DNA from: Candidatus Portnoybacteria bacterium
GTDB lineage: Bacteria; Patescibacteriota; Minisyncoccia; Portnoybacterales; GWB1-42-6
DNA: 64,000 nt
Direction: 5' to 3'
Assembly: GCA_028688325.1 (NCBI GenBank)
Contig: JAQTYI010000004.1
Location: 8,638-72,637 of the forward strand
Part shown: piece by piece, positions 1 through 64,000 of the stretch
Layout of the letters: the number at the start of each line of letters is the position of its first letter
Position numbering within the stretch: position 1 is the stretch's first letter
Notes under the pieces: generated by a model
The model's database searches: none
Seen by the model: only the letters and a program-made list of their open reading frames with translations
What the model was told of the DNA's origin: nothing
Translations under genes and position numbers: made by a program

Positions 1-300
1 TCGCTTGGCCGGAATGCCGTTTTTGATATCGATCAGCAGGTGGCGCAGGATATCATTTTCCAAGCCCAGGAATTTTTTCAATTCGTCCATCTTTTCCGGC
101 TCGGCCGAAAATTCGACCGCGACATAAAAGCCGCCGGATTGTTTATTGATAGGGTAGCTTAAGCGTTTCTTGTCGGTGATATATTCTTTTTTGACCGTGC
201 CGGCCATCTGGCCCGTGATGAAAGAGCGGACTTTCGCCGCCACTGCGTTGGTATCCGGTTCGCTTGAAGCCGGGCTGATGATGTAGGTTAATTCGTACAT
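1..300 (-). CDS. rpsF: 30S ribosomal protein S6, N-terminal part; gene continues beyond window start
   Basis: Own minus-strand translation from ATG at 298-300: MYELTYIISP...KRLSYPINKQSGGFYVAVEF, an S6-like motif. Not in the ORF track because the gene is cut at the window edge. Confidence 0.55.
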   Translation of the reverse strand, partial: MYELTYIISPASSEPDTNAVAAKVRSFITGQMAGTVKKEYITDKKRLSYPINKQSGGFYVAVEFSAEPEKMDELKKFLGLENDILRHLLIDIKNGIPAKR

Positions 301-318
301 AGCATCCAAATAGCGCAA

Positions 319-410
319 AGTCCTTCGCCCCGCTCAGGACATTATCCGAAAGCGCCCATCCGAATTCCATTAGGAGCATTCGGATGTGATTCGTAGATTC
401 GGATCGCTTT
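319..410. repeat. ATTCGGAT-family intergenic element (copy 1) plus a degenerate GTCAT-family right-end fragment
   Basis: catccgaat...attcggatg...attcggatcgctt shared with 9133-9232; tccttcgccccgctcaggac resembles the element right end. Confidence 0.4.
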
Positions 411-1482
411 AATTAGTTTTAAATTCTATCACATCCCCATCTTTGACCACATATTCTTTGCCCTCTGTCTTGAGAATGCCGGTTTCTCTAACTTTGGCCC
501 AAGAGCCGGCCTTGAGCAAATCCTCCCAAAAAACAACATCCGCCCGAATAAATCCTTTCTCAAAGTCGGAATGGATTTTGCCGGCGGCCTGGGGAGCTTT
601 GCATCCTGTGGGTATAGTCCAAGCGCGAGTTTCGTCCTCGCCCGTGGTTAGGAATGTTTCAAGTCCAAGTAGAGTATAGCAGGCGGAAATCAATTCGTCA
701 AGACAATTTTTAGGGTGGGGCAGGGCCGTCCGCATTTCCTCGGCTTCTTCGGCGTTAAGCTCGGAAAGCTCGTTTTCCAGCTTTATATCGATTTCCAGGG
801 CCGGTTTGGCTTTGGCCGGGTAATTTAGGATGGTTTTGTCGGAAGAGCAGTTTATGATGTATAAAACCGGCTTGGCACTGAGAAGGTTTAGGGCCTTTAA
901 AAACTCCGCTTCTTTGTCGTTAATTTCCAGGTCTTTGGCCGGTTTGCCTTCTTCCAAAAAGGGGATGAGGCGCAGCAACAGCGCGTGTTCCAGTGCGGCG
1001 TCTTTGTCGCCGCCTTTCATGTTTTTTTCCACTTTGGGCGCGTGTTTTTGCAAGGTGTCCAAGTCCTTTAATATCAATTCCAGAGAAATAACTTCGATGT
1101 CGTCGGCCGGTCTGGGCTTGGCCTCGACATGAACGATGTTGGAGTCCTCAAAAGCTCGCACAACTTGAATGATGGCATCCGCTTCGCGAATATTGGCCAA
1201 AAATTGATTGCCGAGCCCCTCGCCTTTGCTGGCTCCTTTGACGAGCCCGGCGATATCCGTGAACTGGATGGCCGTTGGCACGATTTTTTTGGAATCGGAC
1301 ATTTTGGCCAAAAGGTCCAGCCGTTTGTCGGGGACCTCAACAATGCCCACATTGGGTTCAATGGTGCAGAAGGGATAATTTTGGATATCAACAGCACGCT
1401 TTGTCAGTGCTTTAAAAAGAGTTGATTTTCCGACATTGGGAAGGCCCACAATTCCGACAGAAAGCAAAATAATATTACTCAT
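409..1482 (-). CDS. ychF: Ribosome-binding ATPase YchF (Obg-family GTPase)
   Basis: [12 protein letters not shown]-loop, full-length YchF-like sequence. Start moved to the ATG at 1480-1482 (MSNIILL) because the upstream ORF extension is repeat-derived. Confidence 0.88.
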
Positions 1483-1485
1483 GTT

Positions 1486-1620
1486 GTCATTCCGAGCCCC
1501 GCATCCAAAATCATAGATTTTTGGTGCGGGATAAACTCCGCGAGGAATCTCGCGGGAGCGTAGCGATCCGCGCAACAGATCTGGCATCCGCCAGAGATCC
1601 TTCGCTTCGCTCAGGATGAC
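1486..1620. repeat. GTCAT-family MITE-like element (TIR gtcattccgagc / gctcaggatgac)
   Basis: Near-identical copies at 14726, 16672, 25493; terminal inverted repeats seen directly. Confidence 0.7.
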
Positions 1621-1675
1621 AAATGGAGTGATTTTAATTGGTAAACTGTTTGTATGCTATAATAAAATTACCTTT

Positions 1676-3034
1676 ATGTCTAATATAAACTCATCAATAT
1701 TCAAGGCCTACGACATTCGCGGAGTGTATCCGGACGAAATAAACGAAGACGCGGCGTATAAAATCGGCCAAGCGTTTGTTAAATTCCTGGAGAACGAAGG
1801 CCGGGTCGGCAACAGGCAGATAGTGGTTGGCCGCGACGCCAGGGAGTCGTCGCAAGACCTCTTTGACGCGCTAACGCAAGGCCTATTGAGCCAGGGCGCG
1901 GATATCATTGATATTGGTGAAGTTTCCACGCCGCTTTTTTATTGGGCCATCATAAACCAGTCGGCGGCCGGCGGAATTATGATAACCGCTTCCCATAATC
2001 CCGCCCAATTCAACGGGTTTAAAATTTGCGCGAGCCAAGCCCGTTCCATTGGACTGGAGAATGGTCTATCTAAAATACGAGATCTGGCCGCAGGGTCTGA
2101 TTTTACGGTTGGGGCGGTCGTCGGCAAGGCAACGGAAAAAAACTCCTTGTCCGGTTATATTGATTTTGTTTTAGAAAATTTTGCCGTTAAAGAATTAGCT
2201 CCCACGAAGGTCGTTATCGATTGCGGCAACGGCATGGCGGGTCCGGAGATTTTGGAGATAATAAAAAAACTGCCCTGGCAAACGGAAGTTTTATACGCTG
2301 AGCCCGACGGCCGCTTTCCAAACCACGAAGCCAATCCCATAAAAGAAGAAACTCTGGCCGTCTTAAAAGAAAAAGTTTTATCCGGCAAGGCGGATCTGGG
2401 CGTGGCTTTTGACGGCGACGGCGACAGGGTGGCTTTTTTGGACGAAAAAGGGGGGCTGGTACGCGGCGATTTTATTACCGCTCTGATAGCAAGGGAGATT
2501 CTGAAAAAAGAACCGGGACAAAAGATATTTTATGAAGTCAGAACGAGTAAAATTGTGCCGGAAATCGTTAAGGCAAACGGGGGAGTCCCTGTTTTGGGCC
2601 GGCCGGGCCACGCGCCGATAAAAGAACAGATGCGCAAGGAGGACATATTGTTTGGCGGGGAGCTTTCCGGCCATTATTTTTACAAAAAATTCGGTTTTAT
2701 AGAAAATACGCTTTTTACCATGCTGGAGATGGCGCGCGTCATTTATATTGAACAAAAATCGTTATCGGAAATCATCGCGCCGCTCAAAAAATATTTCGTT
2801 TCGGGCGAAATAAATTTCAAGGTTGGGGAGCCCGATAAAATTTTGGCGGATATTGAACAAAAATACAGCGGCGCGGAAATCAAAAAGATAGGTGGTTTGA
2901 CTGTCATTTATCCTGATTGGTGGTTCAATCTGCGCAAGTCCAACACCGAACCCCTGGTGCGGCTGAATATGGAGGCGGATAGCGCAGAACTGCTGGAAGA
3001 GAAAAAAAGAGAAGTGGTTGATCTGATAAAATAA
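1676..3034 (+). CDS. Phosphoglucomutase/phosphomannomutase family (alpha-D-phosphohexomutase)
   Basis: FKAYDIRG N-terminal motif and TASHNP active-site loop; start set at MSNINSS (1676), since the track start at 1616 lies in the repeat. Confidence 0.82.
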   Translation: MSNINSSIFKAYDIRGVYPDEINEDAAYKIGQAFVKFLENEGRVGNRQIVVGRDARESSQDLFDALTQGLLSQGADIIDIGEVSTPLFYWAIINQSAAGGIMITASHNPAQFNGFKICASQARSIGLENGLSKIRDLAAGSDFTVGAVVGKATEKNSLSGYIDFVLENFAVKELAPTKVVIDCGNGMAGPEILEIIKKLPWQTEVLYAEPDGRFPNHEANPIKEETLAVLKEKVLSGKADLGVAFDGDGDRVAFLDEKGGLVRGDFITALIAREILKKEPGQKIFYEVRTSKIVPEIVKANGGVPVLGRPGHAPIKEQMRKEDILFGGELSGHYFYKKFGFIENTLFTMLEMARVIYIEQKSLSEIIAPLKKYFVSGEINFKVGEPDKILADIEQKYSGAEIKKIGGLTVIYPDWWFNLRKSNTEPLVRLNMEADSAELLEEKKREVVDLIK

Positions 3035-3040
3035 ATATTC

Positions 3041-3057
3041 GTGATATCTGATATCAC
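3041..3057. promoter_or_regulatory. Perfect palindrome gtgatatcTgatatcac (GATATC-N-GATATC variant of the GATGTC-N-GACATC motif)
   Basis: Seen in sequence; related sites at 16058-16076 and at the uvrA/groES loci. Confidence 0.3.
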
Positions 3058-3074
3058 AAATATTGCCAGAAATA

Positions 3075-3112
3075 AAAAAAGGCCTCGCGGATAATGCCGG
3101 GGCCTTTGTGTT
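3075..3112. terminator. Bidirectional hairpin terminator between convergent genes
   Basis: aaaggcc...ggccttt stem flanked by an A-run and a T-rich tail. Confidence 0.45.
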
Positions 3113-3127
3113 CATCTCAAGGAAGGG

Positions 3128-3310
3128 TTATTTTTCTGTCGGGGTGCGGTCGCTGGAGGTCGCTTTATTGATCAATAAAAAAACTAATATGAAAACAATG
3201 ACGAGAAAAACCACTACTGCCAAAAATTTACTGAATGTCAATATGGATATTCTTGTTTCTTCTACTCTGTAAATCGCGTCAATAATTTCCGCATAAACCG
3301 AATTAAACAT
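3128..3310 (-). CDS. Small membrane protein (hypothetical)
   Basis: Strong SD aaggaggtga 6 nt before the ATG; one hydrophobic helix. Confidence 0.45.
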   Translation of the reverse strand: MFNSVYAEIIDAIYRVEETRISILTFSKFLAVVVFLVIVFILVFLLINKATSSDRTPTEK

Positions 3311-3448
3311 AAAATCACCTCCTTGTGGTTTACAAAATTTTTTATGAAAAGAACGATTCTTTAAATCCGCATCTAAGCCCTGTATAAAAAATACGGGGCT
3401 GGAATTCGGGTTTAAATATAAATTACAAGGTCAAGTATAAACACAATT

Positions 3449-3531
3449 GTCATCCCGGGCTTGACCCGGGATCCAGGCCCCTGGATTCCCGCTTTCAGTT
3501 TACCCCGCACTTGATGCGGGGCGGGAATGAC
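3449..3531. repeat. GTCAT-family element, CCCGGG-hairpin variant (reverse orientation of the 58541 copy)
   Basis: gtcatcccgggcttgacccggg...gcgggaatgac; its reverse complement matches 58541-58629. Confidence 0.65.
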
Positions 3532-3650
3532 AGTTGAAAGTATTTATACTTCTATTAACACAGGCAGAACCACCCCGTAAAATTTCGCTGCGCGAAATCA
3601 CGGGGCGAGACGCGGTATTATAATGCTGGCAGGCGCGTCCGTGTTAGTTT

Positions 3651-5516
3651 TTATACCTCTATCAGTACTGGCAGAACCATAGGCCTTCGCTCGGTTTTAG
3701 TGTATAAGAATTGGCCTATTTTGTCACGCACCTGGTCTTTTATGTAGTCCTCATTGAGCGGGCCTTTGGCGCCGATCGAGTGGTGCACTATTTCTTTGAC
3801 TTTCTGGCGCACCTGGTAAAGTAATTCTTTGGACTCGCGCATATAAATAAATCCGCGGGAGATTATGTCGGGGCTGTTGCGCACTTGGCGAGTTTGCGTA
3901 TCTATCGTGACGATGACCACGAACATTCCGTCCTGTGCCATGGCCTGGCGGTCGCGCAAAACGACTTGGCCGATATCGCCAACACCCAATCCGTCAACGA
4001 ATACATAGCCCGTGGGCACTTTTTTGTTGTGGATCTTGGGCTCGCCGGTGCTGGCAAATTCCAAAACAGCTCCATTATCCAAAACGAAGATATTGGCCTT
4101 GTGCATGCCGACTTCCACGGCCAGCTTGGCCGCTTCTTTGAGCATGTAGTGATTTCCGTAGACCGGAATAAAAAAATCCGGTTTTATTTGCCCGATTATT
4201 TCTTTGATGTTCTGGGCGTTGCAGTGGCCGCTGGTATGCACATCCATAATGTCGGTGTGAATTACATTGTCGGATTGGCGGTAGAGATTATCTTTCAGAC
4301 GCTGGACCGTGCGCTCGTTTCCGGGAATTACGGAAGAGGAAAAAATAATGGTGTCTTGTTTGCGCACTTTGATGAAGCGGTGGTCGCCGGCAACAATGCG
4401 CGAAAGAACCGCGTTGCCTTCGCCCTGCGCGCCGGTGCAAATGATGATTATCTTATTGTCCGGATATTTGTGCAGGTCGTTGACCGTGATTAGGGTTTCC
4501 TTGTCAACTTTGATATAGCTCAGCTCCTTGGCGATTTCCACATTCATTTTCATACTGAAGCCGTCCAGCGCGACTTTTTTGCCGACTGTCTTGGCGTATT
4601 CCAGAATATGGCCCACGCGCCGGATCTGCGAAGCAAATGTGCCGATGATGACTTTGCCGGTCGCTTCGTTGATAAGTTTTTCCAAATTGGCATACATTTC
4701 TTTTTCGGTGACATGGCTTGTGCTCATATCGGTGGCGCCCAAGCTTTCAAGCATGAGGACTTTAGGGCCGGGCAGCGCGGCCAGGTGCGCATAAGAAAGC
4801 AATTTGCCGCTGATGGGATCTTTGTCCATGGTCCAGTCGCCGGGATGCACGACCGTGACCGAAGGGGTCTGCAATATTACGCCGACCGCGTCCATTATGG
4901 AATGTTCAACATCGAAAAAACTCAGATTGAAATTGCCCAGGTGTATTTTGTCTTGGATGGATTTGACGGGAATTATGTCCAGGCGCTTGGCGGAGCTTTT
5001 TTCATAGTCCTCCAGCCGTTTTTTTATCAAAGCGATGGTCAGGTCGCGCCCGATGATAGGCGGGTAATTCAGTTTTTGAAGCAATATGGGAGCTGCGCCG
5101 ATATGGTCCAAGTGGCCATGGCTGAAGATCACGGCTTGGATATCTTTTTCTCTGCCTTGCAGGTATGAAATGTTGGGAATGATGTAGTCGATTCCCGGCA
5201 TATCTTCTTCGGGGAATTGCACGCCCATATCCAAAATAACGATATCTTTGCCGTATTCAAAGATGGTCATGTTGCGGCCGACTTCTTCCTGGCCGCCCAA
5301 AGGAATTATTTTCAGGGTATTTTCGCCCTTGTTCTTATAGTCGTTTATACCGGCGTCGCTCGGGCCCGCTTGTCCGTGGCTGCCGGAATAACCGGTTCTT
5401 TTCTGACCCGGTTTCTTGCCGCGCGGGCGAAATCTGGCGGCCGCTCCGCTTCGATGAGTCGAAGGAGAAACGGGCCGGCTCGCTTGCGAGCGAGGTATGT
5501 TTGTTTGAGGTGTCAT
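3651..5516 (-). CDS. rnj: Ribonuclease J (metallo-beta-lactamase/beta-CASP) with ~65 aa basic low-complexity N-terminal extension
   Basis: SHGHLDHIGA motif; beta-CASP architecture; length typical apart from the extension. Confidence 0.82.
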   Translation of the reverse strand: MTPQTNIPRSQASRPVSPSTHRSGAAARFRPRGKKPGQKRTGYSGSHGQAGPSDAGINDYKNKGENTLKIIPLGGQEEVGRNMTIFEYGKDIVILDMGVQFPEEDMPGIDYIIPNISYLQGREKDIQAVIFSHGHLDHIGAAPILLQKLNYPPIIGRDLTIALIKKRLEDYEKSSAKRLDIIPVKSIQDKIHLGNFNLSFFDVEHSIMDAVGVILQTPSVTVVHPGDWTMDKDPISGKLLSYAHLAALPGPKVLMLESLGATDMSTSHVTEKEMYANLEKLINEATGKVIIGTFASQIRRVGHILEYAKTVGKKVALDGFSMKMNVEIAKELSYIKVDKETLITVNDLHKYPDNKIIIICTGAQGEGNAVLSRIVAGDHRFIKVRKQDTIIFSSSVIPGNERTVQRLKDNLYRQSDNVIHTDIMDVHTSGHCNAQNIKEIIGQIKPDFFIPVYGNHYMLKEAAKLAVEVGMHKANIFVLDNGAVLEFASTGEPKIHNKKVPTGYVFVDGLGVGDIGQVVLRDRQAMAQDGMFVVIVTIDTQTRQVRNSPDIISRGFIYMRESKELLYQVRQKVKEIVHHSIGAKGPLNEDYIKDQVRDKIGQFLYTKTERRPMVLPVLIEV

Positions 5517-5635
5517 AAATTTTATCGCTGCTTTTCTGTCAGGAGAAAAATAGCCAAAAGGCCTGCGCCCGCGGCAATCCTCAGAGAGAGGGTCCTTGGA
5601 CTTTTTTATTTAGATTAAAATTAAGATGATAGTTG

Positions 5636-5717
5636 TGGGGATGGAGAGATTTGAACTCTCACGCCTTGCGGTATACGCTCCTGAAGCGTACGCGTCTGCC
5701 AGTTCCGCCACATCCCC
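5636..5717 (-). tRNA. tRNA-Leu (anticodon CAG), long variable arm
   Basis: Manual fold of the reverse complement: acceptor GGGGATG/CATCCCC, anticodon loop TTCAGGA, T-loop TTCAAAT. Confidence 0.8.
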
Positions 5718-5998
5718 TCGATTTATTATGAGAATATACGAGTTCTAAATTATGCTTTCAGTCCATTATTTCAAATCTTTTAGTTTCGCCCGGATAACCA
5801 GTATCTTACAGGCCAAGAAATACAAATAGACAAATAAAGCATAATTCAAAACTCGTCTGCATAGACGAAAATATAAAACGATGATCAAGCCCGAGAGCGG
5901 GCTTTAAACCGAACATATATATGGCCTTGCGCCATGAGAGTTATTGACCGTCAGAGTGTATCACAGATTAAAACAAAAGTCAATAGCTGGCGCAAAAA

Positions 5999-7006
5999 TC
6001 ATTCTTTCAGCCGTTTTTTCATTTCTTCCACCATCGTCACAGGCGTCGGGTCGGTACCGTAAAAAAGAGCCAGATGATACGAAAGCCAATCGCTGAAACT
6101 GGAAGCCCAGAATATCTTTTCCGGAGGATTATCGCCGATGATATCAATGAATTCTACCGGCATATTCAGCGATCTCAAAAGGTCGGCCGTGACCTCTATC
6201 CGTTTTTTTATCCTTGGCAGGTCGTCTTTGTCGCGCAGGAAGATTATGGAAAAGGAGCCCAGGTTTTTCGTCCAGCCCGCCATCTCGTTATGGTTCATTT
6301 CCGGCAAGGAATTATAGAAGGCGGGAATTTTGGCGTTCTCGTTCAGTTTTATTTTCCAGAGGCGCGCCAGAACCCGGTTGTTCTGAGAGGCATAGATAAC
6401 GGGAATCTTGTGGTCGAGCTTGGCGGAAAGCATTTTTGCCTGGTTTTCCAGGTTCGCCGGTATCACTTTTTCGGGTAAAGACGCGATGGCATGATGGGCG
6501 TCGGAAGTTAGCAGGCCGTAGGCCATCAGGATTTTAACCATGGCGGCCAGCTGATAGCCCAGGGAAGTGCGGGGCGGAATATCATCTTGCGGGATTTTTA
6601 CCCAGGGTGTTTTGAATTTTTGAAAAAGCTCCCCGAGTTCTCCTCCGCAAGTGATGCCAGCGACTTCAAAATTCATTTCCCGGGCTTTATCGAAAGCGGA
6701 AAGCACTTCTTCCGTTTGGCCCGAATATGAAACGCAAAGCACCAGAGTTTTTTCATCGGTGTCGGCGGGCAAGCCGTAGGAGCGGTGCGTGAGAATGGGA
6801 ATTTTTGGCGATAAGGGCTTAAAGCCGGAGCTTAGAAAATACGAAAAGAAATCATCCATCAAGGCCGAGCCGCCCATGCCGCAGATAAGTATCTTGTCAA
6901 AGGGCCGGCGTATCAAGCGCAGTTCATTGAAAAAAATTAGAGGCGCGTTGATTTGCCGGACGGAATTTATGATCACTTCTCTTAAGTTTGATTTATCCAC
7001 CTCCAT
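5999..7006 (-). CDS. SIS-domain sugar isomerase, probable bifunctional phosphoglucose/phosphomannose isomerase (archaeal type)
   Basis: ILICGMGGSAL SIS motif; ~330 aa PGI/PMI-family size. Confidence 0.55.
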   Translation of the reverse strand: MEVDKSNLREVIINSVRQINAPLIFFNELRLIRRPFDKILICGMGGSALMDDFFSYFLSSGFKPLSPKIPILTHRSYGLPADTDEKTLVLCVSYSGQTEEVLSAFDKAREMNFEVAGITCGGELGELFQKFKTPWVKIPQDDIPPRTSLGYQLAAMVKILMAYGLLTSDAHHAIASLPEKVIPANLENQAKMLSAKLDHKIPVIYASQNNRVLARLWKIKLNENAKIPAFYNSLPEMNHNEMAGWTKNLGSFSIIFLRDKDDLPRIKKRIEVTADLLRSLNMPVEFIDIIGDNPPEKIFWASSFSDWLSYHLALFYGTDPTPVTMVEEMKKRLKE

Positions 7007-7095
7007 GATGCGGATTTAAATTTAAAGCGAATTTTGTCCCGCGGTGGCGGGACGCGCAAGTTGGCGCGAATAAATTCGTTTTATATCAGCTTGAA

Positions 7096-8670
7096 TTAGA
7101 GCTTAATCGTATTTTTAAATACCCTGTGCGTCTTCAGATACCACAGGTTCAGTTGCGATAAGCGCGAAGAGGGCGAGTCCAGATTTTGAAGATTTATTCC
7201 CAAGATTTTCTTTTTGGCGGTTACCAGGTAATCGGGGCTGAAAAGAAACACAGCCGGAAGATCGTTCACGATTAGATTGGCAATTTTTTGATTTTTTTGC
7301 GCCCGAGAGTTTTTGTCCAGGTCTTCCGCGGCGGAAGATAAAAGCTTGTCGGCTTCCGGGTTGCCGTAGAGCGCCAAGTTTAGGCCCGATTCCGTTTTCT
7401 GCGAGGAGTGCCAGAAATAGAACAAGTCCGGTTCTTTGCCCAGCACCTCGCCGAAGAGCAATGCCTGGTATTGGCGGGGCTTGATCGCATCATTTTGTAT
7501 CTTGGCCGTTTCTATTATTTTCAGAACGACGCTGACTCCGGCCTTGCCCCATTGCTCTTTCAAAATTTCCGCCACGCGGGAAAGTTCCGGCCAGTCAATG
7601 GTGGTCATCGTGATTTCCAGTTTCTCGTTCTTTTTGCCAAGCTCCAGGATGCCGTCGCCGTCCGCATCTTTCCAGCCGGCCGCGGCCAGGATGGTTTTGG
7701 CTTGTTCCAGTGAAAAGCCGAGTGATTTTATCTGGTCCGAATATCCGGTCATACCCGGGAGAAGCGGGGAATCGGCAATTTGACCGTAGCCGCCGAAAAC
7801 GGAGTCGATTATTGCTTTTTTGTCGGTGGCCAAGTCGAGCGCTTGGCGCACGGCCTTGTCGGCTAAAAATTTATTTTGGTTTTGATTGAAAAAAACAGCG
7901 AAATAACGCGGCAAACTCAAAGGATAGATATTAATATTGCTGTTAGCTTTGTTTTTCAGGTCGACGAAATTTTTAGCGGAAACAAAACCGAAAAGATCCG
8001 CGCCATCTTTTTTATAGGCGGTGAAAGCGTCATTTTCCGCGGGATAAAAATAAAAGGTCAATGAGTCGATGAACGCTTCACCCGCAAAATATTTGTCGAA
8101 CGCTTTAAGTTCGATGCTTTTAATCGTTCCATTCTTGTCTTTTTGTAATTTTTCGAAACGGTATGGCCCCGAACCGACCGGTTTCAGATTGAGCTCGCTG
8201 AGGGCGAATTGCGACGGCGCAACATTGCCCCAAAGGTGCTTGGGCAGAACACCGAAGGCCAAGTTATTAAGAAAGGATACATAAACATTTTTTAGGCGGA
8301 AACGGATGACGCGGTCGCTCGCTTTTTCTGCTTCAATGCCTTGCCACAAGCCGCGGATGGGGCTGCGGTAATCCAGGTTTTGGATTGTTTGGACGGTAAA
8401 CAGGACATCTTCGGCGGAAAGCGGCTGGCCGTCGTGCCATTTTACATTTTCCTTGAGAGTTATTTCATAAGTTTTGCCGTTGTCTCCGATGGAATATTTT
8501 TCAGCCAGATCGTTGACCAAATTTCCCTGGGAATCATACTTCATCAGGCCGGAAAAAATAAGCGCGGACAAGTCCTTATCGGCGTCGTTTATCTGATTTA
8601 GGACGGGATTCAAGAACCGGGGCGAGCCGACGATGCCGATGTTAATGGCGCCGCCATGATCGGGCCGCAC
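7096..8670 (-). CDS. ABC transporter substrate-binding protein, family 5 (peptide/nickel type); true N-terminus uncertain
   Basis: SBP_bac_5-like sequence; an in-frame signal-anchor helix continues upstream to 8874 with no canonical start. Confidence 0.75.
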   Translation of the reverse strand: MRPDHGGAINIGIVGSPRFLNPVLNQINDADKDLSALIFSGLMKYDSQGNLVNDLAEKYSIGDNGKTYEITLKENVKWHDGQPLSAEDVLFTVQTIQNLDYRSPIRGLWQGIEAEKASDRVIRFRLKNVYVSFLNNLAFGVLPKHLWGNVAPSQFALSELNLKPVGSGPYRFEKLQKDKNGTIKSIELKAFDKYFAGEAFIDSLTFYFYPAENDAFTAYKKDGADLFGFVSAKNFVDLKNKANSNINIYPLSLPRYFAVFFNQNQNKFLADKAVRQALDLATDKKAIIDSVFGGYGQIADSPLLPGMTGYSDQIKSLGFSLEQAKTILAAAGWKDADGDGILELGKKNEKLEITMTTIDWPELSRVAEILKEQWGKAGVSVVLKIIETAKIQNDAIKPRQYQALLFGEVLGKEPDLFYFWHSSQKTESGLNLALYGNPEADKLLSSAAEDLDKNSRAQKNQKIANLIVNDLPAVFLFSPDYLVTAKKKILGINLQNLDSPSSRLSQLNLWYLKTHRVFKNTIKL

Positions 8671-8874
8671 CTCGGTGGCGAATAAATAAAGCCGATAGCT
8701 TAAAATAAAAAATCCGATTAGCGCCAGGAGCGCGAATACGGCCAGCCAGTGCCGTTCTCGGCGATTGGAAATGGAAAAAAATTGCCGCCATTGGTTTGCA
8801 GCCGGCCACTGGAATTCCGCCCGCCAATTATTGAATTTTTCAAGAAGTGCGCGAATGGGAGTTAAATTGGAGAA

Positions 8875-9111
8875 TTAGTATTTTGCCGAAACGAGAATAG
8901 AGGCGACAGCCAAAGCGATAAAGGCGACCGCCAAAATAATAATGGCGGCAAACAGGACCTTTTCAAAGCCGCGCCTGGCGTAATATGCCGAGCCGCCTCC
9001 GCCGCCGGTGATGGCGGAAGATCCCGCGCCCCGCTGTTGCAGCAAGACGCCGATAATGAGTAAAACGGAAATTATAGCTTGAGCTATGGCGATAATTTTA
9101 GGTAAATTCAT
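8875..9111 (-). CDS. secG: Preprotein translocase subunit SecG
   Basis: VLLIIGVLLQQRGAGSS...GGGGGS...RRG...two TM helices, typical SecG; start at the ATG at 9109-9111, since the upstream 'M' is a TTG. Confidence 0.7.
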   Translation of the reverse strand: MNLPKIIAIAQAIISVLLIIGVLLQQRGAGSSAITGGGGGSAYYARRGFEKVLFAAIIILAVAFIALAVASILVSAKY

Positions 9112-9132
9112 GAATTTACGCGATCCCAATCT

Positions 9133-9232
9133 GCGAATAACATACGAATGCAGCGAATAAATTCATTTATGGTGAGTTTATCGAACCATTCGGATAATTC
9201 GGATGGGATTTAAGATTATTCGGATCGCTTCT
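9133..9232. repeat. ATTCGGAT-family intergenic element (copy 2)
   Basis: attcggataattcggatgggatt...attcggatcgctt matches copy 1 at 361-410; same position relative to a minus-strand gene start. Confidence 0.4.
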
Positions 9233-9605
9233 TTCTTATAAATAATTCAACGATCCAGTTAACGACGCTCACAATGACCGTTCCCCAAAAATAAGCCCAG
9301 AAACCAGCTATCATCAATTCCGGTATGAACTGCGACAAGAGCCAGAGCAACGCCATATTGATGACGATGGTAAAAAGCCCCAGCGTGAGAATGATGAAAG
9401 GAAAAGATACCAGCTTTAGGATCGGTTTTAAAATAGCATTGAATATCGCCAATATCAAGCCCGCGAGCAACAATAACTTCCAATCCTGCGCTTGATGCGG
9501 GAAGTCGAAACCGACAACAAAATAAGCGGCTAAATAAATAGCCAACGCATTGGCCAATATTCTGACTAAAAAACGCATCATACCGGGCAGTAGAAATTCG
9601 GCCAT
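9216..9605 (-). CDS. DUF360 / 4-TMS phage-holin family IV (YvlD-like) membrane protein
   Basis: GFDFPH motif and 4 TM helices. Confidence 0.65.
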   Translation of the reverse strand: MAEFLLPGMMRFLVRILANALAIYLAAYFVVGFDFPHQAQDWKLLLLAGLILAIFNAILKPILKLVSFPFIILTLGLFTIVINMALLWLLSQFIPELMIAGFWAYFWGTVIVSVVNWIVELFIRKKRSE

Positions 9606-9747
9606 ATGAAATTATTTTTTTGAGAACATAATTTATACGGTCAATTTTCTGATTTTATTAATTTGCCAAGCAATAAACGACAAAATAAATTGCCGAATTT
9701 TCACTGCCCGGCATATTTTATGATATTAGCATAACAGCGTTGCGCGG

Positions 9748-9906
9748 TCAATAAAAAGATGCCTTCTTTTTGATCATCCGTTTCAAATTCAAAACGCTTT
9801 TGCCCGAAACCGCCATTTTCGGGCGTTTCTTTTTCAGGCGGCGCTTAGCTTTTTGTTCCAGGATTTTTTGGAGTTGTTCGGAGTTTGCTTGCACGCTCAT
9901 AGTCAT
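9748..9906 (-). CDS. Small basic protein (hypothetical); start codon lies inside the repeat TIR
   Basis: ATGACTATG... on the minus strand is the complement of the gtcat TIR; K/R-rich 52 aa. Confidence 0.2.
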   Translation of the reverse strand: MTMSVQANSEQLQKILEQKAKRRLKKKRPKMAVSGKSVLNLKRMIKKKASFY

Positions 9907-9991
9907 TCCGAGCAAAGCGAGGAATCTCCCGCGTATGCGAGGTGAATCGCACATTCGTGCGAGATTCTTCGGTCTATGGCCTCAGAATGAC
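9902..9991. repeat. GTCAT-family element (short variant)
   Basis: gtcattccgagc...cctcagaatgac. Confidence 0.65.
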
Positions 9992-10016
9992 GAATAAGGT
10001 AAATCTCACTAAAAAA

Positions 10017-11198
10017 TCATTGTCGTAATTTTCTCCTATGCAATTTCCGATAATACGATATCGCAAATCTGTGCGCTTCATTGCGGATGGCCTGAAAAAG
10101 CAGGCGTAAGTCCACCGGAAGTTTGCTAAGGAGCAGGGTCTTATCGCTATATATAGTATACAATTCCTCTTCTTTTTTGGCTAACGAGATAATAGCAGGT
10201 CGCGTATCGCTCGGCACTAAGCGATTGGCGAATTGCGATACGGCCGCGTTCAGCTGCGTCTGGCCGCCATCTATAAGCATAATGTCGGGCAGGGGCCATT
10301 CTTTGTGGTTCAGCCGCCTGGATAAAACTTCTTTTAGCATAGCGACATCATTGGCGCCCCGGACCGTTTTGATGCGGAATTTGCGGTAGTCGGATTTTTT
10401 GGGTTTATAGCCGTCAAAGACAATCATTGAGCCGGTGGCGCTGGTTCCCTGAATGTTGGAAATATCATAGGCCTCGATTCTTATCGGTTCACCGGCGTAG
10501 AGCCGGAGGAATTGTTTTAGGGTGTTAAGCGATTCGTGGTATTTTTTTAACCCCTCCTGCACCGTTTTCTTACAAAAAACGGCGCTTCCCCCCTTTGCAA
10601 AAGGGGGGTTGGGGGTTTTTTTTGACGATTGACGATTTGCGATTGGCGATTGGCCGTGCGCCGGGCACAAACCAAGGTGCCACTGCAAGCATGGCTTATC
10701 ATACGCATTTTTACAGGTGCGATAAGGCAGAATCTTGCGCAGGGCGCGCAAAACCCGTTTGAGCTCTTTGCCGTTGGTGAAGGGACCGATGGGGTCAGCT
10801 GTTAGCTTGTAGCTTTTAGCTTTTAGGTTATGGACAATCAGCACTCTCGGCCATTCGTCATCTGTAAAATTAACTCGTAAATAACTTTTATCGTCCCGCC
10901 ATTGGATATTATATTTTGGCGCATATTTTTTTATCAGCTGATCTTCCAATATCAGCGCATCTTTTTCATCGGCGGTCTTGATGAAATCAATGTCGGAAAT
11001 CCCTCCCAACCTCCCTTTTGCAAAGGGGGGAGCAGGGGGGTTAAATTTGCTTTGGCTGCTTGGAATAAAGTGCGAGCGCACGCGATTGCGCAAATTAACC
11101 GCTTTGCCGATATACAAAATCCGCCCCTGGGCGTCTTTGAATAAATAGACGCCGGGTTTTTGGGGAAGGGCTTTTATTTGTTTTTTTATTGTTGACAT
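10017..11198 (-). CDS. uvrC: Excinuclease ABC subunit C, compact form (GIY-YIG + Cys-rich + RNase H-like endonuclease; no C-terminal HhH region)
   Basis: GVYLFKDAQGRILYIGKAVNLRNRV GIY-YIG; CLQWHLGLCPAHG; DISNIQG...LIDGGQTQL...IRNEAHRFAI. Start set at MSTIKKQ. Confidence 0.8.
   Translation of the reverse strand: MSTIKKQIKALPQKPGVYLFKDAQGRILYIGKAVNLRNRVRSHFIPSSQSKFNPPAPPFAKGRLGGISDIDFIKTADEKDALILEDQLIKKYAPKYNIQWRDDKSYLRVNFTDDEWPRVLIVHNLKAKSYKLTADPIGPFTNGKELKRVLRALRKILPYRTCKNAYDKPCLQWHLGLCPAHGQSPIANRQSSKKTPNPPFAKGGSAVFCKKTVQEGLKKYHESLNTLKQFLRLYAGEPIRIEAYDISNIQGTSATGSMIVFDGYKPKKSDYRKFRIKTVRGANDVAMLKEVLSRRLNHKEWPLPDIMLIDGGQTQLNAAVSQFANRLVPSDTRPAIISLAKKEEELYTIYSDKTLLLSKLPVDLRLLFQAIRNEAHRFAISYYRKLHRRKLRQ
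10586..10616. repeat. Poly-C/poly-G hairpin element, in frame in uvrC (encodes TPNPPFAKGG)
   Basis: cccccctttgcaaaaggggggttggggg. Confidence 0.7.
10797..10827. repeat. CTAAAAGC tandem-repeat element, in frame in uvrC (encodes NLKAKSYKLTA)
   Basis: cagctgttagcttgtagcttttagcttttag, the reverse complement of the ctaaaa[g/a]c family. Confidence 0.55.
11001..11042. repeat. Poly-C/poly-G hairpin element, in frame in uvrC (encodes NPPAPPFAKGRLGG)
   Basis: ccctcccaacctcccttttgcaaaggggggagcagggggg. Confidence 0.7.
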
Positions 11199-11278
11199 AA
11201 TCAAGGTGGTGATATATCTTATCCATAAGAAGAATCGTAGCAAGAAGTTCTCAATAGTTCAATAAAAAGGAGGAAAAA

Positions 11279-11479
11279 ATGAGTACAACACTGGAGGATT
11301 TGAATAAAGCCATAGAAAATCTTCGTGGAATGGCTAAATGGGATATTTGCATGGAAAATCCTGCCTTGCTGGACAGGATAGATATCGCCACCATGGAAGC
11401 CAGCATCATTCTTGGCCGTATAAGGAATGTTATCGTTGAGACCGATGTCGTAGACTTGATCCGGGTAAGCAAAGGATGA
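11279..11479 (+). CDS. Small hypothetical protein (66 aa)
   Basis: Strong SD aaaaggagg 7 nt upstream of the ATG; divergent from uvrC. Confidence 0.45.
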   Translation: MSTTLEDLNKAIENLRGMAKWDICMENPALLDRIDIATMEASIILGRIRNVIVETDVVDLIRVSKG

Positions 11480-11567
11480 TTCTGTCGAAAAAGAAGCAAG
11501 AGGATAAAAGTTTGTCTTCAAGGGCTCAAACAATTCATGTTTGGGCTCTTTTCTTTTGGGAAAAATT

Positions 11568-11577
11568 CGTGTATAAT
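11568..11577 (+). promoter_or_regulatory. Extended -10 promoter element (cgTGtATAAT) upstream of uvrA
   Basis: TGnTATAAT consensus seen directly. Confidence 0.4.
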
Positions 11578-11589
11578 GTTTGGGTTATT

Positions 11590-11722
11590 ATCAACATCCG
11601 ATGTCCCAAATATTTAGCATTTTGTATTCTGGACATCAGATGTCAAAATATTGGACTTAATCCAGCGATGTCCGACAACCTAAAATTCGAAATTCTTTAA
11701 TATTTGAGTTGTCGGACATCAA
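11590..11722. promoter_or_regulatory. Array of four GATGTC-N-GACATC / GACATC-N-GATGTC palindromic sites in the uvrA leader
   Basis: acatccgatgt, gacatcagatgtc, gatgtccgacaac, gttgtcggacatc. The last two form a 13-bp perfect inverted repeat ending 8 nt before the uvrA ATG. Confidence 0.5.
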
Positions 11723-11727
11723 AATAC

Positions 11728-14715
11728 ATGAAAGGTGAGTTTATAAAAATCAAAGGCGCCAGAGTCCACAATCTCAAAAATGTTTCCTTGGATATCCCCA
11801 AGGGCAAGTTGGTGGTGATAACCGGTCTTTCCGGTTCGGGAAAATCGTCTTTGGCGTTTGATACCATCTACGCCGAAGGCCAGCGCCGGTATGTTGAGAG
11901 TTTATCCGCCTATGCCAGGCAGTTTTTGGGCGTGATGGATAAGCCCGATGTCGATTCCATCGACGGCTTGTCGCCTGCCATTGCCATTGACCAGCGAAGT
12001 GTTTCCAAGAATCCGCGTTCTACCGTGGGCACAATAACGGAGATATACGATTATATGCGTTTGCTTTTTTCCCGCGTGGGCAAACCGTATTGCCCCGAAT
12101 GCGGCAAAATTATTTCCCGCCAGAGCCCCAGCGCCGTGGCGGAAGCTGTCTTAAAATATCCCGCGGGCGCGCAAATAACGATCTTGGGTCCGCTGGTGCG
12201 CGCCAAAAAAGGCGAACATCATGGAATTTTGGAGCAGGCGCAAAAAGCGGGATTCGTCAATGTGCGCGTTGATGGCATCGTGCACCGCCTGGAAGAGGCG
12301 ATGGGTTTGGAATTGGATAAGCAAAAAAAGCACAGCATCGAAGTTGTGGTTGACCGAGTGGAAGTGCCCAGTGCCGCGGACAAGGATGAGCGCGCCAGAA
12401 TAGTTGATTCCATAGAAACAGCTTTGAAAGTTGGTAAGGGAATGATGATAGTGAGCAAGAATCAGGATTCTGGGTCCCGGGTCAAGCCCGGGACGACATC
12501 ATTTTTAAAAAATGATGTCGTTTTTTCCGAGCTTTTTGCCTGCGAAAAATGCGGCATTTCTCTGCCGGAGATCGAGCCGCGCCTTTTTTCGTTCAACAGC
12601 CCTTTCGGCGCCTGCCCCGAATGCCAGGGACTGGGCAGTAAACTGGAAATCGATCCTAAATTGGTTATGCCAAACCCGCGCCTAACTTTGGCGGAAGGCG
12701 TGATCCGCCCTTGGGCCACGGCTTCGCACCGCGTGGGCCGGCAGGGATATTATTACTGGCTTATTAGCAAGTTGGCCGAGGCCAATGAATTTTCTTTGAA
12801 CACTCCCGCGGGGGAGTTGCCGAAAGATGTTGTTAAAAAAATCCTCTATGGCGATTCGAAAAATGACTACGAAGGCGTTATTCCGAATCTGGAGCGGCGC
12901 TGGAAAGAAACCGATTCTGATTTCGCGCGCGCGGAGATAGAAAAATATATGCAGGTGCGCCAATGCCCGTTGTGCCACGGCGCCAGGTTGAAACGCGAAG
13001 CGCTGGCGATACGAATAAATTCACTTAACCCCCCTGGGCCCCCCTTTAAAAGGGGGGTTGGGGGGTTAAATATCGCCGATGTTTCCGCGATGAGCATCGA
13101 GGCGGCCAAAAAATACTTTGAGGATCTGAAATTATCCGCCAACGACGCCGAAATTGCTAAGCCCGTTGTCAAAGAAATCCTAAAGCGGTTGAAATTCTTG
13201 CTCGATGTGGGGCTTGACTATCTGACCATCGGCCGTGAATCGACCACTCTTTCGGGCGGAGAAGCGCAAAGAATTCGCCTGGCCACGCAGATCGGTTCCG
13301 GGCTTTCCGGCGTGGTTTATATTTTGGACGAGCCGTCCATCGGCTTGCACCAGCGGGACCTCGCGCGCCTCATCGCCACGCTTTTCCAGTTGCGGGACCT
13401 GGGCAACACTGTGATAGTGGTTGAGCACGACGAGCAGACCATCCTGGCGGCGGATTGGATTGTTGATGTGGGGCCGGGAGCGGGAATTCATGGCGGAAAA
13501 ATAATTTTTGCCGGCACCCCCGCGCAGCTTTTAAAATCCGATTGTTTGACCGGGCAATATTTGTCAGGGAAAAAATCCGTGTCATCAGGTGGTCATCCTG
13601 ACCCCGCAGCGGCGGGGTCAGGATCTAAAAAAGATTCTTCGGCCTCCGGCCTCAGAATGACAGATAAAAATAAGGAACACTTATGGGGAGAACCTGGATC
13701 CCGGGTCAAGCCCGGGATGACAAAGTCATCGGGTTCTTTGCAGATAATCGGCGCCACGGAGCACAACCTGAAAAATATCGATGTAAAAATACCATTGCAG
13801 AAATTTGTGGCCGTGACGGGCGTTTCCGGCTCAGGCAAAAGCACGCTGGTTAATGATATTCTGGGCAAATCTTTAAGCCGCGATTTTCACGGCGCTCATC
13901 AACAACCAGGCGCGCATAAGGAAATTTTTGGCACGGATAATCTGGATAAAGTCATAATCGTGGACCAGTCGCCCATCGGCCGCACGCCCCGTTCCAACCC
14001 CGCCACTTATACTGGCATATTTACGCCCATTCGCGATATTTTTTCCCAAACGCAAGAGGCCAAAATTCGCGGCTACAGCGCGGGGCGCTTCAGTTTTAAT
14101 GTTAAAGGCGGCCGGTGTGAAAATTGCGAAGGCGACGGCGTCAAAAAGATAGAAATGTATTTTTTGCCCGATGTTTATATCGAGTGCGAGGTCTGCCATG
14201 GCCAGCGATATAATAAAGAAACACTGGAGATAGAGTATAAAGGCAAGAATATCGCGCAGATATTGGCGATGCCGGTTGAAGAGGGCTATGATTTTTTCAA
14301 GAATCTTCCGGCGTTGGAGCAAAAATTGCGCACACTCAAAGAAGTCGGTTTGGGGTATATGAAATTGGGGCAATCTTCAACAACTCTTTCGGGCGGCGAA
14401 GCGCAACGCATAAAACTGGCCACGGAACTGGCGCGGCGCGACACCGGCAACACATTATATATATTGGATGAGCCCACAACCGGCCTGCATTTTGACGATA
14501 TCCGGCGATTACTCACAGTTTTGCGCGAACTTGTCAAGAGAGGCAATTCCGTGTTAGTAATTGAGCATAATTTGGATGTCATCGCGAGCACCGACTGGGT
14601 GATAGACCTGGGGCCGGAAGGCGGGGAAAAGGGCGGTTATGTTGTGGCGCAGGGAACGGTTGAAGAGATTATCAAGAGCAAGAAGAGCTATACGGGAAAA
14701 TATTTGAAGGAATAA
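11728..14715 (+). CDS. uvrA: Excinuclease ABC subunit A, with three in-frame repeat-derived insertions
   Basis: Two ABC ATPase halves, [10 protein letters not shown], zinc-finger CxxC motifs. Start set at [16 protein letters not shown]; ~1000 aa against a typical ~940-950. Confidence 0.9.
12464..12528. repeat. GTCAT-family module (cccgggtcaagcccggg hairpin plus gacgacatcattttt/aaaaatgatgtcgt palindrome), in frame in uvrA
   Basis: Encodes [19 protein letters not shown]; the same module occurs at 3449 and 13694. Confidence 0.6.
13027..13067. repeat. Poly-C/poly-G hairpin element, in frame in uvrA (encodes [14 protein letters not shown])
   Basis: aacccccctgggcccccctttaaaaggggggttggggggtt. Confidence 0.7.
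13580..13735. repeat. Composite GTCAT-family insertion (~55 codons), in frame in the uvrA inter-domain linker
   Basis: gtcatcctgaccccgcagcggcggggtcagg...cctcagaatgac plus ctggatcccgggtcaagcccgggatgac; encodes [13 protein letters not shown]...[11 protein letters not shown]. Confidence 0.65.
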
Positions 14716-14725
14716 ACCAAAAATT

Positions 14726-14790
14726 GTCATTTCGAGCCCCGCATCCAAAATCATAGATTTTTGGTGCGGGATAAACTCCGCGAGGAATCT
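14726..14790. repeat. GTCAT-family half element (left module only)
   Basis: Identical to the left module at 1486 and 25493. Confidence 0.6.
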
Positions 14791-14797
14791 GTTCCAA

Positions 14798-14912
14798 AGA
14801 ATTTCTAATTGCTCTAATTTCTAATTGACCTAATCAATGACCAATGCCTAAATTTAGAAATTAGGATTTGGGATTTGATTAGGAATTAGGTTAATTAGGT
14901 AATTAGAAATTA
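14798..14912. repeat. Long AT-rich imperfect palindrome, CAATGACCAATG family (copy 1)
   Basis: tcaatgaccaatgcc...ggatttgggatttg; related copies at 45897-46008 and 62836-62950. Confidence 0.5.
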
Positions 14913-15021
14913 ACGCAGCTCCTTCCTACCTCGACTCGCCGTCAAGGCGAGGCCGGGCACTTCGTTCAGGACGACAATTTCATCGCCGGTTTTTTAACAA
15001 CTTTACAAAAGGAGGCGCGAG

Positions 15022-15342
15022 ATGGACTGCAAGAATGTTTTATGCCGGACAGGGGATTTTTCCGTAAAGATCGCGATGAATGTTCTTTTTTTAGCTTGCG
15101 CGATATTCTGGTTGGCGCTTTTTTTCTGCGTAAGTTTTTACGGGCTGGGTTTTGTTGCTGCCACGGCGATGTTGTCGCTTGGAATATCGAGCGAGATAAT
15201 CGTGCATTCGATTTGGTGGGCGATCTTGCTGTTGAGCGTTATTTTCAGCATCTGGGCATATATCGACGGATGGGATGAAAAGGCGATAAATTGGATTGTC
15301 GGAAAACTTATACGCATTATCGATAAAAAACTCAGGAGGTGA
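15022..15342 (+). CDS. Small membrane protein (hypothetical)
   Basis: SD aaaggagg upstream; 3 hydrophobic helices. Confidence 0.45.
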   Translation: MDCKNVLCRTGDFSVKIAMNVLFLACAIFWLALFFCVSFYGLGFVAATAMLSLGISSEIIVHSIWWAILLLSVIFSIWAYIDGWDEKAINWIVGKLIRIIDKKLRR

Positions 15343-15346
15343 AAAA

Positions 15347-15598
15347 ATGGCGCCAAATATCGGATACGCAATAAAGCGGTTGCGCAGGATTGTAGCCGAC
15401 GGTCGGGCCAGAATGGATAAGAATCTCATTTCGGCCCTCAGCGGCTTTCTCCCAAAAAGCCAGGTGAGGGAGCTGAAAGAAATCGCCGATGAAATGCATA
15501 AAACTCATAAGGCGATGATGCGTTTGGCGTCGGCCAGGGATTCTGCGAATTTCAGGCCCGGTAAAAAATACCGCGTCAATTCCGATACCATCGATTAG
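15347..15598 (+). CDS. Small hypothetical protein
   Basis: Strong SD ggaggtga 6 nt before the ATG (MAPNIGYAIKRL); start shortened from the track ORF. Confidence 0.4.
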   Translation: MAPNIGYAIKRLRRIVADGRARMDKNLISALSGFLPKSQVRELKEIADEMHKTHKAMMRLASARDSANFRPGKKYRVNSDTID

Positions 15599-15620
15599 CG
15601 CGTTTAACAAAGGAGGATTT

Positions 15621-15986
15621 ATGAAATTCAGGAATGTTAGCAAACGGCGGCCGTGGAAAACAAAAGCGCAGAAAAAAGAAAAGAACAGGCGAGAAGCGGC
15701 AATCCTGGAAAAAGAAAGAAGCGAGGCCCTGAGCCGCGAGGTGAAAGAGGCCATAGAAAATAGATGGCCGGCTGGAGCGGCCAGATCCATAATCGAAAGA
15801 TATCATCTTGATGATTTTCCTCCAACTGCCGTTTCGCCGCGGCAAAAGATTCCGGTTTCACCGGGCGCGAAGGAATCCTGGATTGATTATTTTGCTCTTC
15901 GGCTTTATCGTCTGCGCAGATTCGTTCTTTGGCTCTGGGCTATGGCGCGGTTTCAACGCGTTGGCGCCTGGCTGCCGGAGCGGTAG
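15621..15986 (+). CDS. Hypothetical basic protein
   Basis: Strong SD aaaggagg 6 nt before the ATG. Confidence 0.4.
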   Translation: MKFRNVSKRRPWKTKAQKKEKNRREAAILEKERSEALSREVKEAIENRWPAGAARSIIERYHLDDFPPTAVSPRQKIPVSPGAKESWIDYFALRLYRLRRFVLWLWAMARFQRVGAWLPER

Positions 15987-16057
15987 GGATAAGGTAATGA
16001 GTCAAGGGGTTCGGTAAAAAACCGGGCCCTTTTTTATTTGATCGGGGGTCAAATCTT

Positions 16058-16148
16058 ATGATATCAGATATCATAAGATTTGAATTAATATTTTGATGTC
16101 CGACATCCTGAGATTCGGGTGCATTAATATCTGGGATGTCGGACATCA
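16058..16148. promoter_or_regulatory. Operator-like sites upstream of groESL: GATATC-A-GATATC, GATGTC-C-GACATC, GATGTC-G-GACATC
   Basis: Same motif family as the uvrA leader; each site is preceded by ttaatat. Confidence 0.5.
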
Positions 16149-16160
16149 GGAAGGCATCCT

Positions 16161-16188
16161 TGACTTTACTGTTAATTTGTATAGAATA
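16161..16188 (+). promoter_or_regulatory. Sigma-70-like promoter for groESL (TTGACT-N16-TAGAAT)
   Basis: Hexamers seen directly; a second TATAAT at 16191-16196 overlaps the spurious ATG of the track ORF. Confidence 0.45.
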
Positions 16189-16253
16189 CTATAATGAATA
16201 CGAATTGGCAGTCCCGATTAACGACTGCTAAAAAGAAGCTTATTATTTATGGT

Positions 16254-16313
16254 GTCATTCTGAGGGCGCAGCCCGAGAATCTGTTAAAGATCCTTCGCTT
16301 CGCTCAGGATGAC
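16254..16313. repeat. GTCAT-family element (short) in the groES 5' leader
   Basis: gtcattctgagggcgcagcccgagaatct...gatccttcgcttcgctcaggatgac. Confidence 0.65.
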
Positions 16314-16325
16314 GAAAAGTCTGTT

Positions 16326-16625
16326 ATGAAAATAAAACCATTGGGCGACAGGGTTTTGATCGAACCGGTTTCCGCCGAAGAGATAAAAAAAATAGGCAAG
16401 ATAAATCTGATGGTGCCGCAGACCGCGGATAAGGAACGGCCCGAACAGGGCAAAGTTGTTGCTGTGGGCGCGGGCAGAATCGGTAAAGACGGAAAAAATA
16501 TTCCGATGAGCGTCAAAAAAGGCGATACGGTTTTGTTCACCAAATACGGCCCGAACGAAATAAAAATAGACGGCAAGGAATATCTGATTGCGGAGGAGAA
16601 AGATATATTAGCTATTTTAGAATAG
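16326..16625 (+). CDS. groES: Co-chaperonin GroES
   Basis: [15 protein letters not shown]...; start reset to the conserved N-terminus. Confidence 0.9.
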
Positions 16626-16671
16626 GTTCTAAAATGAATTTTCAGTTTACAATTATCAATTTTCAAAAATT

Positions 16672-18483
<1,812 letters not shown>

Positions 18484-18536
18484 TACCGCTGAACTACGCG
18501 GAACTGATACGCAAAACAACGCGGATGAAGATATTT

Positions 18537-18570
18537 AAAAAGCGCCCGGGTCTCCTTGGGCGCTTTTTGG
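18537..18570 (+). terminator. Rho-independent terminator after groEL
   Basis: aaaagcgcccggg...cttgggcgctttttgg. Confidence 0.5.
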
Positions 18571-18626
18571 TTTGCCAAATAAGGGATTTATAGTATGATA
18601 AAAAGGTAAAAAATAAGCTTAAGTTA

Positions 18627-18968
18627 ATGGAAATAATTATAGAAAGCATTGCGGTTGAAAGATTAAAAGAAATGTCCGAAAAGATGTTCGGCAACATCGT
18701 TAAGGCGGTGGTTGATATTGAGCGTGGCATTATGGCGATAGACGGCGAGTTGCATGCCGATTTGGAGGTGCTTTTATCGGATAATGGATCGGAAAGAAAA
18801 AATGTATGGGGGATAAATTTTCATCCCGATGCAACGGGAGGCGATTTTGTAGAGTTTGATTCCATGATCAATTTAAAGCCGCAATTTGGCAACCGGACGC
18901 GCGGGGTGGACAACGAAGAAATAAGAAAAAAAATAATGGAAGTGGTAAATAAATCAGTAAAAAAATAA
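18627..18968 (+). CDS. Hypothetical protein (113 aa), first gene of a coupled pair
   Basis: AT-rich island; stop overlaps the next ATG (TAATG). Confidence 0.4.
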   Translation: MEIIIESIAVERLKEMSEKMFGNIVKAVVDIERGIMAIDGELHADLEVLLSDNGSERKNVWGINFHPDATGGDFVEFDSMINLKPQFGNRTRGVDNEEIRKKIMEVVNKSVKK

Positions 18969-19303
18969 TGGCATATCAGCATCAAGAATTAGCCCAAGGC
19001 CGCTGGCAGAAATTCTCTTTTTTTGAACAGATGGCGAATGTGGGCAGCGAAGTGGGCCGAGCGATAAATTGGCGGAGTAAGAATGAGGTAAATTCTCGCT
19101 TAGCTTTTGAGCGGGCGCTGGAATTGCTGGATTTGACGATAGATGATAAAAGGAATAAGGCGCGGCGGGGAGAATTAACGCGGGCACGCGAGGTTTTGGT
19201 TGATTATTTTGCGGGAAATAACGATTATCGGTCTTCGGACGCAAGCTGGCAGAATTATTTTTACGCGTTCAACTATGCCGCCAGATTACAAGCGGGTGTG
19301 TAG
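18968..19303 (+). CDS. Hypothetical protein (111 aa), translationally coupled to the upstream gene
   Basis: ATG overlaps the upstream stop; no recognisable domain. Confidence 0.4.
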   Translation: MAYQHQELAQGRWQKFSFFEQMANVGSEVGRAINWRSKNEVNSRLAFERALELLDLTIDDKRNKARRGELTRAREVLVDYFAGNNDYRSSDASWQNYFYAFNYAARLQAGV

Positions 19304-19437
19304 TTGGCAGTTTTTTAAGGGAAGAGAGATTTTTAAAAACAGGGCAGGGTAGAGAAAGAATAAAATGTATACACGGAGAGGTCGTCCGCTCAGGCATAAT
19401 GAGCGGATCCGCTCGCTTCGCCGAGCGGACATACAAT

Positions 19438-19698
19438 ATGTTTTATGTCTATGTGTTAAAAAGTGAAAAAGACGGGAACTGTTATACCGGTTTTAGCATT
19501 GACTTAAAGAAAAGAGTAGAAGAACATAATAAGGGGAGAGTAGAAATAACAAAAAATCGCAGGCCCTTGTTGTTGGTTTATTATGAAGCATTTTTGGACG
19601 AGAAGGCTGCGAGGCGGCAAGAATTATTTTATAAGACCGGTCAAGGAAGAAGAATTTTAAAAAAGAGATTAAGCTTTATACACGGAGAGGTCGCATAG
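19438..19698 (+). CDS. Small GIY-YIG nuclease-family protein (copy 1)
   Basis: FYVYVLKSEKDGNCYTGFSIDLKKRVEEHN GIY-YIG motif; 3' end overlaps the tRNA-Ser 5' end. Confidence 0.65.
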   Translation: MFYVYVLKSEKDGNCYTGFSIDLKKRVEEHNKGRVEITKNRRPLLLVYYEAFLDEKAARRQELFYKTGQGRRILKKRLSFIHGEVA

Positions 19699-19768
19699 AG
19701 GCCGAGTGCGCTCGCTTGGAAAGCGAGTGGTCCGCAAGGACTCGAGGGTTCGAATCCCTCCCTCTCCG
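19684..19768 (+). tRNA. tRNA-Ser (anticodon GGA), type II with long variable arm
   Basis: Manual fold: acceptor GGAGAGG/CCTCTCC, 3-bp D-stem, anticodon loop TTGGAAA, T-loop TTCGAAT. Confidence 0.7.
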
Positions 19769-19796
19769 CAATCCTTCGCTAAAGCTACGGAATTGC

Positions 19797-20096
19797 ATGC
19801 ACTATACTTATATTTTATTAAGCTCAAAATCCCATATTTTTTATTTCGGATCAACGAACGATTTGAAGAAAAGATTAATTTTACATAATTCTGGCAAGGT
19901 ACCATCCACTAAACCGCATATTCCTTGGATTCTGGTATGGTACGGTGCTTTTCAGGCAGAAAAACAAGCAAGGGATTTTGAGCTTTACTTGAAAAATGGA
20001 TCGGGGAAGGCCTTTGCTTATAAAAGATTAGTTTCGGTAGCTTTGGCGAAGGATTTTGAATCCGGGAGAAAAGGTAGTCCGAAGCTAAAAGCGTAG
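19797..20096 (+). CDS. Small GIY-YIG nuclease-family protein (copy 2)
   Basis: YTYILLSSKSHIFYFGSTNDLKKRLILHNSGK; start reset downstream of the tRNA. Confidence 0.6.
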   Translation: MHYTYILLSSKSHIFYFGSTNDLKKRLILHNSGKVPSTKPHIPWILVWYGAFQAEKQARDFELYLKNGSGKAFAYKRLVSVALAKDFESGRKGSPKLKA

Positions 20097-20100
20097 GATA

Positions 20101-20114
20101 CCCTCCCTCTCCGC
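20101..20114. repeat. 14-bp direct repeat of the tRNA-Ser 3' end (ccctccctctccgc), att-like
   Basis: Identical to 19756-19769. Confidence 0.55.
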
Positions 20115-20240
20115 CAGATGTCCAAGTTATAACCGAGGTAAAATAAGGGATTTTGACGATTGAAAAGCTGGTATCCGTAAAGATGTCGGTTTTTCAATAA
20201 TACTTATCAATAGCAAAGAAAATTGGTATAATAGAGTCAT

Positions 20241-21413
20241 ATGAATGGAAGTCAAAAACATCTAAATCATATAGACGCCATTAATCTTGGGTCATATTAT
20301 ACCCCAGGTATTATTGTTGATTTGGCTTATTCTATTTTGCAAAAAAATATCAAAGATATTAAAGATTTTTCAATATTAGATTCTTCTTGTGGTTACGGTT
20401 CTTTTTTGATAAGAAACAACATTGTGAAAAGATTGATTGGAGCCGATATCGATCAAAAAGCCATTTCTGAAGCAAAAAAAATAATTAGCGGAGTTGATTT
20501 TATCTGTCAAAATTCTCTTTTGAATGTTAGTCGTTCAAGTTTAATGATTAAGAATGATGAAAAAATTATAACCATAGGAAATCCTCCATATAACGATACA
20601 ACATCTATAATTCGTAATTCCATTAAAGATACTTCCATTCAGGATAAAATCGATGCCGACATAAAAACTAGGGATTTAGGCATGTCATTTTTATTGTCTT
20701 ACGACAAACTAAAAGCGGATTATGTTTGTGTTTTGCATCCTTTATCATATTTAATCAAAAAAGCCAATTTTGCCCTGCTTTCAAAATTCGCTAAAAATTA
20801 TAAATTAATTGACGGAATAATCATAAGCAGTCACGAATTTTCTGATACTTCTCGCGGAATGGCTTTTCCGATCTTGATCGCCCTTTATGAGAGGGATGAA
20901 AAAGGAATGGACTATAATTATATTCAAAATTATCAGTTCAAGGTGAAGGACGATGGTATTTTCCGTCTAAAGGATTTTGATACTATAGTCAACTATGTTC
21001 AAAAATATCCAAATAAAAAATTTTTAAATAAAAATGACAAGCCAGTAGCAAGGTTTTGGACTTTGAGAGATATAAATGCACTTAAACGAAACAGGACTTT
21101 TATTGATGAAGATACTTATAATACCGTTTATGTGTTAATGGAAAAATTGCCCTATTATTGCTACATCGATATTTTCAAACAATATACAGATAGAATGCCT
21201 TATTTCATTGGCAATTGTGATGTGATAATTGATAATGAAAAATTCGGAAAAATAAAGGAGTGCTTTATTGCCCAAAGCGTTCACACAAATCCGGTATTAA
21301 GAAATAAGTTTAGGTTTAGAGAAATTCCGGATGCAAAATTTAAAATAGATAACTATTTTAAAGAGTTGTTAGAAAATAAATTTGGAAAAAAACATGCCGC
21401 AAATTTTAATTAA
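20241..21413 (+). CDS. N6-adenine DNA methyltransferase, gamma class (YTP...FxGxG...NPPY), with C-terminal target-recognition region
   Basis: LGSYYTPGIIVDL; ILDSSCGYGSFL (motif I); GNPPY (motif IV); very AT-rich. Confidence 0.7.
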   Translation: MNGSQKHLNHIDAINLGSYYTPGIIVDLAYSILQKNIKDIKDFSILDSSCGYGSFLIRNNIVKRLIGADIDQKAISEAKKIISGVDFICQNSLLNVSRSSLMIKNDEKIITIGNPPYNDTTSIIRNSIKDTSIQDKIDADIKTRDLGMSFLLSYDKLKADYVCVLHPLSYLIKKANFALLSKFAKNYKLIDGIIISSHEFSDTSRGMAFPILIALYERDEKGMDYNYIQNYQFKVKDDGIFRLKDFDTIVNYVQKYPNKKFLNKNDKPVARFWTLRDINALKRNRTFIDEDTYNTVYVLMEKLPYYCYIDIFKQYTDRMPYFIGNCDVIIDNEKFGKIKECFIAQSVHTNPVLRNKFRFREIPDAKFKIDNYFKELLENKFGKKHAANFN

Positions 21414-22155
21414 AAAAGACGAACATAAAATAAAAATACCAATTTTATTAACTGCTGTTAGTGGAAAAATTCGCATTAAAAACCGATCAATTTTGAATGA
21501 ATACGGAACGCCAGTTGCAGTTAAAAGAGATGGTTTCTTATTAAGCAATTATGTCGAGTGGCAAATTGGCTACGATGTGGTTAAAAAGGAAACAGAAAAG
21601 CTCGCAGAGTCATCACTACCCGAAACTGAATTTATTGGGGCAAATGGAAAGGTCAAGGCGCTTTATGAATTGTCAGAGTATATCTGGTATTTTTATAAAT
21701 GGAACATTATCACCAGAGAAGAATTAGAGAGCGTTATCGCTTATCTTGATTCGATACAAGACCAGAATTTAATTGATAATAATTCCGAGTTGCAAATTGA
21801 CCGCAGTCATCCAATTGAGAAAAATATAAATGGATTTGATTTTGAATATACTCAAGTTAAATACCCTCTATTGATTTACAAATTTAATGGATACGAAATT
21901 ATTACCGAAATAAAAATTACCGAAAAGCAATATGCGGTTGGCACACAGCCAATGTTGTATTTATGTTTTCCAATCACAGAGTTAAAATCAGAAGTTAATT
22001 TAATTGGACGATGCGCCGAAATAAAAGAAATTGCCTATTTTGAAATTTCGGAAAGTAATATTAAAGTATTTTTGGAAATGCTAAAAATGTTTGGCATTTT
22101 ATCTAAAAACCACAAACACGATATTCTACAGATTATTAATACGATTTTAGAATAA
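21382..22155 (+). CDS. Hypothetical protein overlapping the methyltransferase by 32 nt; candidate restriction endonuclease or partner
   Basis: Operon overlap; AT-rich; possible D...EIK nuclease-like motif (weak). Confidence 0.4.
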   Translation: MEKNMPQILIKKDEHKIKIPILLTAVSGKIRIKNRSILNEYGTPVAVKRDGFLLSNYVEWQIGYDVVKKETEKLAESSLPETEFIGANGKVKALYELSEYIWYFYKWNIITREELESVIAYLDSIQDQNLIDNNSELQIDRSHPIEKNINGFDFEYTQVKYPLLIYKFNGYEIITEIKITEKQYAVGTQPMLYLCFPITELKSEVNLIGRCAEIKEIAYFEISESNIKVFLEMLKMFGILSKNHKHDILQIINTILE

Positions 22156-22306
22156 TCCCAACAAGGAGTTTAATCGCTCTTTTTTGTTTACACAATAATA
22201 TTTTATTTACCCCGTATAAATAAGGCCTTTGGCGAGGATAGAAAATAATTACTAAGTCGCAGTAGGTAATTTAACGCAACCGGCAGGCGATACTATTTAA
22301 CGGGGT

Positions 22307-22510
22307 TTACTTTTTATATTCCAAAATATCTCCGGGCTGGCATTCAAGCGCCTTGCAAATCGCTTCCAGCGTTGATAACCGGATCGCTTTTGCTTTGCTG
22401 TTTTTCAAGACGGAAATGTTGGCCAGCGTGATGCCGACTTTATCGGCGAGCTCGGTGACGCTCATTTTGCGCTTGGCCAGCATCACATCGATGTTGATGA
22501 TAATTGCCAT
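22307..22510 (-). CDS. XRE-family HTH transcriptional regulator (YozG-like)
   Basis: MSVTELADKVGITLANISVLKN helix-turn-helix. Confidence 0.75.
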   Translation of the reverse strand: MAIIINIDVMLAKRKMSVTELADKVGITLANISVLKNSKAKAIRLSTLEAICKALECQPGDILEYKK

Positions 22511-22514
22511 ATGT

Positions 22515-23030
22515 TTAAACAGTTAAGTCGTTCTCTGATTTGATATCCACGGCGCCTTGCAGGGTTTTTTCAAACACAGCCGTCGCGGTGGCAATGACGA
22601 TAGAAATAAAAGTTGCCACAATGCACATGGCAATAAAACCCGCCGGGTCGTCATTTTCAGTAGGAGATATCCCATAGGATATCCTTATGTATAGCCCCGC
22701 CATTACAATTGAGGCGCTTAATACGATCGCGCAATATTTTATGGTCCGTAAAGCGTTCACGGCCGCCTGCGAGAACACTTTATTTTGCCCGATGTATCGG
22801 AGCAATTTAAACGCCTGATATAGCGCGATAAAAAACGGGATAGATGCCGCGTACCCGTACATAATGAACGGATCAGAGTAAATACTGAACAGGTCTAAGT
22901 TTACGGCTCTCCCCTCGGTCAAGGGAAATCGGATCATAATGGCTATTGCCACGATGCCGATGAGCACGATGACTGCCTGAAGAAATATTGTGGTTCGACT
23001 ACGCTCATCATAAATTGAGCTTTTTTTCAT
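22515..23030 (-). CDS. DUF2975-like membrane protein (usual partner of YozG-type regulator)
   Basis: 4 TM helices; conserved pairing with the small XRE gene. Confidence 0.55.
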   Translation of the reverse strand: MKKSSIYDERSRTTIFLQAVIVLIGIVAIAIMIRFPLTEGRAVNLDLFSIYSDPFIMYGYAASIPFFIALYQAFKLLRYIGQNKVFSQAAVNALRTIKYCAIVLSASIVMAGLYIRISYGISPTENDDPAGFIAMCIVATFISIVIATATAVFEKTLQGAVDIKSENDLTV

Positions 23031-23251
23031 AGTTGATTTCGGTTAGTAATAAATACAGCATAGCCCGTCGCTTATCGTTTGTCAATATATATTTATCGTT
23101 ATCTGTGGATAACCGCAATGCCAAAATAGACCGATTTTTCTTGTAAATACTTTATAGTTCGTGTATAATTTTATATATACAATTAAAATCAAACTTCGAG
23201 ACATCGCAGGCACCCGCGTTAAAAGTCATTAAATAATCAATAATTCATACT

Positions 23252-23425
23252 ATGAAAAAATTTCTGCAGTATTTTGTTATAGAATTCATAATTATTTTCG
23301 CAGTCGGTTCAACAGGATATTGGATATTGGGGGCGCCTTTTGATGTCAATCAAATCCTTTTTGTATCTTTGGTTTCCGGCGCAATCATAGCTTATGCCAT
23401 GCTTGCGTTGCAGAAGCATAATTGA
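23252..23425 (+). CDS. Small membrane protein (57 aa, not in ORF track)
   Basis: Own translation MKKFLQYFVIEFIIIFAVGSTGYWILG... Confidence 0.3.
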   Translation: MKKFLQYFVIEFIIIFAVGSTGYWILGAPFDVNQILFVSLVSGAIIAYAMLALQKHN

Positions 23426-23444
23426 CGGGGAATTAGTAAGGAGT

Positions 23445-23741
23445 ATGAGAATATTGCTCAAAAAACCTGGCGCCTGGCTGCCGATAGCAATGTCGCTGGC
23501 CATGCTGGCGTATATTCTAATTTACATCGCGATGTTTGGCGTTTCCGCGCCCGATCCGAACGCTGATGAAGGCGCACCCGCGCGTGTTTTTCAGATATGG
23601 ATGGCCTTGGAGGCGCTGGCGGTGATATTTTTTGCGATAAAATGGCTGCCGCAAAAACCAAAACAAGCGTTGGCGGTGCTGGCGCTGCAGATAGCAGCTG
23701 CGCTTGCGCCTATAGCCATTATTTTCTTTTTGGAGTTATAA
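23445..23741 (+). CDS. Small membrane protein (hypothetical)
   Basis: SD taaggag before the ATG (MRILLKKPGAW); 3 TM helices. Confidence 0.45.
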   Translation: MRILLKKPGAWLPIAMSLAMLAYILIYIAMFGVSAPDPNADEGAPARVFQIWMALEALAVIFFAIKWLPQKPKQALAVLALQIAAALAPIAIIFFLEL

Positions 23742-23748
23742 TAAAGAT

Positions 23749-23901
23749 ATGAAATATCCTAAATTCACCAACCTGGCGGTATTTGTAATATTTTTCGGCA
23801 TCGCTTTGATAGAAGCCGTGCAGAAAAATAATTGGCTGGAAGCCGCACTGTTTTTGGCGCTGGGAGCATTGTCGCTTTGGGCCGATTTTAAGAAAAATTA
23901 A
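23749..23901 (+). CDS. Small membrane protein (50 aa, not in ORF track)
   Basis: Own translation MKYPKFTNLAVFVIFFGIALIE... Confidence 0.3.
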   Translation: MKYPKFTNLAVFVIFFGIALIEAVQKNNWLEAALFLALGALSLWADFKKN

Positions 23902-23905
23902 TATT

Positions 23906-24106
23906 ATGGCTGTAATCTTATTCGGCAAACCTTTGGCTTTTTGGCTGGGGTTTATAACTCTGGCGGTTTTTTGCTTGCAGCTTTATTCGGGCATCCGGAT
24001 GGCCAAGGGGCGTATTGAGCTCTTAAAATATCATAAAATAAACGCAGTCATACTTTCTTTGCTGGTTTTGACGCATATGTTTTTTGCCATAAGTTTGCAT
24101 CTATAA
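23906..24106 (+). CDS. Small membrane protein (66 aa)
   Basis: Two hydrophobic helices. Confidence 0.35.
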   Translation: MAVILFGKPLAFWLGFITLAVFCLQLYSGIRMAKGRIELLKYHKINAVILSLLVLTHMFFAISLHL

Positions 24107-24176
24107 TAATTAAATTCACCCGGTTAGATAATCGCTTTGCGATTCCTGCGTAGCAGGATTTAACGGGGTAAAAAAT

Positions 24177-24395
24177 ATGACTGATGAAACAAGTTCGTCT
24201 TCGTGCAAGTGCGGCAGCCACAAAAAGGTGAAATGCGGCGCCGGAGGCGGTGTTTACGGCCTGGCCTTTATCGGCGCGGCGGTCTATTATATCCAGCACG
24301 CGGACACATTTTGGATGGGAGCGCTGGGGATTCTGAAAGCCATTATTTGGCCGGCAATGGTTATTTATAAGGTTTTGGAATTTTTCGGGATGTAG
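24177..24395 (+). CDS. Small Cys/Gly-rich membrane protein (72 aa)
   Basis: CKCGSHKKVKCGAGGG followed by a TM helix. Confidence 0.35.
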   Translation: MTDETSSSSCKCGSHKKVKCGAGGGVYGLAFIGAAVYYIQHADTFWMGALGILKAIIWPAMVIYKVLEFFGM

Positions 24396-24508
24396 TTTCA
24401 AGGCAATTTAAGGCCATTTTAGGGCTCTGGCGCCGGTTTTTCCTTGTAAAACTGGCGCTGTTAGAGTATAATCGCAATGTCTGACATGCGTAATAATCTC
24501 ATAAAGAC

Positions 24509-24993
24509 ATGAATAAATCATTGCATCGTTCCCAAACCGACAAAATTCTGGCCGGTGTTTGCGGGGGGTCGCCGAGTATTTCGGTGTGGACTCAACCGTT
24601 GTGCGCCTGCTTTTTATTTTAGTCGTGGCGATAGGCGGTTCGGGCGTGCTTTTATATGCCCTGATGTGGCTTTTGATGCCAGCCGGTCCGAAAGAAGAGG
24701 CCTTGATAACAGAAGAAAAGATAAAAGAGTTCGCCGGCGAGCTAAAAGACAAAGCGCAGGAATTCAAAGAGGAAATAGCCAAGCGCCATAACGACGCCGA
24801 CGGTCATCGCCACAACGGTCACGGGGCTTGCCGCCATAATTTTTTCGGCTGGTTTTTGCTGATCCTGGGCATTGCTTTTTTGCTAAATAATTTTGTGCCC
24901 TCTTGGATGCGTTTGCAGATGTTGAAATTCTGGCCCCTGATACTGATAGCGGCCGCGGTCGTGCTTATCGCGAGGCCGGGAAAAGAAAAATAA
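24509..24993 (+). pseudogene. PspC-domain membrane protein interrupted by a -1 frameshift in a G6 tract (24563-24568)
   Basis: The N-terminal ...KILAGVCGG is in a different frame from VAEYFGVDSTVVRLLFILV...LLYALMWLLMP; restoring 7 G joins them. Confidence 0.5.
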
Positions 24994-25005
24994 TATTTTG
25001 TGCCT

Positions 25006-25062
25006 GTCATTCTAAGGCCGTAGGGCGAAGATTCTAAGATCCTTCGCTTCGCTCAGGATGAC
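25006..25062. repeat. GTCAT-family element (short)
   Basis: tgtcattctaaggccgtagggcgaagattct...gatccttcgcttcgctcaggatgac. Confidence 0.65.
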
Positions 25063-25074
25063 AATTGATAAATT

Positions 25075-25482
25075 ATGAAAAAACTCATTGTTCTGATAAT
25101 CATTGTTCTGGCCGGTGGCTGGGCTTTGCAAAATTACACCAGCTTCAGGGCGATGGACTACGCCAAAGATTATTGGCAGAAAGTTGACTGGTCAAAAATA
25201 AATGTTTTTTCCAGAGACAAGGCGGTTCCCGATGCCAGCAAACAGCTCAATATTTTTATCAAAGAAAGCAAATTTACTCCTAATTTCAGCGCTGCCGAAT
25301 CGGGCATAAAAGCAACCTGGTTCAACGAGGATGATGAAAAACATACCGTAACGGGCGACAGCTGGGGCAGCGGCGAAATCGCGCCGGGCAAGGCATATAG
25401 CAAAATATTCAATGAAGCGGGAACCTATAAATACCATTGTTCTATACACCCAAGCATGACGGGGGAAATTATAGTTAAATAA
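25075..25482 (+). CDS. Cupredoxin (type-1 blue copper protein, plastocyanin/azurin family) with signal peptide
   Basis: YKYHCSIHPSMTGEIIV C-terminal Cu-ligand motif. Confidence 0.7.
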   Translation: MKKLIVLIIIVLAGGWALQNYTSFRAMDYAKDYWQKVDWSKINVFSRDKAVPDASKQLNIFIKESKFTPNFSAAESGIKATWFNEDDEKHTVTGDSWGSGEIAPGKAYSKIFNEAGTYKYHCSIHPSMTGEIIVK

Positions 25483-25492
25483 AAAGATAATT

Positions 25493-25650
25493 GTCATTCC
25501 GAGCCCCGCATCCAAAATCATAGATTTTTGGTGCGGGATAAACTCCGCGAGGAATCTCGCGGGAGCGTAGCGACCCGCGCAACGGTCTCGCATACGCGAG
25601 AGATCCTTCACGGAGTTTATACTGAACGAAGTGAATGTGTTCAGGATGAC
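25493..25650. repeat. GTCAT-family element (full length); its right TIR contains the dnaG start codon
   Basis: Left end identical to 1486; right end ...gtgttcaggATGACc. Confidence 0.7.
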
Positions 25651-27505
25651 CAAAGCATTGGACGGAGTGATTGATCAAATAAAACAAAAACTCGATATTT
25701 TAGAAGTGTTGGGGGAATATATCAAACTCACCAAGGCCGGCCGGAACCATAAGGCGAAGTGCCCCTTTCATGCCGAGCGCTCGGCTTCCTTTATGGTTTC
25801 GCCAGAGCGCCAGATTTGGCATTGTTTTGGGTGCGGCCTGGGCGGGGATATTTTCGGATTCGTGATGAAAATAGAGGGCGTGGAATTTGGCGACGCGCTG
25901 CGTCTTTTGGCGCGGCGAGCCGGCGTGACATTGAAAAAACAGGATCCGCAGGTCCAATCGCAAAAAAAGCGGCTATACGATATTTGCGAGCTGGCCGCCA
26001 AATTTTTTGAAACGCAATTGCATAAAACCGCAGCGGGTAAAAAAGCGTATGAATATCTTGCCGAACGGGGAATGAAGGCACAAACAATAAAGGACTGGCG
26101 GCTGGGTTGGGCACACGATGATTGGCGCGCGTTGGGAGATTTTTTGAAAAGCAGGGGATACAAGGAGGATGAGATAGAAACAGTCGGGTTGATAATCAAA
26201 AAAGATTATAACTCCCCCCAACCCCCCATTAATTTAAGAGGGGGTGAGCGGAGCGGGGGGGCGTTAGGCCATTATTATGATAGATTCAGGAGTAGAATAA
26301 TTTTTCCGATTGCAGACAGCCAGGGCCAGGTGATAGCGTTCGGCGGCAGGATATTCGGCGAGGCGGCCAAAAAAGAAGATGTGGCCAAATATCTCAATTC
26401 GCCCCAGACCCCGCTTTATGATAAAAGCAGCGTTCTTTACGGATTGAACAAGGCCAAAAACGATATCCGCGTCAAAGACCAATGTGTTATAGTCGAAGGG
26501 TATATGGATTTGATAATGTCGCACCAGGCCGGCATTGCCAACGCGGTGGCGTCTTCCGGCACGGCCTTGACCGAAAACCATCTGGCAATTATTGGTCGCT
26601 ATGCTAAAACCCTGGCTATGGCGTTCGATTCGGACGAGGCCGGCGGTATGGCCACGCGCCGCAGCATCGATCTGGCGCTGAGGCGGGATTTCAATGTCAA
26701 AGTCATATTGATGGATGAAAAAGATCCGGCCGATATCGTCAAAAAGGATCCGGCGGAATGGCCGAAATTGATAGAAAACGCCCAGAGCATAATGGATTTT
26801 TATTTCACTTACGCTTTTGCCAAGCGCGACGCCAAATCGGTTGAAGGCAAGCGCGAGATAAGAAAAATCTTATTGACAGCCATAAAATCCATCGCCAGCA
26901 AGACCGAGCAGGGCGAATGGATAAACGAATTGGCGCGCCGTTTGCGCGCGGACGAGCGGGACCTTTTGGCCGATATGAAGAAAATAAAATTGGAAACGCC
27001 GGAGGATTATGGCGGCGCGCCAAACAGCGAACCCGCGCAGATTATCGCCAAATCCCGGCTTGAGGGGCTCGAAGAAAGATTTCTGGGGTTGTGTCTGAGC
27101 CATCCGAAACATTTTTCCGAGATCACCGCTGACGAAAGCGACTTTCATAATGACGATTTGGCGCAAATTTTTAAAGGGTTAAAGAAGCTGTCGGGTAAAA
27201 AAGAAGGCAATGAGCTGCTGGTGTCGCTCCGTAAAGAATTAAAGCCGGAATTGCAGATAAAGATCGACTACCTCATATTCCAGATTGAGCAGCACGAGAG
27301 GGACGAAAAAGACATCATCGCGGAAATCGCTTCTTGCATCCTGGAACTTAAGCTTTTGCGGTTAAGGAATAAATTGACGGCCTTGAGCTTTGACATCAAA
27401 GACGCCCAGCAAGGCAAAGATAAAAATAAACTGGGAAAACTTTTAAAACAATTCGATCAGACATCTTCCGATTTAAACAGCATAACAAACACAGATGCCA
27501 GGTAG
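25646..27505 (+). CDS. dnaG: DNA primase DnaG with an in-frame poly-C element insertion
   Basis: CPFHAERSASFMVSPERQIWHCFGCGLGGD zinc-binding; TOPRIM EGYMDLI...DSDEAG. Confidence 0.85.
   Translation: MTKALDGVIDQIKQKLDILEVLGEYIKLTKAGRNHKAKCPFHAERSASFMVSPERQIWHCFGCGLGGDIFGFVMKIEGVEFGDALRLLARRAGVTLKKQDPQVQSQKKRLYDICELAAKFFETQLHKTAAGKKAYEYLAERGMKAQTIKDWRLGWAHDDWRALGDFLKSRGYKEDEIETVGLIIKKDYNSPQPPINLRGGERSGGALGHYYDRFRSRIIFPIADSQGQVIAFGGRIFGEAAKKEDVAKYLNSPQTPLYDKSSVLYGLNKAKNDIRVKDQCVIVEGYMDLIMSHQAGIANAVASSGTALTENHLAIIGRYAKTLAMAFDSDEAGGMATRRSIDLALRRDFNVKVILMDEKDPADIVKKDPAEWPKLIENAQSIMDFYFTYAFAKRDAKSVEGKREIRKILLTAIKSIASKTEQGEWINELARRLRADERDLLADMKKIKLETPEDYGGAPNSEPAQIIAKSRLEGLEERFLGLCLSHPKHFSEITADESDFHNDDLAQIFKGLKKLSGKKEGNELLVSLRKELKPELQIKIDYLIFQIEQHERDEKDIIAEIASCILELKLLRLRNKLTALSFDIKDAQQGKDKNKLGKLLKQFDQTSSDLNSITNTDAR
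26212..26261. repeat. Poly-C/poly-G hairpin element, in frame in dnaG (encodes SPQPPINLRGGERSGGAL)
   Basis: ctccccccaaccccccattaatttaagagggggtgagcggagcggggggg. Confidence 0.7.
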
Positions 27506-27624
27506 TGAAAATTCGACTGTTTATGCAAGAACTGAGAATTTTAATTACTTGGTAAAAAATAGAAAATTGAGATAGTAATTAATCATAAGAATGATTAATT
27601 ACTTGTTGAATTTCTACTACCTGG

Positions 27625-28845
27625 ATGTCAAAAAATAAAAAACGGCTCGGAAAAAAGAAAAAAATTAAAAAAGTGGCCAAAAAGAGTGCGAGAAAAACTA
27701 AGAAAAAAAAGGCCGCCAAAAAAGGCAAAATAAAAAGAACCAAACGGGCTCAAAAAGCGCTGTTTTCCGATGAGCGGGTGAATCTTTTCATCAACCGAGG
27801 CCGTCAAAGAAGTTTTGTCACTGAAACCGAGCTCATTCATTTTTTCCCCCATATTGAATTTGACATCGAGGGGCTGGAAGAATTATACCGCAAGTTGGAG
27901 TCCGCTAATATCAAGGTTGTTGAAGCGGGTCAATTAATAGAAAAACCGTCTTCGCCGGATGATAAGCCGGTAAAAACGGCGAAAGACAGGGACTCGCTGC
28001 GCGGCTCGGAGCATACAGTTTTGGATTCGGTGCAGATGTATCTGCGCGAGATAGGGCGGGTGCCGCTGTTGAAATCCGAAGAAGAAATAGAATTGGCCAA
28101 GCAAAATGAAAAGGGCAATGAGGCGGCCAAGCAGCGCTTGACCAGCGCCAATTTGCGCCTGGTGGTTTCTATCGCTAAAAGATATGTGGGCCGCAGCCCG
28201 AATCTGACTTTATTGGATCTGATACAAGAGGGGAATATCGGGCTTTTTAAGGCCGTGGAAAAATATGATTGGCGCCGGGGATATAAATTCTCAACTTATG
28301 CCACCTGGTGGATTCGTCAAGCCATAACGCGCGCGCTGGCGGACCAGTCGCGCACCATCCGCATTCCCGTGCATATGGTGGAGACAATTTCCAAATACAC
28401 GCAGGTCAAGCGCCGTCTCTTGCAAGATCTGGGACGCGAGCCCTTGCCGGAAGAGGTGGCGATGGAAATGGGCATCGAAGTTGAAAAAGTCCGCCAGATA
28501 ATGAAAATTTCGCAAGAGACGGTTTCTCTGGAAGCGCCGGTGGGCGGAGACGAAGAGGATTCAACGCTGGGAGAATTCATTGAAGATGAAAAAACCATTT
28601 TACCGCATCACTCGGCCGCGCGCCGCTTGCTGAAAGAGCAACTGGATAATATTTTAGTTGACCTGGCGCCGCGCGAGCAAAAAATTCTAAAAATGCGCTT
28701 CGGCCTGGAAGACGGAGTAACGCACACCCTGGAAGAAGTGGGCAAAGAATTTGGTGTTACTCGCGAGCGCATCCGACAGATCGAAGCCAAAGCGCTCGAT
28801 AAGATTCGCATGCACGGCAGCTCTAAAAAATTAAAGGGATATTAA
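27625..28845 (+). CDS. rpoD: RNA polymerase sigma-70 factor RpoD with lysine-rich N-terminal extension
   Basis: Regions 1.2-4 conserved ([18 protein letters not shown]; [17 protein letters not shown]). Confidence 0.88.
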
Positions 28846-28870
28846 CAGTTTTTAGTTTGTAGTTTTTAGA
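28846..28870. repeat. CTAAAAAC-family repeat (direct copy with 29373-29404)
   Basis: acagtttttagtttgtagtttttag. Confidence 0.55.
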
Positions 28871-28874
28871 AATT

Positions 28875-29369
28875 ATGATAGTTAATATCTTATTAATTTG
28901 CATAATCGTGATTTTGTTGACGGCGGCTTTTTTGTTTACAATTTTGCCATTGGTCGTTCCGGGAATTATTTTTACGATCGCAGCCGCCCTGATACTGGTT
29001 TTCTGGAAAGGAATGGCGGCGCTCGGCATTTGGAATTTAGCCGTGATCTTATTGATGGGCGTCCTTTATTTTTCTTTTGACTGGCTCGGTGGAGCGCTGG
29101 GCGCCAAGAAATTCGGCGGTTCAAAATATGGGGTCTGGGGCGCGATTATTGGTGGAATTCTGGGAATTCCCCTGGGCGGATTACCGGGAGTTATCTTGGG
29201 CACAGTGATTGGCGCGGCGGTTTTCGAACTTCTGTTCAATAAAGAAAAATTCGGCCAGTCGTTGAAGATCGGTTTTGGAGCGGGCCTTGGTTTTGTTTTA
29301 GGCACCTTTGGCAAAGTAATTTTGGTGATAATAGCGACAATCTCATTCGTTTCAGGCGTTTGGAAATAA
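28875..29369 (+). CDS. DUF456-family membrane protein
   Basis: Gly-rich 4-TM pattern GAIIGGILGIPLGGLPGVILGTVIGAAV. Confidence 0.55.
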   Translation: MIVNILLICIIVILLTAAFLFTILPLVVPGIIFTIAAALILVFWKGMAALGIWNLAVILLMGVLYFSFDWLGGALGAKKFGGSKYGVWGAIIGGILGIPLGGLPGVILGTVIGAAVFELLFNKEKFGQSLKIGFGAGLGFVLGTFGKVILVIIATISFVSGVWK

Positions 29370-29372
29370 ATA

Positions 29373-29404
29373 ACAGTTTTTAGTTTGTAGTTTTTAGTTT
29401 TTAG
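29373..29404. repeat. CTAAAAAC-family repeat
   Basis: acagtttttagtttgtagtttttagtttttag; inverted partner at 29779-29808. Confidence 0.55.
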
Positions 29405-29407
29405 ACG

Positions 29408-29773
29408 ATGCAATTGAATTCTTATAAAGATCTAAAAGTTTGGCAAAAAGGGTTGGATTTGGTGATTGGGGTTTATGCGTTGACTGAAAAGTTTCCCCAA
29501 TCGGAAATTTATGGTTTGACCTCACAAATGAGAAGGGCGTCTGTTGCCATCCCGTCAAACATTGCTGAAGGTCAGAAAAGAGGCCACTATAAAGAATTTC
29601 TGCAGTTTTTATTCATAGCTTATGGGTCGGGAGCCGAGCTTAAAACGCAGATAGAAATATGTAAAAAGCTTCCCAAAATAAAAAATTTGGATTATAATAA
29701 TTTGGAGTTAGTTTTAGCGGAAGTGATGAAAATGTTAAACGGCCTGATTACTATATTAAAAAAGCGTTTATAG
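29408..29773 (+). CDS. Four-helix-bundle protein (23S rRNA intervening-sequence protein family)
   Basis: LKVWQKGLDLVIGVYALTEKFPQSEIYGLTSQMRRASVAIPSNIAEG family signature. Confidence 0.7.
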   Translation: MQLNSYKDLKVWQKGLDLVIGVYALTEKFPQSEIYGLTSQMRRASVAIPSNIAEGQKRGHYKEFLQFLFIAYGSGAELKTQIEICKKLPKIKNLDYNNLELVLAEVMKMLNGLITILKKRL

Positions 29774-29778
29774 CTTTA

Positions 29779-29808
29779 CTAAAAACTACTTACTACAAAC
29801 TAAAAACT
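29779..29808. repeat. CTAAAAAC-family repeat, inverted relative to 29373-29404
   Basis: ctaaaaactacttactacaaactaaaaact. Confidence 0.55.
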
Positions 29809-29816
29809 ATATATAT

Positions 29817-29888
29817 TCCGCGGTAGCTCAGTGGTAGAGCGAGCGACTGTTAATCGCTTGGTCGCAGGTTCGAATCCTGCCCGCGGAG
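29817..29888 (+). tRNA. tRNA-Asn (anticodon GTT)
   Basis: Manual fold: acceptor TCCGCGG/CCGCGGA, D-arm GCTCAGTGGTAGAGC, anticodon loop CTGTTAA, T-loop TTCGAAT. Confidence 0.85.
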
Positions 29889-30008
29889 CACGAACAAAGT
29901 GAGTGCGTAGCGGCTTGCGCCCATCCGTAGTTTTAACGAAGGAGGGCCCGCGGAGCTATTAATAAAGGTCGATGAAAATTTAATCAGTTTTTTTAAATTA
30001 TCATTTTT

Positions 30009-30152
30009 ATGAAGAGAGAAAATTGGGCATTAGGATTTCTCGGATTAATGGGGCTCCAGGGTGTATTAGGTCTTTTAAAAGGAGATTATGTAGAAGCTAT
30101 TTCGATGGTTTGGTTTGTCTGGTTTATTTTTTTTATACCCAAGAAGTCATAA
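30009..30152 (+). CDS. Small membrane protein (47 aa, not in ORF track)
   Basis: Own translation MKRENWALGFLGLMGLQGVLGLLKGDYVEAISMVWFVWFIFFIPKKS. Confidence 0.25.
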   Translation: MKRENWALGFLGLMGLQGVLGLLKGDYVEAISMVWFVWFIFFIPKKS

Positions 30153-30189
30153 AGCGGAGTGGACTCCAATAATCGAAAGTCGGCCAGTT

Positions 30190-30240
30190 AAAAAGTGTCA
30201 GGTACTTTGAGTTTAGAGTACCTGACACTTTTTTATTTTT
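30190..30240. terminator. Perfect hairpin terminator (aaaagtgtcaggtactt...agagtacctgacactttttt)
   Basis: 15-bp stem plus a T-run on both strands. Confidence 0.6.
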
Positions 30241-30274
30241 GTTGTATAATTAACGCAGAGTAAAAAATTATGAT

Positions 30275-30448
30275 ATGAAAAAATATTATAAAATAATATT
30301 ATATTTTCTTTTAGTGTTGTTTGGCGCTTTTATGTTTGTTTATGGCGGATATGACGACAGCCCCGGCGCGCAGTTGCTGGGAGTTCTTGCGGTTGTTGGC
30401 GGCATTATCGGCGTTATAAAGAGCAGAAGAAAATCGAATGATATATGA
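30275..30448 (+). CDS. Small membrane protein (57 aa, not in ORF track)
   Basis: Own translation MKKYYKIILYFLLVLFGAFMFVYGGYDDSPGAQLLGVLAVVGGIIGVIKSRRKSNDI. Confidence 0.25.
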   Translation: MKKYYKIILYFLLVLFGAFMFVYGGYDDSPGAQLLGVLAVVGGIIGVIKSRRKSNDI

Positions 30449-30534
30449 ACAATTTTAATTCCTTGCGGATATTCTAAACAATATGTTCGGGAAATAAGCG
30501 GCGCCTAATCTTTAATAATTAATTCAAAAATCTT

Positions 30535-30936
30535 ATGCTAAAAGAATTCAAGCAGTTTTTACTTCGGGGAAATGTCGTTGACCTGGCGGTTGGCGTGATT
30601 ATCGGCGCGGCTTTCGGTTCCGTCGTTACCGCTTTGGTTTCGGATCTATTGACTCCGTTTATCGCCGCCATTGCTAAAGTTCCGGATTTTTCCGGTTTTG
30701 CTTTCACGGTTAATGGCAGCAAATTCATGATAGGGCATTTTATAAACGCTCTAATATCGTTCATATTGGTCGCGGCCGCCATTTTCTTTTTTGTGGTGAA
30801 GCCCATGAATATGCTGATTGCCCGCTCTAAAAAAGGAGCGCCGGTGGATCCGACCACCAAAAAATGCAAAGAATGCTTGAGTGAAATTCCCATTGACGCC
30901 AGACGCTGCTCGCATTGCACTCAGCTTGCGGATTAA
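30535..30936 (+). CDS. mscL: Large-conductance mechanosensitive channel MscL with C-terminal CxxC...CxxC zinc-ribbon-like tail
   Basis: MLKEFKQFLLRGNVVDLAVGVIIGAAFG; tail KKCKECLSEIPIDARRCSHCT. Confidence 0.85.
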   Translation: MLKEFKQFLLRGNVVDLAVGVIIGAAFGSVVTALVSDLLTPFIAAIAKVPDFSGFAFTVNGSKFMIGHFINALISFILVAAAIFFFVVKPMNMLIARSKKGAPVDPTTKKCKECLSEIPIDARRCSHCTQLAD

Positions 30937-30945
30937 TTATTTTGT

Positions 30946-31680
30946 ATGAAGGACAACGCTGTCAAAAAAATTGTAAAGGATAAATATGCCCAGATAGCCA
31001 AAAGCGGCTCCGGTTGCGGTTGCAGTTGCAACAGCGCCGGCGCTATTTCCAGGGATATCGGTTATTCCGACGAAGAATTAGCGATTGTCGGCGCGGCTAA
31101 TCTTGGTTTGGGTTGCGGCAATCCTTTGGCATTCGGGAAAATAAAAGAAGGCGATATTGTGCTGGACTTGGGGTCGGGAGCGGGGATAGACGCTATTTTG
31201 GCGGCAAAAAAAGTCGGCAGCAGAGGAAAAGTTATCGGCGTCGATATGACCGAAGAGATGGTGGCTAAAGCGAAGACCAATGCAGCAAAACAAAATATAA
31301 CCAACGCGGAATTCTATTTGGGCGAAATCGAAAATTTGCCGCTTAATGATAATTCCGTTGATACGATAATCACCAATTGCGTGATAAATTTGACTCCCGA
31401 CAAAGCCAAAACATTCAAGGAGGCCTACAGGGTTTTAAAGCCGGGAGGAAAAATATATCTTTCCGATATTGTTTTATTGGAAGAGCTTATAAAAGAGCAG
31501 AGAAGCGATAAGGACTTGATAGCCGGCTGCGTGGCGGGCGCGTTATTGAGGGATGACTATCTGGATAAGATAAAGAGCGCCGGTTTTAAGGTTAAAATTT
31601 TGCACGAAAATAAAGAAATAAGCAAAACCCAATATAATGGCATTCCCTTGGAAAGCATTATGGTGGAGTTGGAAAAATAA
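30946..31680 (+). CDS. arsM: Arsenite S-adenosylmethionine methyltransferase ArsM-like
   Basis: Cys pairs in the N-terminus, [34 protein letters not shown]. Confidence 0.75.
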
Positions 31681-31792
31681 AATTTCTATAAGATTTCTTT
31701 TATATATATTCCGATGTAGCACATCGGAATATATATAAATGCATATAGAGTCCTTTCAATGCGGAGAGCTTGACAGGATTTTTATTTATGAT

Positions 31793-31818
31793 AACATTCA
31801 AATATATATTTGAATGTT
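31793..31818. promoter_or_regulatory. Perfect 12-2-12 palindrome aacattcaaatatatatttgaatgtt immediately upstream of arsR (probable ArsR operator)
   Basis: Seen directly; TTGACA at 31770-31775 just upstream. Confidence 0.45.
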
Positions 31819-31826
31819 ATTTTATG

Positions 31827-32120
31827 TCCGGAAAAATGAAAGCAAAAAAAGAATTTGTCCGTTTTGCGGATTTTTTGAAAACCATCGGCCATCCCAACCG
31901 CCTGAAGATAATCTGCCTGCTTTTGGGGCATAAAAAAATATGCGTTTCCGAAGTCGCTTTGCGTTCTGGTCTTTCCGTGGCCGACGCTTCCCATCATTTG
32001 AGGGTTATGGCACGCCGCGGCATCTTGAGGCCTCAAAGGCGCGGAAAAGAGATATGTTATGCGATAGGAAGCGGAGAATTTGTTTCGGATATCAAGCGGC
32101 TTATATGTAAATATAAATAA
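31827..32120 (+). CDS. arsR: ArsR/SmtB-family metalloregulator
   Basis: HPNRLKIICLL...CVSEVALRSGLSVADASHHLRVM HTH; start reset to MSGKMKAKK. Confidence 0.7.
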   Translation, partial: SGKMKAKKEFVRFADFLKTIGHPNRLKIICLLLGHKKICVSEVALRSGLSVADASHHLRVMARRGILRPQRRGKEICYAIGSGEFVSDIKRLICKYK

Positions 32121-32137
32121 ACATTAATCATAAAAAA

Positions 32138-32380
32138 ATGAGCAAAAACACGATCACGGTTTACTCAACCCCGACTTGCCATTACTGCGTTATGGCTAAA
32201 GAGTATTTTAAGAAAAATAATCTGGAATTCAAGGATGTGGATGTCAGCGTCAGTGAGGCCGCCGCGCGCGAGATGATAGATAAAAGCGGCCAGATGGGTG
32301 TGCCGGTTATAGAGGTGAATGGAAAGTTAGTTGTCGGTTTCCGGCCGGATGTCATCGAAAAGCTTCTCATAAAAGATTGA
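32138..32380 (+). CDS. Glutaredoxin-like protein (CHYC active site)
   Basis: TVYSTPTCHYC...GVPVIEVNGKLVVGF thioredoxin fold; paralog at 62999. Confidence 0.7.
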   Translation: MSKNTITVYSTPTCHYCVMAKEYFKKNNLEFKDVDVSVSEAAAREMIDKSGQMGVPVIEVNGKLVVGFRPDVIEKLLIKD

Positions 32381-32483
32381 TCTCGTTTTAACCGCATTTT
32401 TATCTTTTTGGAGTAAATTGGCGGTAAACGGATAAGTTGGTCGGCTTTTCGTTTATAATCTTTAAGAATAAAAAATTAAAAAT

Positions 32484-32741
32484 ATGTATGGATATTTGAA
32501 CAATTGCATGACAGGTTTTGGTTATGGCGGATTCGGTATGGTTCTGGCCGTTATTTGGTGGGTGATCATCATCGCGCTAATAATTTTGTTGGCGCGTTGG
32601 CTTTTGGGGGACTCGCGCCATCGGAAGATATGGCGGCCGGGAGAAAAAAATGCCATAGAAATTTTAGAAGAACGCTACGCCAAAGGAGAAATAGACAAAG
32701 AGGAATTTGAGACAAAGAAAAAAAACCTGGATAAACAATAG
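32484..32741 (+). CDS. SHOCT-domain membrane protein
   Basis: TM helix plus AIEILEERYAKGEIDKEEFETKKKNL. Confidence 0.55.
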   Translation: MYGYLNNCMTGFGYGGFGMVLAVIWWVIIIALIILLARWLLGDSRHRKIWRPGEKNAIEILEERYAKGEIDKEEFETKKKNLDKQ

Positions 32742-32908
32742 CCGTCATTGAGGGATGCATCGCCAGCGGCTGTTTAAAATAACCCGTGTTTAACGGGTTA
32801 TTTTTTTAGTCGGCGCAACCGATTTTTACCTTGCGCGTTATATGTATATTCAGGGGCGAGGTCGAGCCCCGGTCAAATTAAAAAACAATAATCATTAAAT
32901 CATAATTT

Positions 32909-33865
32909 ATGAAAAATTTAACTAAAATAGCGATTGCGGGTTTTTTAATTTCCGTAATAGCGCCGTTGGCATCGTTGTTTGTGGCAACCGCCGACGCGGC
33001 CACTGCCGCGGATGTGGCGACGCACAACTCGCAAACCAACTGCTGGGTGATAGCGAACAACAGGGTTTATAATATAACAGCTTATCTGCCAAATCATCCG
33101 GGCGGCATCAACGCCATTCTGCCTTATTGCGGCCACGACATCACAAGCGCATTTTCGGGGCATTCGCAAAACGCCAATACGATATTGGCCAATTATTATG
33201 TGAGTGATTTGATTATACCGGATACCACCAGGCCGGTCATCACCCGCTTGGGCGTTTCTCCGGTTAATGTGATCGTCGGCAATGTTTATACTGATGCCGG
33301 CGCCACCGCTCTGGATAATGTGGACGGCAACATCACAAGTAGGATTGTCACCGTAAACCCCGTTAGCACGACGACCCTCGGAACCTATACGGTTACATAT
33401 AATGTTTCCGATACGGCCGGCAACGCGGCTTTACAGGTGATAAGGACTGTCAATGTTGTGGCTACGACGACTCCTTCGCCTACGCCGAGTCCGACGGCTC
33501 CGCCATCGCCAAGCCGGCAGATCAATATTTCAGGAAGAGTCACAGCCATCTCTAGTAGCAGCTTGACGATTTTAACCGAAGAGCGCGGCAGCTGGATAGC
33601 CGATTTGGCCACATCGACTGCTATAGTGAAAAGAGGAAAGCCGTCGTTGTTCTCCGGCATAATTGTCGGCACAAAGGTTAAGATCAAAGGCATCCTGGAT
33701 TCCGCCGGTAACCGCATCATAGCCGTAAAAATAATAATTACCGGAAAGAAGGACCATCTGGAGGACAACCACTCGCTGAATGGAGAGGATAAAGGCAAAA
33801 AAAACGGATGGCATCAGCTTGGTAGGGACGATGACGACGAGAACGAGTCCGAGCAAGATGACTAA
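32909..33865 (+). CDS. Secreted cytochrome b5-like heme-binding domain protein with Ig-like (DUF5011-type) domain and Pro/Thr/Ser linker
   Basis: Signal peptide; HNSQTNCWVIANNRVYNITAYLPNHPGG cyt-b5 motif. Confidence 0.55.
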   Translation: MKNLTKIAIAGFLISVIAPLASLFVATADAATAADVATHNSQTNCWVIANNRVYNITAYLPNHPGGINAILPYCGHDITSAFSGHSQNANTILANYYVSDLIIPDTTRPVITRLGVSPVNVIVGNVYTDAGATALDNVDGNITSRIVTVNPVSTTTLGTYTVTYNVSDTAGNAALQVIRTVNVVATTTPSPTPSPTAPPSPSRQINISGRVTAISSSSLTILTEERGSWIADLATSTAIVKRGKPSLFSGIIVGTKVKIKGILDSAGNRIIAVKIIITGKKDHLEDNHSLNGEDKGKKNGWHQLGRDDDDENESEQDD

Positions 33866-33971
33866 AAAAATATTCGGATAGCTCTTTCCAGCCAGGTCAT
33901 GGTATCGCAAAAACCTCTTGATATTTTTCGGGGGTTTTTGCTTTTTTGGGAGAAAATGATAAGGTAGGATT

Positions 33972-35231
33972 ATGGAAAAAGAACAAGAAATCTACGATGT
34001 GGCCGTTATCGGCGGAGGTCCCGCCGGAATGATGGCGGCTTGTCGCTCGGCGGAACTCGGCGCCAAGGTTGTTTTGCTTGAGAGAAACAAGGCCTTAGGC
34101 AGGAAGCTGTTGTTGACCGGCAACGAAAGGTGCAATATCACCCAGGCCAATTTCAACGACAAGGAATTCATAAAAAAACTGGGCAAGAACGGCTCTTGGC
34201 TTTTTTCGGTTTTGGCGGCGTTCGGACCCAGGGATATGATGGAGTTTCTGGCCAAGCGCGGCCTCAAAACCAAAACAGAGAAAGACGGCCGGGTCTTTCC
34301 GGTTTCCGACCGCGCCCAGGATGTATTGACTATATTTTTAAAGTACTTGGAAGAGAAAAGTGTTAAGGTCATGTGCCAAGAAAAGATATCGGGTTTAAAT
34401 ATCAAAAATAAATCGGTTGAAAGCGCGCAACTGGCAAATGACAGGAAAATTTATGCCAAGGCGTTTATTTTATGCTCGGGCGGAGCAACTTATCCTTTAA
34501 CCGGCTCCAGCGGCGACGGATATGAGTTTGCAAAAAAAATGGGGCACAACATAGTCGCTCCGCGGCCGGCGCTCGCTCCCGTCGAGATAGCGGAGGACTG
34601 GGCCAAGGCAATGCCGGGACTGGGTTTAAAAAATGTCGGAATGAGAATATTTTTGGACGGCAAAAAGCAGGAATCTAAAACAGGGGATATGATATTCACG
34701 CATTATGGCATCAGCGGGCCGATGGTGCTTGATATGAGTAAAAAAATAGCGGAGCTGGCGCTTGCCGGCAAAGTTGCCGTTGAAGTAGATTTGAAACCCG
34801 AGATGGATCTACAGGAAGCGGATAAATGGCTACAGACGGAATTTGCCGCCAACGCCAACCGCGACCTGAAAAATTATTTGCCCGGGATAATGCCACAGCG
34901 CTTGGCCGATCTTTTTATGGAGTTATCCAAGATCAGTCCCAAAAAGAAAATAAACCTGATAACGCGCGAGGAACGGAAAAAACTGCTGGTGCTTCTCAAG
35001 GGGCTGAAAATGACGGCGCGCGGCTCGATGGGTTTTGAGCAGGCCAATATAACCAGCGGCGGAGTGGACTTGGCGGAAATTGACTCAAGAACAATGATGT
35101 CCAAAAAAATAAAAAATCTCTTTTTTGCGGGCGAGATAATAGATCTGGACGGCCCGACCGGCGGCTATAATTTGCAGATTTGCTGGTCTACAGGTTTTGC
35201 CGCGGGCAGCAATACGGGGCTGGGAAAATAA
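33972..35231 (+). CDS. HI0933-family NAD(P)/FAD-dependent oxidoreductase (aminoacetone oxidase family)
   Basis: YDVAVIGGGPAGMMAA Rossmann motif; family-typical length and C-terminus. Confidence 0.78.
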   Translation: MEKEQEIYDVAVIGGGPAGMMAACRSAELGAKVVLLERNKALGRKLLLTGNERCNITQANFNDKEFIKKLGKNGSWLFSVLAAFGPRDMMEFLAKRGLKTKTEKDGRVFPVSDRAQDVLTIFLKYLEEKSVKVMCQEKISGLNIKNKSVESAQLANDRKIYAKAFILCSGGATYPLTGSSGDGYEFAKKMGHNIVAPRPALAPVEIAEDWAKAMPGLGLKNVGMRIFLDGKKQESKTGDMIFTHYGISGPMVLDMSKKIAELALAGKVAVEVDLKPEMDLQEADKWLQTEFAANANRDLKNYLPGIMPQRLADLFMELSKISPKKKINLITREERKKLLVLLKGLKMTARGSMGFEQANITSGGVDLAEIDSRTMMSKKIKNLFFAGEIIDLDGPTGGYNLQICWSTGFAAGSNTGLGK

Positions 35232-35276
35232 TGCCGAACGCGGAAAATATTATTTTGAATACGCTATTTTATATTT

Positions 35277-36242
35277 ATGCTAATAGACGATGTAACAATA
35301 AAAGTTAAAGCGGGCAACGGCGGGAACGGCTCGGTGGCTTTTAATAAGACCAAAATGAGCTTGGGCCCGACGGGCGCGGATGGCGGCCACGGCGGAAGCG
35401 TCTACCTTGAAGTTGTGTCGGACCTTGCCGCGCTTGTCCAGTTCCGTTATAAAAAAGAAATAATCGCCAAAAACGGCGAGCGCGGAAAGACGCAATTAAA
35501 TGACGGCTCGAACGGGCCGGATATCGTTTTAAGAGTGCCTGTGGGTACCGTGATCCATAATCTGACAACCGGCGAAGACCTGGAAATCGTGGCCATCGGC
35601 CAGAAAGTTTTGATTGCCAAAGGCGGCCGGGGCGGCCGGGGAAACTATAAATTCCGTTCCGCCATAAATACCAGCCCCGAAGAATTCGAAGAAGGAACGC
35701 CGGGCCAGGAACGCGAACTGCGCTTGGAATTGAAGATGATAGCAGATGTGGGATTTGTGGGGCTTCCCAATGTGGGCAAATCGAGCTTGCTTAACGAAGT
35801 AACCCGCGCCAAAAGCAAAGTAGCCAATTATCATTTCACGACCCTGGATCCGAATCTCGGCGCATATTACGAATTAATCCTGGCGGACTTGCCCGGCCTC
35901 ATAGAGGGCGCGGCGGAAGGCAAAGGGCTAGGCATAAAATTTTTGCGCCATACAGAGCGCACCAAGGCCCTTTTTCATTTTGTTTCCGCGGAATCAGCCG
36001 ATCCCGTTAAGGATTACAATATCATCCGCCGGGAACTTGGCGCGCATAATAAAGCATTACTGGATAAGCCGGAATATGTTTTTTTAAGCAAAGAGGATAT
36101 GCTTTCAAAAGAAGAGGTTGCAAAAAAGTTAGACGCGTTGAAGACCGTCAATAAAGATGCTTTGCCGATATCCATTCACGATATGGATTCCATTAAGCGC
36201 GTTAAAAAAATTTTACGGGAAATAATTAAATTAAAATACTGA
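35277..36242 (+). CDS. obg: GTPase Obg/CgtA (short form)
   Basis: Gly-rich Obg fold at the N-terminus; [19 protein letters not shown]1 motif. Confidence 0.85.
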   Translation: MLIDDVTIKVKAGNGGNGSVAFNKTKMSLGPTGADGGHGGSVYLEVVSDLAALVQFRYKKEIIAKNGERGKTQLNDGSNGPDIVLRVPVGTVIHNLTTGEDLEIVAIGQKVLIAKGGRGGRGNYKFRSAINTSPEEFEEGTPGQERELRLELKMIADVGFVGLPNVGKSSLLNEVTRAKSKVANYHFTTLDPNLGAYYELILADLPGLIEGAAEGKGLGIKFLRHTERTKALFHFVSAESADPVKDYNIIRRELGAHNKALLDKPEYVFLSKEDMLSKEEVAKKLDALKTVNKDALPISIHDMDSIKRVKKILREIIKLKY

Positions 36243-36247
36243 TTTTT

Positions 36248-36520
36248 ATGGTCGTATTCCTGGGTCTGCTGGACATTCACGCCACAATTTTATTGTTAGC
36301 CCTGGCCTTAAGCGTTAAAATTCCGGTTGTTGTTCTGGCCGCAACCATACTTTTGCTTTTCGCCAAGGCCTGCATTTCCATTACGGATATCGGCGCCCTG
36401 CAGGACATTGCAGTGATAATAATTCTGCTGGTGAGCATTTTTACGGCCGTTCCGGCCGCGTTTTTATGCATTGCGGCGGTAATTATCGGGATTAAGGGGT
36501 TGAGCAGCTTAGCGGCCTGA
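36248..36520 (+). CDS. Small hydrophobic protein (hypothetical)
   Basis: ORF with 3 predicted TM segments; weak support. Confidence 0.25.
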   Translation: MVVFLGLLDIHATILLLALALSVKIPVVVLAATILLLFAKACISITDIGALQDIAVIIILLVSIFTAVPAAFLCIAAVIIGIKGLSSLAA

Positions 36521-36674
36521 AGCCAAAAGCGCAAACCCACCTGTTTTTTACAAGGCCCAACGGTTAAAATCAAATAATGATAAAAGTGGATAAGTATTTT
36601 TGAGAATATGCTATAATATAAAAAATGTCCTTTTGGGTTCTTGATAAAAATTAAGATAAGAAAGGAGGGGGGAG

Positions 36675-36929
36675 ATGCCTGACGCTGTTTTTATCGTTTG
36701 TGACGGCCCGAGGTGCGTAAATAAAGAAAATGTCATCGGATGCATCAAAAGAAGATGCGAGACAGATTGCACCATTTGCGAAATTAAATATAGGAAACAA
36801 TTTGAATCCTGCCCGTTTACCGGTTACGGCGGCAAAAAGAGACAAGAGTTAGACGGCAACAAATGTATAAACAGGCATTGTTATTACTGTAAAACATTTG
36901 GCGGAATTCCAGCCAAGGCGGTTCATTGA
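36675..36929 (+). CDS. Cysteine-rich small protein (13 Cys in 84 aa), hypothetical metal-binding
   Basis: SD aaggagggggg before the ATG; strong terminator hairpin follows at 36930-36965. Confidence 0.45.
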   Translation: MPDAVFIVCDGPRCVNKENVIGCIKRRCETDCTICEIKYRKQFESCPFTGYGGKKRQELDGNKCINRHCYYCKTFGGIPAKAVH

Positions 36930-37027
36930 AGGGGGGGGCGAAAATAAAAATTCGCCCTCTTTTGTTTTTTAAGATAATTTGCTATAATGACACCTGTCGT
37001 TCAGCAGATAAATAAAAAATAAAATCT

Positions 37028-38176
37028 ATGTCCAAACAAAATCCCATCGCGAAGAAGGCCATTGCCGTGCACAAAAAATTAAACGGCAAGATATCCGTTG
37101 TCAGCAAGGTGCCGGTAAAAAACGCCAAGGAGCTGGCTATCTATTACACGCCGGGCGTCGGCGCGGTTTCTTCTTATTTGGCGCAAAATAAGGATCAAGT
37201 GCGCAATTTTACGATAAAAAGAAACACTGTAGCCGTGGTCTCTGACGGTTCGGCTGTTTTGGGGCTGGGCAATATCGGGCCGGAGGGAGCGATGCCCGTC
37301 ATGGAAGGCAAATGCCAGCTGTTTAAATCATTCGCCGATGTGGACGCTTTTCCCATAATTTTAGACACGCAAAATACCGACGAGATAGTGGAGACGGTGA
37401 AACACATTGCGCTTATTTTCGGCGGCATAAACCTGGAGGATATCTCCGCGCCCCGCTGTTTTGAGATAGAAAGACGGCTTATCAACGAACTTGATATTCC
37501 GGTTATGCATGATGACCAGCATGGCACGGCCGTGGTGGCTGTGGCGGCGCTGATGAACGCCCTTAAGGTGGTTAAAAAATCTTTGCAAAAAAGCAAAGTG
37601 GTGATAGTCGGAGCCGGCGCGGCCGGAACCGCGGTAACAAAATTACTGCTGGCCGAAGGCGCGGGAGACATTATCATGGTTGATAGCAAAGCTATAATTT
37701 CAAAAGACCGCAAAGATACGAACGGCTTCAAAAAGGAAATGGCCGAAATCACCAACAAAAACAATATTTCCGGCCCGATGGAAGAAGCAATAAAGGGCGC
37801 GGATATTCTGATGGGCCTTTCCGTGGCCGGGCTTTTCAAACCGGAGCACATCAAAAGCATGGCGGAACGCCCCATCGTTTTTGCCATGGCCAATCCCGTG
37901 CCGGAAATTATGCCGGATGTTGCCAAAAAAGCCGGTGCGATGGTGGTGGCCACCGGACGATCGGATTTTCCCAATCAGATAAATAATGTTTTGGGTTTTC
38001 CCGGAATCTTCCGCGGCGCGCTGGACAATAATGTCAAAAAGATAACCCAAGAAATGAAATTGCGCGTGGCCAGGAATCTGGCCGGCTTGATAAAAAAGCC
38101 GACGCCGACTTTAATCATTCCTTCTCCTTTTGACAAGCGAGTCGTCAAAGCCGTGGCCAAAGCCATCAAGGACTAA
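37028..38176 (+). CDS. NAD(P)-dependent malic enzyme (short bacterial type)
   Basis: LAIYYTPGVG, VSDGSAVLGLGNIGP, VVGAGAAGTA. Confidence 0.85.
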   Translation: MSKQNPIAKKAIAVHKKLNGKISVVSKVPVKNAKELAIYYTPGVGAVSSYLAQNKDQVRNFTIKRNTVAVVSDGSAVLGLGNIGPEGAMPVMEGKCQLFKSFADVDAFPIILDTQNTDEIVETVKHIALIFGGINLEDISAPRCFEIERRLINELDIPVMHDDQHGTAVVAVAALMNALKVVKKSLQKSKVVIVGAGAAGTAVTKLLLAEGAGDIIMVDSKAIISKDRKDTNGFKKEMAEITNKNNISGPMEEAIKGADILMGLSVAGLFKPEHIKSMAERPIVFAMANPVPEIMPDVAKKAGAMVVATGRSDFPNQINNVLGFPGIFRGALDNNVKKITQEMKLRVARNLAGLIKKPTPTLIIPSPFDKRVVKAVAKAIKD

Positions 38177-38184
38177 TAAAATCA

Positions 38185-38982
38185 ATGGATTTTTCATATG
38201 CAATCATTTTGGGCGTCGTTGAGGGAATAACGGAGTTTTTGCCGATCTCTTCAACAGGGCACCTGATGCTGACGGCGCGTCTTTTGGATCTGGGCCAAAG
38301 CGAATTCTTGAAAAGTTTTGAGATCATCATCCAGCTGGGCGCGATCTTATCGGTGGTAGCTTTATACTGGCGGGAGCTTTTGGTCAAATGGGAGACAATG
38401 AAGCGCGTAGTCGTTGCTTTTGTTCCAACGGGGATTATCGGCTTGGTGCTGTATAAAATCGTTAAAGCTTATTTGCTGGGCAGTGAAACGGTGGTTTTGT
38501 GGAGTATGTTTTTGGGCGGATTATTTTTATTAGCGTTTGAATATTGGTACGGAAAAAAATCCCCCCTAACCCCCCTTTTACAAAGTGGGGAAAATAATAA
38601 ATTGGAAAATATCTCCTACGGCCAGGCCGCGGCGCTGGGTTTGTTTCAATCAATTGCGATAATTCCCGGCGTTTCGCGCTCGGCCGCCACAATTCTGGGG
38701 GGCTTATTCATGGGAATTTCTCGCAAAACAATCGTTGAATTTTCTTTTTTGCTGGCTGTGCCGACAATGCTGGCGGCCACCCTCCTCGATCTTTTTAAAA
38801 GCGCCGGTCAGTTTTCTTTGTCTCAGTGGGATTTTTTGGCTGTAGGTTTTTTTGTTTCTTTCGTTACGGCTTTGACTTCCATCAAGTTTCTGCTCAATTT
38901 TATCAAGAAGCATTCCTTTATCGCCTTTGGCGCTTATCGCATGGCGATTGCCTTGATTTTTTGGTTTTTTATTGTAAGATGA
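38185..38982 (+). CDS. uppP: Undecaprenyl-diphosphatase UppP/BacA with in-frame poly-C half-element
   Basis: VVEGITEFLPISSTGHLML. Confidence 0.85.
   Translation: MDFSYAIILGVVEGITEFLPISSTGHLMLTARLLDLGQSEFLKSFEIIIQLGAILSVVALYWRELLVKWETMKRVVVAFVPTGIIGLVLYKIVKAYLLGSETVVLWSMFLGGLFLLAFEYWYGKKSPLTPLLQSGENNKLENISYGQAAALGLFQSIAIIPGVSRSAATILGGLFMGISRKTIVEFSFLLAVPTMLAATLLDLFKSAGQFSLSQWDFLAVGFFVSFVTALTSIKFLLNFIKKHSFIAFGAYRMAIALIFWFFIVR
38560..38590. repeat. Poly-C element (left half plus degenerate right), in frame in uppP (encodes SPLTPLLQSGEN)
   Basis: tcccccctaaccccccttttacaaagtgggg. Confidence 0.55.
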
Positions 38983-39025
38983 AAAGAAGGGAGATGCTAA
39001 TTTAAGATAAGGCAGCCGTCAAAAA

Positions 39026-40642
39026 ATGATAAACAAAATATTAGATTTCATAAAAGCCCGTCTTTATACCGTTTTAATCCTGGCGGCGATTTTTGCGGCA
39101 GCCGGTTTTTGGTATTATTCCAGCGTTTCCAAAAAATCATCTTATGAATTTGTTCGGGTGACGCGCGGCGATGTTTTGCAAATAGTGAGCGTGACCGGCA
39201 AAGTCAAACCGGCCGACAGCGTAGATTTGGCTTTTGAAAAAAGCGGGAAGGTGGCGTCAATCGCCGTGAGAGTGGGAGACAAAGTGGCAGCCGGACAGCG
39301 TCTGGCGACTTTGAGCAATTCCGATCTGGTCGCGCAACTGGCCCAAGCGCAGGCGTCCCTGGAGAAGGAAATTGTTAAACTGGCGGAATTAAAATCCGGC
39401 ACCAGGCCGGAAGAGCTGCAGATCGCCCAAACCACAGTAGCCAACGCCACTAAAACCTTGGCTGATGTCAAAAACAAAGCGGAGGTGGACCTGAACAACT
39501 ATTATGACGATGTCAAGGACATTTTGAGCGATGCATATGTAAAAGCCGATGATGCGGTGAACAAACAAACCGACGAGCTGTTCATCAACGATAACTCCAG
39601 CAATCCGAAATTGTCGTTTTATTCCAGCGAAGAAGCCACCTCAAACGCCGTATGGAAACGGCGCCAGGCCGGAACAGAGCTGGAGCAATTCAAGCAGGAG
39701 CTGGACGCCCTGGGGAGCGACCGCGCTGTCCTGGATTTGGCTTTGATCAAAAGCAAAGCGCATTTGGATAAAATTATGGATTTTCTAAACAGCGCCGCCA
39801 CGGCGGTCAACGAATCATCGGGGCTCACGGCAACCAATCTGACCAACTACAAATATTATGTGAACACCGGCCGCACGAATGTGAACACGGCGCTAACCGC
39901 CATTAGCACTCAAGGCCAATATATCGCGACGCAAAAAGCCGCCAACCAAAGCGATATCTCCGCCGCGCAAAATACGCTGGCCGCGGCCCAAGACCAATTG
40001 GCCTTGAAACAAGCCGGTTCAACAGCCGATGAAATTGCCGCTCAGGAAGCACAAATAAAATACGCCCGGGCCAATATGCAAAATTATGAAGCCGCTTTGT
40101 CAAAAACCGTCATTTTTTCTCCGCTTAACGGCATTGTCACGAAGCAAGAAATTGAGATAGGAGAAATTGTGGCGGCCAATGCTACGGTGATTTCGGTGTT
40201 GAGCGCGACTAAATTCGAGATTGAAGCCAATGTTTCGGAAAACGAAATAGCCAAAATCGTTTTAGGCGATACGGCGGCTATGACCCTGGACGCGCTGGGC
40301 CCGGCGGAAAAATTTACCGGCACCATCAGCGCCATTGATCCGGCTGAAACCGTGGTGTCGGGCGTCATTTATTATAAAGTCACATCGGTTTTTGACGCAG
40401 ATGACGCCAGAATAAAATCCGGCATGACGGTAAATATGGATATTCGGACGGATAAAAAGGAAAATGTTTTGACTTTGCCATACTACGCGGTTATGAGCCG
40501 GAACAGCGAAAAATTCGTTCAGGTTTTGACCGACGGCCGGTCTTCCGAAAAAACCGTGCAAACCGGGCTGGAAGGGGAAACAATGATTGAAATTACCGGC
40601 GGCTTGCAAGAAGGGGAAAACATCATCGTTTCAAAACAATAA
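39026..40642 (+). CDS. HlyD/MacA-family periplasmic adaptor (membrane fusion protein) with long coiled coil
   Basis: N-terminal TM, central coiled coil, C-terminal beta-barrel motifs. Confidence 0.72.
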   Translation: MINKILDFIKARLYTVLILAAIFAAAGFWYYSSVSKKSSYEFVRVTRGDVLQIVSVTGKVKPADSVDLAFEKSGKVASIAVRVGDKVAAGQRLATLSNSDLVAQLAQAQASLEKEIVKLAELKSGTRPEELQIAQTTVANATKTLADVKNKAEVDLNNYYDDVKDILSDAYVKADDAVNKQTDELFINDNSSNPKLSFYSSEEATSNAVWKRRQAGTELEQFKQELDALGSDRAVLDLALIKSKAHLDKIMDFLNSAATAVNESSGLTATNLTNYKYYVNTGRTNVNTALTAISTQGQYIATQKAANQSDISAAQNTLAAAQDQLALKQAGSTADEIAAQEAQIKYARANMQNYEAALSKTVIFSPLNGIVTKQEIEIGEIVAANATVISVLSATKFEIEANVSENEIAKIVLGDTAAMTLDALGPAEKFTGTISAIDPAETVVSGVIYYKVTSVFDADDARIKSGMTVNMDIRTDKKENVLTLPYYAVMSRNSEKFVQVLTDGRSSEKTVQTGLEGETMIEITGGLQEGENIIVSKQ

Positions 40643-40653
40643 TTCTTTCCGGT

Positions 40654-41370
40654 ATGCTCATCAAACTGGAAAACATAGCCAAAGATTACACCGACGAAGG
40701 CGTGCGCACGACCGCCTTGCGCGGCATAACGCTAACGGTTGAAGAAAGTGAATTTGTCGCCATTATGGGAGCTTCGGGGTCCGGCAAATCAACGCTGATG
40801 CACATTATCGGCTTTTTGGATAAAAAAACATCCGGCCGATATTTTTTTGACGGAGAAAACGAAAATGATTTTGACGACGCCAAGCTCGCCCAAATACGCA
40901 ATCAAAAAATCGGCTTCGTGTTCCAGGCCTACAATCTTTTGACCAGAACTTCGGTGTTGGACAATGTTTTGTTGCCAACCATCTATACGCCCCATTTAGA
41001 CGCCAAAGCCGCAGACAAAAAAGCGCGCCAGATTCTGGAAAAATTGCGCCTGTCCCATCGCGTTGACCATCAGCCCAACCAGCTTTCCGGCGGCGAGCAG
41101 CAGCGAGCCGCCATTGCGCGGGCGCTGATAAACGACCCTCGCCTGATTCTGGCGGACGAACCTACCGGCAACCTGGACAGCCGCTCCGGCCAGGAAGTGA
41201 TGGAAACGCTGCAGGACTTGAACGAAGAGGGCCATACTATCGTTATGGTCACGCATGAAAAATATGTGGCTGAGTGCGCTCGCCGCATCATCACTTTAAA
41301 AGACGGGGAAATGATTTCCGATCAAAAAGTGCTGGTTCGCCATGTCGCCAAAGACGGGCTCATAAAATAA
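40654..41370 (+). CDS. ABC transporter ATP-binding protein, MacB/LolD family
   Basis: [36 protein letters not shown]. Confidence 0.88.
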   Translation: MLIKLENIAKDYTDEGVRTTALRGITLTVEESEFVAIMGASGSGKSTLMHIIGFLDKKTSGRYFFDGENENDFDDAKLAQIRNQKIGFVFQAYNLLTRTSVLDNVLLPTIYTPHLDAKAADKKARQILEKLRLSHRVDHQPNQLSGGEQQRAAIARALINDPRLILADEPTGNLDSRSGQEVMETLQDLNEEGHTIVMVTHEKYVAECARRIITLKDGEMISDQKVLVRHVAKDGLIK

Positions 41371-41373
41371 TTT

Positions 41374-42606
41374 ATGCGTTTTTTTCAGATTATAAAAAAT
41401 ACTAAAAATAACCTGTCGCTGAACAAAACCCGGACATTTTTGACGATGCTGGGCATTATTATCGGCGTAGCGGCGGTTATTGCCATTGTTTCGGTGGGCG
41501 CCGGCGCCCAAGAATTATTGTTGGCGCAAGTTAAGGCCATGGGGTCCAATCTTATAGGCATTTTGCCGGGGGCGTCGGACGATAAGGGTCCGCCAGCGGC
41601 TGTTTTCGGGATAGAAGTGACCACTTTAAAATACGACGATGCTTTGGAAATCAGAAAGTTGCCCGATATCGTGGCAATTTGCGCCTATGTCACCGGCCGG
41701 GGAACGGTCGGTTATTTTAATCAAAACAAAGAGCTGAATTACACCGGCGTGCTGCCGGAATATCTGACCGTGGAAGACACGGCCGTCGCCAAAGGCCGCT
41801 TTATCAAACAAGAAGACAACGACAACATGGCGCGAAACGCGGTGTTGGGCAGCAAAGCGGCCAGCGATATTTTTGGCCAAGAAAACCCACTGGAAAAACA
41901 AATTAAAATAAATCAGATAACCTTCAAGGTTGTGGGAGTAATGACCGAACGCGGGGCCTCGGGGCTGCAAAATCAAGACGAACAAGTTTTTATTCCTCTA
42001 AAAATCGCTCAAAAAATAATGCTGGGGATAGACCATGTCGCTTTTATCCGCGCCAAGGTGGACAAGGAAGCAAATATAGAACCGTCTATCGGCCGAGTGA
42101 AAGATCTTCTTCGCTTCCGCCACCGCATCAAAGATGCAAGTAAAGATGATTTTTCCGTCCGCTCGACCGCCCAGGCCTTGGATATTTTGGGCTCCATCAC
42201 CCAAGCGTTAAAAATGTTTCTGGCGGCAGTGGCGGCAATCTCTCTCGTCGTAGGCGGCATAGGCATTATGAATATAATGTTTGTGACCGTTTCGGAGCGC
42301 ACAGGGGAAATCGGCTTGCGCAAGGCCGTCGGCGCCAAAAGAAAAGATATCCTTTTGCAATTTCTGGTTGAAAGCGCGGTGATGACTTCTTTCGGCGGGC
42401 TGATCGGCGTGGCGCTGGGGTTGCTGATCTCAGCGGCTATCGCTTTGGGAGTGAATTATTTCGGCTACGACTGGAAGCTGATAGTTGCCCCGCTTTCCAT
42501 TTTTTGGGCGGTTTTTATGGCGGCCGGAGTGGGCTTGGTTTTCGGCCTTTGGCCGGCCAACCGCGCTTCCTTGATGAGCCCTATGGAAGCGCTGCGGAAA
42601 CAATAA
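41374..42606 (+). CDS. ABC transporter permease, FtsX/MacB family
   Basis: MacB periplasmic domain plus FtsX C-terminal 3 TM. Confidence 0.8.
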   Translation: MRFFQIIKNTKNNLSLNKTRTFLTMLGIIIGVAAVIAIVSVGAGAQELLLAQVKAMGSNLIGILPGASDDKGPPAAVFGIEVTTLKYDDALEIRKLPDIVAICAYVTGRGTVGYFNQNKELNYTGVLPEYLTVEDTAVAKGRFIKQEDNDNMARNAVLGSKAASDIFGQENPLEKQIKINQITFKVVGVMTERGASGLQNQDEQVFIPLKIAQKIMLGIDHVAFIRAKVDKEANIEPSIGRVKDLLRFRHRIKDASKDDFSVRSTAQALDILGSITQALKMFLAAVAAISLVVGGIGIMNIMFVTVSERTGEIGLRKAVGAKRKDILLQFLVESAVMTSFGGLIGVALGLLISAAIALGVNYFGYDWKLIVAPLSIFWAVFMAAGVGLVFGLWPANRASLMSPMEALRKQ

Positions 42607-42651
42607 AAATTCTCCCTCTTAATATCTTAATATAAGAGGGAGAGAAAAGGT

Positions 42652-43917
42652 ATGAAATTTTTAACCATCGCCAAGCAATCAATTATCGCTTTGAGAGCCA
42701 ATAAACTGCGCTCGTTTTTTTCCATTCTGGGAATTGTTATCGGCGTGGCGGCGGTGGTGATAATTTTGTCCATGGGACAGGGGTTAAAGGGGCTGGTGAC
42801 CAACGAAATGAACGCTTTTGGGCCAAATCTTTTGGATGTGGCCGTAAAAATTCCGGGGGTCAGCCAAACTCAATCGGTCGCGTCCATGGTGCAGGGAATA
42901 AAAATCACGACTCTCAAAACCAAGGATATCAAAGACCTTAAAGACCCGAAGGCGTTTCCTTATATCGCGGCGGTTAATGGCCAGGCCATAGGTCAGGACT
43001 GGGTGGTCTACGGGAATAAAGAAAGAAGGGTTCTGGTCTATGGCTGCAGCCCGGATTATCCGAAGATTGTTAAAACCGCCAAATTGGCTTCCGGCCGGTT
43101 TTTTAACGATGAAGAAAACGACAGCTTGGCCAAGGTCGTCGTGTTGGGCAGTAATTTGGCAAACAAACTTTTTGACCAAGAAAATCCGCTGGGAAAAAAT
43201 GTCCGGCTGAAAGGAATAAATTTTAAAGTAGTCGGTGTTTTAAAGCCCCAGGGCGGCATGATGAGCTCGGCCGTAATGGATATGAACGAGTTCGTTTATG
43301 TGCCCCTGGAAGCCACCCTGAAAGAGCTTTTGGGCATTGATTATTTGATGGAGATGCACATAGATGTAAATGATGAAAAATATATCGGCCGCGCTTTGTC
43401 CGATGTCAGCCGTTTATTGCGGCGCAATCATAACATCACCGATCCGGATAAGGACGATTTTGAAATATTCACCATGGCGGAGATTTTAAAACGCGTTGAC
43501 CAGGTGAGCGCTATTTTGAATTTATTGCTGGGCTTTTTGGCGGCGATTTCCTTGCTGGTGGGCGGCATAGGCATTATGAACATTATGCTTGTTTCGGTGA
43601 GCGAGCGCACGCGCGAGATCGGCTTGCGAAAATCATTAGGCGCGACCGCCAACAATATTCTTTGGCAATTTTTAATAGAAAGCGTGGTTATCACGGGCAC
43701 GGGAGGAATTGTCGGCATAATTTTCGGCATTGCCGTTTCCACGCTCGTCGGCCTTGTTGTGCGCACACAGGGTCTGCCTGATTGGCCGCTGACCGTTTCT
43801 TGGCTGGCGGTCTTTGGCGCGTTTTTCCTGTCCGCCGTTATCGGGCTGGCATTTGGCGTTTATCCGGCTAAAAAGGCCGCTCAAAAATCTCCCATGGAAG
43901 CGCTGAGATACGAATAA
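42652..43917 (+). CDS. ABC transporter permease, FtsX/MacB family (second copy)
   Basis: Paralogous to 41374-42606. Confidence 0.8.
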   Translation: MKFLTIAKQSIIALRANKLRSFFSILGIVIGVAAVVIILSMGQGLKGLVTNEMNAFGPNLLDVAVKIPGVSQTQSVASMVQGIKITTLKTKDIKDLKDPKAFPYIAAVNGQAIGQDWVVYGNKERRVLVYGCSPDYPKIVKTAKLASGRFFNDEENDSLAKVVVLGSNLANKLFDQENPLGKNVRLKGINFKVVGVLKPQGGMMSSAVMDMNEFVYVPLEATLKELLGIDYLMEMHIDVNDEKYIGRALSDVSRLLRRNHNITDPDKDDFEIFTMAEILKRVDQVSAILNLLLGFLAAISLLVGGIGIMNIMLVSVSERTREIGLRKSLGATANNILWQFLIESVVITGTGGIVGIIFGIAVSTLVGLVVRTQGLPDWPLTVSWLAVFGAFFLSAVIGLAFGVYPAKKAAQKSPMEALRYE

Positions 43918-44026
43918 TTTTATCCCCCGCGCACTTCTTGACGGCGTTAACCTAAAGCAACATAATAAAGATAAAGGAGCGATTCTTTCCAAACGCGCCA
44001 AGCTTAAATATAAATATCGTAAAATT

Positions 44027-44671
44027 ATGAAAAAAATGAAAATCAGCGTATTGTCAATGGCCTTTTTAGCGGTTGTTTTTACCCTTTCTTTTTCTCCGGT
44101 TTTTGCCAAATCGGAAAATGCCGGCGGAAAGGTATTGTCGGCCAATGAAAGAGTCGGGGCCAACGCTTCTTCAACACCGGATCTGGAAAATGATAATAAC
44201 GGCCAAGAAAACGAAGATAGCAAAACAGACGCGGAGGATAAAGACGAGCTCACCTCCGAGACCCATCGTAGCGCCGTGGCCGATTTTGTGCAAACTCTTT
44301 TAAAGGCCGCCGACAGAGAAAAGGGGATAGGCGAAAAAGTGAGAGAGATTGCCAGGCAGCAGGAGGGGGATGAAGCGACGACAACCGACGCCATTAAAAA
44401 AGTTGCGAACAGAAGCAAGATAAAAACATTTCTGATTGGATCCGACTATAAGAATCTCGGCGCGTTAAGAAGCGAGATAGTTAAAACCCGCAACAGGATA
44501 AAACAATTAGAGAGCGTGCTGGGCAAGGCAAAAAACATCGCCAACGCGGAGGAGATAAAAAGCCAAATCGAGACGCTGAACCAAGAGCAGACGAAAATCG
44601 AAGCTTTCATCAAAACTCAGGAAGGTAAATTTAGTTTATTCGGCTGGCTGGTAAGAATTTTCAACAAATAA
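44027..44671 (+). CDS. Secreted coiled-coil protein (hypothetical)
   Basis: Signal peptide; acidic region; C-terminal coiled coil. Confidence 0.4.
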   Translation: MKKMKISVLSMAFLAVVFTLSFSPVFAKSENAGGKVLSANERVGANASSTPDLENDNNGQENEDSKTDAEDKDELTSETHRSAVADFVQTLLKAADREKGIGEKVREIARQQEGDEATTTDAIKKVANRSKIKTFLIGSDYKNLGALRSEIVKTRNRIKQLESVLGKAKNIANAEEIKSQIETLNQEQTKIEAFIKTQEGKFSLFGWLVRIFNK

Positions 44672-44747
44672 AAATCAAAATGCCAATTAAAAAACGCCCC
44701 GCTCATCGGGTGTTTTTTAATTTATCGACTCGCTTCTCTTTGCCAAT

Positions 44748-44776
44748 TTGACACGACTTTACTTTGCTGGTATAAT
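44748..44776 (+). promoter_or_regulatory. Consensus sigma-70 promoter TTGACA-N17-TATAAT giving a near-leaderless transcript
   Basis: Perfect hexamers; the -10 ends 7 nt before the ATG at 44784. Confidence 0.5.
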
Positions 44777-44783
44777 TGTATAT

Positions 44784-45857
44784 ATGGTAAAAATCGCTCA
44801 AATAAAGCAAAAAATCGTTGAATATTCGGCCAAAACCAAGATAATTTTCTTGGAGGTTTTCGTGCCGCAAAAAGGGAATAATTTTTTGCCCAAGGCGCTC
44901 AAATCAAAATATCTATTTTTATACAGCGCGTCTCTTTTAGCCGTTAAAATCGCGCTGATATCTTTGGTGCTGATATTGCCTGCAACCGATTTTTTTTCCA
45001 GCATCACGGCCAGCCGTTTGGTGTCTTTGATAAACCAAGAACGCCAAAGCAGGAACCTGCCGGCGCTGGCTTTAAATGACAGCTTAAATTCCGCGGCGGG
45101 CCTGAAGGTCAACGATATGGCAACGCAGGGTTATTTTGAGCACACCAGCCCCGCGGGCATCACGCCCTGGTTTTGGTTCAAGCAGATAGGGTATAATTAT
45201 GTTTTTGCCGGTGAAAATCTGGCCATGGGCTTTACCGAAACCGATGAGGTTTTTGCCGCCTGGATGAATTCGCCTACTCATCGCGCCAATATTTTAAATC
45301 CTAATTTTCGGGAGATGGGTTTGGCCGTGGGAACGGGCAATATCCAGAACCGGCAGGAAACATTGGCGGTGCTGGAATTTGGCAAGCAGGCGGCCCAGCA
45401 GCCGGCAAAAACACGGATTGCGCAACCTGTTCCGGCAAAAAATACGCCTGCGCCATCTGCTCCAAAATCCTCTCCGGCCGCTTCCCCAAAGCCGGCAATT
45501 TCTTCGCCGTCCGTTTCTGTTGCGCCCGCCGCTTCGCCGGCGACTGTTGCGGCGGTTGAAAAAACTTCGACCGAGCAGATTGATCTTAAAACTATCTTGG
45601 GCGCGGAGCCGCAAGCTCCCAAAGGCATCGCCAGGGCTGTCAGCCCGTCGGTTAACGCGGCCTACGCTCCGCGGGTTCTTGGCGCGTTCGTTTCCCGCTC
45701 CGACGAGATATTCAAAAGTTTATATCTGTATTTCACTTTGTTTTTAGCCATTGCTTTGTTGGTCAATATTTTCGTGAAAATGGAGATACAATATTGGACA
45801 ACCATCGGCGCCACGACATTTGTTATTTTGCTATCCGCGGTTTTGATATTTATATAA
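44784..45857 (+). CDS. CAP/SCP/PR1-like domain protein with Pro/Ala/Ser-rich linker and C-terminal TM anchor
   Basis: GYFEHTSPAG...GENLAMG...WMNSPTHRANIL CAP motifs. Confidence 0.62.
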   Translation: MVKIAQIKQKIVEYSAKTKIIFLEVFVPQKGNNFLPKALKSKYLFLYSASLLAVKIALISLVLILPATDFFSSITASRLVSLINQERQSRNLPALALNDSLNSAAGLKVNDMATQGYFEHTSPAGITPWFWFKQIGYNYVFAGENLAMGFTETDEVFAAWMNSPTHRANILNPNFREMGLAVGTGNIQNRQETLAVLEFGKQAAQQPAKTRIAQPVPAKNTPAPSAPKSSPAASPKPAISSPSVSVAPAASPATVAAVEKTSTEQIDLKTILGAEPQAPKGIARAVSPSVNAAYAPRVLGAFVSRSDEIFKSLYLYFTLFLAIALLVNIFVKMEIQYWTTIGATTFVILLSAVLIFI

Positions 45858-45896
45858 ATATTATTAGGATAAGCTCAGAGAAAAATCCGCATTTAT

Positions 45897-46008
45897 AATG
45901 TCAAATGACCAATGTCTAATGACAAATCCATGACAAAGTTCCAAATCCAAATTTTTGACATTTGATATTGGGATTTTATTTGTCATTGGAAATTTGTCAT
46001 TTTAAGCA
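45897..46008. repeat. Long AT-rich palindrome, CAATGACCAATG family (copy 2)
   Basis: tgtcaaatgaccaatgtctaatgacaaat...tccaaatccaaattt. Confidence 0.5.
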
Positions 46009-46044
46009 GCTTCTTTTATCCGCATCTTTAGAATAACAACAAAA

Positions 46045-47163
46045 ATGGCTAATCAACCACTAAAAAATTTATTGGGCTGCCTTCCAAGGGCCGCCTTCCG
46101 CAATCTGCTCATCGGCGCGGCGGCTTTAATATTGGGCATATTACTGGGCGGGCCCAAGATTTATATCTCGCTGGCTTCGGCGATAATCGTCTTCTGCTTG
46201 ATGCTCATCCCTTATATCGCCATCACCTGGTGGAGCGTCTGGGCTCTGGCAAAAGACAAGGCCAAAGGAACATTGGTAACCGACGGGCCCTACGCTTATT
46301 CGCGCAACCCGATGTACGCGGCGATAATTTTTTTACTGAATCCCTCTCTGGGAATACTGTTCCGCTCCTGGATTTTACTGCTGGCCTGCGCGCCGATATA
46401 TTTTTCCTGGCGCAGCTATGTGCGCGGCGAGGAAAGGGGCGCGCTGGCGGCCAAGTTCGGCGCGGCTCATAATGAATATATGAAAAATACGGCGCGCTTT
46501 TTCCCGAACCTGCGCAAGATAAGTCCGGTATTATTTTACAGCGCAACGGGCTTTTTAATATTTTTGATAAGTTTTATTTTTTTGAATTTCAGCGCGCTTT
46601 ATTTGCGCTGGGTGGTTTTTGAAACAAAGGGCGAGATAGTTTATGATACGCCTTCTCCGCAAGCATCAGCTCCGAGCCAAAGCTTCCCGGAAAGTCCCGG
46701 ACAAATTTTTCCGCCTTCCGCCAATCAAGCCGATTATAACGCCGCGGACAATTCGATTTTTATAGAGAAGTTGGGCATCCGCGCTCCTTTGATACAGGTC
46801 TCCGGCACGACTCAGAAAGAACTTAACGACGGCCTGAACCAAGGCGTAATCCTGTATCCGGGCAGCGCTCTGCCGGAGCAAAGCGGCGAAGTAGTGCTTT
46901 CGGGCCACAGTTCGGTGTTTCCCTGGGTTAAGACCCGATACGGCCAAGTTTTTACTTTACTGGACAACCTGAAAGCGGGGGATATCGTTTCTTTGGTGTA
47001 TAACCACCGGCAATACGATTATAAAATAACGGACCAAGAAATTTTAACTCCCGATAAAGTAAAAATTTCCGATACGAACCGGCAAACTCTGAAATTGGTA
47101 ACCTGCTGGCCCATCGGCGCGGCCTTGAAGCGCCTCGTGGTTTATGGCGAGTTGATAAAATAG
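46045..47163 (+). CDS. Fusion protein: N-terminal isoprenylcysteine carboxyl methyltransferase-like membrane domain plus C-terminal sortase domain
   Basis: LVTDGPYAYSRNPMYAAII (ICMT/PEMT motif); C-terminus VVLSGHSS...LKLVTCWP (sortase TLxTC-like). Confidence 0.55.
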   Translation: MANQPLKNLLGCLPRAAFRNLLIGAAALILGILLGGPKIYISLASAIIVFCLMLIPYIAITWWSVWALAKDKAKGTLVTDGPYAYSRNPMYAAIIFLLNPSLGILFRSWILLLACAPIYFSWRSYVRGEERGALAAKFGAAHNEYMKNTARFFPNLRKISPVLFYSATGFLIFLISFIFLNFSALYLRWVVFETKGEIVYDTPSPQASAPSQSFPESPGQIFPPSANQADYNAADNSIFIEKLGIRAPLIQVSGTTQKELNDGLNQGVILYPGSALPEQSGEVVLSGHSSVFPWVKTRYGQVFTLLDNLKAGDIVSLVYNHRQYDYKITDQEILTPDKVKISDTNRQTLKLVTCWPIGAALKRLVVYGELIK

Positions 47164-47408
47164 GCCGCAAATCCAGACGAGATGCCGGTTGTCTTCGGCG
47201 CCGCTTTCAATAAAACTGAAAATCTTCCGGCGGGACGCCTCCTTGTTTTTTATGAATCAACGGGAAAATTATGATTTAAAACGAGAATATTCATAATCGG
47301 GCTAAGGTCTTGACAAGATTAAGGCAAATCCATTATAATACAAAATCCTCTCAAGGATGGTCAGCTGTTCTTTTATATCAAAATATACAGAAAGAAAGGG
47401 GGCGCACT

Positions 47409-47753
47409 ATGAAAAAGACCGCTATTTTGGTGTTTTTGGCAATTTTATTGTTGGGTGGCTGTCCGGCTCTGGCTTGCCAGAGATGCGAACGCATACTTGC
47501 CAAAGGATATGCCGCCGGCTTCACGCGCGAAGAAATCGTGCGAATAATCAGCGACGGCAACCCCAAGGCCCAAGTTTATCTTGGCCAAATGGAAACGCGG
47601 TTGGAGCAGGCGATTGCGAATAAAGGCGTTCGCTTTCGCGGCGAGTCGCGGGTACAGAACAATCCGTATTTCGTTGTCGGCAACGACAAAAACTTTAGAT
47701 ACAGCAACGAGGTGATAAAAGTTCCGCCAGACATTGAAGATGAAAGGAGGTGA
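47409..47753 (+). CDS. Lipoprotein (hypothetical)
   Basis: SD aaaggggg; lipobox LLGGC. Confidence 0.45.
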   Translation: MKKTAILVFLAILLLGGCPALACQRCERILAKGYAAGFTREEIVRIISDGNPKAQVYLGQMETRLEQAIANKGVRFRGESRVQNNPYFVVGNDKNFRYSNEVIKVPPDIEDERR

Positions 47754-47757
47754 GGGT

Positions 47758-48409
47758 CGTGGAAAAAACAAGAAGAGAATTTTTATCTTTTATTTTTGCC
47801 TGCGCCCTTACTTCGTCTTACGGGTGCGGAAAGAACTTTCTGGTGAAAAAGGATGAAAAACCGACGATAACCAGAGAGAAAACAAAGGATGCAAAGGTTT
47901 TATTTTTACATCGCTTTCCTCCGACTCAAGAATATAAAGAATTGGGTTTGAGCAAGGGCTACACTTTCTACTCCGCCCAGAAAAGAATCAAAAAAGAAGT
48001 CGGGGAATGGAAAGCGTTCGTTAACACTGAAAATGTGGTGCTCCGGAACTACGGAGCCAAGAACGGCAAGCGCAAGCTTTACGGTCCCGGCCATCTGAAA
48101 CCCGGGCATATCTTCTTTGCCAAATTTGTCAACGAAGACGCGGATGGCAACAGAATATATCGAGCCAGGTTCATCGGCCAGTGCGGCAACGAAATCCCCG
48201 ATGACGACTTGATGATTTTGGAGACGCCGGTGGTCATCACAGAAAAGATCGTCCACTTGGACACGGATTACAAACCGGCTTTGTGGGCCGGGCTGGGCGG
48301 GCTCTTGCTGGGGCTTGGCCTGGGGTATCTGTTCTGGTTCGGCACGACAAAAACAGTGATCGCTTCCGCCGGAAGCGCTTGCTCAACTGGCGGACCAGTC
48401 CCTCGCTGA
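47758..48409 (+). CDS. Hypothetical lipoprotein with C-terminal TM segment (GTG start)
   Basis: SD aaaggaggtga 8 nt before GTG; FIFACALTSSYGC. Confidence 0.4.
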
Positions 48410-48557
48410 TTTGTTTGTCCTCCCGCCTGTTTACCGCCCTTTCTGTATTAATTCAACTTTGGGGGAAGAAGATTTTTCTTCCCTCCTATCTTGAAAATTT
48501 CAATTCTTTGGAGTTCTCAAGATAGGAAGAATATAAAAATGCTTTCGGAGGGAAGCA

Positions 48558-50732
48558 ATGAATATGAAGCCGACTAATATAAAAACATATTTTAATATCA
48601 TTCAAAACAAACCGGCGTTGGTTGTTTTGGCCGTTATTGCCGTTTTGATCGGGCAATTGGCCTTGCCGCTCGGCGCGATGGCCGCGGATCCGGCCTTCAA
48701 CGCCTACACGCCCTACACCCACACGGAGCAAGCGGGCCGGGATTATTTTTTGCTGGATGTCAAAAACAACACCAAGGGCACTTCCTGGGGCTTCCCGGTC
48801 AACGCGGACGCAGGCGATGTTTTGACCTTTTATTTTTACTATCATAATTCAACGCCGGATACCGTCGCCTATAACACCGTATTGCAGATTGCGGCGCCCG
48901 GCAGCCAGAATTCTTATCAGACGGTTTCCGCCAATCTTTGGGCCGACAACACCACCAACGCTTCCCGGGTGAGCCCGATGAGCCAAAGCGTGGGAATAAA
49001 CCTGAGCACCGCGCAAACCTTGCAATATGTACCCGGCACGGCCCGATGGTATCCAAACCAGGCCGATTGGCGTATCGCCGCCTCAACGCCGTTTCCCAAC
49101 GGGCAAACAGAGTCCCAGCTTTTTGGCGGGGGAATAAATATCGGCTCTATCCAGGGTTGCTGGCCTTATTCGGGCGCAATCGTTTTTCAAATGGCTGTCG
49201 GCTCCACCGCCGGCTCGCCGAATTTGGCGCTTTCCAAAATGGTCCGTAATCAAACTCAAAGCCAAAGCGGTTATTCAAACAGCGCCAACGCTTATTCGGG
49301 CGACCGTTTGACCTTTCAAATTCAAGTTTCAAATTCGGGCAATGTCGCCGCCAACAATGTCATCGTTCGGGACGCGCTGCCCTCCCAATTGAATTATGTT
49401 TTCGGTTCAACCTACAATAACAATTTTTCTGCGGCCGACGGCATTGTCGGCGGGGGAATAAATATCGGCTCTGTCGGTCCCGGCGCCACCGCTACCGTTT
49501 CGTTTGACGCCACGGTTAATTCTTCGTATTCCGCACAGACCATAACCAACACGGCCTATGTTAGCGCCGATCAAATGAGCGAACGCAACTCTTCCGCTTC
49601 GGTTTATTTGCAACCAACTTCCGCTTCCTCCGGTTCCTTAACCATCAACAAGACCGTGCGCAATTACACATACGGCTACGGCAATTTCGCCGAAAGCGTC
49701 AATGCCACCAACAACGACCGGGTAACTTTCCAGATACAGATAAGCAACAATAGCAATTTTAACGCTTACAATGTTATCGTTTCGGATTCGCTGCCTTCGG
49801 GACTGTCTTTTGTGCCCGGCACGGCGCGTTTGGATAACGGCTATATTTCCGACAGCATTATAACTTCCGGCGGAGTGAACATCGGTTCAATGTATCCCGG
49901 CGCCACTCGCACCATTTCGTTTGACGCGACAGTCGGTTATTTGGGCACGGGCTATAACAATCAAACCTATACCAATTATGCCTATGTTCGCGCCGACCAG
50001 ATCAACGAACGCAACGATTCAGCCACGGTCTATGCTTCCCAGTCGGCTCCTTACACTCCTTATTATTCTTCCCCGACTTATTATTCCAATATGGTGTTAA
50101 CCAAAACGGTGCGCAATTTAAGCGCCGATCAAACCGGTTTGGCGAGTGTTGCCAATGCACAGATCGGCGACCGGCTGCTGTTCGCCATCCAGCTGGTTAC
50201 TTCGCCAAGCGGCGCCAACCAATACAACCAAGTCAATAATGTCCGCGTTTGGGATATTTTGCCGTCGGGCCTGACCTACACGCCCAGCACAGCGCGCATG
50301 GACGGCGGCCTGGTCAGCGATTCTTTGGTTTCGGGAAACGGCATAAGCGTCGGCACGCTTTTTTCCAATCAAACCAAAACCATCACCTTTGAGGCCACGG
50401 TCAATTCCTACGGCGGAAACCAAACGATAACCAACTATGGCTACGCTTCGGGCGACGGCATCGCCCAGCAATCCGCATTCGCGCAGGTGCTGACGGGGAA
50501 TACTGTTTATGTCGCGCCGGCAGCAGTTTATCCAACCCAGGTTGTTAAGGGCGCTTCGGTTCAAGCCGTCACCGGCGGCAACGACCTGGCACGCAATATT
50601 GCCTTGTCGCTTATCATATCCATATGGGGAATCTTCGCGTTATACCTCTATATGGAGCACGAAAACTTCTGGAAGGACTTGCGCTTTAAATTCATTCTCT
50701 GGAAGATTCGACTCAAAGAAAAAGCGATGTAA
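48558..50732 (+). CDS. Cell-surface protein with repeated DUF11-type conserved-repeat domains, signal peptide and C-terminal TM anchor
   Basis: At least four GDRLTFQIQVSNSGN...NVIVRDALPSGL... repeats. Confidence 0.55.
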   Translation: MNMKPTNIKTYFNIIQNKPALVVLAVIAVLIGQLALPLGAMAADPAFNAYTPYTHTEQAGRDYFLLDVKNNTKGTSWGFPVNADAGDVLTFYFYYHNSTPDTVAYNTVLQIAAPGSQNSYQTVSANLWADNTTNASRVSPMSQSVGINLSTAQTLQYVPGTARWYPNQADWRIAASTPFPNGQTESQLFGGGINIGSIQGCWPYSGAIVFQMAVGSTAGSPNLALSKMVRNQTQSQSGYSNSANAYSGDRLTFQIQVSNSGNVAANNVIVRDALPSQLNYVFGSTYNNNFSAADGIVGGGINIGSVGPGATATVSFDATVNSSYSAQTITNTAYVSADQMSERNSSASVYLQPTSASSGSLTINKTVRNYTYGYGNFAESVNATNNDRVTFQIQISNNSNFNAYNVIVSDSLPSGLSFVPGTARLDNGYISDSIITSGGVNIGSMYPGATRTISFDATVGYLGTGYNNQTYTNYAYVRADQINERNDSATVYASQSAPYTPYYSSPTYYSNMVLTKTVRNLSADQTGLASVANAQIGDRLLFAIQLVTSPSGANQYNQVNNVRVWDILPSGLTYTPSTARMDGGLVSDSLVSGNGISVGTLFSNQTKTITFEATVNSYGGNQTITNYGYASGDGIAQQSAFAQVLTGNTVYVAPAAVYPTQVVKGASVQAVTGGNDLARNIALSLIISIWGIFALYLYMEHENFWKDLRFKFILWKIRLKEKAM

Positions 50733-50815
50733 TTCGGCTCGCCGCCCTGCGTTTTGCGGGGCGGTTTTTTGTTTGCCGGAATATGAATAAAGCTTGACAC
50801 GGTATGTTATAATGA

Positions 50816-51220
50816 ATGCATAGAAAACCTATGACTATTAGCCGATTCTCACAAAAAAATGCCTTGTTTTTGACAGCCATCGTAACGGTTAGTTTGCTGT
50901 CCGGCTATTTTTGTTTTCCTCCGCAAACGGCGCGAGCCGTAAATGCGCCCGGCTGCCAAGACGCAAATCAAGACGGACGCGCTATTATTTCCGGCGCCGC
51001 TGATTCCGGCGCTGTTGCACCTTGCTGCCTGCAAAAAAAAGACAATAACCACTCCGGCGCGCCAACTTTCAATAATCTCTCTTCAAAATTAGCCATCCAA
51101 CAAAATGTTTGCGCCGGATCGATCGATACCAACGCTTTCAGCGGCCAATCAACCTTTCAAGAGGTTTACACCCCTCCTCCGCAAGCCGACTTGCTTGCTT
51201 CAGTCATAAAAATAGAATAG
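50816..51220 (+). CDS. Secreted Cys-containing hypothetical protein
   Basis: Signal peptide; no recognised domain. Confidence 0.3.
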   Translation: MHRKPMTISRFSQKNALFLTAIVTVSLLSGYFCFPPQTARAVNAPGCQDANQDGRAIISGAADSGAVAPCCLQKKDNNHSGAPTFNNLSSKLAIQQNVCAGSIDTNAFSGQSTFQEVYTPPPQADLLASVIKIE

Positions 51221-51370
51221 CCCGCTTGCCCCGTAGAGGCATCGCCTTTTACGGGGCGCGCAAAAAACTGCTTTTTAGCTGCTGATTTTATCTTGTATAA
51301 ATTTTGGCTGCGCTACTTGGCGGTTTTTTGATTGATTGATATCTGTCATAACAAAATCAACTCTTATTGC

Positions 51371-51472
51371 GTCATCCTGAGCACATTCGCTTCGCTCAGC
51401 ATAAACTCTGCGAAGGATCTAAAAATAGATTCTTCGCTGCGCCCCGCAGCCGCGGGCTTCGCTCAGAATGAC
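51371..51472. repeat. GTCAT-family element; right TIR supplies the upstream ATG of the next ORF
   Basis: gtcatcctgagc...cttcgctcagaATGACc. Confidence 0.65.
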
Positions 51473-51482
51473 CGAAATCATT

Positions 51483-52853
51483 ATGTCTCTGCAAAAATTA
51501 ACGATTCAGATCAAAGGAATGCATTGCCGCTCCTGCGAAATACTGCTGGAGCAAAGCATCTCCAAAATACCGCGCGTGGAAAAATGCGAGGCGGACTGGC
51601 AAGCGGGAACGCTGCTCGTTTATTTTTCCGCCGGACAAAAACCGTCCGAAAATGAAATCGCCGAAATAATACGCGAAGCCGGATACGAAATCGGCATAAC
51701 TGAAAAGCCGTCTCTTTTCAGTAAAAACCCCAAAGATTATAAAGATCTGCTGATAGCGTTCCTTTTCCTGATAGGCGCCTACTTTATTTTCAGGGGCCTC
51801 AACTTGCCGGGCATAAATCTGCCCGCTCTTTCCGATGGGATAAGCTTTCCGATAGTTTTGCTCGTCGGCTTGGCCGCGGGATTTTCAACTTGCCTGGCGC
51901 TTGTTGGCGGGCTGGTTTTGGGCGCGGCGGCCAAATATGCCAAAGACAACCCCGATGCCGCGCCGGGCGAAAAATTCCGCGTGCATATCTTGTTCAACCT
52001 GGGCCGTATCGCCGGTTATATGTTTTTTGGCGCCTTGCTGGGAGCATTGGGCTCCGTTTTCCAATTATCTTCCTTTGTAACCGGATTCATAACGGTTCTG
52101 GTCGGCGCGGTAATGCTGATAATGGGCCTACAGCTTACCAATATCATTCCCCGCATCAGCCATTGGAAGCTGACGCTGCCCAAGGGCATCAGCCGGGCGT
52201 TGAGAATCCATAATGATCCCGGCAAATACAGCGATAACAATGCTATGGCGCTTGGCGCGATGACTTTTTTCCTGCCTTGCGGATTCACTCAGGCAATGCA
52301 GCTTTACGCCATAAGTTCCGGAAATTTTGCGGCTGGCGCACTCATTATGGGGCTTTTCGCCCTGGGCACAGCCCCGGGACTTTTAAGCATCGGGGGTCTC
52401 GTGTCATCGTTCAAAAAAAACGCGGCAGGCAAATTTTTCAAGTTTGCCGGCGTGGTGGTTGTGGCCTTGGCTTTGTTTAATATCGGCAACGGTTTTAATC
52501 TGACGGGGTGGTCCGGGAGTTTATCGGCCTTAACCAATCCTCCAAGCACGACTGCGGCGGTAAATACGGACTTTGCGCCGATCGAGAACGGCAAACAGGT
52601 CGTCAGAATGGTTGAGAGCAATTCCGGCTACAGCCCTAATCAATTCACCATCAAAAAAGGCGTGCCGGTGCGTTGGATAATAGACGCTCAGGCGCCATAT
52701 TCGTGCGCTTCCAGTATCGCAATGTCCAAGTTTAACATACGCAAAACTTTGGCGGCAGGGGAGAATATCATTGAATTCACTCCGGCTGCCACCGGCCGGA
52801 TAGATTTTTCCTGCGCCATGGGAATGTATCGTGGAGCTTTTAATGTGAAATAA
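51483..52853 (+). CDS. HMA (MxCxxC) domain fused to a DsbD/CcdA-like transmembrane region and a C-terminal cupredoxin-like domain; putative copper-handling membrane protein
   Basis: IQIKGMHCRSCE; multi-TM region with a CGF motif; start could alternatively be 51468. Confidence 0.55.
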   Translation: MSLQKLTIQIKGMHCRSCEILLEQSISKIPRVEKCEADWQAGTLLVYFSAGQKPSENEIAEIIREAGYEIGITEKPSLFSKNPKDYKDLLIAFLFLIGAYFIFRGLNLPGINLPALSDGISFPIVLLVGLAAGFSTCLALVGGLVLGAAAKYAKDNPDAAPGEKFRVHILFNLGRIAGYMFFGALLGALGSVFQLSSFVTGFITVLVGAVMLIMGLQLTNIIPRISHWKLTLPKGISRALRIHNDPGKYSDNNAMALGAMTFFLPCGFTQAMQLYAISSGNFAAGALIMGLFALGTAPGLLSIGGLVSSFKKNAAGKFFKFAGVVVVALALFNIGNGFNLTGWSGSLSALTNPPSTTAAVNTDFAPIENGKQVVRMVESNSGYSPNQFTIKKGVPVRWIIDAQAPYSCASSIAMSKFNIRKTLAAGENIIEFTPAATGRIDFSCAMGMYRGAFNVK

Positions 52854-52877
52854 AACATAATTTACTAAGCTTCTAAA

Positions 52878-55259
52878 ATGAAAAAAACAATAGAACTGAA
52901 AATTTCCGGCATGCATTGCGCCTCCTGCGTAACGCTTAACGAGCGCGCCTTGAAAGCCGTTGCGGGCGTGGAAAAAGCGAGCGTCAATCTGGCGGCCGAA
53001 AAGGCCTTCGTCGTCTTTGACGACGCCAAGACCGATGTCGGCGCGCTGATAGAAACAATAAACAAAACCGGCTACGACGCCCGGGTGGCGCCGGAAAACG
53101 ATTCTGATGGCGAAACGGCGCGGCAAAGAAAAGCGATCGATTCACTGCGCAATAAATTCATCTTGAGCTCGGCCTTGAGTGCACCGATGCTTTATTTTAT
53201 GCTCTTTGATTTCATCAAGAGCTTGCCTGGAAGCAGCGTATTGGCGCCATATATCGGTATTATTTCTCTCGTTTTAACAACGCCCATGCAATTTATAATC
53301 GGCGCCAGATTCTATAAGGGCCTGTGGTCGTCGCTGAGGATGAGGACCTTCAATATGGATTCGCTTATTGCCATTGGCACAACCACGGCTTATGCCTACA
53401 GCGTAATAAATTATGCTATTTACGCTATAGGCAATAATTCTCTTATCGGCCTAACAGGAAAAATTCCCGATCTGTATTTTGAGACCGCGGCATTCCTTAT
53501 AACTTTTGTGATTCTCGGTAAATGGCTGGAAATGAAAACTACGGGCAAGACATCGGACGCCATAAAAAAACTGATGGGCCTGCAAGTCAAAACCGCCAGA
53601 GTCGTGCGCAACGGCCAAACAATGGATATCGCCATTGAGGAAGTGAAGCGCGGCGATATCGTGGTGGTGCGCCCCGGAGAAAAGATCCCGGTTGACGGCA
53701 TCATCACCAAAGGTTCTTCGGCGATAGACGAATCGCTGGTCACGGGCGAAAGTTTGCCCGTAGAAAAAAAGCTCGGCGACAGCGTTATCGGCTCAACGCT
53801 CAATAAAGTTGGCAGTTTTGAGTTTGAAGCCAAGCGCGTGGGCAGCGAAACCACGCTGGCGCAGATTATCCGCCTGATAGAGGAGGCACAGGGCTCAAAA
53901 GCGCCCATCCAGGGCTTTGCCGACCGCATCTCGGCCTATTTTGTGCCGACAGTCATCGGACTCGCCATTGTAACCTTCCTGGCTTGGTTTTTTGTCTTTG
54001 GCGCGCCGCTGAGCTTTGCCCTGATGGCCTTTACCGCCGTTATCGTCATTGCCTGCCCTTGCGCTCTGGGACTGGCCACGCCGACTTCTTTGATGGTCGG
54101 CACAGGCAAAGGAGCTGAATACGGCATCCTGATAAAAGGCGGCGAACCCCTGGAGGCGGCCTGCAATATTAACACCATAATCTTTGACAAGACAGGCACG
54201 CTGACCAAAGGCAAACCAACCGTTACCGATATTATATCGGTAACGGAATTTTCAATTTCCAATTTCCAATTTCCAAAAAATTACGGAAACGAAGAAAAAA
54301 TATTGCAAGTGGCCGCATCCATTGAAAAAAACTCGGAGCACCCTTTAGCCGAGGCCATAGTCAAGCATGCGCAAGACAAAAAGCTGGAGCTGTCTTCAAT
54401 AGAAAAATTTATGGCCATACCGGGCAAGGGAATCCAAGCGACGATCAATAATGAAAAATTCATTTTGGGCACCAGAAAATTAATTATTGAGAATCGATTG
54501 AATATCTCAAAAATCGAAACCAAGCTTAACGAATTGGAACGGCAGGGAAAAACCGCGATGATACTGACAACCAAAGAAAATATCCTTGGCGCCATCGCCG
54601 TGGCCGACACGGTCAAAGAAACATCCAAAGAAGCCGTGGCCAAGCTCAAGGAGATGCATATAGCAGTTTATATGATAACCGGCGACAACGAACGCACGGC
54701 CCGCGCCATCGCCGAGCAAGTGGGTATTGCCAATGTTTTAGCCGAAGTTCTGCCGCAAGATAAAGCCAATGAAGTCAAAAAATTGCAAAATTCAGGCAAG
54801 AAAGTGGCAATGGCGGGAGACGGCATCAATGACGCGCCGGCATTGGCGCAAGCCGACCTGGGTATCGCCATGGGTTCGGGCACGGATGTGGCCATGGAAA
54901 CGGGCGGCATCGTTTTAATGAAAAGCGACTTGAATGATGTGGTGGCGGCCTTTGAGCTGGCGCGCCAGACAATGAGCAAGATAAAGCAGAATATGTTTTT
55001 CGCGCTGTTTTACAATGTTATCGGCATTCCCATCGCCGCACGCGTTTTCGCTTTTGCCGGACTCATCTTAAAACCGGAATTGGCGGGGCTCGCCATGGCC
55101 CTAAGCTCCATTTCGGTCGTTAGCAATTCTCTTTTGCTGCGCTATTTCCGCCCCGGCAAAAAAAACTACGCCTCGATGTTTGCGCCGGTAGTTATGGTTT
55201 TGATTTTCACCTTCCTATTTGTGGAATTTGCGCGCCTGAGCTCGCAAATGGGAAATTAA
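52878..55259 (+). CDS. copA: Copper-translocating P-type ATPase
   Basis: [28 protein letters not shown]. Confidence 0.9.
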
Positions 55260-55307
55260 ACAGCTTATCCACTTTTTCATTCCGCTTTTTTTTGATATAC
55301 TTCCATT

Positions 55308-56411
55308 GTGAACCGATCACAACTAAACAAATTTATAACCTACCTGCAAAAAAGCGACTGGTCGGTATTTGGACCGGTTTTTACGACCGAGAAAGTCGAG
55401 GAGCTTTCACCGTTTTTGTCGGCACATATGCCTTCGGCTGTAAAAAAGACCGGCCAGATATTGATAAAGGGGATATCAAATCCCGACGAACTGAACCTGG
55501 ACGGGCAATTGCCTTTTTATTCCTTCAAACGGTTTTTTGTGCCGGAAAAAGAGGGGCTTTTTGATTACCAAAACAATAAATTAAGAGATAAAAAATCAGT
55601 TTACCCTGAGCGCAGTCAAAGGGCGCTGGTCGGCATGAATATTTTGGACATGAAAGCCGTGAATCTTTACGACCAGGTTTTTGAGAAAGACCCGTATTAC
55701 CAGGCCAGGCGGCGCAATATCCTCATCGTCGGCTATTCGTTGACGCCAGAAATAGAAAATAATATTTTTGAACACAAGTATGAAGAGGATATTCTGGAAC
55801 ATTTGCCTTTTGACATTTTTTTGGCAGATTATAACGCCCCCTCGTCCCGCGAACTGCGGAACTCGCCCCCTCTTAAATTAAGAGGGGGGTCGGGGGGGTT
55901 ATATAAAGTTTTTACTGGAAGCATAAAAGGCCAACGGATTCTGGAGCACTTTGGCTATAAGGACTATGAGCACATCCAGTTCAGCGGACCGATCAAGGAG
56001 GGGGAGGCGGACAAAAGGATGGAGCGCTTGCGCGACCGGTTAAAAAATCACCATAATTTAAAAATCTGGGAGGAATTGGGCCAGCGCTGCATCGAATGCG
56101 GCAAGTGCACCCTGGCCTGCCCAACCTGCTTTTGCTTTCGCATAGACGATGCTCCCGCGATCAAAGAAAACTTGGGCGAGCGTTCGCGCTGCTGGGATTC
56201 CTGCTATTATCAGGAATTTTCGGAAGTCGTCGGCGGGCATAAATTTCTGGACAACACCGCCAAACGCATCCATTTTTGGTATTTCCATAAATTCGCCAGG
56301 ATTCCCGATGAATTTAATTTCATGGGCTGCGTGGGCTGCCATCGCTGCGCCGCGGTCTGCCCGGTGGGAATAGATATAAATAAAGTGTTGGAGGACATAG
56401 AAAATTCTTAG
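55308..56411 (+). CDS. hydB: Sulfhydrogenase beta-like subunit (HydB/AsrA-like) with two 4Fe-4S motifs and an in-frame poly-C element
   Basis: CIECGKCTLACPTCFC and CVGCHRCAAVCP; ~367 aa like archaeal HydB. Confidence 0.55.
   Translation: MNRSQLNKFITYLQKSDWSVFGPVFTTEKVEELSPFLSAHMPSAVKKTGQILIKGISNPDELNLDGQLPFYSFKRFFVPEKEGLFDYQNNKLRDKKSVYPERSQRALVGMNILDMKAVNLYDQVFEKDPYYQARRRNILIVGYSLTPEIENNIFEHKYEEDILEHLPFDIFLADYNAPSSRELRNSPPLKLRGGSGGLYKVFTGSIKGQRILEHFGYKDYEHIQFSGPIKEGEADKRMERLRDRLKNHHNLKIWEELGQRCIECGKCTLACPTCFCFRIDDAPAIKENLGERSRCWDSCYYQEFSEVVGGHKFLDNTAKRIHFWYFHKFARIPDEFNFMGCVGCHRCAAVCPVGIDINKVLEDIENS
55862..55900. repeat. Poly-C/poly-G hairpin element, in frame in hydB (encodes SPPLKLRGGSGGL)
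   Basis: ctcgccccctcttaaattaagaggggggtcgggggggtt. Confidence 0.65.
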
Positions 56412-56415
56412 AATC

Positions 56416-57246
56416 ATGCATAATCCCTACCAGCCGGAACCGGCAAAAATAGTTTCTATCAGCCGCCAGACAAGCAGCGTCAAGCTGTTCCGTTTTGAAT
56501 TCGCGCAAAATATCCCCGGCTGGAAATTTTCGTATCAACCCGGCCAATTCGTAGAATTATCCTTGCCCGGCTTTGGCGAAGCGCCTTTTGCGCCCTGCGG
56601 CGGCATTAAAGAGAAATATATAGAGCTTTGCGTCCGAAATGTCGGTAAGTTGACCGCCCGGCTTCACGCCATGAAGGTGGGAGATAGGGTTGCCGTTCGC
56701 GGACCCTACGGCAACGGCGCTTGGCCGGCCGGCAAATATGATTTTAAGGTGCAAAAAAATCTTTTTATCGCGGTTGGCGGGCTGGGCTTGGCGCCGTTGC
56801 GCTCGCTCCTACTTGGCAAAAACTATTTTTTGGGTAAAGATACAAAGGTGCAGATATTCTACGGCGCCAGAAATCCGCAGGAAATGCTTTTCCGCCACGA
56901 ATATGAAAATTGGAAAAAACTTAAAATAAAAATGGAGCTGACAATAGACAAAGAGCATGCCGGCTGGAAGGGCCATACCGGGCTGGTCACAACCCTATTT
57001 GATAAATGCGATGTTTTGCAGAATTCAGTGGCGTTTTTAGTCGGCCCGCCTGTGATGTATAAGCCGGTATTGGAAAGATTGAAAAAACTCGGATTTGCGG
57101 ATGAAGATATTTATTTGTCGCTGGAAAGGAGAATGCATTGCGCCGTCGGCGCTTGCCAGCATTGCGCGGTCGGGTCATATTACACCTGCAAAGACGGGCC
57201 GGTTTTTTCTTGGGCGCAAATAAAGAATATTCCCGACGCCATATAA
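56416..57246 (+). CDS. hydG: Sulfhydrogenase gamma-like subunit (FAD/NAD-binding, C-terminal 2Fe-2S; HydG/AsrB/PyrK-like)
   Basis: Ferredoxin-reductase fold; C-terminal CAVGACQHCAVGSYYTCKDGPVF. Confidence 0.6.
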   Translation: MHNPYQPEPAKIVSISRQTSSVKLFRFEFAQNIPGWKFSYQPGQFVELSLPGFGEAPFAPCGGIKEKYIELCVRNVGKLTARLHAMKVGDRVAVRGPYGNGAWPAGKYDFKVQKNLFIAVGGLGLAPLRSLLLGKNYFLGKDTKVQIFYGARNPQEMLFRHEYENWKKLKIKMELTIDKEHAGWKGHTGLVTTLFDKCDVLQNSVAFLVGPPVMYKPVLERLKKLGFADEDIYLSLERRMHCAVGACQHCAVGSYYTCKDGPVFSWAQIKNIPDAI

Positions 57247-57490
57247 TCATTAAAAAATAATTATTAAAAATAACGGATGCGCCGATAACGAAACTATCCG
57301 TTCACAATCGGCGGCCCTTCGTAATTTACAGGAAATATGCGAAAATTCAAATTGATGCTGGGCGACGATCTTATGGATCTATTGCCGCCAATGCTAACCT
57401 CTCTTTTTCTTATCGGCGGAGTTATCTCGTTAATCATTAAGAATTTTTAGCGCTCATTCCTATGATTTTTGAATTTGAGCGCAGCGAATT

Positions 57491-57685
57491 ATGTGCCTGA
57501 CGATTCCCAAACAAGTCGTTTCCGCCGGAAATAATTCCGTCCGCATCCGGGCCGGCAAAAAAACCGAATCAGTCGGCACCATTTTGGCGGTCAAAAAAGG
57601 GGATTGGGTGCTCACGCAAAACAGCATCATCATCAAAAAGATCACCGCCAAGCAGGCAAAAGAGATAAATAATTTCCTTAAATAA
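57491..57685 (+). CDS. hypC: Hydrogenase maturation factor HypC
   Basis: MCLTIP N-terminus, ~64 aa. Confidence 0.72.
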   Translation: MCLTIPKQVVSAGNNSVRIRAGKKTESVGTILAVKKGDWVLTQNSIIIKKITAKQAKEINNFLK

Positions 57686-57692
57686 AATTACT

Positions 57693-58628
57693 ATGCAAAA
57701 CAAAGGATTATTATTGGTTTTTTCCACCGCCATCATTTCCGGCGTTTCGGTTTTCATCAATAAATTCGGCGTGGGAATGAATAACCCGGATATTTTCACT
57801 TTCGCCAAAAATACGGCGGTAGCTGTTTTGTTTACGGCTGTTATCTTCTTTTTAAAAGACAGGAAGGCCTTATTTCAATTAAACAAAAACCAGTGGTTGC
57901 AATTGCTGGCGCTGGGTTTGATCGGCGGCTCGATTCCGTTCCTGCTTTTTTTCAAGGGCTTGGCCTTAACAAGCGCGGCTCAGGGCGCTTTTATCCATAA
58001 GACAATGTTCATTTTTGTGGTAATTCTGGCGGCCTTCATCTTAAAAGAGAAGATCAACAAAAATTTTATTATCGGCGGCTTGCTTTTGCTTCTCGGCAAT
58101 CTAATATTGCTTAAGGGCCTTCATTTTTCGTTCGGCTTGGGCGACGCGCTGGTTCTTGTCGCGGTCTTGTTCTGGGCGATGGAAAATGTCTTGGCTAAAT
58201 ATGTCCTGCGAGAAATGCCGGGCAATATCGCGGCCTGGGGGCGGATGTTTTTCGGCTCGATATTCATCCTGGCTTATTTATCCTTTACGGGACAGGCATC
58301 GCAAGTTTTGAATCTCAACTCGGCGCAAATCGGATGGATTGCCATAACTTCCGCCTTGCTTTTCGGCTACACGATAACCTGGTATAACGGATTAAAGACC
58401 GTTTCCGTTTCGATCGCCACCACGATCTTGCTCTTTGGCCTACCCATAACAACGGCGCTGTCGGCGATCTATGCTGGAAAAATAACCCCGCAAGACGCCT
58501 GGTCTATGATATTATTACTACTTGGCGTATTTATTATTGTGTCATTCCCGCCCCGCATCAAGCGCGGGGTAAACTGGAAGCGGGAATCCAGGATCCTGGA
58601 TTCCCCCGCAACTGCGGGGCGGAAATAA
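57693..58628 (+). CDS. EamA/DMT-family transporter; last ~28 codons encoded by a GTCAT-family element
   Basis: 10 TM helices; C-terminus VSFPPRIKRGVNWKRESRILDSPATAGRK is repeat-derived. Confidence 0.65.
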   Translation: MQNKGLLLVFSTAIISGVSVFINKFGVGMNNPDIFTFAKNTAVAVLFTAVIFFLKDRKALFQLNKNQWLQLLALGLIGGSIPFLLFFKGLALTSAAQGAFIHKTMFIFVVILAAFILKEKINKNFIIGGLLLLLGNLILLKGLHFSFGLGDALVLVAVLFWAMENVLAKYVLREMPGNIAAWGRMFFGSIFILAYLSFTGQASQVLNLNSAQIGWIAITSALLFGYTITWYNGLKTVSVSIATTILLFGLPITTALSAIYAGKITPQDAWSMILLLLGVFIIVSFPPRIKRGVNWKRESRILDSPATAGRK

Positions 58629-58629
58629 C
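58541..58629. repeat. GTCAT-family element (CCCGC-hairpin variant) forming the 3' end of the EamA gene
   Basis: Reverse-orientation match to 3449-3531. Confidence 0.65.
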
Positions 58630-58635
58630 AAAAAA

Positions 58636-59376
58636 ATGGCTTCGGGACCAAAAATAGCGGCCTTATACGGCCTGATTCCCAACCGTCTCGGTTTTTGCGG
58701 GCCGCAGCAGGAACTGCTTAAAAAATTCATCGTCGGCAAGTTGTCCATTCCGGAAATAATCCCGACATTGGAAAAGTTCGAAGCCGCCTACGAATATTAC
58801 CAGCTTATCGCGCGTAAAAATAAAATGCCAAGTCCCTTCAATAAAAAAGTGATTGAGGCCTACTGGCTGGGGAACAATCTTTTGGATAAAATTACCGCCA
58901 ATGACCTGCGGGCGCTAATAATGGAAAGATTTTGCAAACCAGGTCTTTTATCGAAAAAAGAAGCAAAAAAGCGGGCCGATATGATACCTGCTGATTCAAA
59001 ACCGCACCATAGTTTCCATGTATTGGTTCTGGGTTCAATAACGGGCAGCGTGGATTTTACCGGCAACACCAAACTAAAAGACACTTGCCGCGTGGGTTGG
59101 GGAAGGGCAATCAAACTAAAAACTAAAAACGAAAAACTAAAAACAGAAACCATTGTTGTCAAATACGACCCGTTGATTGGCAAAAATAATATAAAGTTTG
59201 GGCGACCAATTGAAAAAGAGCTCACTTGGGACAGAGAAATATTGCCATCGGTAGAAATCGGGGACCGGGTCTCATTCCACTGGAACCACGCAATGCAAAA
59301 GCTGAATGAAGAAAATATCATAAATTTGCACAAATATACGCAAAATACATTAGACACGCTTTATGCCAAAAACTAA
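58636..59376 (+). CDS. Hypothetical protein inside the hydrogenase cluster with in-frame CTAAAAAC-type repeat (KLKTKNEKLKTE)
   Basis: No recognised domain; repeat at 59113-59150. Confidence 0.4.
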   Translation: MASGPKIAALYGLIPNRLGFCGPQQELLKKFIVGKLSIPEIIPTLEKFEAAYEYYQLIARKNKMPSPFNKKVIEAYWLGNNLLDKITANDLRALIMERFCKPGLLSKKEAKKRADMIPADSKPHHSFHVLVLGSITGSVDFTGNTKLKDTCRVGWGRAIKLKTKNEKLKTETIVVKYDPLIGKNNIKFGRPIEKELTWDREILPSVEIGDRVSFHWNHAMQKLNEENIINLHKYTQNTLDTLYAKN

Positions 59377-60130
59377 ACCCACTATTGCCATAACTTCTTT
59401 AACCTGCTGCGAGGGTTGCCAGGTGGCCATTTTGGATCTGGGCGCCCGCTTCCTGGAGGTTGCCGAGCATGTTAAAGTTGGCGATTTTGCGCTGCTGGAA
59501 GACGCGCCGGACGCGCCAAATTACGATATTGTTTTTGTTGAAGGCGCGCCGATAACTGAAGAGAATATAGAGTGGCTGAAAAGATTGCGAGAGAAATCAA
59601 AAGTTCTGATAGCGCTTGGCGCCTGCGCGGCGCTGGGCGGCATCGCGGAAATAAAAAACTACCAGGATAAATTCGAGCGCATGCGCTATGTGTATAAGAA
59701 TTTTGAAGGCATCAATAATCCCGATATTAAGCCCATAAGCTATTATGTTAAAGTTGATTTTGAAATACCGGGCTGCCCCATAAATAAGGAAGAATTTCTG
59801 GCGGTTGTTAAACAGGTGCTGGCCGGGGTTCCGCCAAAAATTGCGCTCCGGCCGGTGTGTTATGAATGCCAGATGAAACAGAACAAGTGCCTTCTGCAGG
59901 AAGGCGAGCCATGCCTTGGTCCGTTAATGCTGGGAGGTTGCGGCGCGACATGTCCTTCAAGCGCTTACCCTTGCGACGGCTGCCGCGGGCCGATTCCCGG
60001 CGCCAATCCCGATAAACTAGAAAAACAATTATTGGCGCAGAATTACAGCCAGGAAGAAGTGGACCTGATATTGCAAAGATTCGGACTGGTGGATAGAGTG
60101 TATCCGGAGACACCGGCATCAACTAATTAA
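59363..60130 (+). CDS. hydD: [NiFe] hydrogenase small subunit (group 3b delta-like)
   Basis: Cys clusters typical of a small subunit (TCCEGCQ..., GCP, Cys-rich C-terminus). Confidence 0.72.
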   Translation: MPKTKPTIAITSLTCCEGCQVAILDLGARFLEVAEHVKVGDFALLEDAPDAPNYDIVFVEGAPITEENIEWLKRLREKSKVLIALGACAALGGIAEIKNYQDKFERMRYVYKNFEGINNPDIKPISYYVKVDFEIPGCPINKEEFLAVVKQVLAGVPPKIALRPVCYECQMKQNKCLLQEGEPCLGPLMLGGCGATCPSSAYPCDGCRGPIPGANPDKLEKQLLAQNYSQEEVDLILQRFGLVDRVYPETPASTN

Positions 60131-60239
60131 AATTAAAATTGCAAGTCAAAATTTAAAGGTCTTAATTCACTTCCCCGAAGCGGGAATACCGAACTTTTGA
60201 CTTTTGCATTTTGAGTTTTGACTTTGAGCGAAGCGAAAT

Positions 60240-61562
60240 ATGCATATTAAAATTGACCATGTTGCCAAAATAGAAGGTCATGCCAGTTTTACCGCCGATA
60301 TCGTGGACGGCAATGTCCAGAAAGCGCGATTTGATGTTATGGAAGGCGCGCGCTTGCTGGAAGGAATTTTGTGTTCCCGCAGCATTTTTGAGGTTTCGCA
60401 AATTTCCGCCCGGATTTGCGGCGTCTGCCCGGTGGTGCACACATTAACCAGTATCAAAGCGCTGGAAAAGGCGTTGGATATAGAAATTTCGGAGCAAACA
60501 TTATTGCTGCGCAAACTTATGATGATGGGCCAGATCTTGAACAGCCACGCTTTGCATCTTTTCTTTTTTTCACTATCCGATTTTTTCGGCCTTGACAGCG
60601 ATCTGACGCTCATTAAAAAATATCCCGCCCGAGCCAACGATGCCTTGGCATTGCGGGAATTTGGCAATAACCTTATTGAAGTTATCGGCGGCCGCTCCAT
60701 CCACCCGCTAACGCCGACCATCGGCGGATTCCTGAAGGTTCCCGATAGGGCAAAATTGGGAAAACTGTTTGACCAATGCGATAATGCGCTGGAATCGGCA
60801 AAAAATCTGGCTAAATTATTTTCCGAGCTGAAATATCCCGATTTTATCCGCTCGGCGCCCTACGCCAGTTTGACCCATCCCAATGAATACGCTTTTTGCG
60901 AGGGCTTGGTCAAAACGCCCGTGGAAGAAAAAGCGGGCATAGATGAGTTTATGAATATCCTGAAAGAACACCAGCTGCAAAACAGCGCGGTCAAGGCATC
61001 ATATTACCAAGGCAAGCCCTTTATGGTTGGAGCTGCTTCCCGACTCAATAATAATTCCGGCCAGTTGAATCCGGAGGCAAAAAAAGCGTTGAATAAAACG
61101 AAAATAATTTTGCCCTCGTTCAATCCGTTCCACAATATTTTAGCGCAAGCCGTAGAAATGGTTCATTGCGTTGAAGAAGCGCAAAAACTGCTGCGCCAGA
61201 TCTTGCAAAAAGAATTAAAGAACGAAGATCGCTCTGAGCGAGATAAGCTCATCCAGACAAAATTGCAAGCCATCAAAGGCGCGGTCAAGGGCTATGGAGC
61301 CATTGAAGCGCCCCGCGGCACGCTTTATTATTTTTACGAGATAGACCGCAATGGCAAGGTGGTTAATTGCAACATTATCACGCCGACTTCCCAGAATCTG
61401 GCGCGCCTGGAAAAAGACCTGGAAGAATATCTGCCTAAACTTGCCGGTCAAGCGCCGCGCAATAAAAAAGACGCCAAAACGCCCATCCAAAAAGCCGTGG
61501 AAGACAAGATAAAAATGCTCATCAGAGCGTATGACCCGTGCTTAACTTGCGCCACTCATTAG
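60240..61562 (+). CDS. hydA: [NiFe] hydrogenase large subunit (group 3b alpha-like), ending exactly at the second Ni-binding motif
   Basis: RICGVCPVVH (L1) and DPCLTCATH-stop (L2). Confidence 0.85.
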   Translation: MHIKIDHVAKIEGHASFTADIVDGNVQKARFDVMEGARLLEGILCSRSIFEVSQISARICGVCPVVHTLTSIKALEKALDIEISEQTLLLRKLMMMGQILNSHALHLFFFSLSDFFGLDSDLTLIKKYPARANDALALREFGNNLIEVIGGRSIHPLTPTIGGFLKVPDRAKLGKLFDQCDNALESAKNLAKLFSELKYPDFIRSAPYASLTHPNEYAFCEGLVKTPVEEKAGIDEFMNILKEHQLQNSAVKASYYQGKPFMVGAASRLNNNSGQLNPEAKKALNKTKIILPSFNPFHNILAQAVEMVHCVEEAQKLLRQILQKELKNEDRSERDKLIQTKLQAIKGAVKGYGAIEAPRGTLYYFYEIDRNGKVVNCNIITPTSQNLARLEKDLEEYLPKLAGQAPRNKKDAKTPIQKAVEDKIKMLIRAYDPCLTCATH

Positions 61563-61631
61563 CCAATCGCTGATCGCCGGTCGCTAATCACTTGTACTCG
61601 ATTTGCGATAAGCGCTTTGCGATAAGCGATT

Positions 61632-61871
61632 ATGCATGATTTCCACCTCGCCAATCAAATAGTCCAAACCGCCAAGGACTACGCGGCCGCAAACAACCTT
61701 TCACAAATCAAAAAAATCGTGGTAGAATTGGGCGATATCGCCGAACATCAGGAAAACATCACGCTGGACAATCTGGCGTATAATATAAATTTGTTGATGC
61801 CAATAGAAAAAGTGGAAGTTAAAAAAGTTAAAGGAGATGAATGGAAATTAATAAGCATAGAAGGAAATTAA
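61632..61871 (+). CDS. HypA-like nickel-insertion protein N-terminal domain only (no zinc-finger Cys)
   Basis: MHD N-terminus and HypA-like fold length, but zero Cys in 79 aa. Confidence 0.4.
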   Translation: MHDFHLANQIVQTAKDYAAANNLSQIKKIVVELGDIAEHQENITLDNLAYNINLLMPIEKVEVKKVKGDEWKLISIEGN

Positions 61872-61875
61872 CATT

Positions 61876-62793
61876 ATGCACGATCTGATAATCATCGGCG
61901 CCGGGCCGGCCGGGCTTTCAGCGGCTATCTACGCGGCGCGAAAAAAAATGAATCTTTTGGTATTGGCCGATGACGACAGAGGACAGACCGCGGAGGCGCA
62001 CCAAGTCGAAAATTATCTCGGTATTCCGTCAATTTCCGGCAACGAACTTAACGATAAGTTCCGCGAGCACGCAAAAATCCTCGGCATTGAAATCGGCGAT
62101 GGGAATGATGTTGAAAAAATAACCGGCAACGGCAACTCTTTTGAAATTACCGCTGGCGGCAAAAGCTATTCCGCCAAATGCCTAATCGTTGCCACGGGTA
62201 AAAAATACAGGGAGCTTGATGTACCGGGCGCCAAGGAGTTTAAAGGAAAGGGCATAACCTATTGCGCCACCTGCGACGCGCCGATGTTTAAAAATAAGGC
62301 CGTGGCGGTGGTGGGCGCGGGCGACGCGGGACAAGACGCGGCCTGGCAATTGATCAAGTATGCCAATAAAATATATCTGTTGAACAAATACCCGGAATTG
62401 CGGGGCGATAATCGGCAAATGCAGGAGCAGCTGAAAACACATCCGCAAGTGGAAATATTCAATAATTGCGAGCCGATGGAAATTAAGGGAGAGGGTTTTG
62501 TCGAATCGCTAACAATCAAATGCAACGGCAACGGTCGCGAGCAAGAAATACCGGTTAACGGCATTTTTGTGGAAATCGGCTCGGTTCCGGCTTCAAAATT
62601 TCTGGCTGGCATGGTAGAATTGAACGACAAAGAAGAGATAGTTGTCGACCCGAAAACCAATATGTCTTCCCGCCCCGGCATTTTCGCCGCCGGCGATGTC
62701 ACAAATGTGCCGCACAAACAAATGATAATAGCAGCCGGGGAAGGAGCCAAAGCGGCATTGTCTGTATATGAATATCTTAAGCAATCTAAATAA
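61876..62793 (+). CDS. trxB: Thioredoxin-disulfide reductase
   Basis: IIGAGPAGLSAAIYAAR; CATCDAPMF redox CxxC. Confidence 0.85.
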   Translation: MHDLIIIGAGPAGLSAAIYAARKKMNLLVLADDDRGQTAEAHQVENYLGIPSISGNELNDKFREHAKILGIEIGDGNDVEKITGNGNSFEITAGGKSYSAKCLIVATGKKYRELDVPGAKEFKGKGITYCATCDAPMFKNKAVAVVGAGDAGQDAAWQLIKYANKIYLLNKYPELRGDNRQMQEQLKTHPQVEIFNNCEPMEIKGEGFVESLTIKCNGNGREQEIPVNGIFVEIGSVPASKFLAGMVELNDKEEIVVDPKTNMSSRPGIFAAGDVTNVPHKQMIIAAGEGAKAALSVYEYLKQSK

Positions 62794-62835
62794 TTATAAG
62801 CCGTCATTTTTATGCTGCGTGCCGAGAAATTTATT

Positions 62836-62950
62836 TTTGGTCAATGACAAATTTCCAATGACCAATGACAAATAAAATCTCAAATTTCAATTTCGTATAA
62901 TTTGGATTTGGGGCTTGGACATTTATTGGTCATTTGGATTTGGTAATTAA
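62836..62950. repeat. Long AT-rich palindrome, CAATGACCAATG family (copy 3)
   Basis: gtcaatgacaaatttccaatgaccaatgacaaat...ggatttgg. Confidence 0.5.
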
Positions 62951-62998
62951 CCATTAAAAGATTAAATTCCTTGCTCGACTTTGAATGACTAAAAACAA

Positions 62999-63232
62999 GT
63001 GGTAAAAGTTTACAGTACCCCCACCTGTGCCTATTGCGTCACCTTAAAAAAATTCCTGACCGAGAAGGGAATCCAATTTGAAGCCGTGGATGTTTCGCAA
63101 GACGAAGCGGCGCTGAAAGAAATGGTTGCCAAATCCGGCCAAATGGGCGTGCCGGTGATCAACATCGACGGGCAGATCGTCGTGGGCTTTAATCGCAATA
63201 AAATTGTGGAACTTTTAAATATCAAAGAGTAA
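62999..63232 (+). CDS. Glutaredoxin-like protein (CAYC active site), paralog of 32138
   Basis: KVYSTPTCAYC...GVPVINIDGQIVVGF. Confidence 0.7.
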   Translation: MVKVYSTPTCAYCVTLKKFLTEKGIQFEAVDVSQDEAALKEMVAKSGQMGVPVINIDGQIVVGFNRNKIVELLNIKE

Positions 63233-63274
63233 ATTAGCTACGAATACGGATTTTTTACGAATATACGGATATTT

Positions 63275-63380
63275 TTCCCCTCTTTCGTAAAGAGGGGTTA
63301 GGGGAGATTTAAAAGCGCTTTATTTATCAAATAAAGCATTCTTAAATCCCTCCCAACCTCCCTTTAAAAAGGGAGGGGTA
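63275..63380. repeat. Two poly-C/poly-G hairpin elements in a nested palindromic intergenic complex
   Basis: ccctctttcgtaaagaggggttagggg and tccctcccaacctccctttaaaaagggaggggta, flanked by atacggat/atccgtat. Confidence 0.6.
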
Positions 63381-63424
63381 TAAATCCGTATATCTGCAAA
63401 TAATCTATCATCCGTAGAGATAAT

Positions 63425-63979
63425 ATGAACAAAAGTTTAATTATCCTTTTAGTCGTTGTTCTGCTTGTCGGCGGGTATTTTTGGTCGTTTTATAACGGCC
63501 TGGTCCAGCAAAGCCAGGCGATAGACGGCCAATGGGCGCAAGTGGAAAACCAATTCCAGCGCCGTTTTGATTTAATACCCAATTTGGTCTCTTCCGTGCA
63601 GGGCGCAATGAAGCAGGAGCAAAAAGTTTTCGGCGATCTGGCCGACGCCCGCACCAAATACAGCGGCGCGCAGACAACCAGCGAGAAAGCGGCGGCAGCC
63701 GGACAAGTGGAAAGCGCGCTCTCGCGTCTTTTGGTCATAATGGAAAATTATCCGCAATTAAAATCGATCGAAGCGGTGCAAACCCTAATGGTTCAGCTGG
63801 AAGGCACGGAAAATCGCGTGGCGGTGGAACGCGGCCGGTTCAATGAATTAACCCTCGTTTACAATACCCGCGTGACCCAGCTTCCGGGCAAGTTCCTGGC
63901 ACCAATGTTTGGCTTCTCGGCCAAACCGTATTTTGAAGCGGCTGCCGGCTCGGAAACCGCGCCCAAAGTAAATTTCTAA
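63425..63979 (+). CDS. lemA: LemA-family protein
   Basis: N-terminal TM plus the LemA conserved core (GLVQQSQAIDGQWAQVENQFQRRFDLIPNLV). Confidence 0.78.
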   Translation: MNKSLIILLVVVLLVGGYFWSFYNGLVQQSQAIDGQWAQVENQFQRRFDLIPNLVSSVQGAMKQEQKVFGDLADARTKYSGAQTTSEKAAAAGQVESALSRLLVIMENYPQLKSIEAVQTLMVQLEGTENRVAVERGRFNELTLVYNTRVTQLPGKFLAPMFGFSAKPYFEAAAGSETAPKVNF

Positions 63980-63988
63980 AAATAAAAT

Positions 63989-64000
63989 TGTCATCCTGAG
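63989..64000. repeat. Start of another GTCAT-family element (tgtcatcctgag) cut by the window edge
   Basis: TIR sequence at the last 12 nt. Confidence 0.4.

Follow-up and report, generated by a model that had tools for sequence, protein, structure and literature searches.

A predicted PabI-type base-excision restriction-modification pair downstream of a tRNA-Ser gene in a CPR genome

The window (the whole 64-kb stretch of Candidatus Portnoybacteria DNA analyzed here) carries two overlapping + strand ORFs, M and R, downstream of a tRNA-Ser(GGA) gene and in the order promoter-M-R. The ORFs are present as given in a preliminary description of this DNA (390 and 257 aa). The features of the locus are:

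19684–19769, + strand: tRNA-Ser(GGA) (ARAGORN), a landmark upstream of the unit and outside the restriction-modification (R-M) system
20101–20116, + strand: remnant of a tRNA-Ser 3′ end (CCCTCCCTCTCCGCCA), an exact 14-nt repeat of 19756–19769
20117–20198, + strand: tRNA-Ser trailer, conserved in sequence, with an intrinsic-terminator-like hairpin and T-run at 20159–20198
20204–20232, + strand: predicted promoter of the unit (TTATCA, 17 nt, TG-extended TATAAT)
20241–21413, + strand: M gene, 390 aa, ATG start
21394–22155 (or 21382–22155), + strand: R gene, 253 aa from ATG 21394 (or 257 aa from TTG 21382)

Nearly all of >100 close homologs of R are 253 aa long, so R most likely starts at ATG 21394, not at TTG 21382. 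The 32-nt overlap described initially applies to the TTG start; with ATG 21394 the genes overlap by 20 nt, and an identical overlap is retained across the close clade. G+C content is 0.27–0.34 over 20.0–22.25 kb, compared with 0.46 for the window (46%; the block of ~2 kb that holds M and R has 30%). The AT-rich region had originally been drawn from 18.5 to 22.2 kb, but the 18.5–20 kb stretch is only mildly low (0.39–0.46) and the core is smaller. Look-ups with neighboring genes recovered the same locus in GCA_028710785.1, where the assembly ends inside R, and yielded no empty site; an exact-protein look-up of R gave no match.

The site at 20204–20232 is the best promoter-like site of the region (10/12 matches plus the TG extension). 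Its −10 box ends 8 nt ahead of the M start codon, so that M is probably transcribed with little or no leader, and the ...TGATATAAT-6–9 nt-ATG layout upstream of M is kept in most related loci, in which the flanks are unrelated. M would thus be expressed as a near-leaderless transcript from a conserved extended −10 promoter, and translation of R would be coupled to that of M via the gene overlap, with M made first. The hairpin at 20159–20198 (RNA fold −16 kcal/mol, z −5.5, 0/200 shuffles as good) has counterparts in two related loci (L025 and L014) and is predicted to insulate the tRNA from the M promoter.

The tRNA with att-like repeats noted previously is the tRNA-Ser(GGA), and the repeat is real: its 3′ end, CCCTCCCTCTCCGC, is found as exact 14-nt copies at 19756–19769 and 20101–20114 and nowhere else in the window (0.25 copies expected when 2 mismatches are allowed). 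The two copies bracket a small GIY-YIG ORF, an insertion that separates the tRNA from the R-M unit, and no third copy lies to the right of R, so their interpretation as att sites bounding an R-M island was rejected. Direct repeats at all tRNA-adjacent GIY-YIG ORFs were likewise considered and rejected, being found only in the window and, in part, in L025. Homology to four related loci (L019, L014, L025 and L032) starts at 20101–20111, and equivalent ...CCGCCA remnants are found in L019, L025, L032 and L024. The remnant at 20101–20116 thus marks the left edge of the DNA travelling with the R-M unit in a subset of related loci. In 10 further loci M is preceded on its own strand by a tRNA-Ser within 550 nt; about one third of copies lie directly 3′ of tRNA-Ser genes. 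The unit occurs in many contexts, behaving as a mobile element among related loci. Homologs were sought in 50,697 phage records and in IMG/VR viral contigs, with no match to indicate a phage vector, while plasmid searches matched Campylobacter conjugative plasmids only. These features support the islet of M and R being a horizontally acquired, AT-rich and mobile two-gene R-M system in a CPR genome.

The methyltransferase motifs reported previously are all found in the M translation: YYTPG (containing YTP) at residues 19–23, motif I (ILDSSCGYGSF, 45–55, with CGYGSF at 50–55) and motif IV (NPPY, 114–117). Motif I is N-terminal to motif IV and ~270 residues follow NPPY, as in the gamma-class layout; the C-terminal ~250 aa presumably form the target-recognition region. 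M therefore looks like a gamma-class N6-adenine DNA methyltransferase, the class being judged from motif order only. It matches Pfam N6_Mtase (25.9 bits, cutoff 20.4) and, over nearly its full length, PADLOC MTase_II (PDLC03275, E 1.5e-85), and a database entry identical to it carries the name ‘N-6 DNA methylase [Candidatus Portnoybacteria bacterium]’. Scanning the 64-kb window for motifs identified no second DNA methyltransferase, the only other ORF with an NPPF motif being UvrC. Comparison of M with a partner methyltransferase was made with an annotated Campylobacter enzyme only; M has 50% identity (E 7e-105) to this methyltransferase, which adjoins an R.Pab1-family gene on the C. coli plasmid NZ_OQ553953. 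By analogy with characterized systems, the predicted product of M is GTm6AC.

R, which the preliminary description considered to have no recognizable domain, matches the whole of Pfam PF09522 (RE_R_Pab1; 149.8 bits, cutoff 25, E 4.7e-44, profile positions 1–119 of 119) as well as PADLOC REase_II (PDLC03538, E 8e-17). The closest solved relative is R.CcoLI of Campylobacter coli (PDB 7cfa_A, E 9e-59; R residues 16–256 aligned full-length to 7–237 of the chain), while R.PabI chains give E 5e-15 (2dvy, local alignment) to 2e-13. R retains each of the 16 functional residues that PMC7806768 lists for R.CcoLI. The putative glycosylase triad is Y60/H240/D243 (253-aa numbering; Y64/H244/D247 in 257-aa numbering), equivalent to Y68/H211/D214 of R.PabI and Y52/H222/D225 of R.CcoLI (PMC7806768), and this Tyr/His/Asp triad is invariant among 25 clade members. 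The AP-lyase lysine, on the inserted beta-sheet region in R.CcoLI (Lys71), is conserved as K88 (K92), and the two supporting residues (Asp53 and Asn67 of R.CcoLI) correspond to D61 and N84 (D65 and N88). The ten residues with which R.CcoLI reads GTAC are also identical in R (253-aa numbering):

G: K25, R27, E55, Q57, Y189
T: Q185, M187
A: I58, F233
C: Q179

An AF2 model of R was of mediocre to moderate confidence (pLDDT 63, pTM 0.65) and was used as a fold check only. Foldseek searches with this model identified 14 PabI-family chains (E ≤ 1.5e-6; TM 0.60–0.66, normalised by target length), the next best, non-PabI match being at E 0.5. With a mediocre model, the fold is assigned chiefly from the identity of the R sequence to structures already solved. 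By homology, R is a PabI-family (HALFPIPE) protein, predicted to act as a restriction DNA glycosylase/AP lyase and not as a nuclease. The preliminary description had held that a predicted non-nuclease fold with a known, unrelated function would count against its proposal; the fold is non-nuclease and has a known function, which is still restriction, via base excision.

The pair is very probably an ordinary, already described type of system, a PabI-type base-excision R-M system targeting GTAC. The signs for this come from sequence comparison of the window pair, with activity transferred from characterized homologs. In such a system M would methylate N6 of adenine in 5′-GTAC-3′ of the host genome (PMC7806768, PMC4357717, PMC10273834), and an R homodimer would scan DNA with its positively charged half-pipe, bending and unwinding unmethylated GTAC and flipping out the purines. 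Excision would leave two abasic sites, leading to a double-strand break with atypical, hard-to-religate ends, made by the Lys88-dependent AP-lyase of R (as in mesophilic R.CcoLI) and/or host AP endonucleases. As m6A in GTAC blocks base excision, self DNA would be spared.

Comparison of 79 related loci fits the proposal that M and R are a cognate R-M pair. M directly adjoins R in all 75 for which DNA beside R is available (order inverted in two), and in 61 loci the identities of M and R rise and fall together (r = 0.975), bearing out the initial suggestion. Both genes are under strong purifying selection (dN/dS 0.06–0.09 for M and 0.03–0.08 for R, with dS up to >1). These values bear on whether the unit might provide no active defence, with R silenced or attenuated and M alone mattering (an epigenetic or ‘vaccine’ role), or with the pair acting as a selfish addiction module. 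Only ~20% of H. pylori isolates have a functional R gene (PMC10273834), frameshifts or partial replacement affect five of the related loci here (L056, L061, L067, L070 and L073), and the unit acts as a mobile element across many contexts. However, the window has an intact R in which no catalytic residue is missing, its clade shows dN/dS as low as or below that of M, unlike the H. pylori pattern, and depletion of GTAC from host flanks implies restriction pressure. Either of these readings is thus improbable, and a selfish role is in any case compatible with a defensive one.

GTAC avoidance also bears on specificity. The window has moderate depletion of GTAC (21 observed vs 46.6 expected, O/E 0.45, Poisson P 2e-5), with none in its R-M unit. 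The 11 closest units together contain no GTAC (17.7 expected), and of 8 palindromes counted in pooled host flanks none is as depleted as GTAC (O/E 0.58, with zero in some hosts), implying real restriction pressure. These two sets are more informative on specificity than the pool of 71 units (70 loci plus the window), where many palindromes are depleted, so that GTAC is not uniquely low and the pool is indecisive. ACGT is absent from the 64-kb window (0 observed vs ~98 expected), a far stronger effect than the depletion of GTAC, and might suggest a pair with changed specificity, recognizing, for example, ACGT in place of GTAC. This is very unlikely: the ten base-reading residues all match GTAC-specific R.CcoLI, the closest units lack GTAC, hosts with 92–96% identical R have near-normal ACGT (O/E 0.85 for L002, 0.80 for L004 and 1.00 for L005), and the R-M units of these three loci themselves contain ACGT. 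ACGT avoidance also varies independently of the presence of PabI, and the PabI-type pair was rejected as the cause of the ACGT void. The CG→TG/CA pattern leads instead to a prediction of m5C at ACGT.

A classical Type II pair, with R as a metal-dependent PD-(D/E)xK endonuclease, was proposed in the preliminary description from a motif seen by eye near FDFEY...EIITEIK and would suit a position beside a methyltransferase, as would any Type II system, but is scarcely credible: R aligns end to end with HALFPIPE glycosylases, no PD-(D/E)xK family is found among the Pfam, PADLOC or fold matches, the candidate D and K (D149 and K174, 253-aa numbering) are N and I in active R.CcoLI, with only the E (E172) kept, and the PabI family works without a divalent cation (PMC10273834).

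Among characterized systems, the PabI-type pair of the window most closely resembles CcoLI (R.CcoLI, PDB 7CFA; PMC7806768). R differs from R.CcoLI by ~8 extra N-terminal residues and by a variable loop segment, between Asp61 and Asn84, that is 9 aa longer; this loop is near the AP-lyase lysine and the efficiency of the R lyase could therefore be altered. In the related R.Pab1-family pair of the C. coli plasmid NZ_OQ553953, M also precedes R (44% identity for R), but M of the window is 41 aa longer C-terminally, and it is this end that R overlaps. The hosts of CcoLI are Campylobacterales, while the window host is a CPR bacterium. HpyAXII of Helicobacter pylori (R.HpyAXII/M.HpyAXII), likened here by description, is a mesophilic PabI-family pair targeting GTAC, with GTAC avoidance in the host genome, a mobile unit and an R gene that decays from time to time (PMC10273834). 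Inactivation of R is frequent in H. pylori, whereas in the CPR clade R is as constrained as M. The founding member of the family, PabI of Pyrococcus abyssi (R.PabI, PDB 2DVY/3WAZ; M.PabI), has the HALFPIPE fold and excises adenine at GTAC, inhibited by m6A, but is only distantly similar to R of the window (E 5e-15 against 2DVY). R.PabI is hyperthermophilic and a weak AP-lyase, as the side chain of its Lys73 faces out of the active site (PMC7806768), and in archaea the relative arrangement of the M and R genes differs (PMC10273834). The classical GTAC systems RsaI and CviQI have the same recognition sequence as the PabI family. Their restriction enzymes are phosphodiesterases, and no relation of R to either was seen in any search. 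M.CviQI gives GTm6AC protection (PMC4357717).

The two genes are not the novel defence pair that had been suggested, the R family being already represented in Pfam, PADLOC and PDB and close homologs of R already named ‘R.Pab1 family restriction endonuclease’ by NCBI. The mechanism assigned to the partner becomes base excision in place of phosphodiester hydrolysis, and little else changes; the added value is modest and concerns distribution. More than 1,100 R homologs were identified, the best 120 sharing 81–92% identity with R. The closest genome loci are mostly from MAGs of CPR/Patescibacteria, with copies intact and strongly constrained, and one related locus is on a genuinely archaeal (DPANN) contig. 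The published range of restriction glycosylases takes in Campylobacterales and, among thermophiles, a few bacteria and archaea (PMC10273834), and a literature search found no paper tying PabI to CPR or DPANN. The family is thus abundant in CPR, beyond its published range. We tentatively suggest, as a possibility that we would not favor, that PabI-type base-excision restriction may be a common R-M type of ultrasmall CPR bacteria that reaches at least some DPANN archaea, and that it would spread without an integrase, in a ~2-kb cassette of promoter, M and R whose M transcript is nearly leaderless. Such a cassette would land preferentially right 3′ of tRNA-Ser genes, whatever their anticodon, through a site-preferring mechanism, for which the candidates are recombination in the conserved body of the tRNA-Ser gene and hitch-hiking alongside tRNA-end GIY-YIG cassettes. 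If GTm6AC and metal-independent adenine excision hold true in CPR, base-excision immunity would have wider ecological relevance, and there would be a practical hint for Patescibacteria genetics, namely to pre-methylate GTAC in incoming DNA.

Both ORFs of the preliminary description, a methyltransferase gene (M) and its downstream partner (R), were present at exactly the positions claimed. With the adjacent features, they are arranged in the window as follows:

19684–19769: tRNA-Ser(GGA)
19797–20096: G2, GIY-YIG ORF, 99 aa, between the functional tRNA and a trailer remnant
20159–20198: terminator hairpin in the tRNA-Ser trailer (−16 kcal/mol, z −5.5)
20241–21413, + strand: M, 390 aa
21382–22155, + strand: R, 257 aa counted from TTG

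Since nearly all of the best 120 homologs of R (>1,100 in total) are 253 aa long, the ATG at 21394 is its most likely start, giving a 20-nt M/R overlap that recurs throughout the close clade. G+C content is 0.27–0.34 over ~20.0–22.25 kb vs 0.46 in the entire window; the AT-rich region had been drawn from 18.5 kb, but 18.5–20 kb is just slightly reduced. The methyltransferase motifs cited earlier were found in M, and their order (motif I, NPPY, long variable C-terminal region) is, by sequence, that of the gamma class. M is covered almost end to end by the PADLOC Type II MTase model (E 1.5e-85) and matches Pfam N6_Mtase above threshold. With R as query, 14 conjugative plasmids of Campylobacter proved to carry R.Pab1-family genes; in NZ_OQ553953 the methylase encoded directly upstream is 50% identical to M (E 7e-105), while the R.Pab1-family protein has 44% identity to R.

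R, originally thought to have no recognisable domain, matches Pfam PF09522 (RE_R_Pab1; 149.8 bits, E 4.7e-44) and also a PADLOC Type II REase model. Residues 16–256 align with R.CcoLI, the Campylobacter coli restriction DNA glycosylase (PDB 7CFA; E 9e-59), and more weakly with R.PabI structures (2DVY, 3WAZ, 5IFF, 6L2N). Functional residues of R.CcoLI, taken from its structure paper (PMC7806768) and transferred onto R via HMMER alignment, are identical in 16/16 cases, including the glycosylase triad (Tyr52/His222/Asp225, R.CcoLI numbering), AP-lyase Lys71 with Asp53 and Asn67, and all ten residues predicted to read the G, T, A and C bases of GTAC. An AlphaFold2 model of R (input 25 clade members) reached moderate confidence only (pLDDT 63, pTM 0.65); Foldseek comparison of this model with the PDB returned 14 PabI-family chains (E 3e-15 to 1.5e-6) and no match outside the family better than E 0.5. 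The D...EIK motif from which a PD-(D/E)xK nuclease had been proposed is not conserved in R.CcoLI, an active enzyme with N for D and I for K, and PabI-family enzymes need no divalent cation according to a family review (PMC10273834). That fold, and the mechanism it entailed, are therefore rejected in favour of the PabI family, R homologs being DNA glycosylases.

GTAC is the predicted target because all base-reading residues are conserved. The window has 21 copies where 46.6 would be expected (Poisson P 2e-5). When the flanks of 58 loci are pooled, none of the eight palindromes compared is as depleted as GTAC (O/E 0.58), and in several hosts it does not occur at all. The 11 closest units have no copy (17.7 expected). 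By analogy with characterised homologs (PMC4357717, PMC7806768, PMC10273834), M would produce GTm6AC, while an R dimer would unwind unmethylated GTAC, flip the purines out and hydrolyse the adenine N-glycosidic bond with no need for a metal ion; paired abasic sites could then become a double-strand break via the Lys-dependent AP-lyase of R and/or host AP endonucleases. The end of a conserved promoter (TTATCA-17-TG-TATAAT) is separated from the start codon of M by 8 nt, which suggests a leaderless M mRNA, and R may be translationally coupled to M through their conserved overlap.

When one genome per species was scanned, 79 related loci were obtained (designated below by L numbers). An M homolog directly adjoins R in all 75 with DNA beside R, upstream in all but two, where gene order is inverted; M is thus no orphan methylase conserved without a partner. 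M/R identities to the window proteins fall together from 96/93% to 38/40% (Pearson r 0.975, n = 61). Against 17 loci (dS 0.4 to >1.5), dN/dS is 0.06–0.09 for M and 0.03–0.08 for R, and both are under strong purifying selection, in contrast to H. pylori, where the same review describes frequent inactivation of R (PMC10273834). Frameshifted copies occur in L056, L061 and L073. In L067 (9036–10001) and L070 (9022–10001), ~970 nt of AT-rich DNA unrelated to the unit stand in place of its middle, from the C-terminal half of M through the N-terminal half of R, reminiscent of the way hrgC has replaced HpyAXII in H. pylori. The L070 insert encodes, on the opposite strand, an Xre-like HTH and a 155-aa HNH-like ORF.

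Other loci share DNA homology with the window between ~20219 and ~22163, which defines promoter, M and R (~2 kb) as the minimal mobile unit; flanks are unrelated in most loci. The two genes are, as first proposed, a restriction-modification (R-M) pair carried by an acquired islet. For some loci (L014, L019, L025, L028, L032, L061) the homology reaches further left, to 20101–20122; the added stretch is the natural trailer of a tRNA-Ser gene, starts directly after ...CCGCCA and includes the terminator hairpin at 20159–20198. The last 14 nt of tRNA-Ser(GGA), CCCTCCCTCTCCGC (19756), recur exactly once more, at 20101–20114, and no third copy was found right of R; these repeats, previously described as att-like, bracket the GIY-YIG ORF G2 and not the R-M unit. 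The tRNA stands between two small same-strand GIY-YIG ORFs (19369–20114); the other, G1 (19438–19698), runs into the 5′ end of the tRNA, where its stop codon lies, and has a copy of a 16-nt direct repeat, ATACACGGAGAGGTCG, on either side (19369 and 19678). G1 and G2 look like tiny mobile cassettes inserting at tRNA gene ends with regeneration of the tRNA. Other CPR contigs (L007, 4858–5091; L025, 8411–8647; L036, 15284–15511; L001, 146–397) have homologous ~80–90-aa ORFs 60–110 nt past the end of a tRNA gene (Ser-GCT, Ser-CGA, Gly-GCC); clear direct repeats were seen in the window only and, in part, L025.

A same-strand tRNA-Ser lies <550 nt upstream of M in 11 of ~36 evaluable CPR-clade loci (L013, L014, L015, L019, L021, L025, L033, L034, L035, L061 and window 19684–20241), with four anticodons (GGA, GCT, TGA, CGA); a rough estimate of chance adjacency is well under 1%. 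The unit lies between tRNA-Ser(GCT) and tRNA-Ser(TGA) in L013 and after both in L021 and L034. No integrase is present at these units. L033 shares with the window GroES-GroEL upstream of tRNA-Ser(GGA)-M-R; GroEL is 53% identical and R 83%, arguing for horizontal transfer into a like site. In L008, directly downstream of tRNA-Ser(GGA), there is an MvaI/BcnI-family restriction enzyme gene (3286–4134; E 2e-44) adjoined by an N6_N4 methylase fused to LexA-like domains. Because a different enzyme is found there, R-M genes of such genomes may have a general hotspot in the 3′ flank of tRNA-Ser.

On the right, a GC-rich element, GCGGCGCGCCA...GGCACGAAATTCGGCGGCGG...GAAAGCGAGGGCGGGCAAAA..., is found within the first ~120 nt past the R stop in L002, L003, L004, L006, L007 and L021, contigs otherwise unrelated, and contrasts sharply with the 30% GC unit; L005, L009, L020, L022, L023 and L031 have another common trailer (~60 nt). 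In the window the unit is followed (22307–23030, − strand) by genes for HTH_26 (Cro/C1-type, 67 aa) and a DUF2975 membrane protein (171 aa). As neither is conserved beside the unit elsewhere, these are host genes, and HTH_26 is rejected as an R-M controller.

GroEL and M each have an exact match among proteins annotated as Candidatus Portnoybacteria. In GCA_028710785.1, from the same organism, the matching locus is broken inside R, and contigs L080 and L082 (JAQTTM010000002, JAQTTM010000003) both end within this gene, probably because near-identical copies in co-occurring CPR populations split the assembly graph. Among the best 120 of >1,100 R homologs (81–92% identity), the named ones come from MAGs of Moran-, Buchanan-, Falkow-, Yanofsky- and Paceibacteria, and the genome scan adds contigs labelled Saccharibacteria, Gracilibacteria, Berkelbacteria, Uhrbacteria and Woesearchaeota. 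Of these, the Woesearchaeota-labelled L040 is indeed from an archaeon, R there having a RadA/Rad51 gene (314 bits) as its immediate neighbour. L008, labelled ‘Pacearchaeota’, carries LexA and is probably bacterial. MAGs of Poribacteria, Clostridia, Rickettsiales and Spirochaetes contain more distant relatives (40–60% identity). Family reviews name Campylobacterales, a few thermophiles and scattered others (PMC4615327; PMC10273834), and a literature search found no paper linking the PabI family to CPR.

The window contains no ACGT (~98 expected, second-order Markov model; P ~4e-43) and four CTAG (42 expected), a scarcity that the PabI pair does not explain. The window showed no further DNA methyltransferase motif, its one other ORF with NPPF being UvrC; the lack of ACGT implies that an ACGT-targeting system sits elsewhere in the genome. 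At 20601, 20995, 21220 and 21704, inside M and R, the window has ATGT or ACAT where close relatives (L001, L002, L004, L005, L006, L016, L036) have ACGT; judged by sequence, such CG to TG/CA transitions are a signature of m5C deamination or of post-arrival selection against ACGT. L014 and L017 lack ACGT in both flanks and units.

The unit is a system of known kind, already represented in Pfam, PADLOC, PDB and NCBI names, and the window copy is, from its conserved residues, an intact member of the family; the islet-borne R-M pair first described stands, but not what was said of its fold, its mechanism, the absence of a domain and the part played by the repeats. What may be new concerns distribution and mobility rather than biochemistry: the evidence is still compatible, if tentatively, with CPR-wide spread of the unit and a preference for tRNA-Ser flanks.

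Follow-up and report, generated by a model that had tools for sequence, protein, structure and literature searches.

The palindromic repeats scattered through this 64-kb stretch of a Candidatus Portnoybacteria contig (the window, which we analyzed over its whole length) are most likely REP-type repeats of the (C/T)GTC-tagged superfamily and not transposons bounded by terminal inverted repeats (TIRs), having spread non-autonomously and persisted where they are tolerated. CPR genomes are about 1 Mb in size and are thought to hold little mobile DNA. In this CPR window a single hairpin repeat family, with about 24 units at 14 loci, covers about 1.3 kb, or about 2% of the sequence, and includes copies that lie in frame in repair genes.

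A search of the window for GTCATYCYGAGC with at most one mismatch returned 20 matches against 0.67 expected, and none of 100 shuffled sequences reached 20. Furthermore, a covariance model that is independent of the window, because it was built from units of other phyla only, recovers seven window units at E ≤ 5e-6 and six more at weaker scores. The first-pass annotation had counted at least 13 copies, and an element is indeed present at all 13 of those sites, although the copy placed at 13580 begins at 13592 and the one at 63989 is cut by the end of the window. The palindromic unit is short (20-40 bp in the range tested) and multi-copy, as CGTC/TGTC REPs are, and head-to-head dimers account for 11 of the 14 loci (Table 1). 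Two copies are nearly the same over a long distance, with 93 nt at 99% identity shared between the left part of 1485-1621 and 25491-25583. A generic pattern of GTCA, a hairpin and TC was dropped as too permissive, with 46 matches against about 36 in shuffled sequences. Rfam 15 at gathering thresholds identified only three tRNAs in the whole window, and at E ≤ 10 it gave no meaningful match in 25400-25750. A search of literature full text for the unit sequence returned unrelated primers only, and blastn of the consensus dimer against PLSDB plasmids gave no match with a query that is probably too short and palindromic.

Table 1. Repeat elements, neighboring genes and candidate dnaG start codons in the 64-kb window
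Feature	Position	Strand	Description
ychF	409-1482	minus	Pfam; start 1482
phosphoglucomutase (pgm)	start 1676	plus	Pfam
RNase J			Pfam
uvrC	10017-11198	minus	Pfam; stop 10017
uvrA	11728-14715		Pfam
groES	16326		Pfam
groEL	16837		Pfam
PspC-like gene			Pfam
cupredoxin gene	25075-25482		Pfam
dnaG			Pfam
rpoD	27625		Pfam
HMA/DsbD protein			Pfam
EamA transporter			Pfam
DUF6390 protein			Pfam
element	1485-1621		head-to-head dimer occupying the ychF(-)/pgm(+) divergent spacer
element	3448-3532		dimer: CCCGGG-type unit at 3449-3474 with a CCA tail, dRS3-like long unit at 3484-3531; downstream of RNase J
element	9902-9991		head-to-head dimer between the uvrC stop (10017, minus) and a 52-aa ORF
element	12463-12498	minus	lone CCCGGG-type unit, in frame within uvrA
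element	13592-13661		head-to-head dimer, in frame within uvrA
element	13693-13721	minus	lone CCCGGG-type unit, in frame within uvrA
element	14726-14975		dimer past the uvrA stop: long-form left unit, nested AT-rich palindrome, decayed right unit CACTTCGTTCAGGACGAC (14958-14975)
element	16254-16313		head-to-head dimer, predicted groES leader; 12 nt 5' of groES ATG 16326
element	16672-16825		head-to-head dimer, groES-groEL intercistronic spacer
element	25006-25062		head-to-head dimer 5' of the cupredoxin gene; left unit decayed
element	25493-25650		head-to-head dimer between the cupredoxin gene and dnaG; from left to right a long-form unit (25493-25557), the GAGCGTAGCGA hairpin module at the center, a hairpin in the spacer, and a second long-form unit whose GGATGAC end is at 25650
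element	51371-51472		head-to-head dimer 5' of the HMA/DsbD gene; terminal ATG 51468 in frame
element	58541-58629		dRS3-like dimer; EamA ORF reads through
element	63989-64000	plus	left end of another unit, cut at window edge
ATG	25646-25648	plus	within the right-hand terminus and in the dnaG frame; start in the annotation (P0001, 619 aa); candidate donated start
TTG	25658-25660	plus	alternative dnaG start giving MDGVIDQ..., as in homologues P0011 and P0025

The basic unit consists of an unpaired TGTC tag, a stem of nine positions (AT-YCY-GA-GC), a GNA loop and a CT tail, and can be written (T)GTC-AT-YCY-GA-GC-GNA-GC-GA-RGR-AT-C(T), as exemplified by GTCATTCCGAGCAAAGCGAGGAATCTC at 9902. From its A-T/T-A foot the stem proceeds through YCY and a tandem G.A/A.G to GC, is capped by the GNA triloop, and is followed by a CT or CCA tail. 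Because the triloop caps the stem, the apex GCGNAGC is the 'mini-hairpin DNA' motif. An AT stem start is present in all units, and stem variants hold the TGTC tag and AT foot constant while the upper stem is altered in a compensatory manner (TCCCGGG/CCCGGGA, TTCCCGC/GCGGGAA and TCCTGACCCCGC/GCGGGGTCAGGA). In the main type, two of the nine stem positions are G.A, the loop has 3 nt and the tail is CT(C), its T being found in 79% of the matches listed from other genomes. In the CCCGGG-type units (3449, 12463 and 13693), a stem of 8 bp carries a loop of 5 nt, and the CCCGGG and CCCGC types both end in CCA (GGATCCAGG, GGAATCCAGG). The tags of the window copies are TGTC, AGTC, GGTC or CGTC.

Head-to-head pairs (TGTCAT...ATGACA) are the usual arrangement of these units, with mosaic spacers built from further small hairpins between the partners. 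The core GAGCGNAGCGA is found also alone or inside other outer stems, and in 'long forms' the loop holds an additional hairpin and ATAAACTCC. A weak promoter-like sequence, TTGTCA-N16-CAAAAT, can be read in the long form. The elements had been described as modular, with imperfect TIRs; modularity and inverted ends are both borne out, but each 'TIR' is a self-contained hairpin unit.

The unit is not peculiar to this lineage. A scan for GTCATYCYGAGCNNNGCGARGRATC in one genome per GTDB species placed the 25-mer at no fewer than 120 loci in more than 20 phyla, and the matches listed include Nitrospirota, Chloroflexota, Acidobacteriota, Planctomycetota, Bacteroidota, Firmicutes, several proteobacterial classes, Gemmatimonadota, Omnitrophota and three CPR lineages. 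A short contig that bears the label Nanoarchaeota also matches, though its binning may be wrong. Among IMG/VR viral contigs, the unit occurs at at least 120 loci. Within the matches listed, each of the two degenerate stem pairs is Watson-Crick in 151 of 153 cases, with T.G in only 2, and the unconstrained three-base loop is GNA in 86% (n = 153). GTC is invariant, and the base preceding it is T in 79% and C in 12% of 149 matches listed from other genomes. For 145 of the units listed, an inverted partner lies within 200 nt downstream in 75 cases versus upstream in 11, and the paired units make elements of 60-140 bp. As DNA, GCGNAGC has a Tm of 76.5 C; it is far less stable as RNA and is poorly bound by SSB, and mini-hairpins of this type occur at primase-dependent origins (PMC13037366). 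The mini-hairpin DNA apex and the near absence of wobble pairs together suggest that selection acts on the single-stranded DNA hairpin. Larger modules are also conserved: GGAATCTC-GCGGGAGCGTAGCGACCCGCG, which comprises the left unit and the central module, appears verbatim in nine metagenome contigs in differing contexts, one of which (L252) carries a compact orthologous copy of the element that follows uvrA at 14726-14975.

With respect to location, the elements had been said to occupy 5' leaders. Several copies do lie just upstream of starts, but others lie within the uvrA frame, close an ORF at its 3' end, or follow stops. Moreover, because the genome is co-directional and tightly packed, a position upstream of a start is true of almost any spacer. 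Copies in spacers between co-directional genes lie 9-46 nt past a stop and 7-13 nt ahead of the next start. The groES element is preceded by a promoter-like site at 16160-16187 and by a CIRCE-like operator at 16205-16231, so that it is predicted to be in the leader. At dnaG, the element is probably intercistronic, because we found no convincing promoter belonging to dnaG itself, a promoter-like site is present at 24444-24472 before the PspC-like gene, and the cupredoxin-dnaG gap in the relative L003 is just 8 nt. The AGGA in the terminus was considered as a donor of Shine-Dalgarno (SD) sequences and rejected, being 15-17 nt from downstream ATGs in a genome where SD sequences are mostly missing.

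Coding sequence has been invaded as well. In a protein alignment of UvrA, the three in-frame inserts of the window are absent from L003, and among 45 close UvrA homologues the same two linkers carry differing in-frame dimers (for example, VIPAKAGIQ...VKPGMT and HPERSEGS...), which always occupy stop-free frames. The last approximately 28 codons of the EamA ORF come from the 58541-58629 element, and its TAA stop (58626-58628) lies in the decayed terminus of that element.

Strong folding, which underlies the earlier suggestion that the internal hairpins would give structured 5' UTRs, is supported by prediction. The interval 25485-25675 has a predicted RNA fold of -82.3 kcal/mol, with a z score of -6.9 relative to shuffled sequences, and as DNA its z score is -8.0. 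A hammerhead-like reading of CUGA...GAA was rejected by inspection, since the core is without a second GA/CUGA element. The strong RNA fold might instead indicate a dedicated cis-regulatory RNA, with hairpins selected for the control they would exert on the mRNAs of groES, groEL, dnaG and other genes, be it on stability, processing or translation. Such a role would suit the groES copy, which sits between the promoter and CIRCE-like sites and the ATG and keeps that position in L003, as well as the dnaG copy, which is more conserved than its flanking genes; relatives without the element also have other palindromic repeats in the same leaders. Yet we consider a dedicated regulatory RNA improbable, because units also sit within the uvrA frame, close ORFs at their 3' ends and turn up in viral contigs and more than 20 phyla among unrelated surroundings, and both orientations occur within one transcript, the reverse orientation giving pyrimidine mismatches in RNA. 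In addition, the covariation is strictly Watson-Crick and G.U is nearly absent, the apex motif loses much of its stability when made of RNA instead of DNA (PMC13037366), no Rfam family matches, and the hairpin of the cupredoxin copy has decayed.

Comparison with relatives, which had been proposed at the outset as a search for empty sites, finds sites filled in some genomes and empty in others at dnaG, uvrA and groES-groEL. At dnaG, the window and L002 (DnaG 72% identical) carry the element, and the site is either empty or occupied by unrelated AT-rich palindromes in L001 (88%), L003, L125, L126 and L129. The groES-groEL copy is missing from L003 and L126, L126 has a copy between dnaG and rpoD where the window is without one, and the element upstream of the cupredoxin gene has orthologous copies in L001 and L126. 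The dnaG elements of the window and L002 are 96% identical, while the flanking genes are 71-80% identical; family-wide conservation of modules accounts for part of this, and the remainder is more than a passive relic should show. The L002 copy differs by two clean indels located exactly in the loops of both end hairpins, which are short in L002. The elements also break assemblies: L127 and L128, whose HMA protein is identical, match the window at 100%, and both end inside the 51371-51472 element. Because no mobilizing enzyme was found in the window or the fetched loci, the term 'mobile' rests on the presence/absence patterns and the near-identical copies, both of which gene conversion could yield.

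Filled and empty orthologous sites are also what a classic MITE would leave, that is, a deletion derivative of an IS whose TIRs are bound in trans by a DDE transposase and whose insertion creates target-site duplications. The elements resemble MITEs further in being 57-160 bp long, non-coding and present in many copies with TGTCAT...ATGACA ends. Nonetheless, we found no target-site duplication in 65 dimers, which show no more direct-repeat matches than chance at any k from 1 to 8, and the supposed TIR is a whole hairpin unit that also occurs alone (12463-12498, 13693-13721) and in other combinations, with stem covariation expected of a hairpin and not of a linear binding site. We saw no transposase with such ends in the window, the 120 genome loci or the 120 viral loci. 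Using the Y1 transposase of L001 as a tblastn query over approximately 2 Mb in all, we found nothing in the window or the 120 genome loci and, in the 120 viral loci, a single weak match 4 kb from a unit; a related autonomous IS with matching ends and a transposase was likewise absent from the window and the fetched loci. That Y1 gene (PF01797), the only one seen, is bounded by unrelated 22-nt inverted repeats, AAAAGGTGTCAGGAACCGTTTT, of the 'TIRYT' kind. The label 'MITE-like' is therefore not supported, and we regard a MITE origin as decidedly improbable.

Least probable of all, in our judgment, is that GCGNAGC hairpins on the lagging-strand template or in repair serve the host and are kept by selection and not by transposition, whether as SSB-free landmarks, as priming or pausing sites, or as sites for nucleoid or topology proteins as proposed for BIMEs, all of which they might be given that the apex is the SSB-resistant mini-hairpin motif of primase-dependent origins (PMC13037366), that conservation spans many phyla with Watson-Crick-only covariation and that no transposase is linked, but against which stand the lack of positional regularity within the window, the gain and loss of copies between close relatives, the decay of copies, and their presence inside genes, where there is no evident need for a DNA signal.

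The consequences for start codons are narrower than had been thought. Read outward, either end of a dimer gives ...GGATGAC, and for this reason an in-frame ATG adjoining a gene is expected in about one case in three; in-frame terminal ATGs are about as frequent as chance predicts. The first-pass annotation held that the elements donate start codons, which is plausible for dnaG, where the ancestral ATG is lost and the element ATG is shared, but is not general. It correctly placed ATG 25646 within the right terminus and in frame with dnaG. The start region of relatives reads ...ATG TCY GAC GG, and that of the window and L002 reads ATG ACY AAA GCA TTG GAC GG. In both element-bearing genomes, the ancestral ATG-TCY has thus become GCA-TTG, and the in-frame element ATG is common to both; over this stretch they differ only once, synonymously, in a comparison that covers two genomes only. 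Because the ancestral ATG has been lost, these alignments lean toward the adoption of ATG 25646 as the dnaG start codon, which we judge probable though by no means assured. The alternative start would be TTG 25658, which occupies the position of the codon after ATG in relatives. No Shine-Dalgarno sequence precedes either candidate, a criterion that is uninformative here because the genome rarely uses SD sequences. The N-terminus MTKALDG, previously taken as conserved in DnaG, is found in only 1 of 119 homologues (P0020), and the closest relatives begin with MSDG, MPDG or MDG. P0019 (MTSDG) and P0064 (MTDG) were considered as additional donated starts and rejected, as neither has an element upstream.

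Elsewhere the proposed donation of starts is not supported. At the ORF beginning at 51468, the conserved native HMA start MSLQK is intact at ATG 51483, the closest homologues begin MSLQKL..., and the element ATG merely adds MTEII. The small ORF at 9906 (52 aa), for which the same had been claimed, has no family support. At pgm, ATG 1616 within the element is in frame, but the family start MSNINSSIFKAYDIRG corresponds to ATG 1676, downstream of the element and right behind a promoter-like TGCTATAAT box (1655-1663); because this box directly precedes ATG 1676, the element lies upstream of the likely promoter. For ychF, groES, groEL and the cupredoxin gene, the start is the gene's own ATG. These cases carry a warning for annotation, in that the outward ...GGATGAC ends make in-frame ATGs to which gene callers extend, as in pgm and HMA. 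If confirmed, dnaG would be a clean example of a repeat terminus turned into the start codon of an essential gene.

How might such REP-type repeats spread? We know of no transposase for the TGTC unit. As non-autonomous elements, the repeats may be spread and homogenized through recognition of the single-stranded DNA hairpin by an enzyme acting in trans, for which an HUH/Y1-type protein is our best guess, through gene conversion, or through both. Comparison with relatives shows that copies persist where they are tolerated, in short intercistronic spacers, leaders and flexible protein linkers in stop-free frames. Their transcription is probably passive, yielding strongly structured leaders. The question of what copies CGTC-type REPs is sharpened by the exact conservation of the unit across phyla and phages and by its DNA mini-hairpin apex. 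A bolder proposal, which we think unlikely but worth stating, is that the TGTC unit is a pan-prokaryotic, phage-borne single-stranded DNA element with a possibly universal copying mechanism that has been exapted in streamlined CPR genomes, where its terminus would give the primase its start codon, its loop-nested long form would bring a weak promoter directed outward (TTGTCA-N16-CAAAAT) to pgm, groEL and dnaG, and copies lying in frame would reshape linkers in UvrA, UvrC and DnaG.

Our findings fit into a broader catalogue of small bacterial repeats. Correia/NEMIS elements and other MITEs, including RUP, ERIC and Nezha, resemble the window family in size, inverted ends, adjacency to genes, co-transcription and predicted long RNA hairpins. 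Correia elements, however, are marked by TIRs of 26 bp, a duplicated TA and a site for IHF, and nothing of the kind was seen here, and the ends of the window elements are autonomous hairpins. Rickettsia palindromic elements offer a functional analogy, since they too are inserted in frame into essential and repair genes with the ORF left intact, some copies being N-terminal. RPE-1 differs in being longer (approximately 100-150 bp) and Rickettsia-specific, whereas the inserts in the window belong to the general TGTC family and are present either as one unit or as a dimer. REPIN/RAYT systems and E. coli REP/BIME sequences share with our elements 5'-tagged hairpins that are paired in inverted orientation into a larger hairpin, mosaic motifs and intercistronic positions. 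They are tagged with GTAG or GTGG in place of TGTC, they are species-specific whereas the window family is conserved across phyla, and, unlike in REPIN/RAYT systems, no RAYT flanked by window-type units was found in the 64-kb window or the fetched loci.

The closest likeness is to CGTC/TGTC REPs. According to Di Nocera, De Gregorio & Rocco 2013 (BMC Genomics 14:522; PMC3733652), the tag of CGTC REPs is often TGTC, stems start with A-T/T-A and tails are CCA; the repeats are mostly head-to-head dimers with structured spacers, and no dedicated transposase is known for them. The same paper counts Neisseria dRS3 and Rickettsia RPE-4 and RPE-6 among the superfamily, describes four CGTC families with 4-5-nt loops and 8-9-bp stems, and reports insertions inside uvrA, uvrB and recBCD, REP ends that give stop codons, and overlaps with annotated N-termini, for which the authors mostly blame mis-called starts (PMC3733652). 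The window family shares the unpaired (C/T)GTC tag 5' of a short palindrome, the A-T/T-A stem start, short 3' tails, which read CCA in the CCCGGG and CCCGC types and CT(C) in the main type, a predominance of head-to-head dimers whose spacers vary or are structured, the lack of a flanked transposase, insertions in uvrA and other repair or replication genes, and ends that overlap ORF termini. It departs from the published families in that its commonest unit has a GNA triloop and tandem G.A, whereas theirs have loops of 4-5 nt, and in that it has loop-nested long forms with a conserved TAAACTCC and a terminal ATG that is possibly used as a start; its host, moreover, belongs to the CPR (Portnoybacteria), a group absent from the 2013 survey. 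Compared by text description and not by published consensus, the CCCGGG-type units fit the CGTC REP description exactly, and the main GNA-loop type looks like a further family. The repeats of the window are thus best classed with the TGTC/CGTC-tagged REP superfamily, as a new member from the CPR that is arranged in head-to-head dimers.

In relatives without the TGTC element, its place in the leaders of dnaG and groES is taken by (CATTTAAA)n...(TGTTTTTA)n, and thus these two leaders always hold some hairpin-forming repeat. Between the window and the related locus L002, the dnaG element is 96% identical and the flanking cupredoxin and dnaG DNA 71-80%; the element is missing at this site from relatives closer than L002. 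The groES leader element is separated from a promoter-like site by TTGGCAGTC-N9-GACTGCTAA, a CIRCE-like inverted repeat that is conserved in two related loci, L003 and L126. Other spacers are filled by AT-rich repeat families, either palindromic or tandem.

Each of the four long-form-1 units is oriented toward the gene downstream of it. In the copies at 1484 and 25491, a promoter scan reported TTGTCA-N16-CAAAAT, matching the sigma-70 consensus at 9 of 12 positions. The copy at 14724 has the same sequence; that at 16670 reads CAAGAT instead and was not reported by the scan. Judged by these motifs, long-form-1 units may bear a weak promoter. The long form, built of an inner hairpin, TAAACTCC/TAAACTAC and a regular 3' arm, recurs in Coxiellaceae MAGs, Terriglobia MAGs and the L091 locus, and is therefore a conserved variant rather than a local accident.

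Coordinates of repeats and neighbouring features in the window and in other loci
Feature	Locus	Coordinates
Element at dnaG	window	25493-25650
Element at dnaG	L002	756-850
CIRCE-like inverted repeat	window	16205-16231
Long-form-1 units	window	1484-1511, 14724-14751, 16670-16697, 25491-25518
Long-form architecture	L039	6730-6789
Long-form architecture	L054	6531-6600
Long-form architecture	L091	~4300-4380
AT-rich palindromic/tandem repeats	window	14790-14950, 45880-46002, 62840-62960
AT-rich palindromic/tandem repeats	L001	983-1050
AT-rich palindromic/tandem repeats	L125	5382-5450
AT-rich palindromic/tandem repeats	L126	7812-7880, 250-325
C6...G6 family	window	13025-13067, 26210-26248, 10575-10618, 10997-11041, 38555-38592, 55862-55903, 63273-63310, 63344-63377
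HMA/DsbD/cupredoxin gene	window	51468-52853
PF05635 gene	window	29408-29773 (region 28836-29819)
DUF456-mscL interval	L001	4615-5550
Low-GC segment	window	20001-22000 (ORFs 20241-21413, 21382-22155)

TGTC repeats break short-read assemblies. Two independent Logan assemblies of the same population as the window, L127 (window 51379-57609) and L128 (51379-53327), are both 100% identical to it, and each begins at 51379, within the left end of the element at 51371-51472. The HMA/DsbD/cupredoxin protein encoded there has 461 aa, compared with 595-620 aa in most close homologues, and by this comparison may be shortened relative to those of relatives.

Elsewhere, a gene for a 23S-rRNA-intervening-sequence protein (PF05635) is flanked on both sides by AGTTTTTAGTTTGTAGTTTTTAG repeats. 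In the related locus L001, the same DUF456-mscL interval is occupied not by this gene but by a tRNA plus a Y1_Tnp gene whose 22-nt inverted repeats (AAAAGGTGTCAGGAACCGTTTT) are TIRYT-like. A further segment, in which GC content falls to 0.32 from ~0.46 elsewhere, may be foreign DNA.

The window also contains a palindromic family distinct from TGTC units, marked by C6...G6 runs (e.g., AACTCCCCCCAACCCCCC...GGGGG). One copy lies in frame within uvrA, another, encoding NSPQPPINLRGGERS, in frame within dnaG, and two more inside the uvrC ORF; some relatives lack the uvrA and dnaG inserts. When UvrA homologues (P0242-P0285) were aligned to the window's UvrA, two linkers, at residues ~245 and ~620, proved to be hot spots where many relatives among Portnoybacteria carry differing TGTC-unit dimers in frame, with inserts including VIPAKAGIQ...VKPGMT and HPELSEGS...DSSADSLGMT, among others. 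These linker hot spots echo the published recurrence of REPs in uvrA (Di Nocera 2013, PMC3733652).

Follow-up and report, generated by a model that had tools for sequence, protein, structure and literature searches.

Candidatus Portnoybacteria is a groundwater-type ultrasmall bacterium. The window, which is the whole 64,000-nucleotide stretch of its DNA analysed here, contains a gene whose product joins an ICMT-like membrane module to a sortase domain (Table 1). The identical protein is present in NCBI nr under the name 'sortase [Candidatus Portnoybacteria bacterium]'. The gene lies in a cassette whose order is conserved (CAP/YkwD protein, fusion, lipoprotein small1, lipoprotein small2, CLIPPER (DUF11) adhesin), a compact five-protein set.

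Table 1. Features of the cassette and of the fusion protein, in positions of the window
Feature	Position	Strand	Basis or detail
Promoter-like site, sigma-70-type, TTGACA-17-TATAAT with TG, 5' of CAP gene	44748..44776	+	12/12 matches
CAP/YkwD-domain membrane protein	44784..45857	+	Pfam CAP E 6e-19; conserved upstream partner
Fusion gene, 372 aa: mini-ICMT module, TM, stalk, sortase	46045..47163	+	Uninterrupted ATG-to-stop ORF
Residues 1-158: 4-TM ICMT/PEMT-superfamily module	46045..46518	+	Profile vs 4A2N, Foldseek, motifs, topology
G81-P-Y-A-Y-S-R87-N88-P89-M90-Y91 motif	46303-46317 (RNPMY)	+	Read from ORF
E129-E130	46429-46434	+	Read from ORF
Residues 159-187: fifth TM helix, inside to outside	46519..46605	+	Alignment, topology, AF2 model
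Residues 188-236: juxtamembrane segment, then Pro/Ser-rich disordered stalk	46606..46752	+	pLDDT, linker variation
Residues 237-372: sortase domain	46753..47160	+	Pfam, triad, Foldseek
H288, sortase catalytic His	46906	+	
C354 in L-K-L-V-T-C354-W-P, sortase catalytic Cys	47104-47106 (codon)	+	
R363, sortase catalytic Arg	47131	+	
Promoter-like site, TTGACA-18-TATAAT, 5' of small1	47310..47339	+	12/12 matches
small1, small predicted lipoprotein, signal ...LLLGG|C	47409..47753	+	ORF and signal
small2, predicted lipoprotein, one C-terminal TM, short cytoplasmic tail with Cys	47759..48409	+	Topology, alignment
CLIPPER (DUF11)-repeat surface protein	48558..50732	+	Pfam DUF11 E 2e-34, three repeats; signal peptide
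C-terminal sorting signal AVTG, residues 670-673	50565-50576	+	Followed by TM 680-699
Intrinsic-terminator-like hairpin closing the cassette	50741..50765	+	Strong: 11 pairs, 8 G-C, T run

Neighbours of the fusion gene

The original prediction suggested two nearby surface proteins, the DUF11 protein and the CAP protein, as places to look for sorting signals. The DUF11 protein fits this suggestion. In adhesins and pilins sorted by sortases, CLIPPER serves as an isopeptide stalk domain, and the AVTG motif and TM helix of this protein are followed by an amphipathic, basic tail of 25 aa (residues 700-724). The sorting signal is conserved in the CLIPPER proteins of loci L002, L009, L012, L029, L087 and L090-L093, and a CLIPPER protein with [VL]xG...A[VLQ]TG, TM helix and basic tail was found in all loci whose downstream sequence reached far enough (10/10). 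The motif varies at its first position (Q, A, R, K or T), and the C-terminal residues of the tails are not conserved. The cytoplasmic tails of these substrates are 22-27 aa long, versus 5-11 aa (one of 24) in LPxTG proteins encoded next to CPR sortases without the fusion (Mann-Whitney p = 0.004), so that a long cytoplasmic tail accompanies a sortase with a cytoplasm-facing module. The CLIPPER/DUF11 adhesin is likely the substrate of the fused sortase.

The CAP protein is a tightly linked neighbour. Its gene adjoins or overlaps the fusion gene in L001, L004-L007, L009, L010 and L087-L092, and is divergently oriented in L095. The protein consists of an N-terminal TM helix, an extracellular CAP domain, a Pro/Ala linker, a conserved P[RK]VLG box (nt 45669) and, at its C-terminus, two TM helices. 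It has this box but no xTG motif, ends in the two TM helices, and was rejected as a sortase substrate. From these features, it is treated here as a partner and not as a canonical substrate.

Homologues of small1 hold the same position in L002, L007, L008, L012, L087, L090, L091 and L093. In small2, the tail residue Cys208 (nt 48380; ...SACSTGGPVPR) is invariant in 15/15 further clusters, where the tail mostly reads PCPPGxPAPR. This Cys near the C-terminus is not part of a CaaX box, and genes for CaaX-type prenyltransferases or proteases were found neither in the cassette nor within +/-9 kb in relatives. No riboswitch or other RNA family was detected near the fusion gene, and the RNA features of the whole window are three tRNAs only. 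A putative UppP-like undecaprenyl-diphosphatase (N-terminal motif only) is encoded at 38185-38982.

Domains and topology of the fusion protein

The sortase-like core with LKLVTCWP (TLxTC) was borne out by the domain HMM scan. Pfam Sortase (PF04203) matched residues 238-370 with E 2e-24 and 86.1 bits (cut-off 26.6), covering profile positions 1-124/125, and TIGR01076 sortase_fam gave 53 bits (cut-off 39.35). The Cys/His/Arg triad, whose possible lack had been named as a concern, is complete on alignment, and H288, C354 and R363 are invariant in 76/76 fusion homologues. In the AF2 model, most 10-residue blocks of the sortase domain have pLDDT of 80-93, with one dip to 53 at residues 291-300. Foldseek matched crystal structures of sortases C, A, D and E with E values from 2.5e-11 to 2e-9 and target TM scores of 0.55-0.77, and does not separate the classes. 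All NCBIfam class models stayed far below their cut-offs (in bits, cut-off in brackets): class D 63.0 (165), SrtD 66.1 (140), class E 47.1 (160), class C 46.8 (160) and class F 22.7 (166). The sortase domain therefore falls in no established class. By eye, no class C lid motif was seen in the window sortase sequence.

The original prediction also described an N-terminal multi-TM domain with the motif G-x-Y-x-x-x-R-N/H-P-x-Y, and this motif is present from G81 to Y91. Other motifs of the module are S108-W109, F138-G139..H142..Y145 and F152-F153-P154. Together the window protein reads RNPMY...EE...FGAAHNEY...FFP, with Asn for the His of RHPxY and His for one Tyr. SAM contacts in characterised family members include the RHPxY His and one Glu of the EE pair (PMC11069360).

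Searched with the single window sequence, the Pfam models for this half scored below their cut-offs (PEMT, PF04191, 22.3 bits vs 25; ICMT, PF04140, 17.5 vs 24); in precomputed tables, many homologues score above the Pfam PEMT/ICMT cut-offs. The NCBIfam equivalog isopcys_mtase (NF040696) gave E 5e-10 and 39.5 bits against a cut-off of 160, over the C-terminal half of the model only. By its sequence, the window protein thus lies below the equivalog level for a bona fide protein-S-isoprenylcysteine O-methyltransferase (EC 2.1.1.100). The profile of the N-domain family aligned with the Ma-ICMT structure 4A2N over 155 positions (E 4.6e-12), followed by 8XKU_G (E 1.9e-9) and 5V7P (E 7e-4). The AlphaFold model of the N-domain (pLDDT 88.8, pTM 0.80) gave the same order in Foldseek, with 4A2N as the best match (prob 1.00, TM 0.52-0.54, 157 columns). 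We treat membership of the N-domain in the ICMT/PEMT superfamily as established at the profile level.

The module resembles Ma-ICMT (4A2N) and ICMT/Ste14 (5V7P) in fold, in the RHPxY-hydrophobic-EE and FG..Y..Y..P motifs and in their location on the cytosolic side of a helical hairpin. It differs from them in having four TM helices only, in the Asn for His and in being joined to a sortase. Its helices form two hairpins (16-63 and 90-118), followed by a C-terminal helix in the cytosol. Since the alignment begins at 4A2N residue 29, the module lacks a counterpart of helix M1.

The two predicted domains stood, while their sizes (~170 and ~150 aa) were corrected to an ICMT-like core of about residues 1-158, an extra TM helix at 159-187 and a sortase domain at 237-372. 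The full-length AF2 model has pLDDT 81.5 and pTM 0.68, and stalk residues 196-228 fall below pLDDT 50. Among fusion homologues, the linker is 32% identical and differs in length by tens of residues, and N181 in the fifth TM helix is invariant. This fifth helix corresponds to the usual N-terminal anchor of sortases.

Hydropathy and the positive-inside rule predict a cytoplasmic N-terminus, five TM helices and an external sortase. The SAM-site motifs are then located in cytoplasmic loops, with exactly one TM helix between the SAM site and the sortase. One predicted topology thus satisfies both constraints, a cytoplasmic SAM site and an extracellular sortase. Because module and sortase are on opposite faces, they cannot act simultaneously on the same substrate end, and any coupling must pass via the membrane-spanning or cytoplasmic part of a partner.

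Distribution and conservation of the fusion

A frameshift or assembly chimera that merged two genes had been raised as an artefact to be considered. Colinear versions of this fused ORF are present in over 80 protein clusters (30-77% identity) and in 12 GTDB species, all Patescibacteria. These clusters come from independent NCBI, JGI, ENA and Logan assemblies, with contigs up to 654 kb, and protein-level conservation extends across the junction. Such an artefact was ruled out; we give it practically no chance, and the fusion of the ICMT-like module and the sortase is confirmed as genuine by these sequences. The full-length clusters number 76 (identity 38-77%), and further fusions that have diverged to ~30% identity retain both domains. 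On this divergence, the fusion is old as well as real.

Relatives were also compared for fused and separate forms. The genes are fused throughout and were never seen split. In ~65 stand-alone CPR sortase loci, the N-domain HMM had zero matches, and a split version, with a mini-ICMT gene beside a stand-alone sortase, found no ORF match in them. Our literature search found no paper on the ICMT-like/sortase fusion, and calling it 'unusual' was fair. Bacterial ICMT-family proteins are very numerous, and the N-domain profile by itself matches 16,270 representatives at 50% identity. At E <= 1e-10, 647 representatives are stand-alone mini-ICMTs of 150-170 aa, which stop just before the position of the fusion's extra TM helix. 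Those stand-alone genes that were inspected are not consistently beside sortase genes: P0112 lies on a 1.1-kb contig, P0113 in a non-sortase context, and P0116 4 kb from an unrelated sortase.

Within the family (n=76), R87, P89 and P154 are each conserved in 73/76, F138 and Y145 each in 69/76, and E129 in 65/76, while position 130 is E or D in 73/76. Position 88, the site of the SAM-contacting His, varies (H39, N22, S7, Y4, R3, D1), with Asn in the window protein. The most divergent fusions all read RHP[MF]Y...EE...Y..Y...FFP, residues for which a passive anchor should have no use, and ~90% of fusion members retain the cytosolic SAM-site motifs. The highest conservation in the membrane module is found on its outer face, in the GGPKIYI loop (0.81) and the LNPAL turn (0.85), and is lower in the cytosolic motifs.

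Some members have lost the SAM-site motifs. In P0081-83, from one lineage, both cytosolic motifs are deleted, and P0075 lost the EE..FG..Y..Y segment. All four keep the TM core with LN[IL]AF..SW and the sortase, which indicates that the sortase can work without methyl transfer. In L012, the one lineage whose SAM-site motifs are deleted, the Cys tail of small2 is likewise gone except for a relic; this co-loss counts as a single evolutionary event.

Possible roles of the membrane module

The reading that we favour with modest confidence is a dedicated sortase of the adhesin cassette whose anchor is extended by a working mini-ICMT, which would methylate a membrane component of the same pathway. 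In these Portnoybacteria-type Patescibacteria, the usual single-helix sortase anchor would have been extended through fusion to the 4-TM mini-ICMT. The sortase would cut the neighbouring CLIPPER/DUF11 adhesin at AVTG|G and join it by transpeptidation to the envelope or to another subunit. At the inner membrane face, the mini-ICMT would act as a SAM-dependent O-methyltransferase, and the carboxylate of a membrane-embedded component of the same pathway would be methyl-esterified. First among the candidate acceptors would be the adhesin sorting signal, through its unusually long and conserved cytoplasmic tail or what remains of its TM helix. The Cys-containing cytoplasmic tail of small2 would come second, and lipid II or another polyprenyl-linked acceptor third. 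Though physically joined, the two activities would act on opposite faces of the membrane. We infer both the assignment of the methyl acceptor and the coupling of the two activities.

The original prediction left open whether the fusion couples substrate modification with transpeptidation or whether the methyltransferase fold is just the anchor. The evidence leans to a retained methyltransferase site; joint action on one substrate end does not agree with the predicted topology. That the module is inert and only holds the sortase in position, as an anchor with several TM passes or as a platform for docking, is rather unlikely. The conserved outer face may then bind the TM helix of the substrate, the C-terminal helices of the CAP protein or a lipid. 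This scaffold role would be consistent with the peak of conservation in the extracellular loop and turn, with the variable SAM-contacting His position, with the sub-threshold single-sequence Pfam scores, and with P0081-83 and P0075, in which motifs are wholly or partly deleted and the TM core, LN[IL]AF..SW and an intact sortase are kept. It explains less well that ~90% of members, including fusions at ~30% identity, keep the full set of R, P, EE/ED, F, Y and P, which in ICMT structures form the lining of the SAM site, in cytosolic loops without an obvious structural need for these residues. Asn at the His position is also still capable of hydrogen bonding. Since the SAM-site motifs persist across deep divergence, a retained methyltransferase site is favoured, and the module is probably an active methyltransferase and not a mere anchor. 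It is very unlikely that an upstream mini-ICMT with its own lipid substrate was joined to a downstream sortase by chance and kept because the fusion is harmless. Stand-alone mini-ICMTs are abundant, end exactly where the extra TM helix starts and, where inspected, lie outside sortase contexts, which would make such an event conceivable. The fusion, however, has persisted through deep divergence without being seen split, is always in the same adhesin cassette, and has a conserved junction helix with the invariant N181.

Two further readings assign the methyl group to a particular acceptor. One takes the fusion as a bacterial analogue of C-terminal processing of the CaaX type, built into the assembly of adhesins by sortases, in which methylation gates or licenses transpeptidation across the membrane. 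We consider it unlikely. The acceptor may be the Cys tail of small2 (...PCPPGxPAPR) after lipidation and/or trimming, or alternatively the long tail left from the cleaved AVTG sorting signal. Unlike ICMT/Ste14, the fusion has no prenylation or CaaX machinery evident around it, either in the cassette or in the +/-9 kb flanks of relatives. If true, this reading would add a new post-translational modification step to a sortase pathway and, for the first time, assign a protein substrate to a bacterial enzyme of the ICMT family. The other concerns the acceptor of the sortase. Lipid II serves sortases as acceptor, and the module could bind it in a lipid tunnel and methyl-esterify a stem-peptide carboxylate at the inner leaflet, which would mark or prepare the nucleophile that the sortase uses once it is flipped, and resemble lipid II amidation. 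The putative UppP-like gene in the window would agree with this, as would the action of ICMT-family enzymes, at the cytosolic face of the membrane, on carboxylates of amphiphiles that carry an isoprenoid or lipid (PMC11069360). Against it, stem-peptide carboxylates are farther from the membrane than the carboxylate of prenyl-Cys, and the long substrate tails and the small2 Cys tail are left unexplained. We know of no methyl-esterified peptidoglycan precursor, and hold this conditioning of the acceptor to be highly improbable.

A stable gene fusion is among the strongest contextual clues to function, and such clues are rare for bacterial ICMT-like enzymes. This one ties the mini-ICMT to sortase-mediated display of a CLIPPER adhesin in Patescibacteria, a group of cell-attached organisms about whose envelope biology little is understood. 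An active module would give the sortase pathway a SAM-dependent step on the cytoplasmic side; should the module be only an anchor, the fusion is no more than an oddity of domain architecture.

RhlM of Paraburkholderia, an ICMT-family membrane enzyme that methylates the carboxyl group of rhamnolipids, is the sole bacterial family member with an identified substrate in the account of PMC11069360. Its substrate is an amphiphile carboxylate and not a prenyl-cysteine, so bacterial ICMT-family members can act on other membrane-partitioned carboxylates (PMC11069360). Unlike the fusion, RhlM is a stand-alone protein in a glycolipid biosynthesis operon without a link to protein sorting. SpdA, SpdB and SpdC of S. 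aureus (Abi/CaaX-protease-like) are reported to affect the display of sortase-anchored surface proteins (PMC5854430, citing Frankel et al. 2010). As bacterial homologues of a eukaryotic CaaX-processing membrane enzyme, they show by precedent that machinery of the CaaX type can bear on the sortase pathway. An active module would parallel this link between Spd proteins and surface display. The Spd proteins differ from the fusion in belonging to the Rce1-like protease family instead of ICMT and in not being fused to a sortase. TAM46 (At5g59500; 8XKU chain G), the second-best solved structure for the N-domain (Foldseek prob 1.0), is an ICMT-like membrane module within the chloroplast Ycf2-FtsHi import motor. 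It is likewise an ICMT-like module built into a protein-trafficking machine, though eukaryotic and plastid, with seven TM helices, a separate subunit and no sortase.

Compared with known sortases (MEROPS C60, PF04203; especially class E and C/D), the fusion has the same fold, His-Cys-Arg triad and TLxTC-type motif (LVTCWP). Its sortase domain is likewise predicted to be extracellular behind an N-terminal TM helix, and the neighbouring probable substrate has the motif, TM helix and basic tail. The AxTG motif of the CLIPPER substrate resembles the LAxTG of class E sortases. In contrast to the single anchoring helix of those sortases, its anchor has five TM helices and an enzyme fold. In the exosortase, archaeosortase and rhombosortase systems, a polytopic enzyme also processes proteins with a C-terminal motif, TM helix and basic tail, and is encoded beside its substrates. 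These enzymes are not homologous to the fusion: there the polytopic protein is the protease, whereas the fusion has a classical sortase domain as its protease and a methyltransferase fold in its polytopic part.

The fusion gene and its sortase domain

The fusion gene is an uninterrupted open reading frame encoding 372 aa. The original prediction had described an ICMT/PEMT-like membrane methyltransferase domain joined to a sortase domain, and both motifs behind that description were found in the protein: GPYAYSRNPMY at residues 81-91, and LKLVTCWP, which holds Cys354. An identical NCBI nr entry is named 'sortase [Candidatus Portnoybacteria bacterium]'. Public annotation of the homologues is just 'sortase', with one 'putative isoprenylcysteine carboxyl methyltransferase'.

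Homology search recovered about 83 clusters of equal length and domain order, 38-77% identical and drawn from NCBI, JGI, ENA and Logan assemblies with contigs up to 654 kb. Twelve GTDB species representatives (loci L001-L012) encode the fusion. An exhaustive search with the N-domain profile yielded further fusions at roughly 30% identity (clusters P0099-P0117), and all long ones tested retained the C-terminal sortase domain. The junction is also conserved, as a fifth TM helix in which N181 is invariant. With colinear homologues across independent assemblies the fusion is genuine, and a frameshift or other artefact joining two genes is excluded. The literature searched held no description of a sortase-ICMT/PEMT fusion; specialists on sortases would not expect this architecture. 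It also opens a rare route to learning what bacterial homologues of ICMT do; RhlM is described as the first bacterial enzyme of that family with an identified substrate (PMC11069360).

The Pfam sortase model matched residues 238-370 (E 2e-24, 86 bits versus a cut-off of 26.6), and the protein passed the generic NCBIfam sortase model. The catalytic triad, whose absence would have spoken against the predicted sortase, is intact: His288, Cys354 and Arg363 occur without exception in 76/76 fusion members. The fold matched classes C, A, D and E (best Foldseek E 2.5e-11), but the domain stayed below every class-specific NCBIfam cut-off; it is a family member that falls in no class. Judged from sequence, the protein is a classical sortase anchored by a mini-ICMT methyltransferase, the latter probably active, inside a conserved adhesin cassette.

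The membrane module and its putative SAM site

The PEMT and ICMT Pfam models matched residues 72-139 just below their cut-offs (22.3 versus 25 and 17.5 versus 24), and the NCBIfam ICMT equivalog gave E 5e-10, yet far under its cut-off. A profile built from the N-terminal 200 residues matched 4A2N, the crystal structure of Methanosarcina ICMT (Ma-ICMT), with E 4.6e-12; profile positions 2-156 aligned with chain residues 29-193, and GxYxxxRHPxY, SxW and EE..L...FG..Y..Y...RLFP were in register. The profile also matched insect ICMT 5V7P (E 7e-4) and 8XKU_G (E 1.9e-9), which is the plant protein TAM46, an ICMT-like subunit of the chloroplast Ycf2-FtsHi protein-import motor. The N-domain was modelled with confidence by AF2 (pLDDT 88.8, pTM 0.80) and had 4A2N as its top PDB match (prob 1.00, TM 0.52-0.54). 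The module is a superfamily member and not an equivalog of Ma-ICMT or Ste14.

Four TM helices form this mini-ICMT module, and the counterpart of Ma-ICMT helix M1 is absent. Stand-alone bacterial proteins of the same size (150-170 aa) are a very large population and stop exactly where the extra helix of the fusion begins. The predicted topology (see table) is the sole arrangement with the SAM-using site in the cytoplasm and the sortase outside. The stalk (residues 196-228) is disordered (pLDDT < 50) and varies in length across homologues.

In characterised relatives, SAM is contacted by the His of RHPxY and one Glu of the EE pair (PMC11069360). Across 76 full-length fusions, R87, P89 and P154 were each conserved in 73/76, as was E or D at position 130. 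Conservation reached 69/76 for F138 and Y145, 65/76 for E129, 64/76 for Y91 and 60/76 for G139, and the most divergent fusions all carry RHP[MF]Y...EE...Y..Y...FFP. By these counts most members retain the SAM-site motifs, and in our reading the module is probably an active methyltransferase in most members. The main rival explanation, an anchor or docking platform without catalytic activity, is less likely than this, since most members, the most divergent fusions included, keep the motifs. It draws on the SAM-contacting His position, which is variable (H39, N22, S7, Y4, R3, D1) and is Asn in the window protein. In one lineage, P0081-83 (with L012), both cytosolic motifs are deleted, yet the TM core persists and the sortase is intact; P0075 is missing the C-terminal EE..FG..Y..Y segment. 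Moreover, the best-conserved stretches of the module lie on the outer face (mean top-residue frequency 0.81 for the GGPKIYI loop and 0.85 for the LNPAL turn), not in the cytosolic regions (about 0.5-0.56 as a whole). This outward surface may be a docking site for the sortase, a substrate helix or a lipid. A chance fusion of two unrelated activities is less likely than the silent anchor.

The adhesin cassette

Features of the adhesin cassette (window nucleotides) and predicted topology of the fusion protein (residues)
Feature	Position	Remark
Promoter-like site, sigma-70-type TTGACA-17/18-TATAAT	44748-44776	perfect, 12/12 matches
CAP/YkwD membrane protein gene	44784-45857	
Spacer between CAP and fusion genes		187 nt, palindromic repeat inside
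Fusion gene	46045-47163	+ strand, ATG 46045 to stop 47163
Second promoter-like site, TTGACA-17/18-TATAAT	47310-47339	perfect, 12/12 matches
small1	47409-47753	predicted lipoprotein
small2	47759-48409	predicted lipoprotein, one C-terminal TM and short tail
CLIPPER (DUF11) repeat protein	48558-50732	724 aa
Terminator-like hairpin	50741-50765	strong, closes cassette
N-terminus and TM hairpin	16-63	N-terminus inside; hydropathy and charge distribution
Cytosolic loop with GxY..RNPMY	64-89	inside; hydropathy and charge distribution
TM hairpin	90-118	membrane; hydropathy and charge distribution
Cytosolic region with EE..FG..Y..P	119-160	inside, 8 Lys/Arg; hydropathy and charge distribution
TM	161-187	membrane, everything C-terminal outside; hydropathy and charge distribution

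Both promoter-like sites overlie TTG 'starts' of the mechanically listed CAP and small1 ORFs, and the true starts are most likely the ATGs at 44784 and 47409. In L005, L007, L009, L010 and L087-L091 the CAP gene directly adjoins the fusion gene or overlaps it. Even in L095, which has the most divergent of the fusions examined, the two are neighbours, there in divergent orientation. The CAP gene is absent from L008, L012 and L093. The CAP protein had been proposed as a possible sortase substrate. It is without an xTG motif and ends in a conserved P[RK]VLG box followed by two TM helices, and is taken for a partner, not for a canonical substrate. Its C-terminal module (45669-45857 in the window; also L001, L004-L010, L087, L090-L092) reads P[RK]VLG[AVT]F.S+SDE, TM, VKI+IQ+W, TM, ...LIFI. 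A VLG[AT] box also lies N-terminal to the CLIPPER AxTG and to the LPxTG of some unfused-sortase substrates (L063-L065), and may represent an extended element of CPR sorting signals.

The CAP and fusion genes abut or overlap in relatives, unlike in the window, whose spacer holds an imperfect palindrome of about 120 nt (45882-46002; units TGACAAAT/ATTTGTCA; RNA MFE -32.6 kcal/mol, z -3.05). A second copy lies in the spacer 62794-62998, near 62843-62866 (24-nt arm, 1 mismatch, 0 expected by chance). The element resembles a small REP/MITE-like repeat or a shared operator.

The CLIPPER gene was present in 10/10 loci reaching far enough downstream (window, L002, L009, L012, L029, L087-89, L090-L093). 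In fibrillar adhesins and pilins, CLIPPER/DUF11 serves as an isopeptide-bonded stalk domain, and sorting signals typically accompany it (PMC12617251). The sorting signal sought in the DUF11 protein was indeed there, with AVTG at 670-673, a TM at 680-699 and a basic tail at 700-724. Generally, these C-termini read V[KL]G-x4-A[VLQ]TG-[GSAP], about 6 residues, TM, often E[YHN], and an amphipathic basic tail of 22-27 aa; the AxTG is similar to LAxTG, the motif of class E. Within this data set, the neighbours of unfused CPR sortases are small proteins whose signals are canonical LPxTG and whose tails have 5-11 residues (one 24). This difference in tail length was significant (Mann-Whitney p = 0.004), so that a long conserved cytoplasmic tail accompanies the sortase with a cytoplasm-facing module. 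L092 has two tandem CLIPPER genes (11821-15867), the first with AVTG, TM and tail; the second is without any sorting signal, ends ...NPENSTPARR, and could encode a subunit that is secreted or sits at the tip, or be a pseudogene.

The short post-TM tail of small2 carries a Cys that is invariant in 15/15 further clusters (P0244-P0258) and is also found in the window, L002, L004, L008, L009, L087, L090, L091 and L093, but not L012. It is usually PCPPGxPAPR, and SACSTGGPVPR in the window (Cys codon at 48380). Its predicted location is cytoplasmic, like that of the ICMT-like site. Where the fusion is without SAM-site motifs, in L012, small2 stops directly after the TM; the +1 frame beyond the stop reads ...SYNPSYSPTPR, which looks like a decayed tail without Cys. 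This joint loss is a single evolutionary event and suggestive only.

Possible mechanism and wider neighbourhood

Beyond architecture and genomic context, what we infer is as follows. The sortase would cleave the CLIPPER adhesin between AVTG and G, and then anchor or polymerise it. The mini-ICMT would methylate a carboxylate on the inner side of the membrane; the candidate acceptors would be, in order, the sorting-signal tail or remnant, the small2 tail, and a polyprenyl-linked one (for example lipid II). A model of lipid II conditioning is less likely than the silent anchor. Because the active sites lie on opposite membrane faces, any coupling would run via membrane-spanning partners and not one substrate end. 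Apart from the sortases themselves, the closest known counterparts are Ma-ICMT and Ste14, RhlM, TAM46 and the CaaX-protease-like Spd proteins of S. aureus, which are reported to affect the display of sortase-anchored protein A (PMC5854430).

Sortases are common in CPR bacteria and linked with DsbA/VKOR-type oxidoreductases (PMC6744442); a DsbA-like (thioredoxin) gene lies directly upstream of the cassette in most relatives. Upstream in the window (39026-43917), and in L003 and L010, is instead a MacAB-like ABC export set of periplasmic adaptor, ATPase and two FtsX-type permeases. Two adjacent metal-handling genes at 51468-55259, probably for copper export, encode a membrane protein of 461 aa, whose N-terminal domain is heavy-metal-associated (MxCxxC), and a P-type ATPase of 793 aa, which likewise has a motif of this kind, MHCASC, at its N-terminus. 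Just downstream of the cassette (55308-61562) lies a set of genes reminiscent of a soluble [NiFe] hydrogenase, with Fe-S and FAD/NAD-binding subunits, an EamA transporter, DUF6390, and the small and the large subunit of the hydrogenase. It is syntenic in L002, L012, L029 and L091-L093, with HypC nearby in relatives.

What the first reader, a model, noticed from the sequence alone, without database searches (positions are those of the whole stretch)
58541..58629. Repeat element supplies the C-terminus and stop codon of an EamA transporter inside the hydrogenase cluster
The last ~28 codons of the EamA/DMT gene (VSFPPRIKRGVNWKRESRILDSPATAGRK-stop) are encoded entirely by a GTCAT-family element. 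That element is the reverse-orientation twin of the intergenic copy at 3449-3531. The insertion therefore replaced or extended the native C-terminus.
Basis: seen in the sequence. Interest (0 to 1): 0.55.

Follow-up and report, generated by a model that had tools for sequence, protein, structure and literature searches.

The report
Palindromic repeat forms transporter's C-terminus
A small palindromic repeat element, common in this candidate-phyla-radiation bacterium, sits at the 3' end of a membrane-transporter gene, where it replaces the protein's natural tail and supplies the stop codon; this kind of event is already known from Rickettsia and other bacteria.

Summary
Window 58541-58629 is an 89-nt palindromic element with imperfect 16-nt terminal inverted repeats (14/16). 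Its left 65 nt are 92% identical to the reverse-oriented intergenic copy at 3468-3532. The right 25 nt are a different hairpin module.

It encodes residues 284-311 and the TAA stop of a 311-aa EamA/DMT transporter. That gene lies between hypC and DUF6390/NiFe-hydrogenase genes in a Candidatus Portnoybacteria genome.

Across 120 orthologs, homology ends at the last transmembrane helix (about residue 283). In 112 of them a native basic tail of 11-22 aa follows. That tail is missing here, and DUF6390 starts 7 nt after the stop, so no displaced 3' end exists. The tail was replaced, not merely extended.

This is not a one-off. Related elements encode the EamA C-terminus and stop in at least five other ortholog lineages (DNA checked in L003, L086, L087, L088, L013). 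Others lie in frame inside uvrA in this window and inside DUF6390 in other genomes.

The family is REP/REPIN- or MITE-like. No target-site duplication was seen and no transposase is in the window.

Verdict: a real, well-supported but ordinary case. It is a new member of a known kind, comparable to Rickettsia palindromic elements. Interest is moderate to low.

The parts
57693..58628 (+). EamA/DMT transporter ORF, 311 aa (10 predicted TM helices; residues 1-283 native, 284-311 element-encoded)
   Evidence: ORF list. Pfam EamA x2. 100% match to an NCBI 'DMT family transporter [Candidatus Portnoybacteria]'. AF2 model has mean pLDDT 87.7, last helix at 266-284, and tail pLDDT about 50.
58541..58629 (+). 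GTCAT-family palindromic mosaic element (89 nt; 91 nt if the flanking T and A of TGTCAT..AACA are counted)
   Evidence: Folds at -48.5 kcal/mol, z=-5.7.
58541..58556 (+). Left terminal inverted repeat, GTCATTCCCGCCCCGC
   Evidence: Read directly from the sequence. Matches the reverse complement of 58614-58629 at 14 of 16 positions.
58614..58629 (+). Right terminal inverted repeat, GCGGGGCGGAAATAAC. It is a degenerate form of the canonical ..GGAATGAC(A) and contains the stop codon.
   Evidence: Canonical ends ..GGAATGACAA are seen in L003, L087, L088 and L086.
58626..58628 (+). TAA stop codon of EamA, inside the right terminal repeat. It occupies the position of the TGA of canonical ATGAC.
58540..58604 (+). 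The part shared with the reverse-oriented intergenic copy (92% over 65 nt). It comprises the REP-like stem ATTCCCGC(58544-58551)/GCGGGAAT(58580-58587), which encloses the hairpin CCCCGC..GCGGGG and the motif TAAACTG, followed by the palindrome ATCCAGGATCCTGGAT (58586-58601).
   Evidence: (I1). The same module occurs in unrelated metagenome contigs L082-L085.
58604..58619 (+). Right-hand hairpin module CCCCGCAACTGCGGGG. It is absent from the twin copy but present in the junction elements of orthologs L088, L003 and L087.
3447..3533 (-). Intergenic 'twin' element (TTGTCAT..ATGACAG), lying between the convergent phosphoglucomutase and RNase J genes. The frame equivalent to the EamA tail has an in-frame TGA where the EamA copy has TGG.
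   Evidence: A near-identical full copy is at L084.
58630..58635 (+). A6 spacer between the element and the downstream start codon. It may be a remnant of the native Lys-rich tail or coupling region.
   Evidence: Compare AAAAAATATG in the native junctions of L005 and L089. This reading is inference only.
58636..59376 (+). DUF6390 gene, the conserved downstream partner of EamA. Its start is intact, 7 nt after the EamA stop.
   Evidence: Pfam DUF6390 E=8.4e-36. Conserved synteny and conserved N-terminus.

Best explanation
A non-autonomous palindromic mosaic repeat lies at the junction between the EamA transporter gene and the DUF6390 gene of a group-3-type NiFe-hydrogenase operon in a Candidatus Portnoybacteria genome. 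It is REP/REPIN- or MITE-like, with termini TGTCAT..ATGACA and hairpin modules built on ATTCCCGC..GCGGGAAT.

In relatives without an element the two genes abut or overlap. There the EamA tail often ends ..YVR[TAS]* because its stop overlaps the ATG of DUF6390. No intergenic space is available, so any insertion lands in coding DNA.

Here the element follows codon 283, directly after the last transmembrane helix, and the native tail of about 18 aa is gone. Ribosomes read through the element in the frame TCA-TTC-CCG (S-F-P). That frame is open because the G+C-rich hairpins hold few stop triplets. Translation ends at the stop triplet built into the right terminal repeat (canonical GAA-TGA-C, here AAA-TAA-C), 7 nt before the DUF6390 start.

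The result is a 28-aa tail that is basic (+6) and probably disordered, presumably cytoplasmic, in place of a native 11-22-aa basic tail. The insertion is most likely a tolerated, near-neutral event at a permissive site rather than an adaptation.

Shown: the element, its copies elsewhere, the reading frame and stop, the loss of the native tail, and the same kind of event in other orthologs and genes. Inferred: neutrality, the cytoplasmic location of the tail, and how the element moves. How many independent insertions occurred at this junction is left open.
For: Element and twin. Family over-representation, 13 termini against 0.6 expected. About 13 elements in 64 kb.

Copies of the same left module occur in four unrelated metagenome contigs, one of them a full near-identical copy of the 3447-3533 type.

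Homology to 120 orthologs stops at residues 283-285. Native tails are 11-22 aa with charge +1 to +6; the window tail is 28 aa with charge +6.

Native junctions with stop/start overlap (L005, L089..AAAAAATATGTCCGGNCCTAA) or a short spacer (L004).

Element-encoded C-termini that end at the terminal TGA in L003, L087 and L088 (same position), L086 (7 codons later) and L013 (a different subfamily, after 18 native residues).

The element has one stop in the frame used, at its very end. The intergenic twin has a TGA where the coding copy has TGG.

The AF2 model has a confident 10-helix core (pLDDT 87.7) and a tail at pLDDT about 50.

In-frame insertions at permissive loops elsewhere: four in UvrA, each coinciding with a gap relative to the solved UvrA 2r6f, and in DUF6390 of L003, L087 and L011.

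Assembly artefact is unlikely. The longest exact match between the two window copies is 23 nt. The same protein and neighbours appear on a Logan contig. Both flanks are syntenic in dozens of genomes.
Against: No strain-level 'empty site' was found; the closest orthologs are only 70-77% identical. The original tail and the exact insertion/deletion history are therefore reconstructed, not observed.

No target-site duplication is visible. No transposase or RAYT domain occurs among the 46 largest ORFs of the window. Mobility is thus inferred only from dispersed copies.

Four orthologs carry the element at the same codon position. That fits either one old insertion plus recombination, or site preference or selection. 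The NJ tree places them apart, but the EamA and DUF6390 trees disagree, so this is unresolved.

There is no expression or proteomic evidence that the tail is made.
Confidence: 0.85

Rival explanations
1. The element is kept at this junction because it does something useful. It could act as a portable stop/start cassette (the ATGA of ATGACA gives a TGA stop for EamA and an ATG for DUF6390). It could also be an mRNA hairpin that tunes the relative expression or stability of the operon's segments, as REP/BIME elements do in E. coli.
For: GTCAT-type elements occupy the same EamA/DUF6390 junction in at least five other ortholog lineages. In L086, L087 and L088 the gene callers start DUF6390 at the ATG of the terminal ATGACA, giving a 4-nt ATGA overlap. 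In L087 that ATG appears to be the real start (MTTKNSG.. against MTIKNSG.. in L003). The structure is very stable. REPs within 15 nt of a stop codon are reported to affect translation in E. coli (PMC12306157, citing its ref. 17).
Against: Only 8 of 120 orthologs (7%) have an element here. That is no more than the share of gene junctions occupied in this window: about 10 of some 57 junctions. In the window copy the ATG is mutated to ATA and is out of frame with the real start (own count). No hairpin remains downstream of the stop, and no terminator-like site was found. The internal modules differ between loci. Elements also sit inside uvrA and DUF6390, where no such role applies.
Confidence: 0.1
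2. The tail is ancestral coding sequence of this EamA lineage, and the similarity to the intergenic copy is secondary. For example, the intergenic copy could derive from the gene end, or the similarity could be convergent low-complexity sequence.
For: A few orthologs (P0011, P0012, P0024, P0039, P0045) have partly similar tails. The residues S-F at 284-285 are common in native orthologs.
Against: 112 of 120 orthologs have unrelated tails. The similar tails are element copies at the DNA level, with full terminal repeats. The same module is found in unrelated, non-EamA contexts in this window and in four metagenome contigs. The DNA has terminal inverted repeats and nested hairpins with z=-5.7, which a coding tail has no reason to possess.
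Confidence: 0.02
3. The junction is a metagenome-assembly chimera created at a repeat, so the fusion of EamA to the element does not exist in any cell.
For: The source is a MAG. The repeats are abundant and shared between co-occurring genomes. EamA and DUF6390 phylogenies are incongruent in some loci, which could partly reflect chimeric contigs such as the co-assembled L003.
Against: The EamA->DUF6390->hydrogenase order is conserved in dozens of independent assemblies. The identical protein and neighbours occur on an NCBI contig (78 kb) and a Logan contig. The longest exact match to the other window copy is 23 nt, shorter than usual assembly k-mers. The element is shorter than a typical read.
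Confidence: 0.03

Closest known systems
Rickettsia palindromic elements (RPEs)
   Same: Both are short palindromic repeats in a small, reduced genome. Both are inserted in frame into unrelated housekeeping genes at sites the protein tolerates, so the repeat is translated as part of the host protein (review PMC10969869). Here this applies to the EamA tail, four sites in UvrA, and a loop of DUF6390 in relatives.
   Different: The phylum is different (Patescibacteria) and the elements are built differently: shorter (60-160 nt) and mosaic, assembled from interchangeable hairpin modules. In the EamA case the element ends the protein (C-terminal replacement plus stop) instead of forming an internal insert. 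Sequence similarity to RPEs was not tested.
REP / REPIN elements (with RAYT transposase), including the Neisseria REP (dRS3) and mosaic arrays (BIME, NIME)
   Same: The core hairpin ATTCCCGC-loop-GCGGGAAT is the same stem as the Neisseria REP master sequence ATTCCCGCGCAGGCGGGAATC given in 10.1101/2021.07.10.451892. A relative in L083 contains that exact 21-mer. Two such units in inverted orientation form the element ends, as in REPINs. The combination of modules is mosaic, and the elements sit mostly at gene ends.
   Different: [quoted passage not shown] Here several copies are translated. No RAYT gene was found in the window. The conserved flank is TTGTCAT. That this differs from the GTAG of classical REPs rests on my own knowledge, not on a tool result.
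Bacterial MITEs (e.g. Correia, ERIC, BOX, Nezha) that fuse with host ORFs
   Same: Small size, terminal inverted repeats (14/16 here), many dispersed copies, no coding capacity of their own, and occasional in-frame fusion with genomic ORFs (PMC10969869).
   Different: No target-site duplication was seen at six copies. No parent insertion sequence with matching ends was identified.

Membership tests
MITE (miniature inverted-repeat transposable element) | Terminal inverted repeats | tested here: met
   GTCATTCCCGCCCCGC against the reverse complement of GCGGGGCGGAAATAAC matches at 14/16. Other copies end TTGTCAT..ATGACAA.
MITE (miniature inverted-repeat transposable element) | Short (<~300 bp), non-coding, multiple dispersed copies | tested here: met
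   The element is 89 nt. About 13 family members occur in 64 kb. Copies are also found in four unrelated metagenome contigs.
MITE (miniature inverted-repeat transposable element) | Target-site duplication flanking the element | tested here: not met
   The flanks of the two window copies and of L082-L085 share no direct repeat. L003 shows a tandem ATGACAAYTAAAAA at its right edge, but this is a single case.
MITE (miniature inverted-repeat transposable element) | Cognate autonomous IS with the same ends | tested here: inconclusive
   No transposase Pfam domain in the 46 largest ORFs of the window. The rest of the genome was not available.
REP / REPIN-RAYT system | Short imperfect palindrome (REP), with two REPs in inverted orientation forming a hairpin (REPIN) | tested here: met
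   The stem ATTCCCGC/GCGGGAAT and the inverted terminal modules are present, and the whole element folds as one hairpin. The stem is identical to the Neisseria REP.
REP / REPIN-RAYT system | Almost exclusively extragenic location | tested here: not met
   The EamA tail copy and at least three copies inside uvrA are translated. The same holds for DUF6390 in L003, L087 and L011.
REP / REPIN-RAYT system | Single-copy RAYT (HUH-Y1 transposase) gene flanked by REPs in the same genome | not testable with these tools
   Only 64 kb of the genome is in hand. No Y1_Tnp hit was found in it.
Rickettsia palindromic elements | Palindromic repeat inserted in frame in protein-coding genes and translated | tested here: met
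   Translation is inferred from intact reading frames, not from protein data.
Rickettsia palindromic elements | Sequence membership in one of the RPE families of Rickettsia | not tested
   No RPE sequences were compared. The phylum and the module structure are different, so this is treated as an analogue, not a member.
EamA/DMT transporter (the host gene) | Two EamA repeats forming 10 TM helices | tested here: met
   Pfam EamA in 2 stretches, E=1.8e-33. The AF2 model shows the helices, the last at 266-284. Family-invariant residues are retained.

The most novel reading that the evidence does not exclude
Patescibacteria may harbour a REPIN-like repeat system that shares its stem with the Neisseria REP. 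Unlike classical REPINs, it would routinely colonise coding DNA at permissive loops and gene ends. At tightly packed or overlapping gene junctions, such as EamA/DUF6390, its termini (ATGACA read as TGA plus ATG) would act as ready-made stop/start couplers. The shared repeat would also serve as a recombination hot spot that shuffles operon modules between lineages. That would explain the incongruent EamA and DUF6390 trees and the same element type sitting at the same codon in distantly related orthologs.
Probability: 0.12. Interest if true: 0.6.

Novelty: new member of a known kind. Interest (0 to 1): 0.35.

Why it matters
Taken alone this is a small annotation point: the last 28 residues of this transporter are repeat-derived and should not be used for homology or function inference.

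More broadly, this ultra-small CPR genome tolerates translated palindromic repeats in housekeeping proteins (EamA, UvrA, and DUF6390 in relatives), as Rickettsia does. I found no description of such elements in Patescibacteria in the searchable literature.

This matters for gene calling and protein-family alignments of CPR and DPANN MAGs. It also bears on assembly quality at repeats, and on how repeats create protein length variation in reduced genomes.

Tried and rejected
(1) Rfam. No family reached gathering score in the window apart from three tRNAs. A permissive scan of 58400-58760 gave only chance-level hits, E>=0.1.

(2) Terminator or promoter role. No terminator-like site lies at the element. 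One weak minus-strand promoter-like match overlaps it, but the region's count is at shuffle level.

(3) Searching the protein database with the tail. A 41-aa query returned nothing, not even the source protein.

(4) Displaced native 3' end. Nothing was found. Conceptual excision of the element gives ..IIVKKWLRDQK*, overlapping the DUF6390 start. This vaguely recalls native ..VKKYVRS* but is too short to count as evidence.

(5) Microhomology idea, that native V-S-F codons mimic the element end. Rejected: the nearest native relatives read ATT ATT GGT TTT GA. at that point.

(6) Small ORFs flanked by elements (25075-25482 and 16194-16625) as candidate RAYT/IS200 genes. They are a cupredoxin-like protein and GroES.

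(7) Monophyly of the element-bearing orthologs. The NJ tree says no. But there is no bootstrap support and there is evidence of recombination, so I did not conclude that the insertions were independent.

(8) Literature on such elements in CPR/Patescibacteria. Nothing relevant was found.

Full report
SOURCE AND SETTING. The EamA protein of the window is 100% identical to an NCBI entry named 'DMT family transporter [Candidatus Portnoybacteria bacterium]'. It is also encoded on a Logan contig from SRR22315507 with the same neighbours. The window is therefore from a Patescibacteria (CPR) MAG.

Around the finding, Pfam identifies the following genes:
- a Fer4_22 protein at 55308-56411;
- an FAD/NAD/Fe-S protein at 56416-57246;
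- HypC at 57491-57685;
- EamA at 57693-58628;
- DUF6390 at 58636-59376;
- the NiFe-hydrogenase small subunit at 59363-60130 and large subunit at 60240-61562.

The 'inside the hydrogenase cluster' part of the title is correct.

THE OBSERVATION. The 89 nt at 58541-58629 have 16-nt terminal inverted repeats, GTCATTCCCGCCCCGC and GCGGGGCGGAAATAAC, matching at 14/16. Between them lie nested hairpins:
- ATTCCCGC (58544-58551) pairs with GCGGGAAT (58580-58587) and encloses CCCCGC-ATCAAGC-GCGGGG;
- the palindrome ATCCAGGATCCTGGAT (58586-58601);
- CCCCGCAACTGCGGGG (58604-58619).

As RNA the element folds at -48.5 kcal/mol. The shuffle mean is -30.7, giving z=-5.7, and no shuffle out of 200 did as well.

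The repeat finder pairs 58540-58604 with 3468-3532 at 92% complementarity over 65 nt (alignment). So the intergenic element at 3447-3533 is indeed a reverse-oriented relative. The right 25 nt differ, however. The intergenic copy ends CCCGGGTCAAGCCCGGGATGACA, while the EamA copy ends CCCCGCAACTGCGGGGCGGAAATAACA.

The EamA reading frame enters the element at codon 283 (GTG). It reads SFPPRIKRGVNWKRESRILDSPATAGRK and stops at TAA 58626-58628, inside the right terminal repeat. All parts of the observation are confirmed. 'Twin' holds only for the left two-thirds.

THE FAMILY. The terminus motif TGTCATYCYS occurs 13 times in the window against 0.6 expected, and no shuffle out of 100 reached 13. Inspection gives about 13 elements of 30-160 nt in 64 kb. 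They are built from interchangeable hairpin modules:
- TTGTCAT-TCCGAG.., TTGTCAT-CCCGGGCTTGACCCGGG-ATCC and TTGTCAT-CCTGAGCGAAGCGAAGG-ATCT;
- a longer module containing ..ATAAACTC...

A scan of public metagenome contigs for the left module found four further copies in unrelated contexts. One of them (L084) is a near-identical full-length copy of the 3447-3533 type.

No direct repeat flanks these copies. No Rfam family matches. None of the 46 largest ORFs in the window has a transposase domain.

The stem ATTCCCGC..GCGGGAAT is the same as in the Neisseria REP master sequence ATTCCCGCGCAGGCGGGAATC, quoted in 10.1101/2021.07.10.451892. The relative in L083 contains that exact 21-mer. Whether this reflects shared ancestry or convergence cannot be said.

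DID THE ELEMENT REPLACE THE NATIVE C-TERMINUS? A database search gave 1220 homologs, and the best 120 (53-100% identity) were aligned. Conservation is high up to G278 and through the hydrophobic helix ending at about residue 283. After that the window protein matches nothing native.

In 112 orthologs without a repeat-like tail, the tail after that helix is 11-22 aa (median 18) with net charge +1 to +6. The window tail is 28 aa with charge +6.

An AlphaFold2 model built on 30 orthologs has mean pLDDT 87.7 and its last helix at 266-284. The pLDDT is about 50 for residues 290-311. This fits an appended, unstructured tail.

At the DNA level the native architecture is a tight junction. In L005 and L089 the EamA stop overlaps the DUF6390 start (..AAA AAA TAT GTC CGG NCC TAA, with ATG TCC GGN CCT AAA.. 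read in the other frame). That overlap explains the frequent ..YVR[TAS] ending. In L004 a 22-nt spacer separates the two genes.

In the window, DUF6390 starts at 58636, only 7 nt after the EamA stop. Its N-terminus MASGPKIAALYG matches relatives. There is therefore no room for a displaced 3' end. The native tail has been lost and replaced. The A6 run between element and ATG may be a remnant of the Lys codons of the old tail, but that is conjecture.

THE SAME THING IN OTHER ORTHOLOGS. Eight of the 120 orthologs have repeat-like tails. I fetched the DNA for five lineages.
- L003 (P0011), L088 (P0012) and L087 (P0039) carry a 66-nt element: TTGTCATTCnCGC-loop-GCGGGAATC / CCCCGCAnnTGCGGGG / CGCrTCAArCrCrGAATGACAA. 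It sits directly after the last helix (..I/V/L | L-S-F..), the same position as in the window.
- L086 (P0024) carries a 63-nt relative seven codons further on (..GFEKKIM|SFLRKQESRILDSASSAG*).
- L013 (P0050) carries a GTCATCCTGAGCG-type element after 18 native tail residues (..SW|SHPER*).

The four ATGACA-ended elements (L003, L086, L087, L088) are read in the S-F frame and end at the TGA of the terminal ATGACA. L013, a different subfamily, is read as S-H-P-E-R and ends at a TAG near its left end.

In L086, L087 and L088 the gene callers start DUF6390 at the ATG of that same ATGACA, giving a 4-nt ATGA overlap. In L087 this ATG appears to be the true start (MTTKNSGLK.. against MTIKNSGLK.. in L003).

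Alignment A3 shows the window element as the same backbone with two extra modules (24 and 13 nt) and an 11-nt deletion at the right end. There GGAATGAC has become GGAAATAAC: the stop is kept as TAA and the ATG is lost.

It is not met, because every matching tail checked is itself an element.

ONE INSERTION OR MANY? A neighbour-joining tree of the conserved core places the element-bearing proteins in at least four separate places. The window protein is sister to a clade with native tails.

The tree is unsupported, however, and the two genes have incongruent histories. L003 and L087 share 83% identity in DUF6390 but only 60% in EamA. The window shares 77% in DUF6390 with L005 but only 58% in EamA.

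Recombination near the junction, or chimeric co-assemblies at the repeat, could therefore spread one old insertion. I leave this open.

Junction occupancy among orthologs is 7%. That is not higher than the share of gene junctions occupied by elements in this window (roughly 10 of 57). No special targeting needs to be assumed.

WHY IT IS TOLERATED. In the window element, three of the six frames are fully open and two have a stop only at the very end. The coding frame is one of those two. The G+C-rich palindromes encode R/K/G/P/S-rich peptides, which resemble the native basic tail.

The intergenic twin has TGA where the coding copy (and L084 and L085) has TGG. It could not be read through in that frame.

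The same tolerance is seen elsewhere. The 1003-aa UvrA ORF (11704-14715) contains GTCAT-type elements at 12463-12497, 13592-13661 and 13693-13721, and a CCCCCC/GGGGGG-type repeat at 13025-13067. All are in frame, and each coincides with a gap relative to the solved B. stearothermophilus UvrA 2r6f. DUF6390 of L003, L087 and L011 carries in-frame elements at one surface loop.

This is the pattern described for Rickettsia palindromic elements (PMC10969869).

ALTERNATIVES. A regulatory or coupling role is possible but not indicated:
- no hairpin remains downstream of the stop;
- no terminator-like site is present;
- the internal modules vary between loci;
- most orthologs lack the element.

An assembly chimera is unlikely, given the conserved synteny, the identical protein on an NCBI contig and on a Logan contig, and only 23 nt of exact identity with the other window copy. 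A native origin for the tail is contradicted by the ortholog alignment and by the dispersed copies.

VERDICT. Mechanistically it is an ordinary consequence of a dense population of palindromic repeats in a compact genome with overlapping genes. It is a new member of a known kind, in a phylum where I found no published description of such elements. Interest is 0.35. The broader pattern of translated repeats in CPR housekeeping proteins is more noteworthy than this single case.

Noticed in passing
window 11704-14715 (+); inserts at 12463-12497, 13025-13067, 13592-13661, 13693-13721: The UvrA gene carries four in-frame palindromic-repeat insertions: three of the GTCAT type and one of the CCCCCC/GGGGGG type. 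They encode [52 protein letters not shown] and [11 protein letters not shown]. Each falls in a gap relative to the solved UvrA structure 2r6f.
   Followed up: partly
L087:2910-3058, L003:3921-4070, L011:3890-3952; window 59113-59144: DUF6390 in three other genomes has GTCAT-type elements inserted in frame at the same loop, after GWGRV... They add up to about 49 residues. At that loop the window's DUF6390 has a Lys-rich low-complexity stretch made of CTAAAAA-like repeats. L004 and L086 have a PPL.LRGGE insert that looks like the CCCCCC/GGGGGG repeat family.
   Followed up: partly
L002-L081 (80 loci), window 55308-61562: The gene pair EamA -> DUF6390 is conserved inside NiFe-hydrogenase clusters (Fer4_22, FAD/NAD subunit, HypC, EamA, DUF6390, small and large subunit) in many CPR bacteria. 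It also occurs in MAGs labelled as DPANN archaea (Woesearchaeota, Nanoarchaeota, Iainarchaeum). A transporter and a DUF embedded in a hydrogenase operon across two domains is unexplained.
   Followed up: no
L003, L087, L005, L004, L086 versus window 57693-59376: EamA and DUF6390 have incongruent similarity patterns. For example, L003 against L087 is 60% in EamA but 83% in DUF6390. The window against L005 is 58% in EamA but 77% in DUF6390. This suggests recombination, or chimeric assembly, at or near the repeat-bearing junction.
   Followed up: partly
window 10575-10626, 10992-11044, 13025-13067, 26207-26248, 38555-38594, 55862-55903, 63273-63377: A second dispersed repeat family is built on CCCCCC-loop-GGGGGG hairpins (e.g. 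AAATCCCCCCTAACCCCCCTTTTACAAAGTGGGG). It occurs in both orientations, and one copy is translated inside uvrA.
   Followed up: no
window 20241-22155: A low-GC island (GC 0.32 against about 0.46 elsewhere) encodes an N6 DNA methylase-like protein and an R.Pab1-type restriction endonuclease. It is probably a horizontally acquired restriction-modification system and lies next to a tRNA at 19684-19768.
   Followed up: no
L083:3582-3606: The hairpin GTCATTCCCGCGCAGGCGGGAATCC on a metagenome contig contains the exact 21-mer reported as the most abundant REP sequence of Neisseria meningitidis (10.1101/2021.07.10.451892). The same stem is used by the window elements with longer loops.
   Followed up: partly
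L010:3360-3420: In a Portnoybacteria genome (PEYL01000025) a different, perfect 18-bp inverted repeat (GGAAAGGTGTCAGGTACC..GGTACCTGACACCTTTCC) encodes the last residues and the stop of the EamA ortholog. An unrelated palindrome therefore produces the same effect.
   Followed up: no
L003:3395-3440: To the right of the L003 junction element, the sequence ATGACAAYTAAAAA occurs twice in tandem: once as the element end plus flank, and once as the DUF6390 start. This could be a footprint of how the element joined the gene start, or a duplication.
   Followed up: no
window 1484-1622, 16254-16313, 25493-25650: Mechanical ORFs for YchF (409-1587, -), GroES (16194-16625, +) and DnaG (25631-27505, +) extend into GTCAT elements at their 5' ends. 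In YchF and GroES the Pfam domains begin about 45 residues in, so those true starts are probably downstream. The elements inflate N-termini in naive gene calls.
   Followed up: partly
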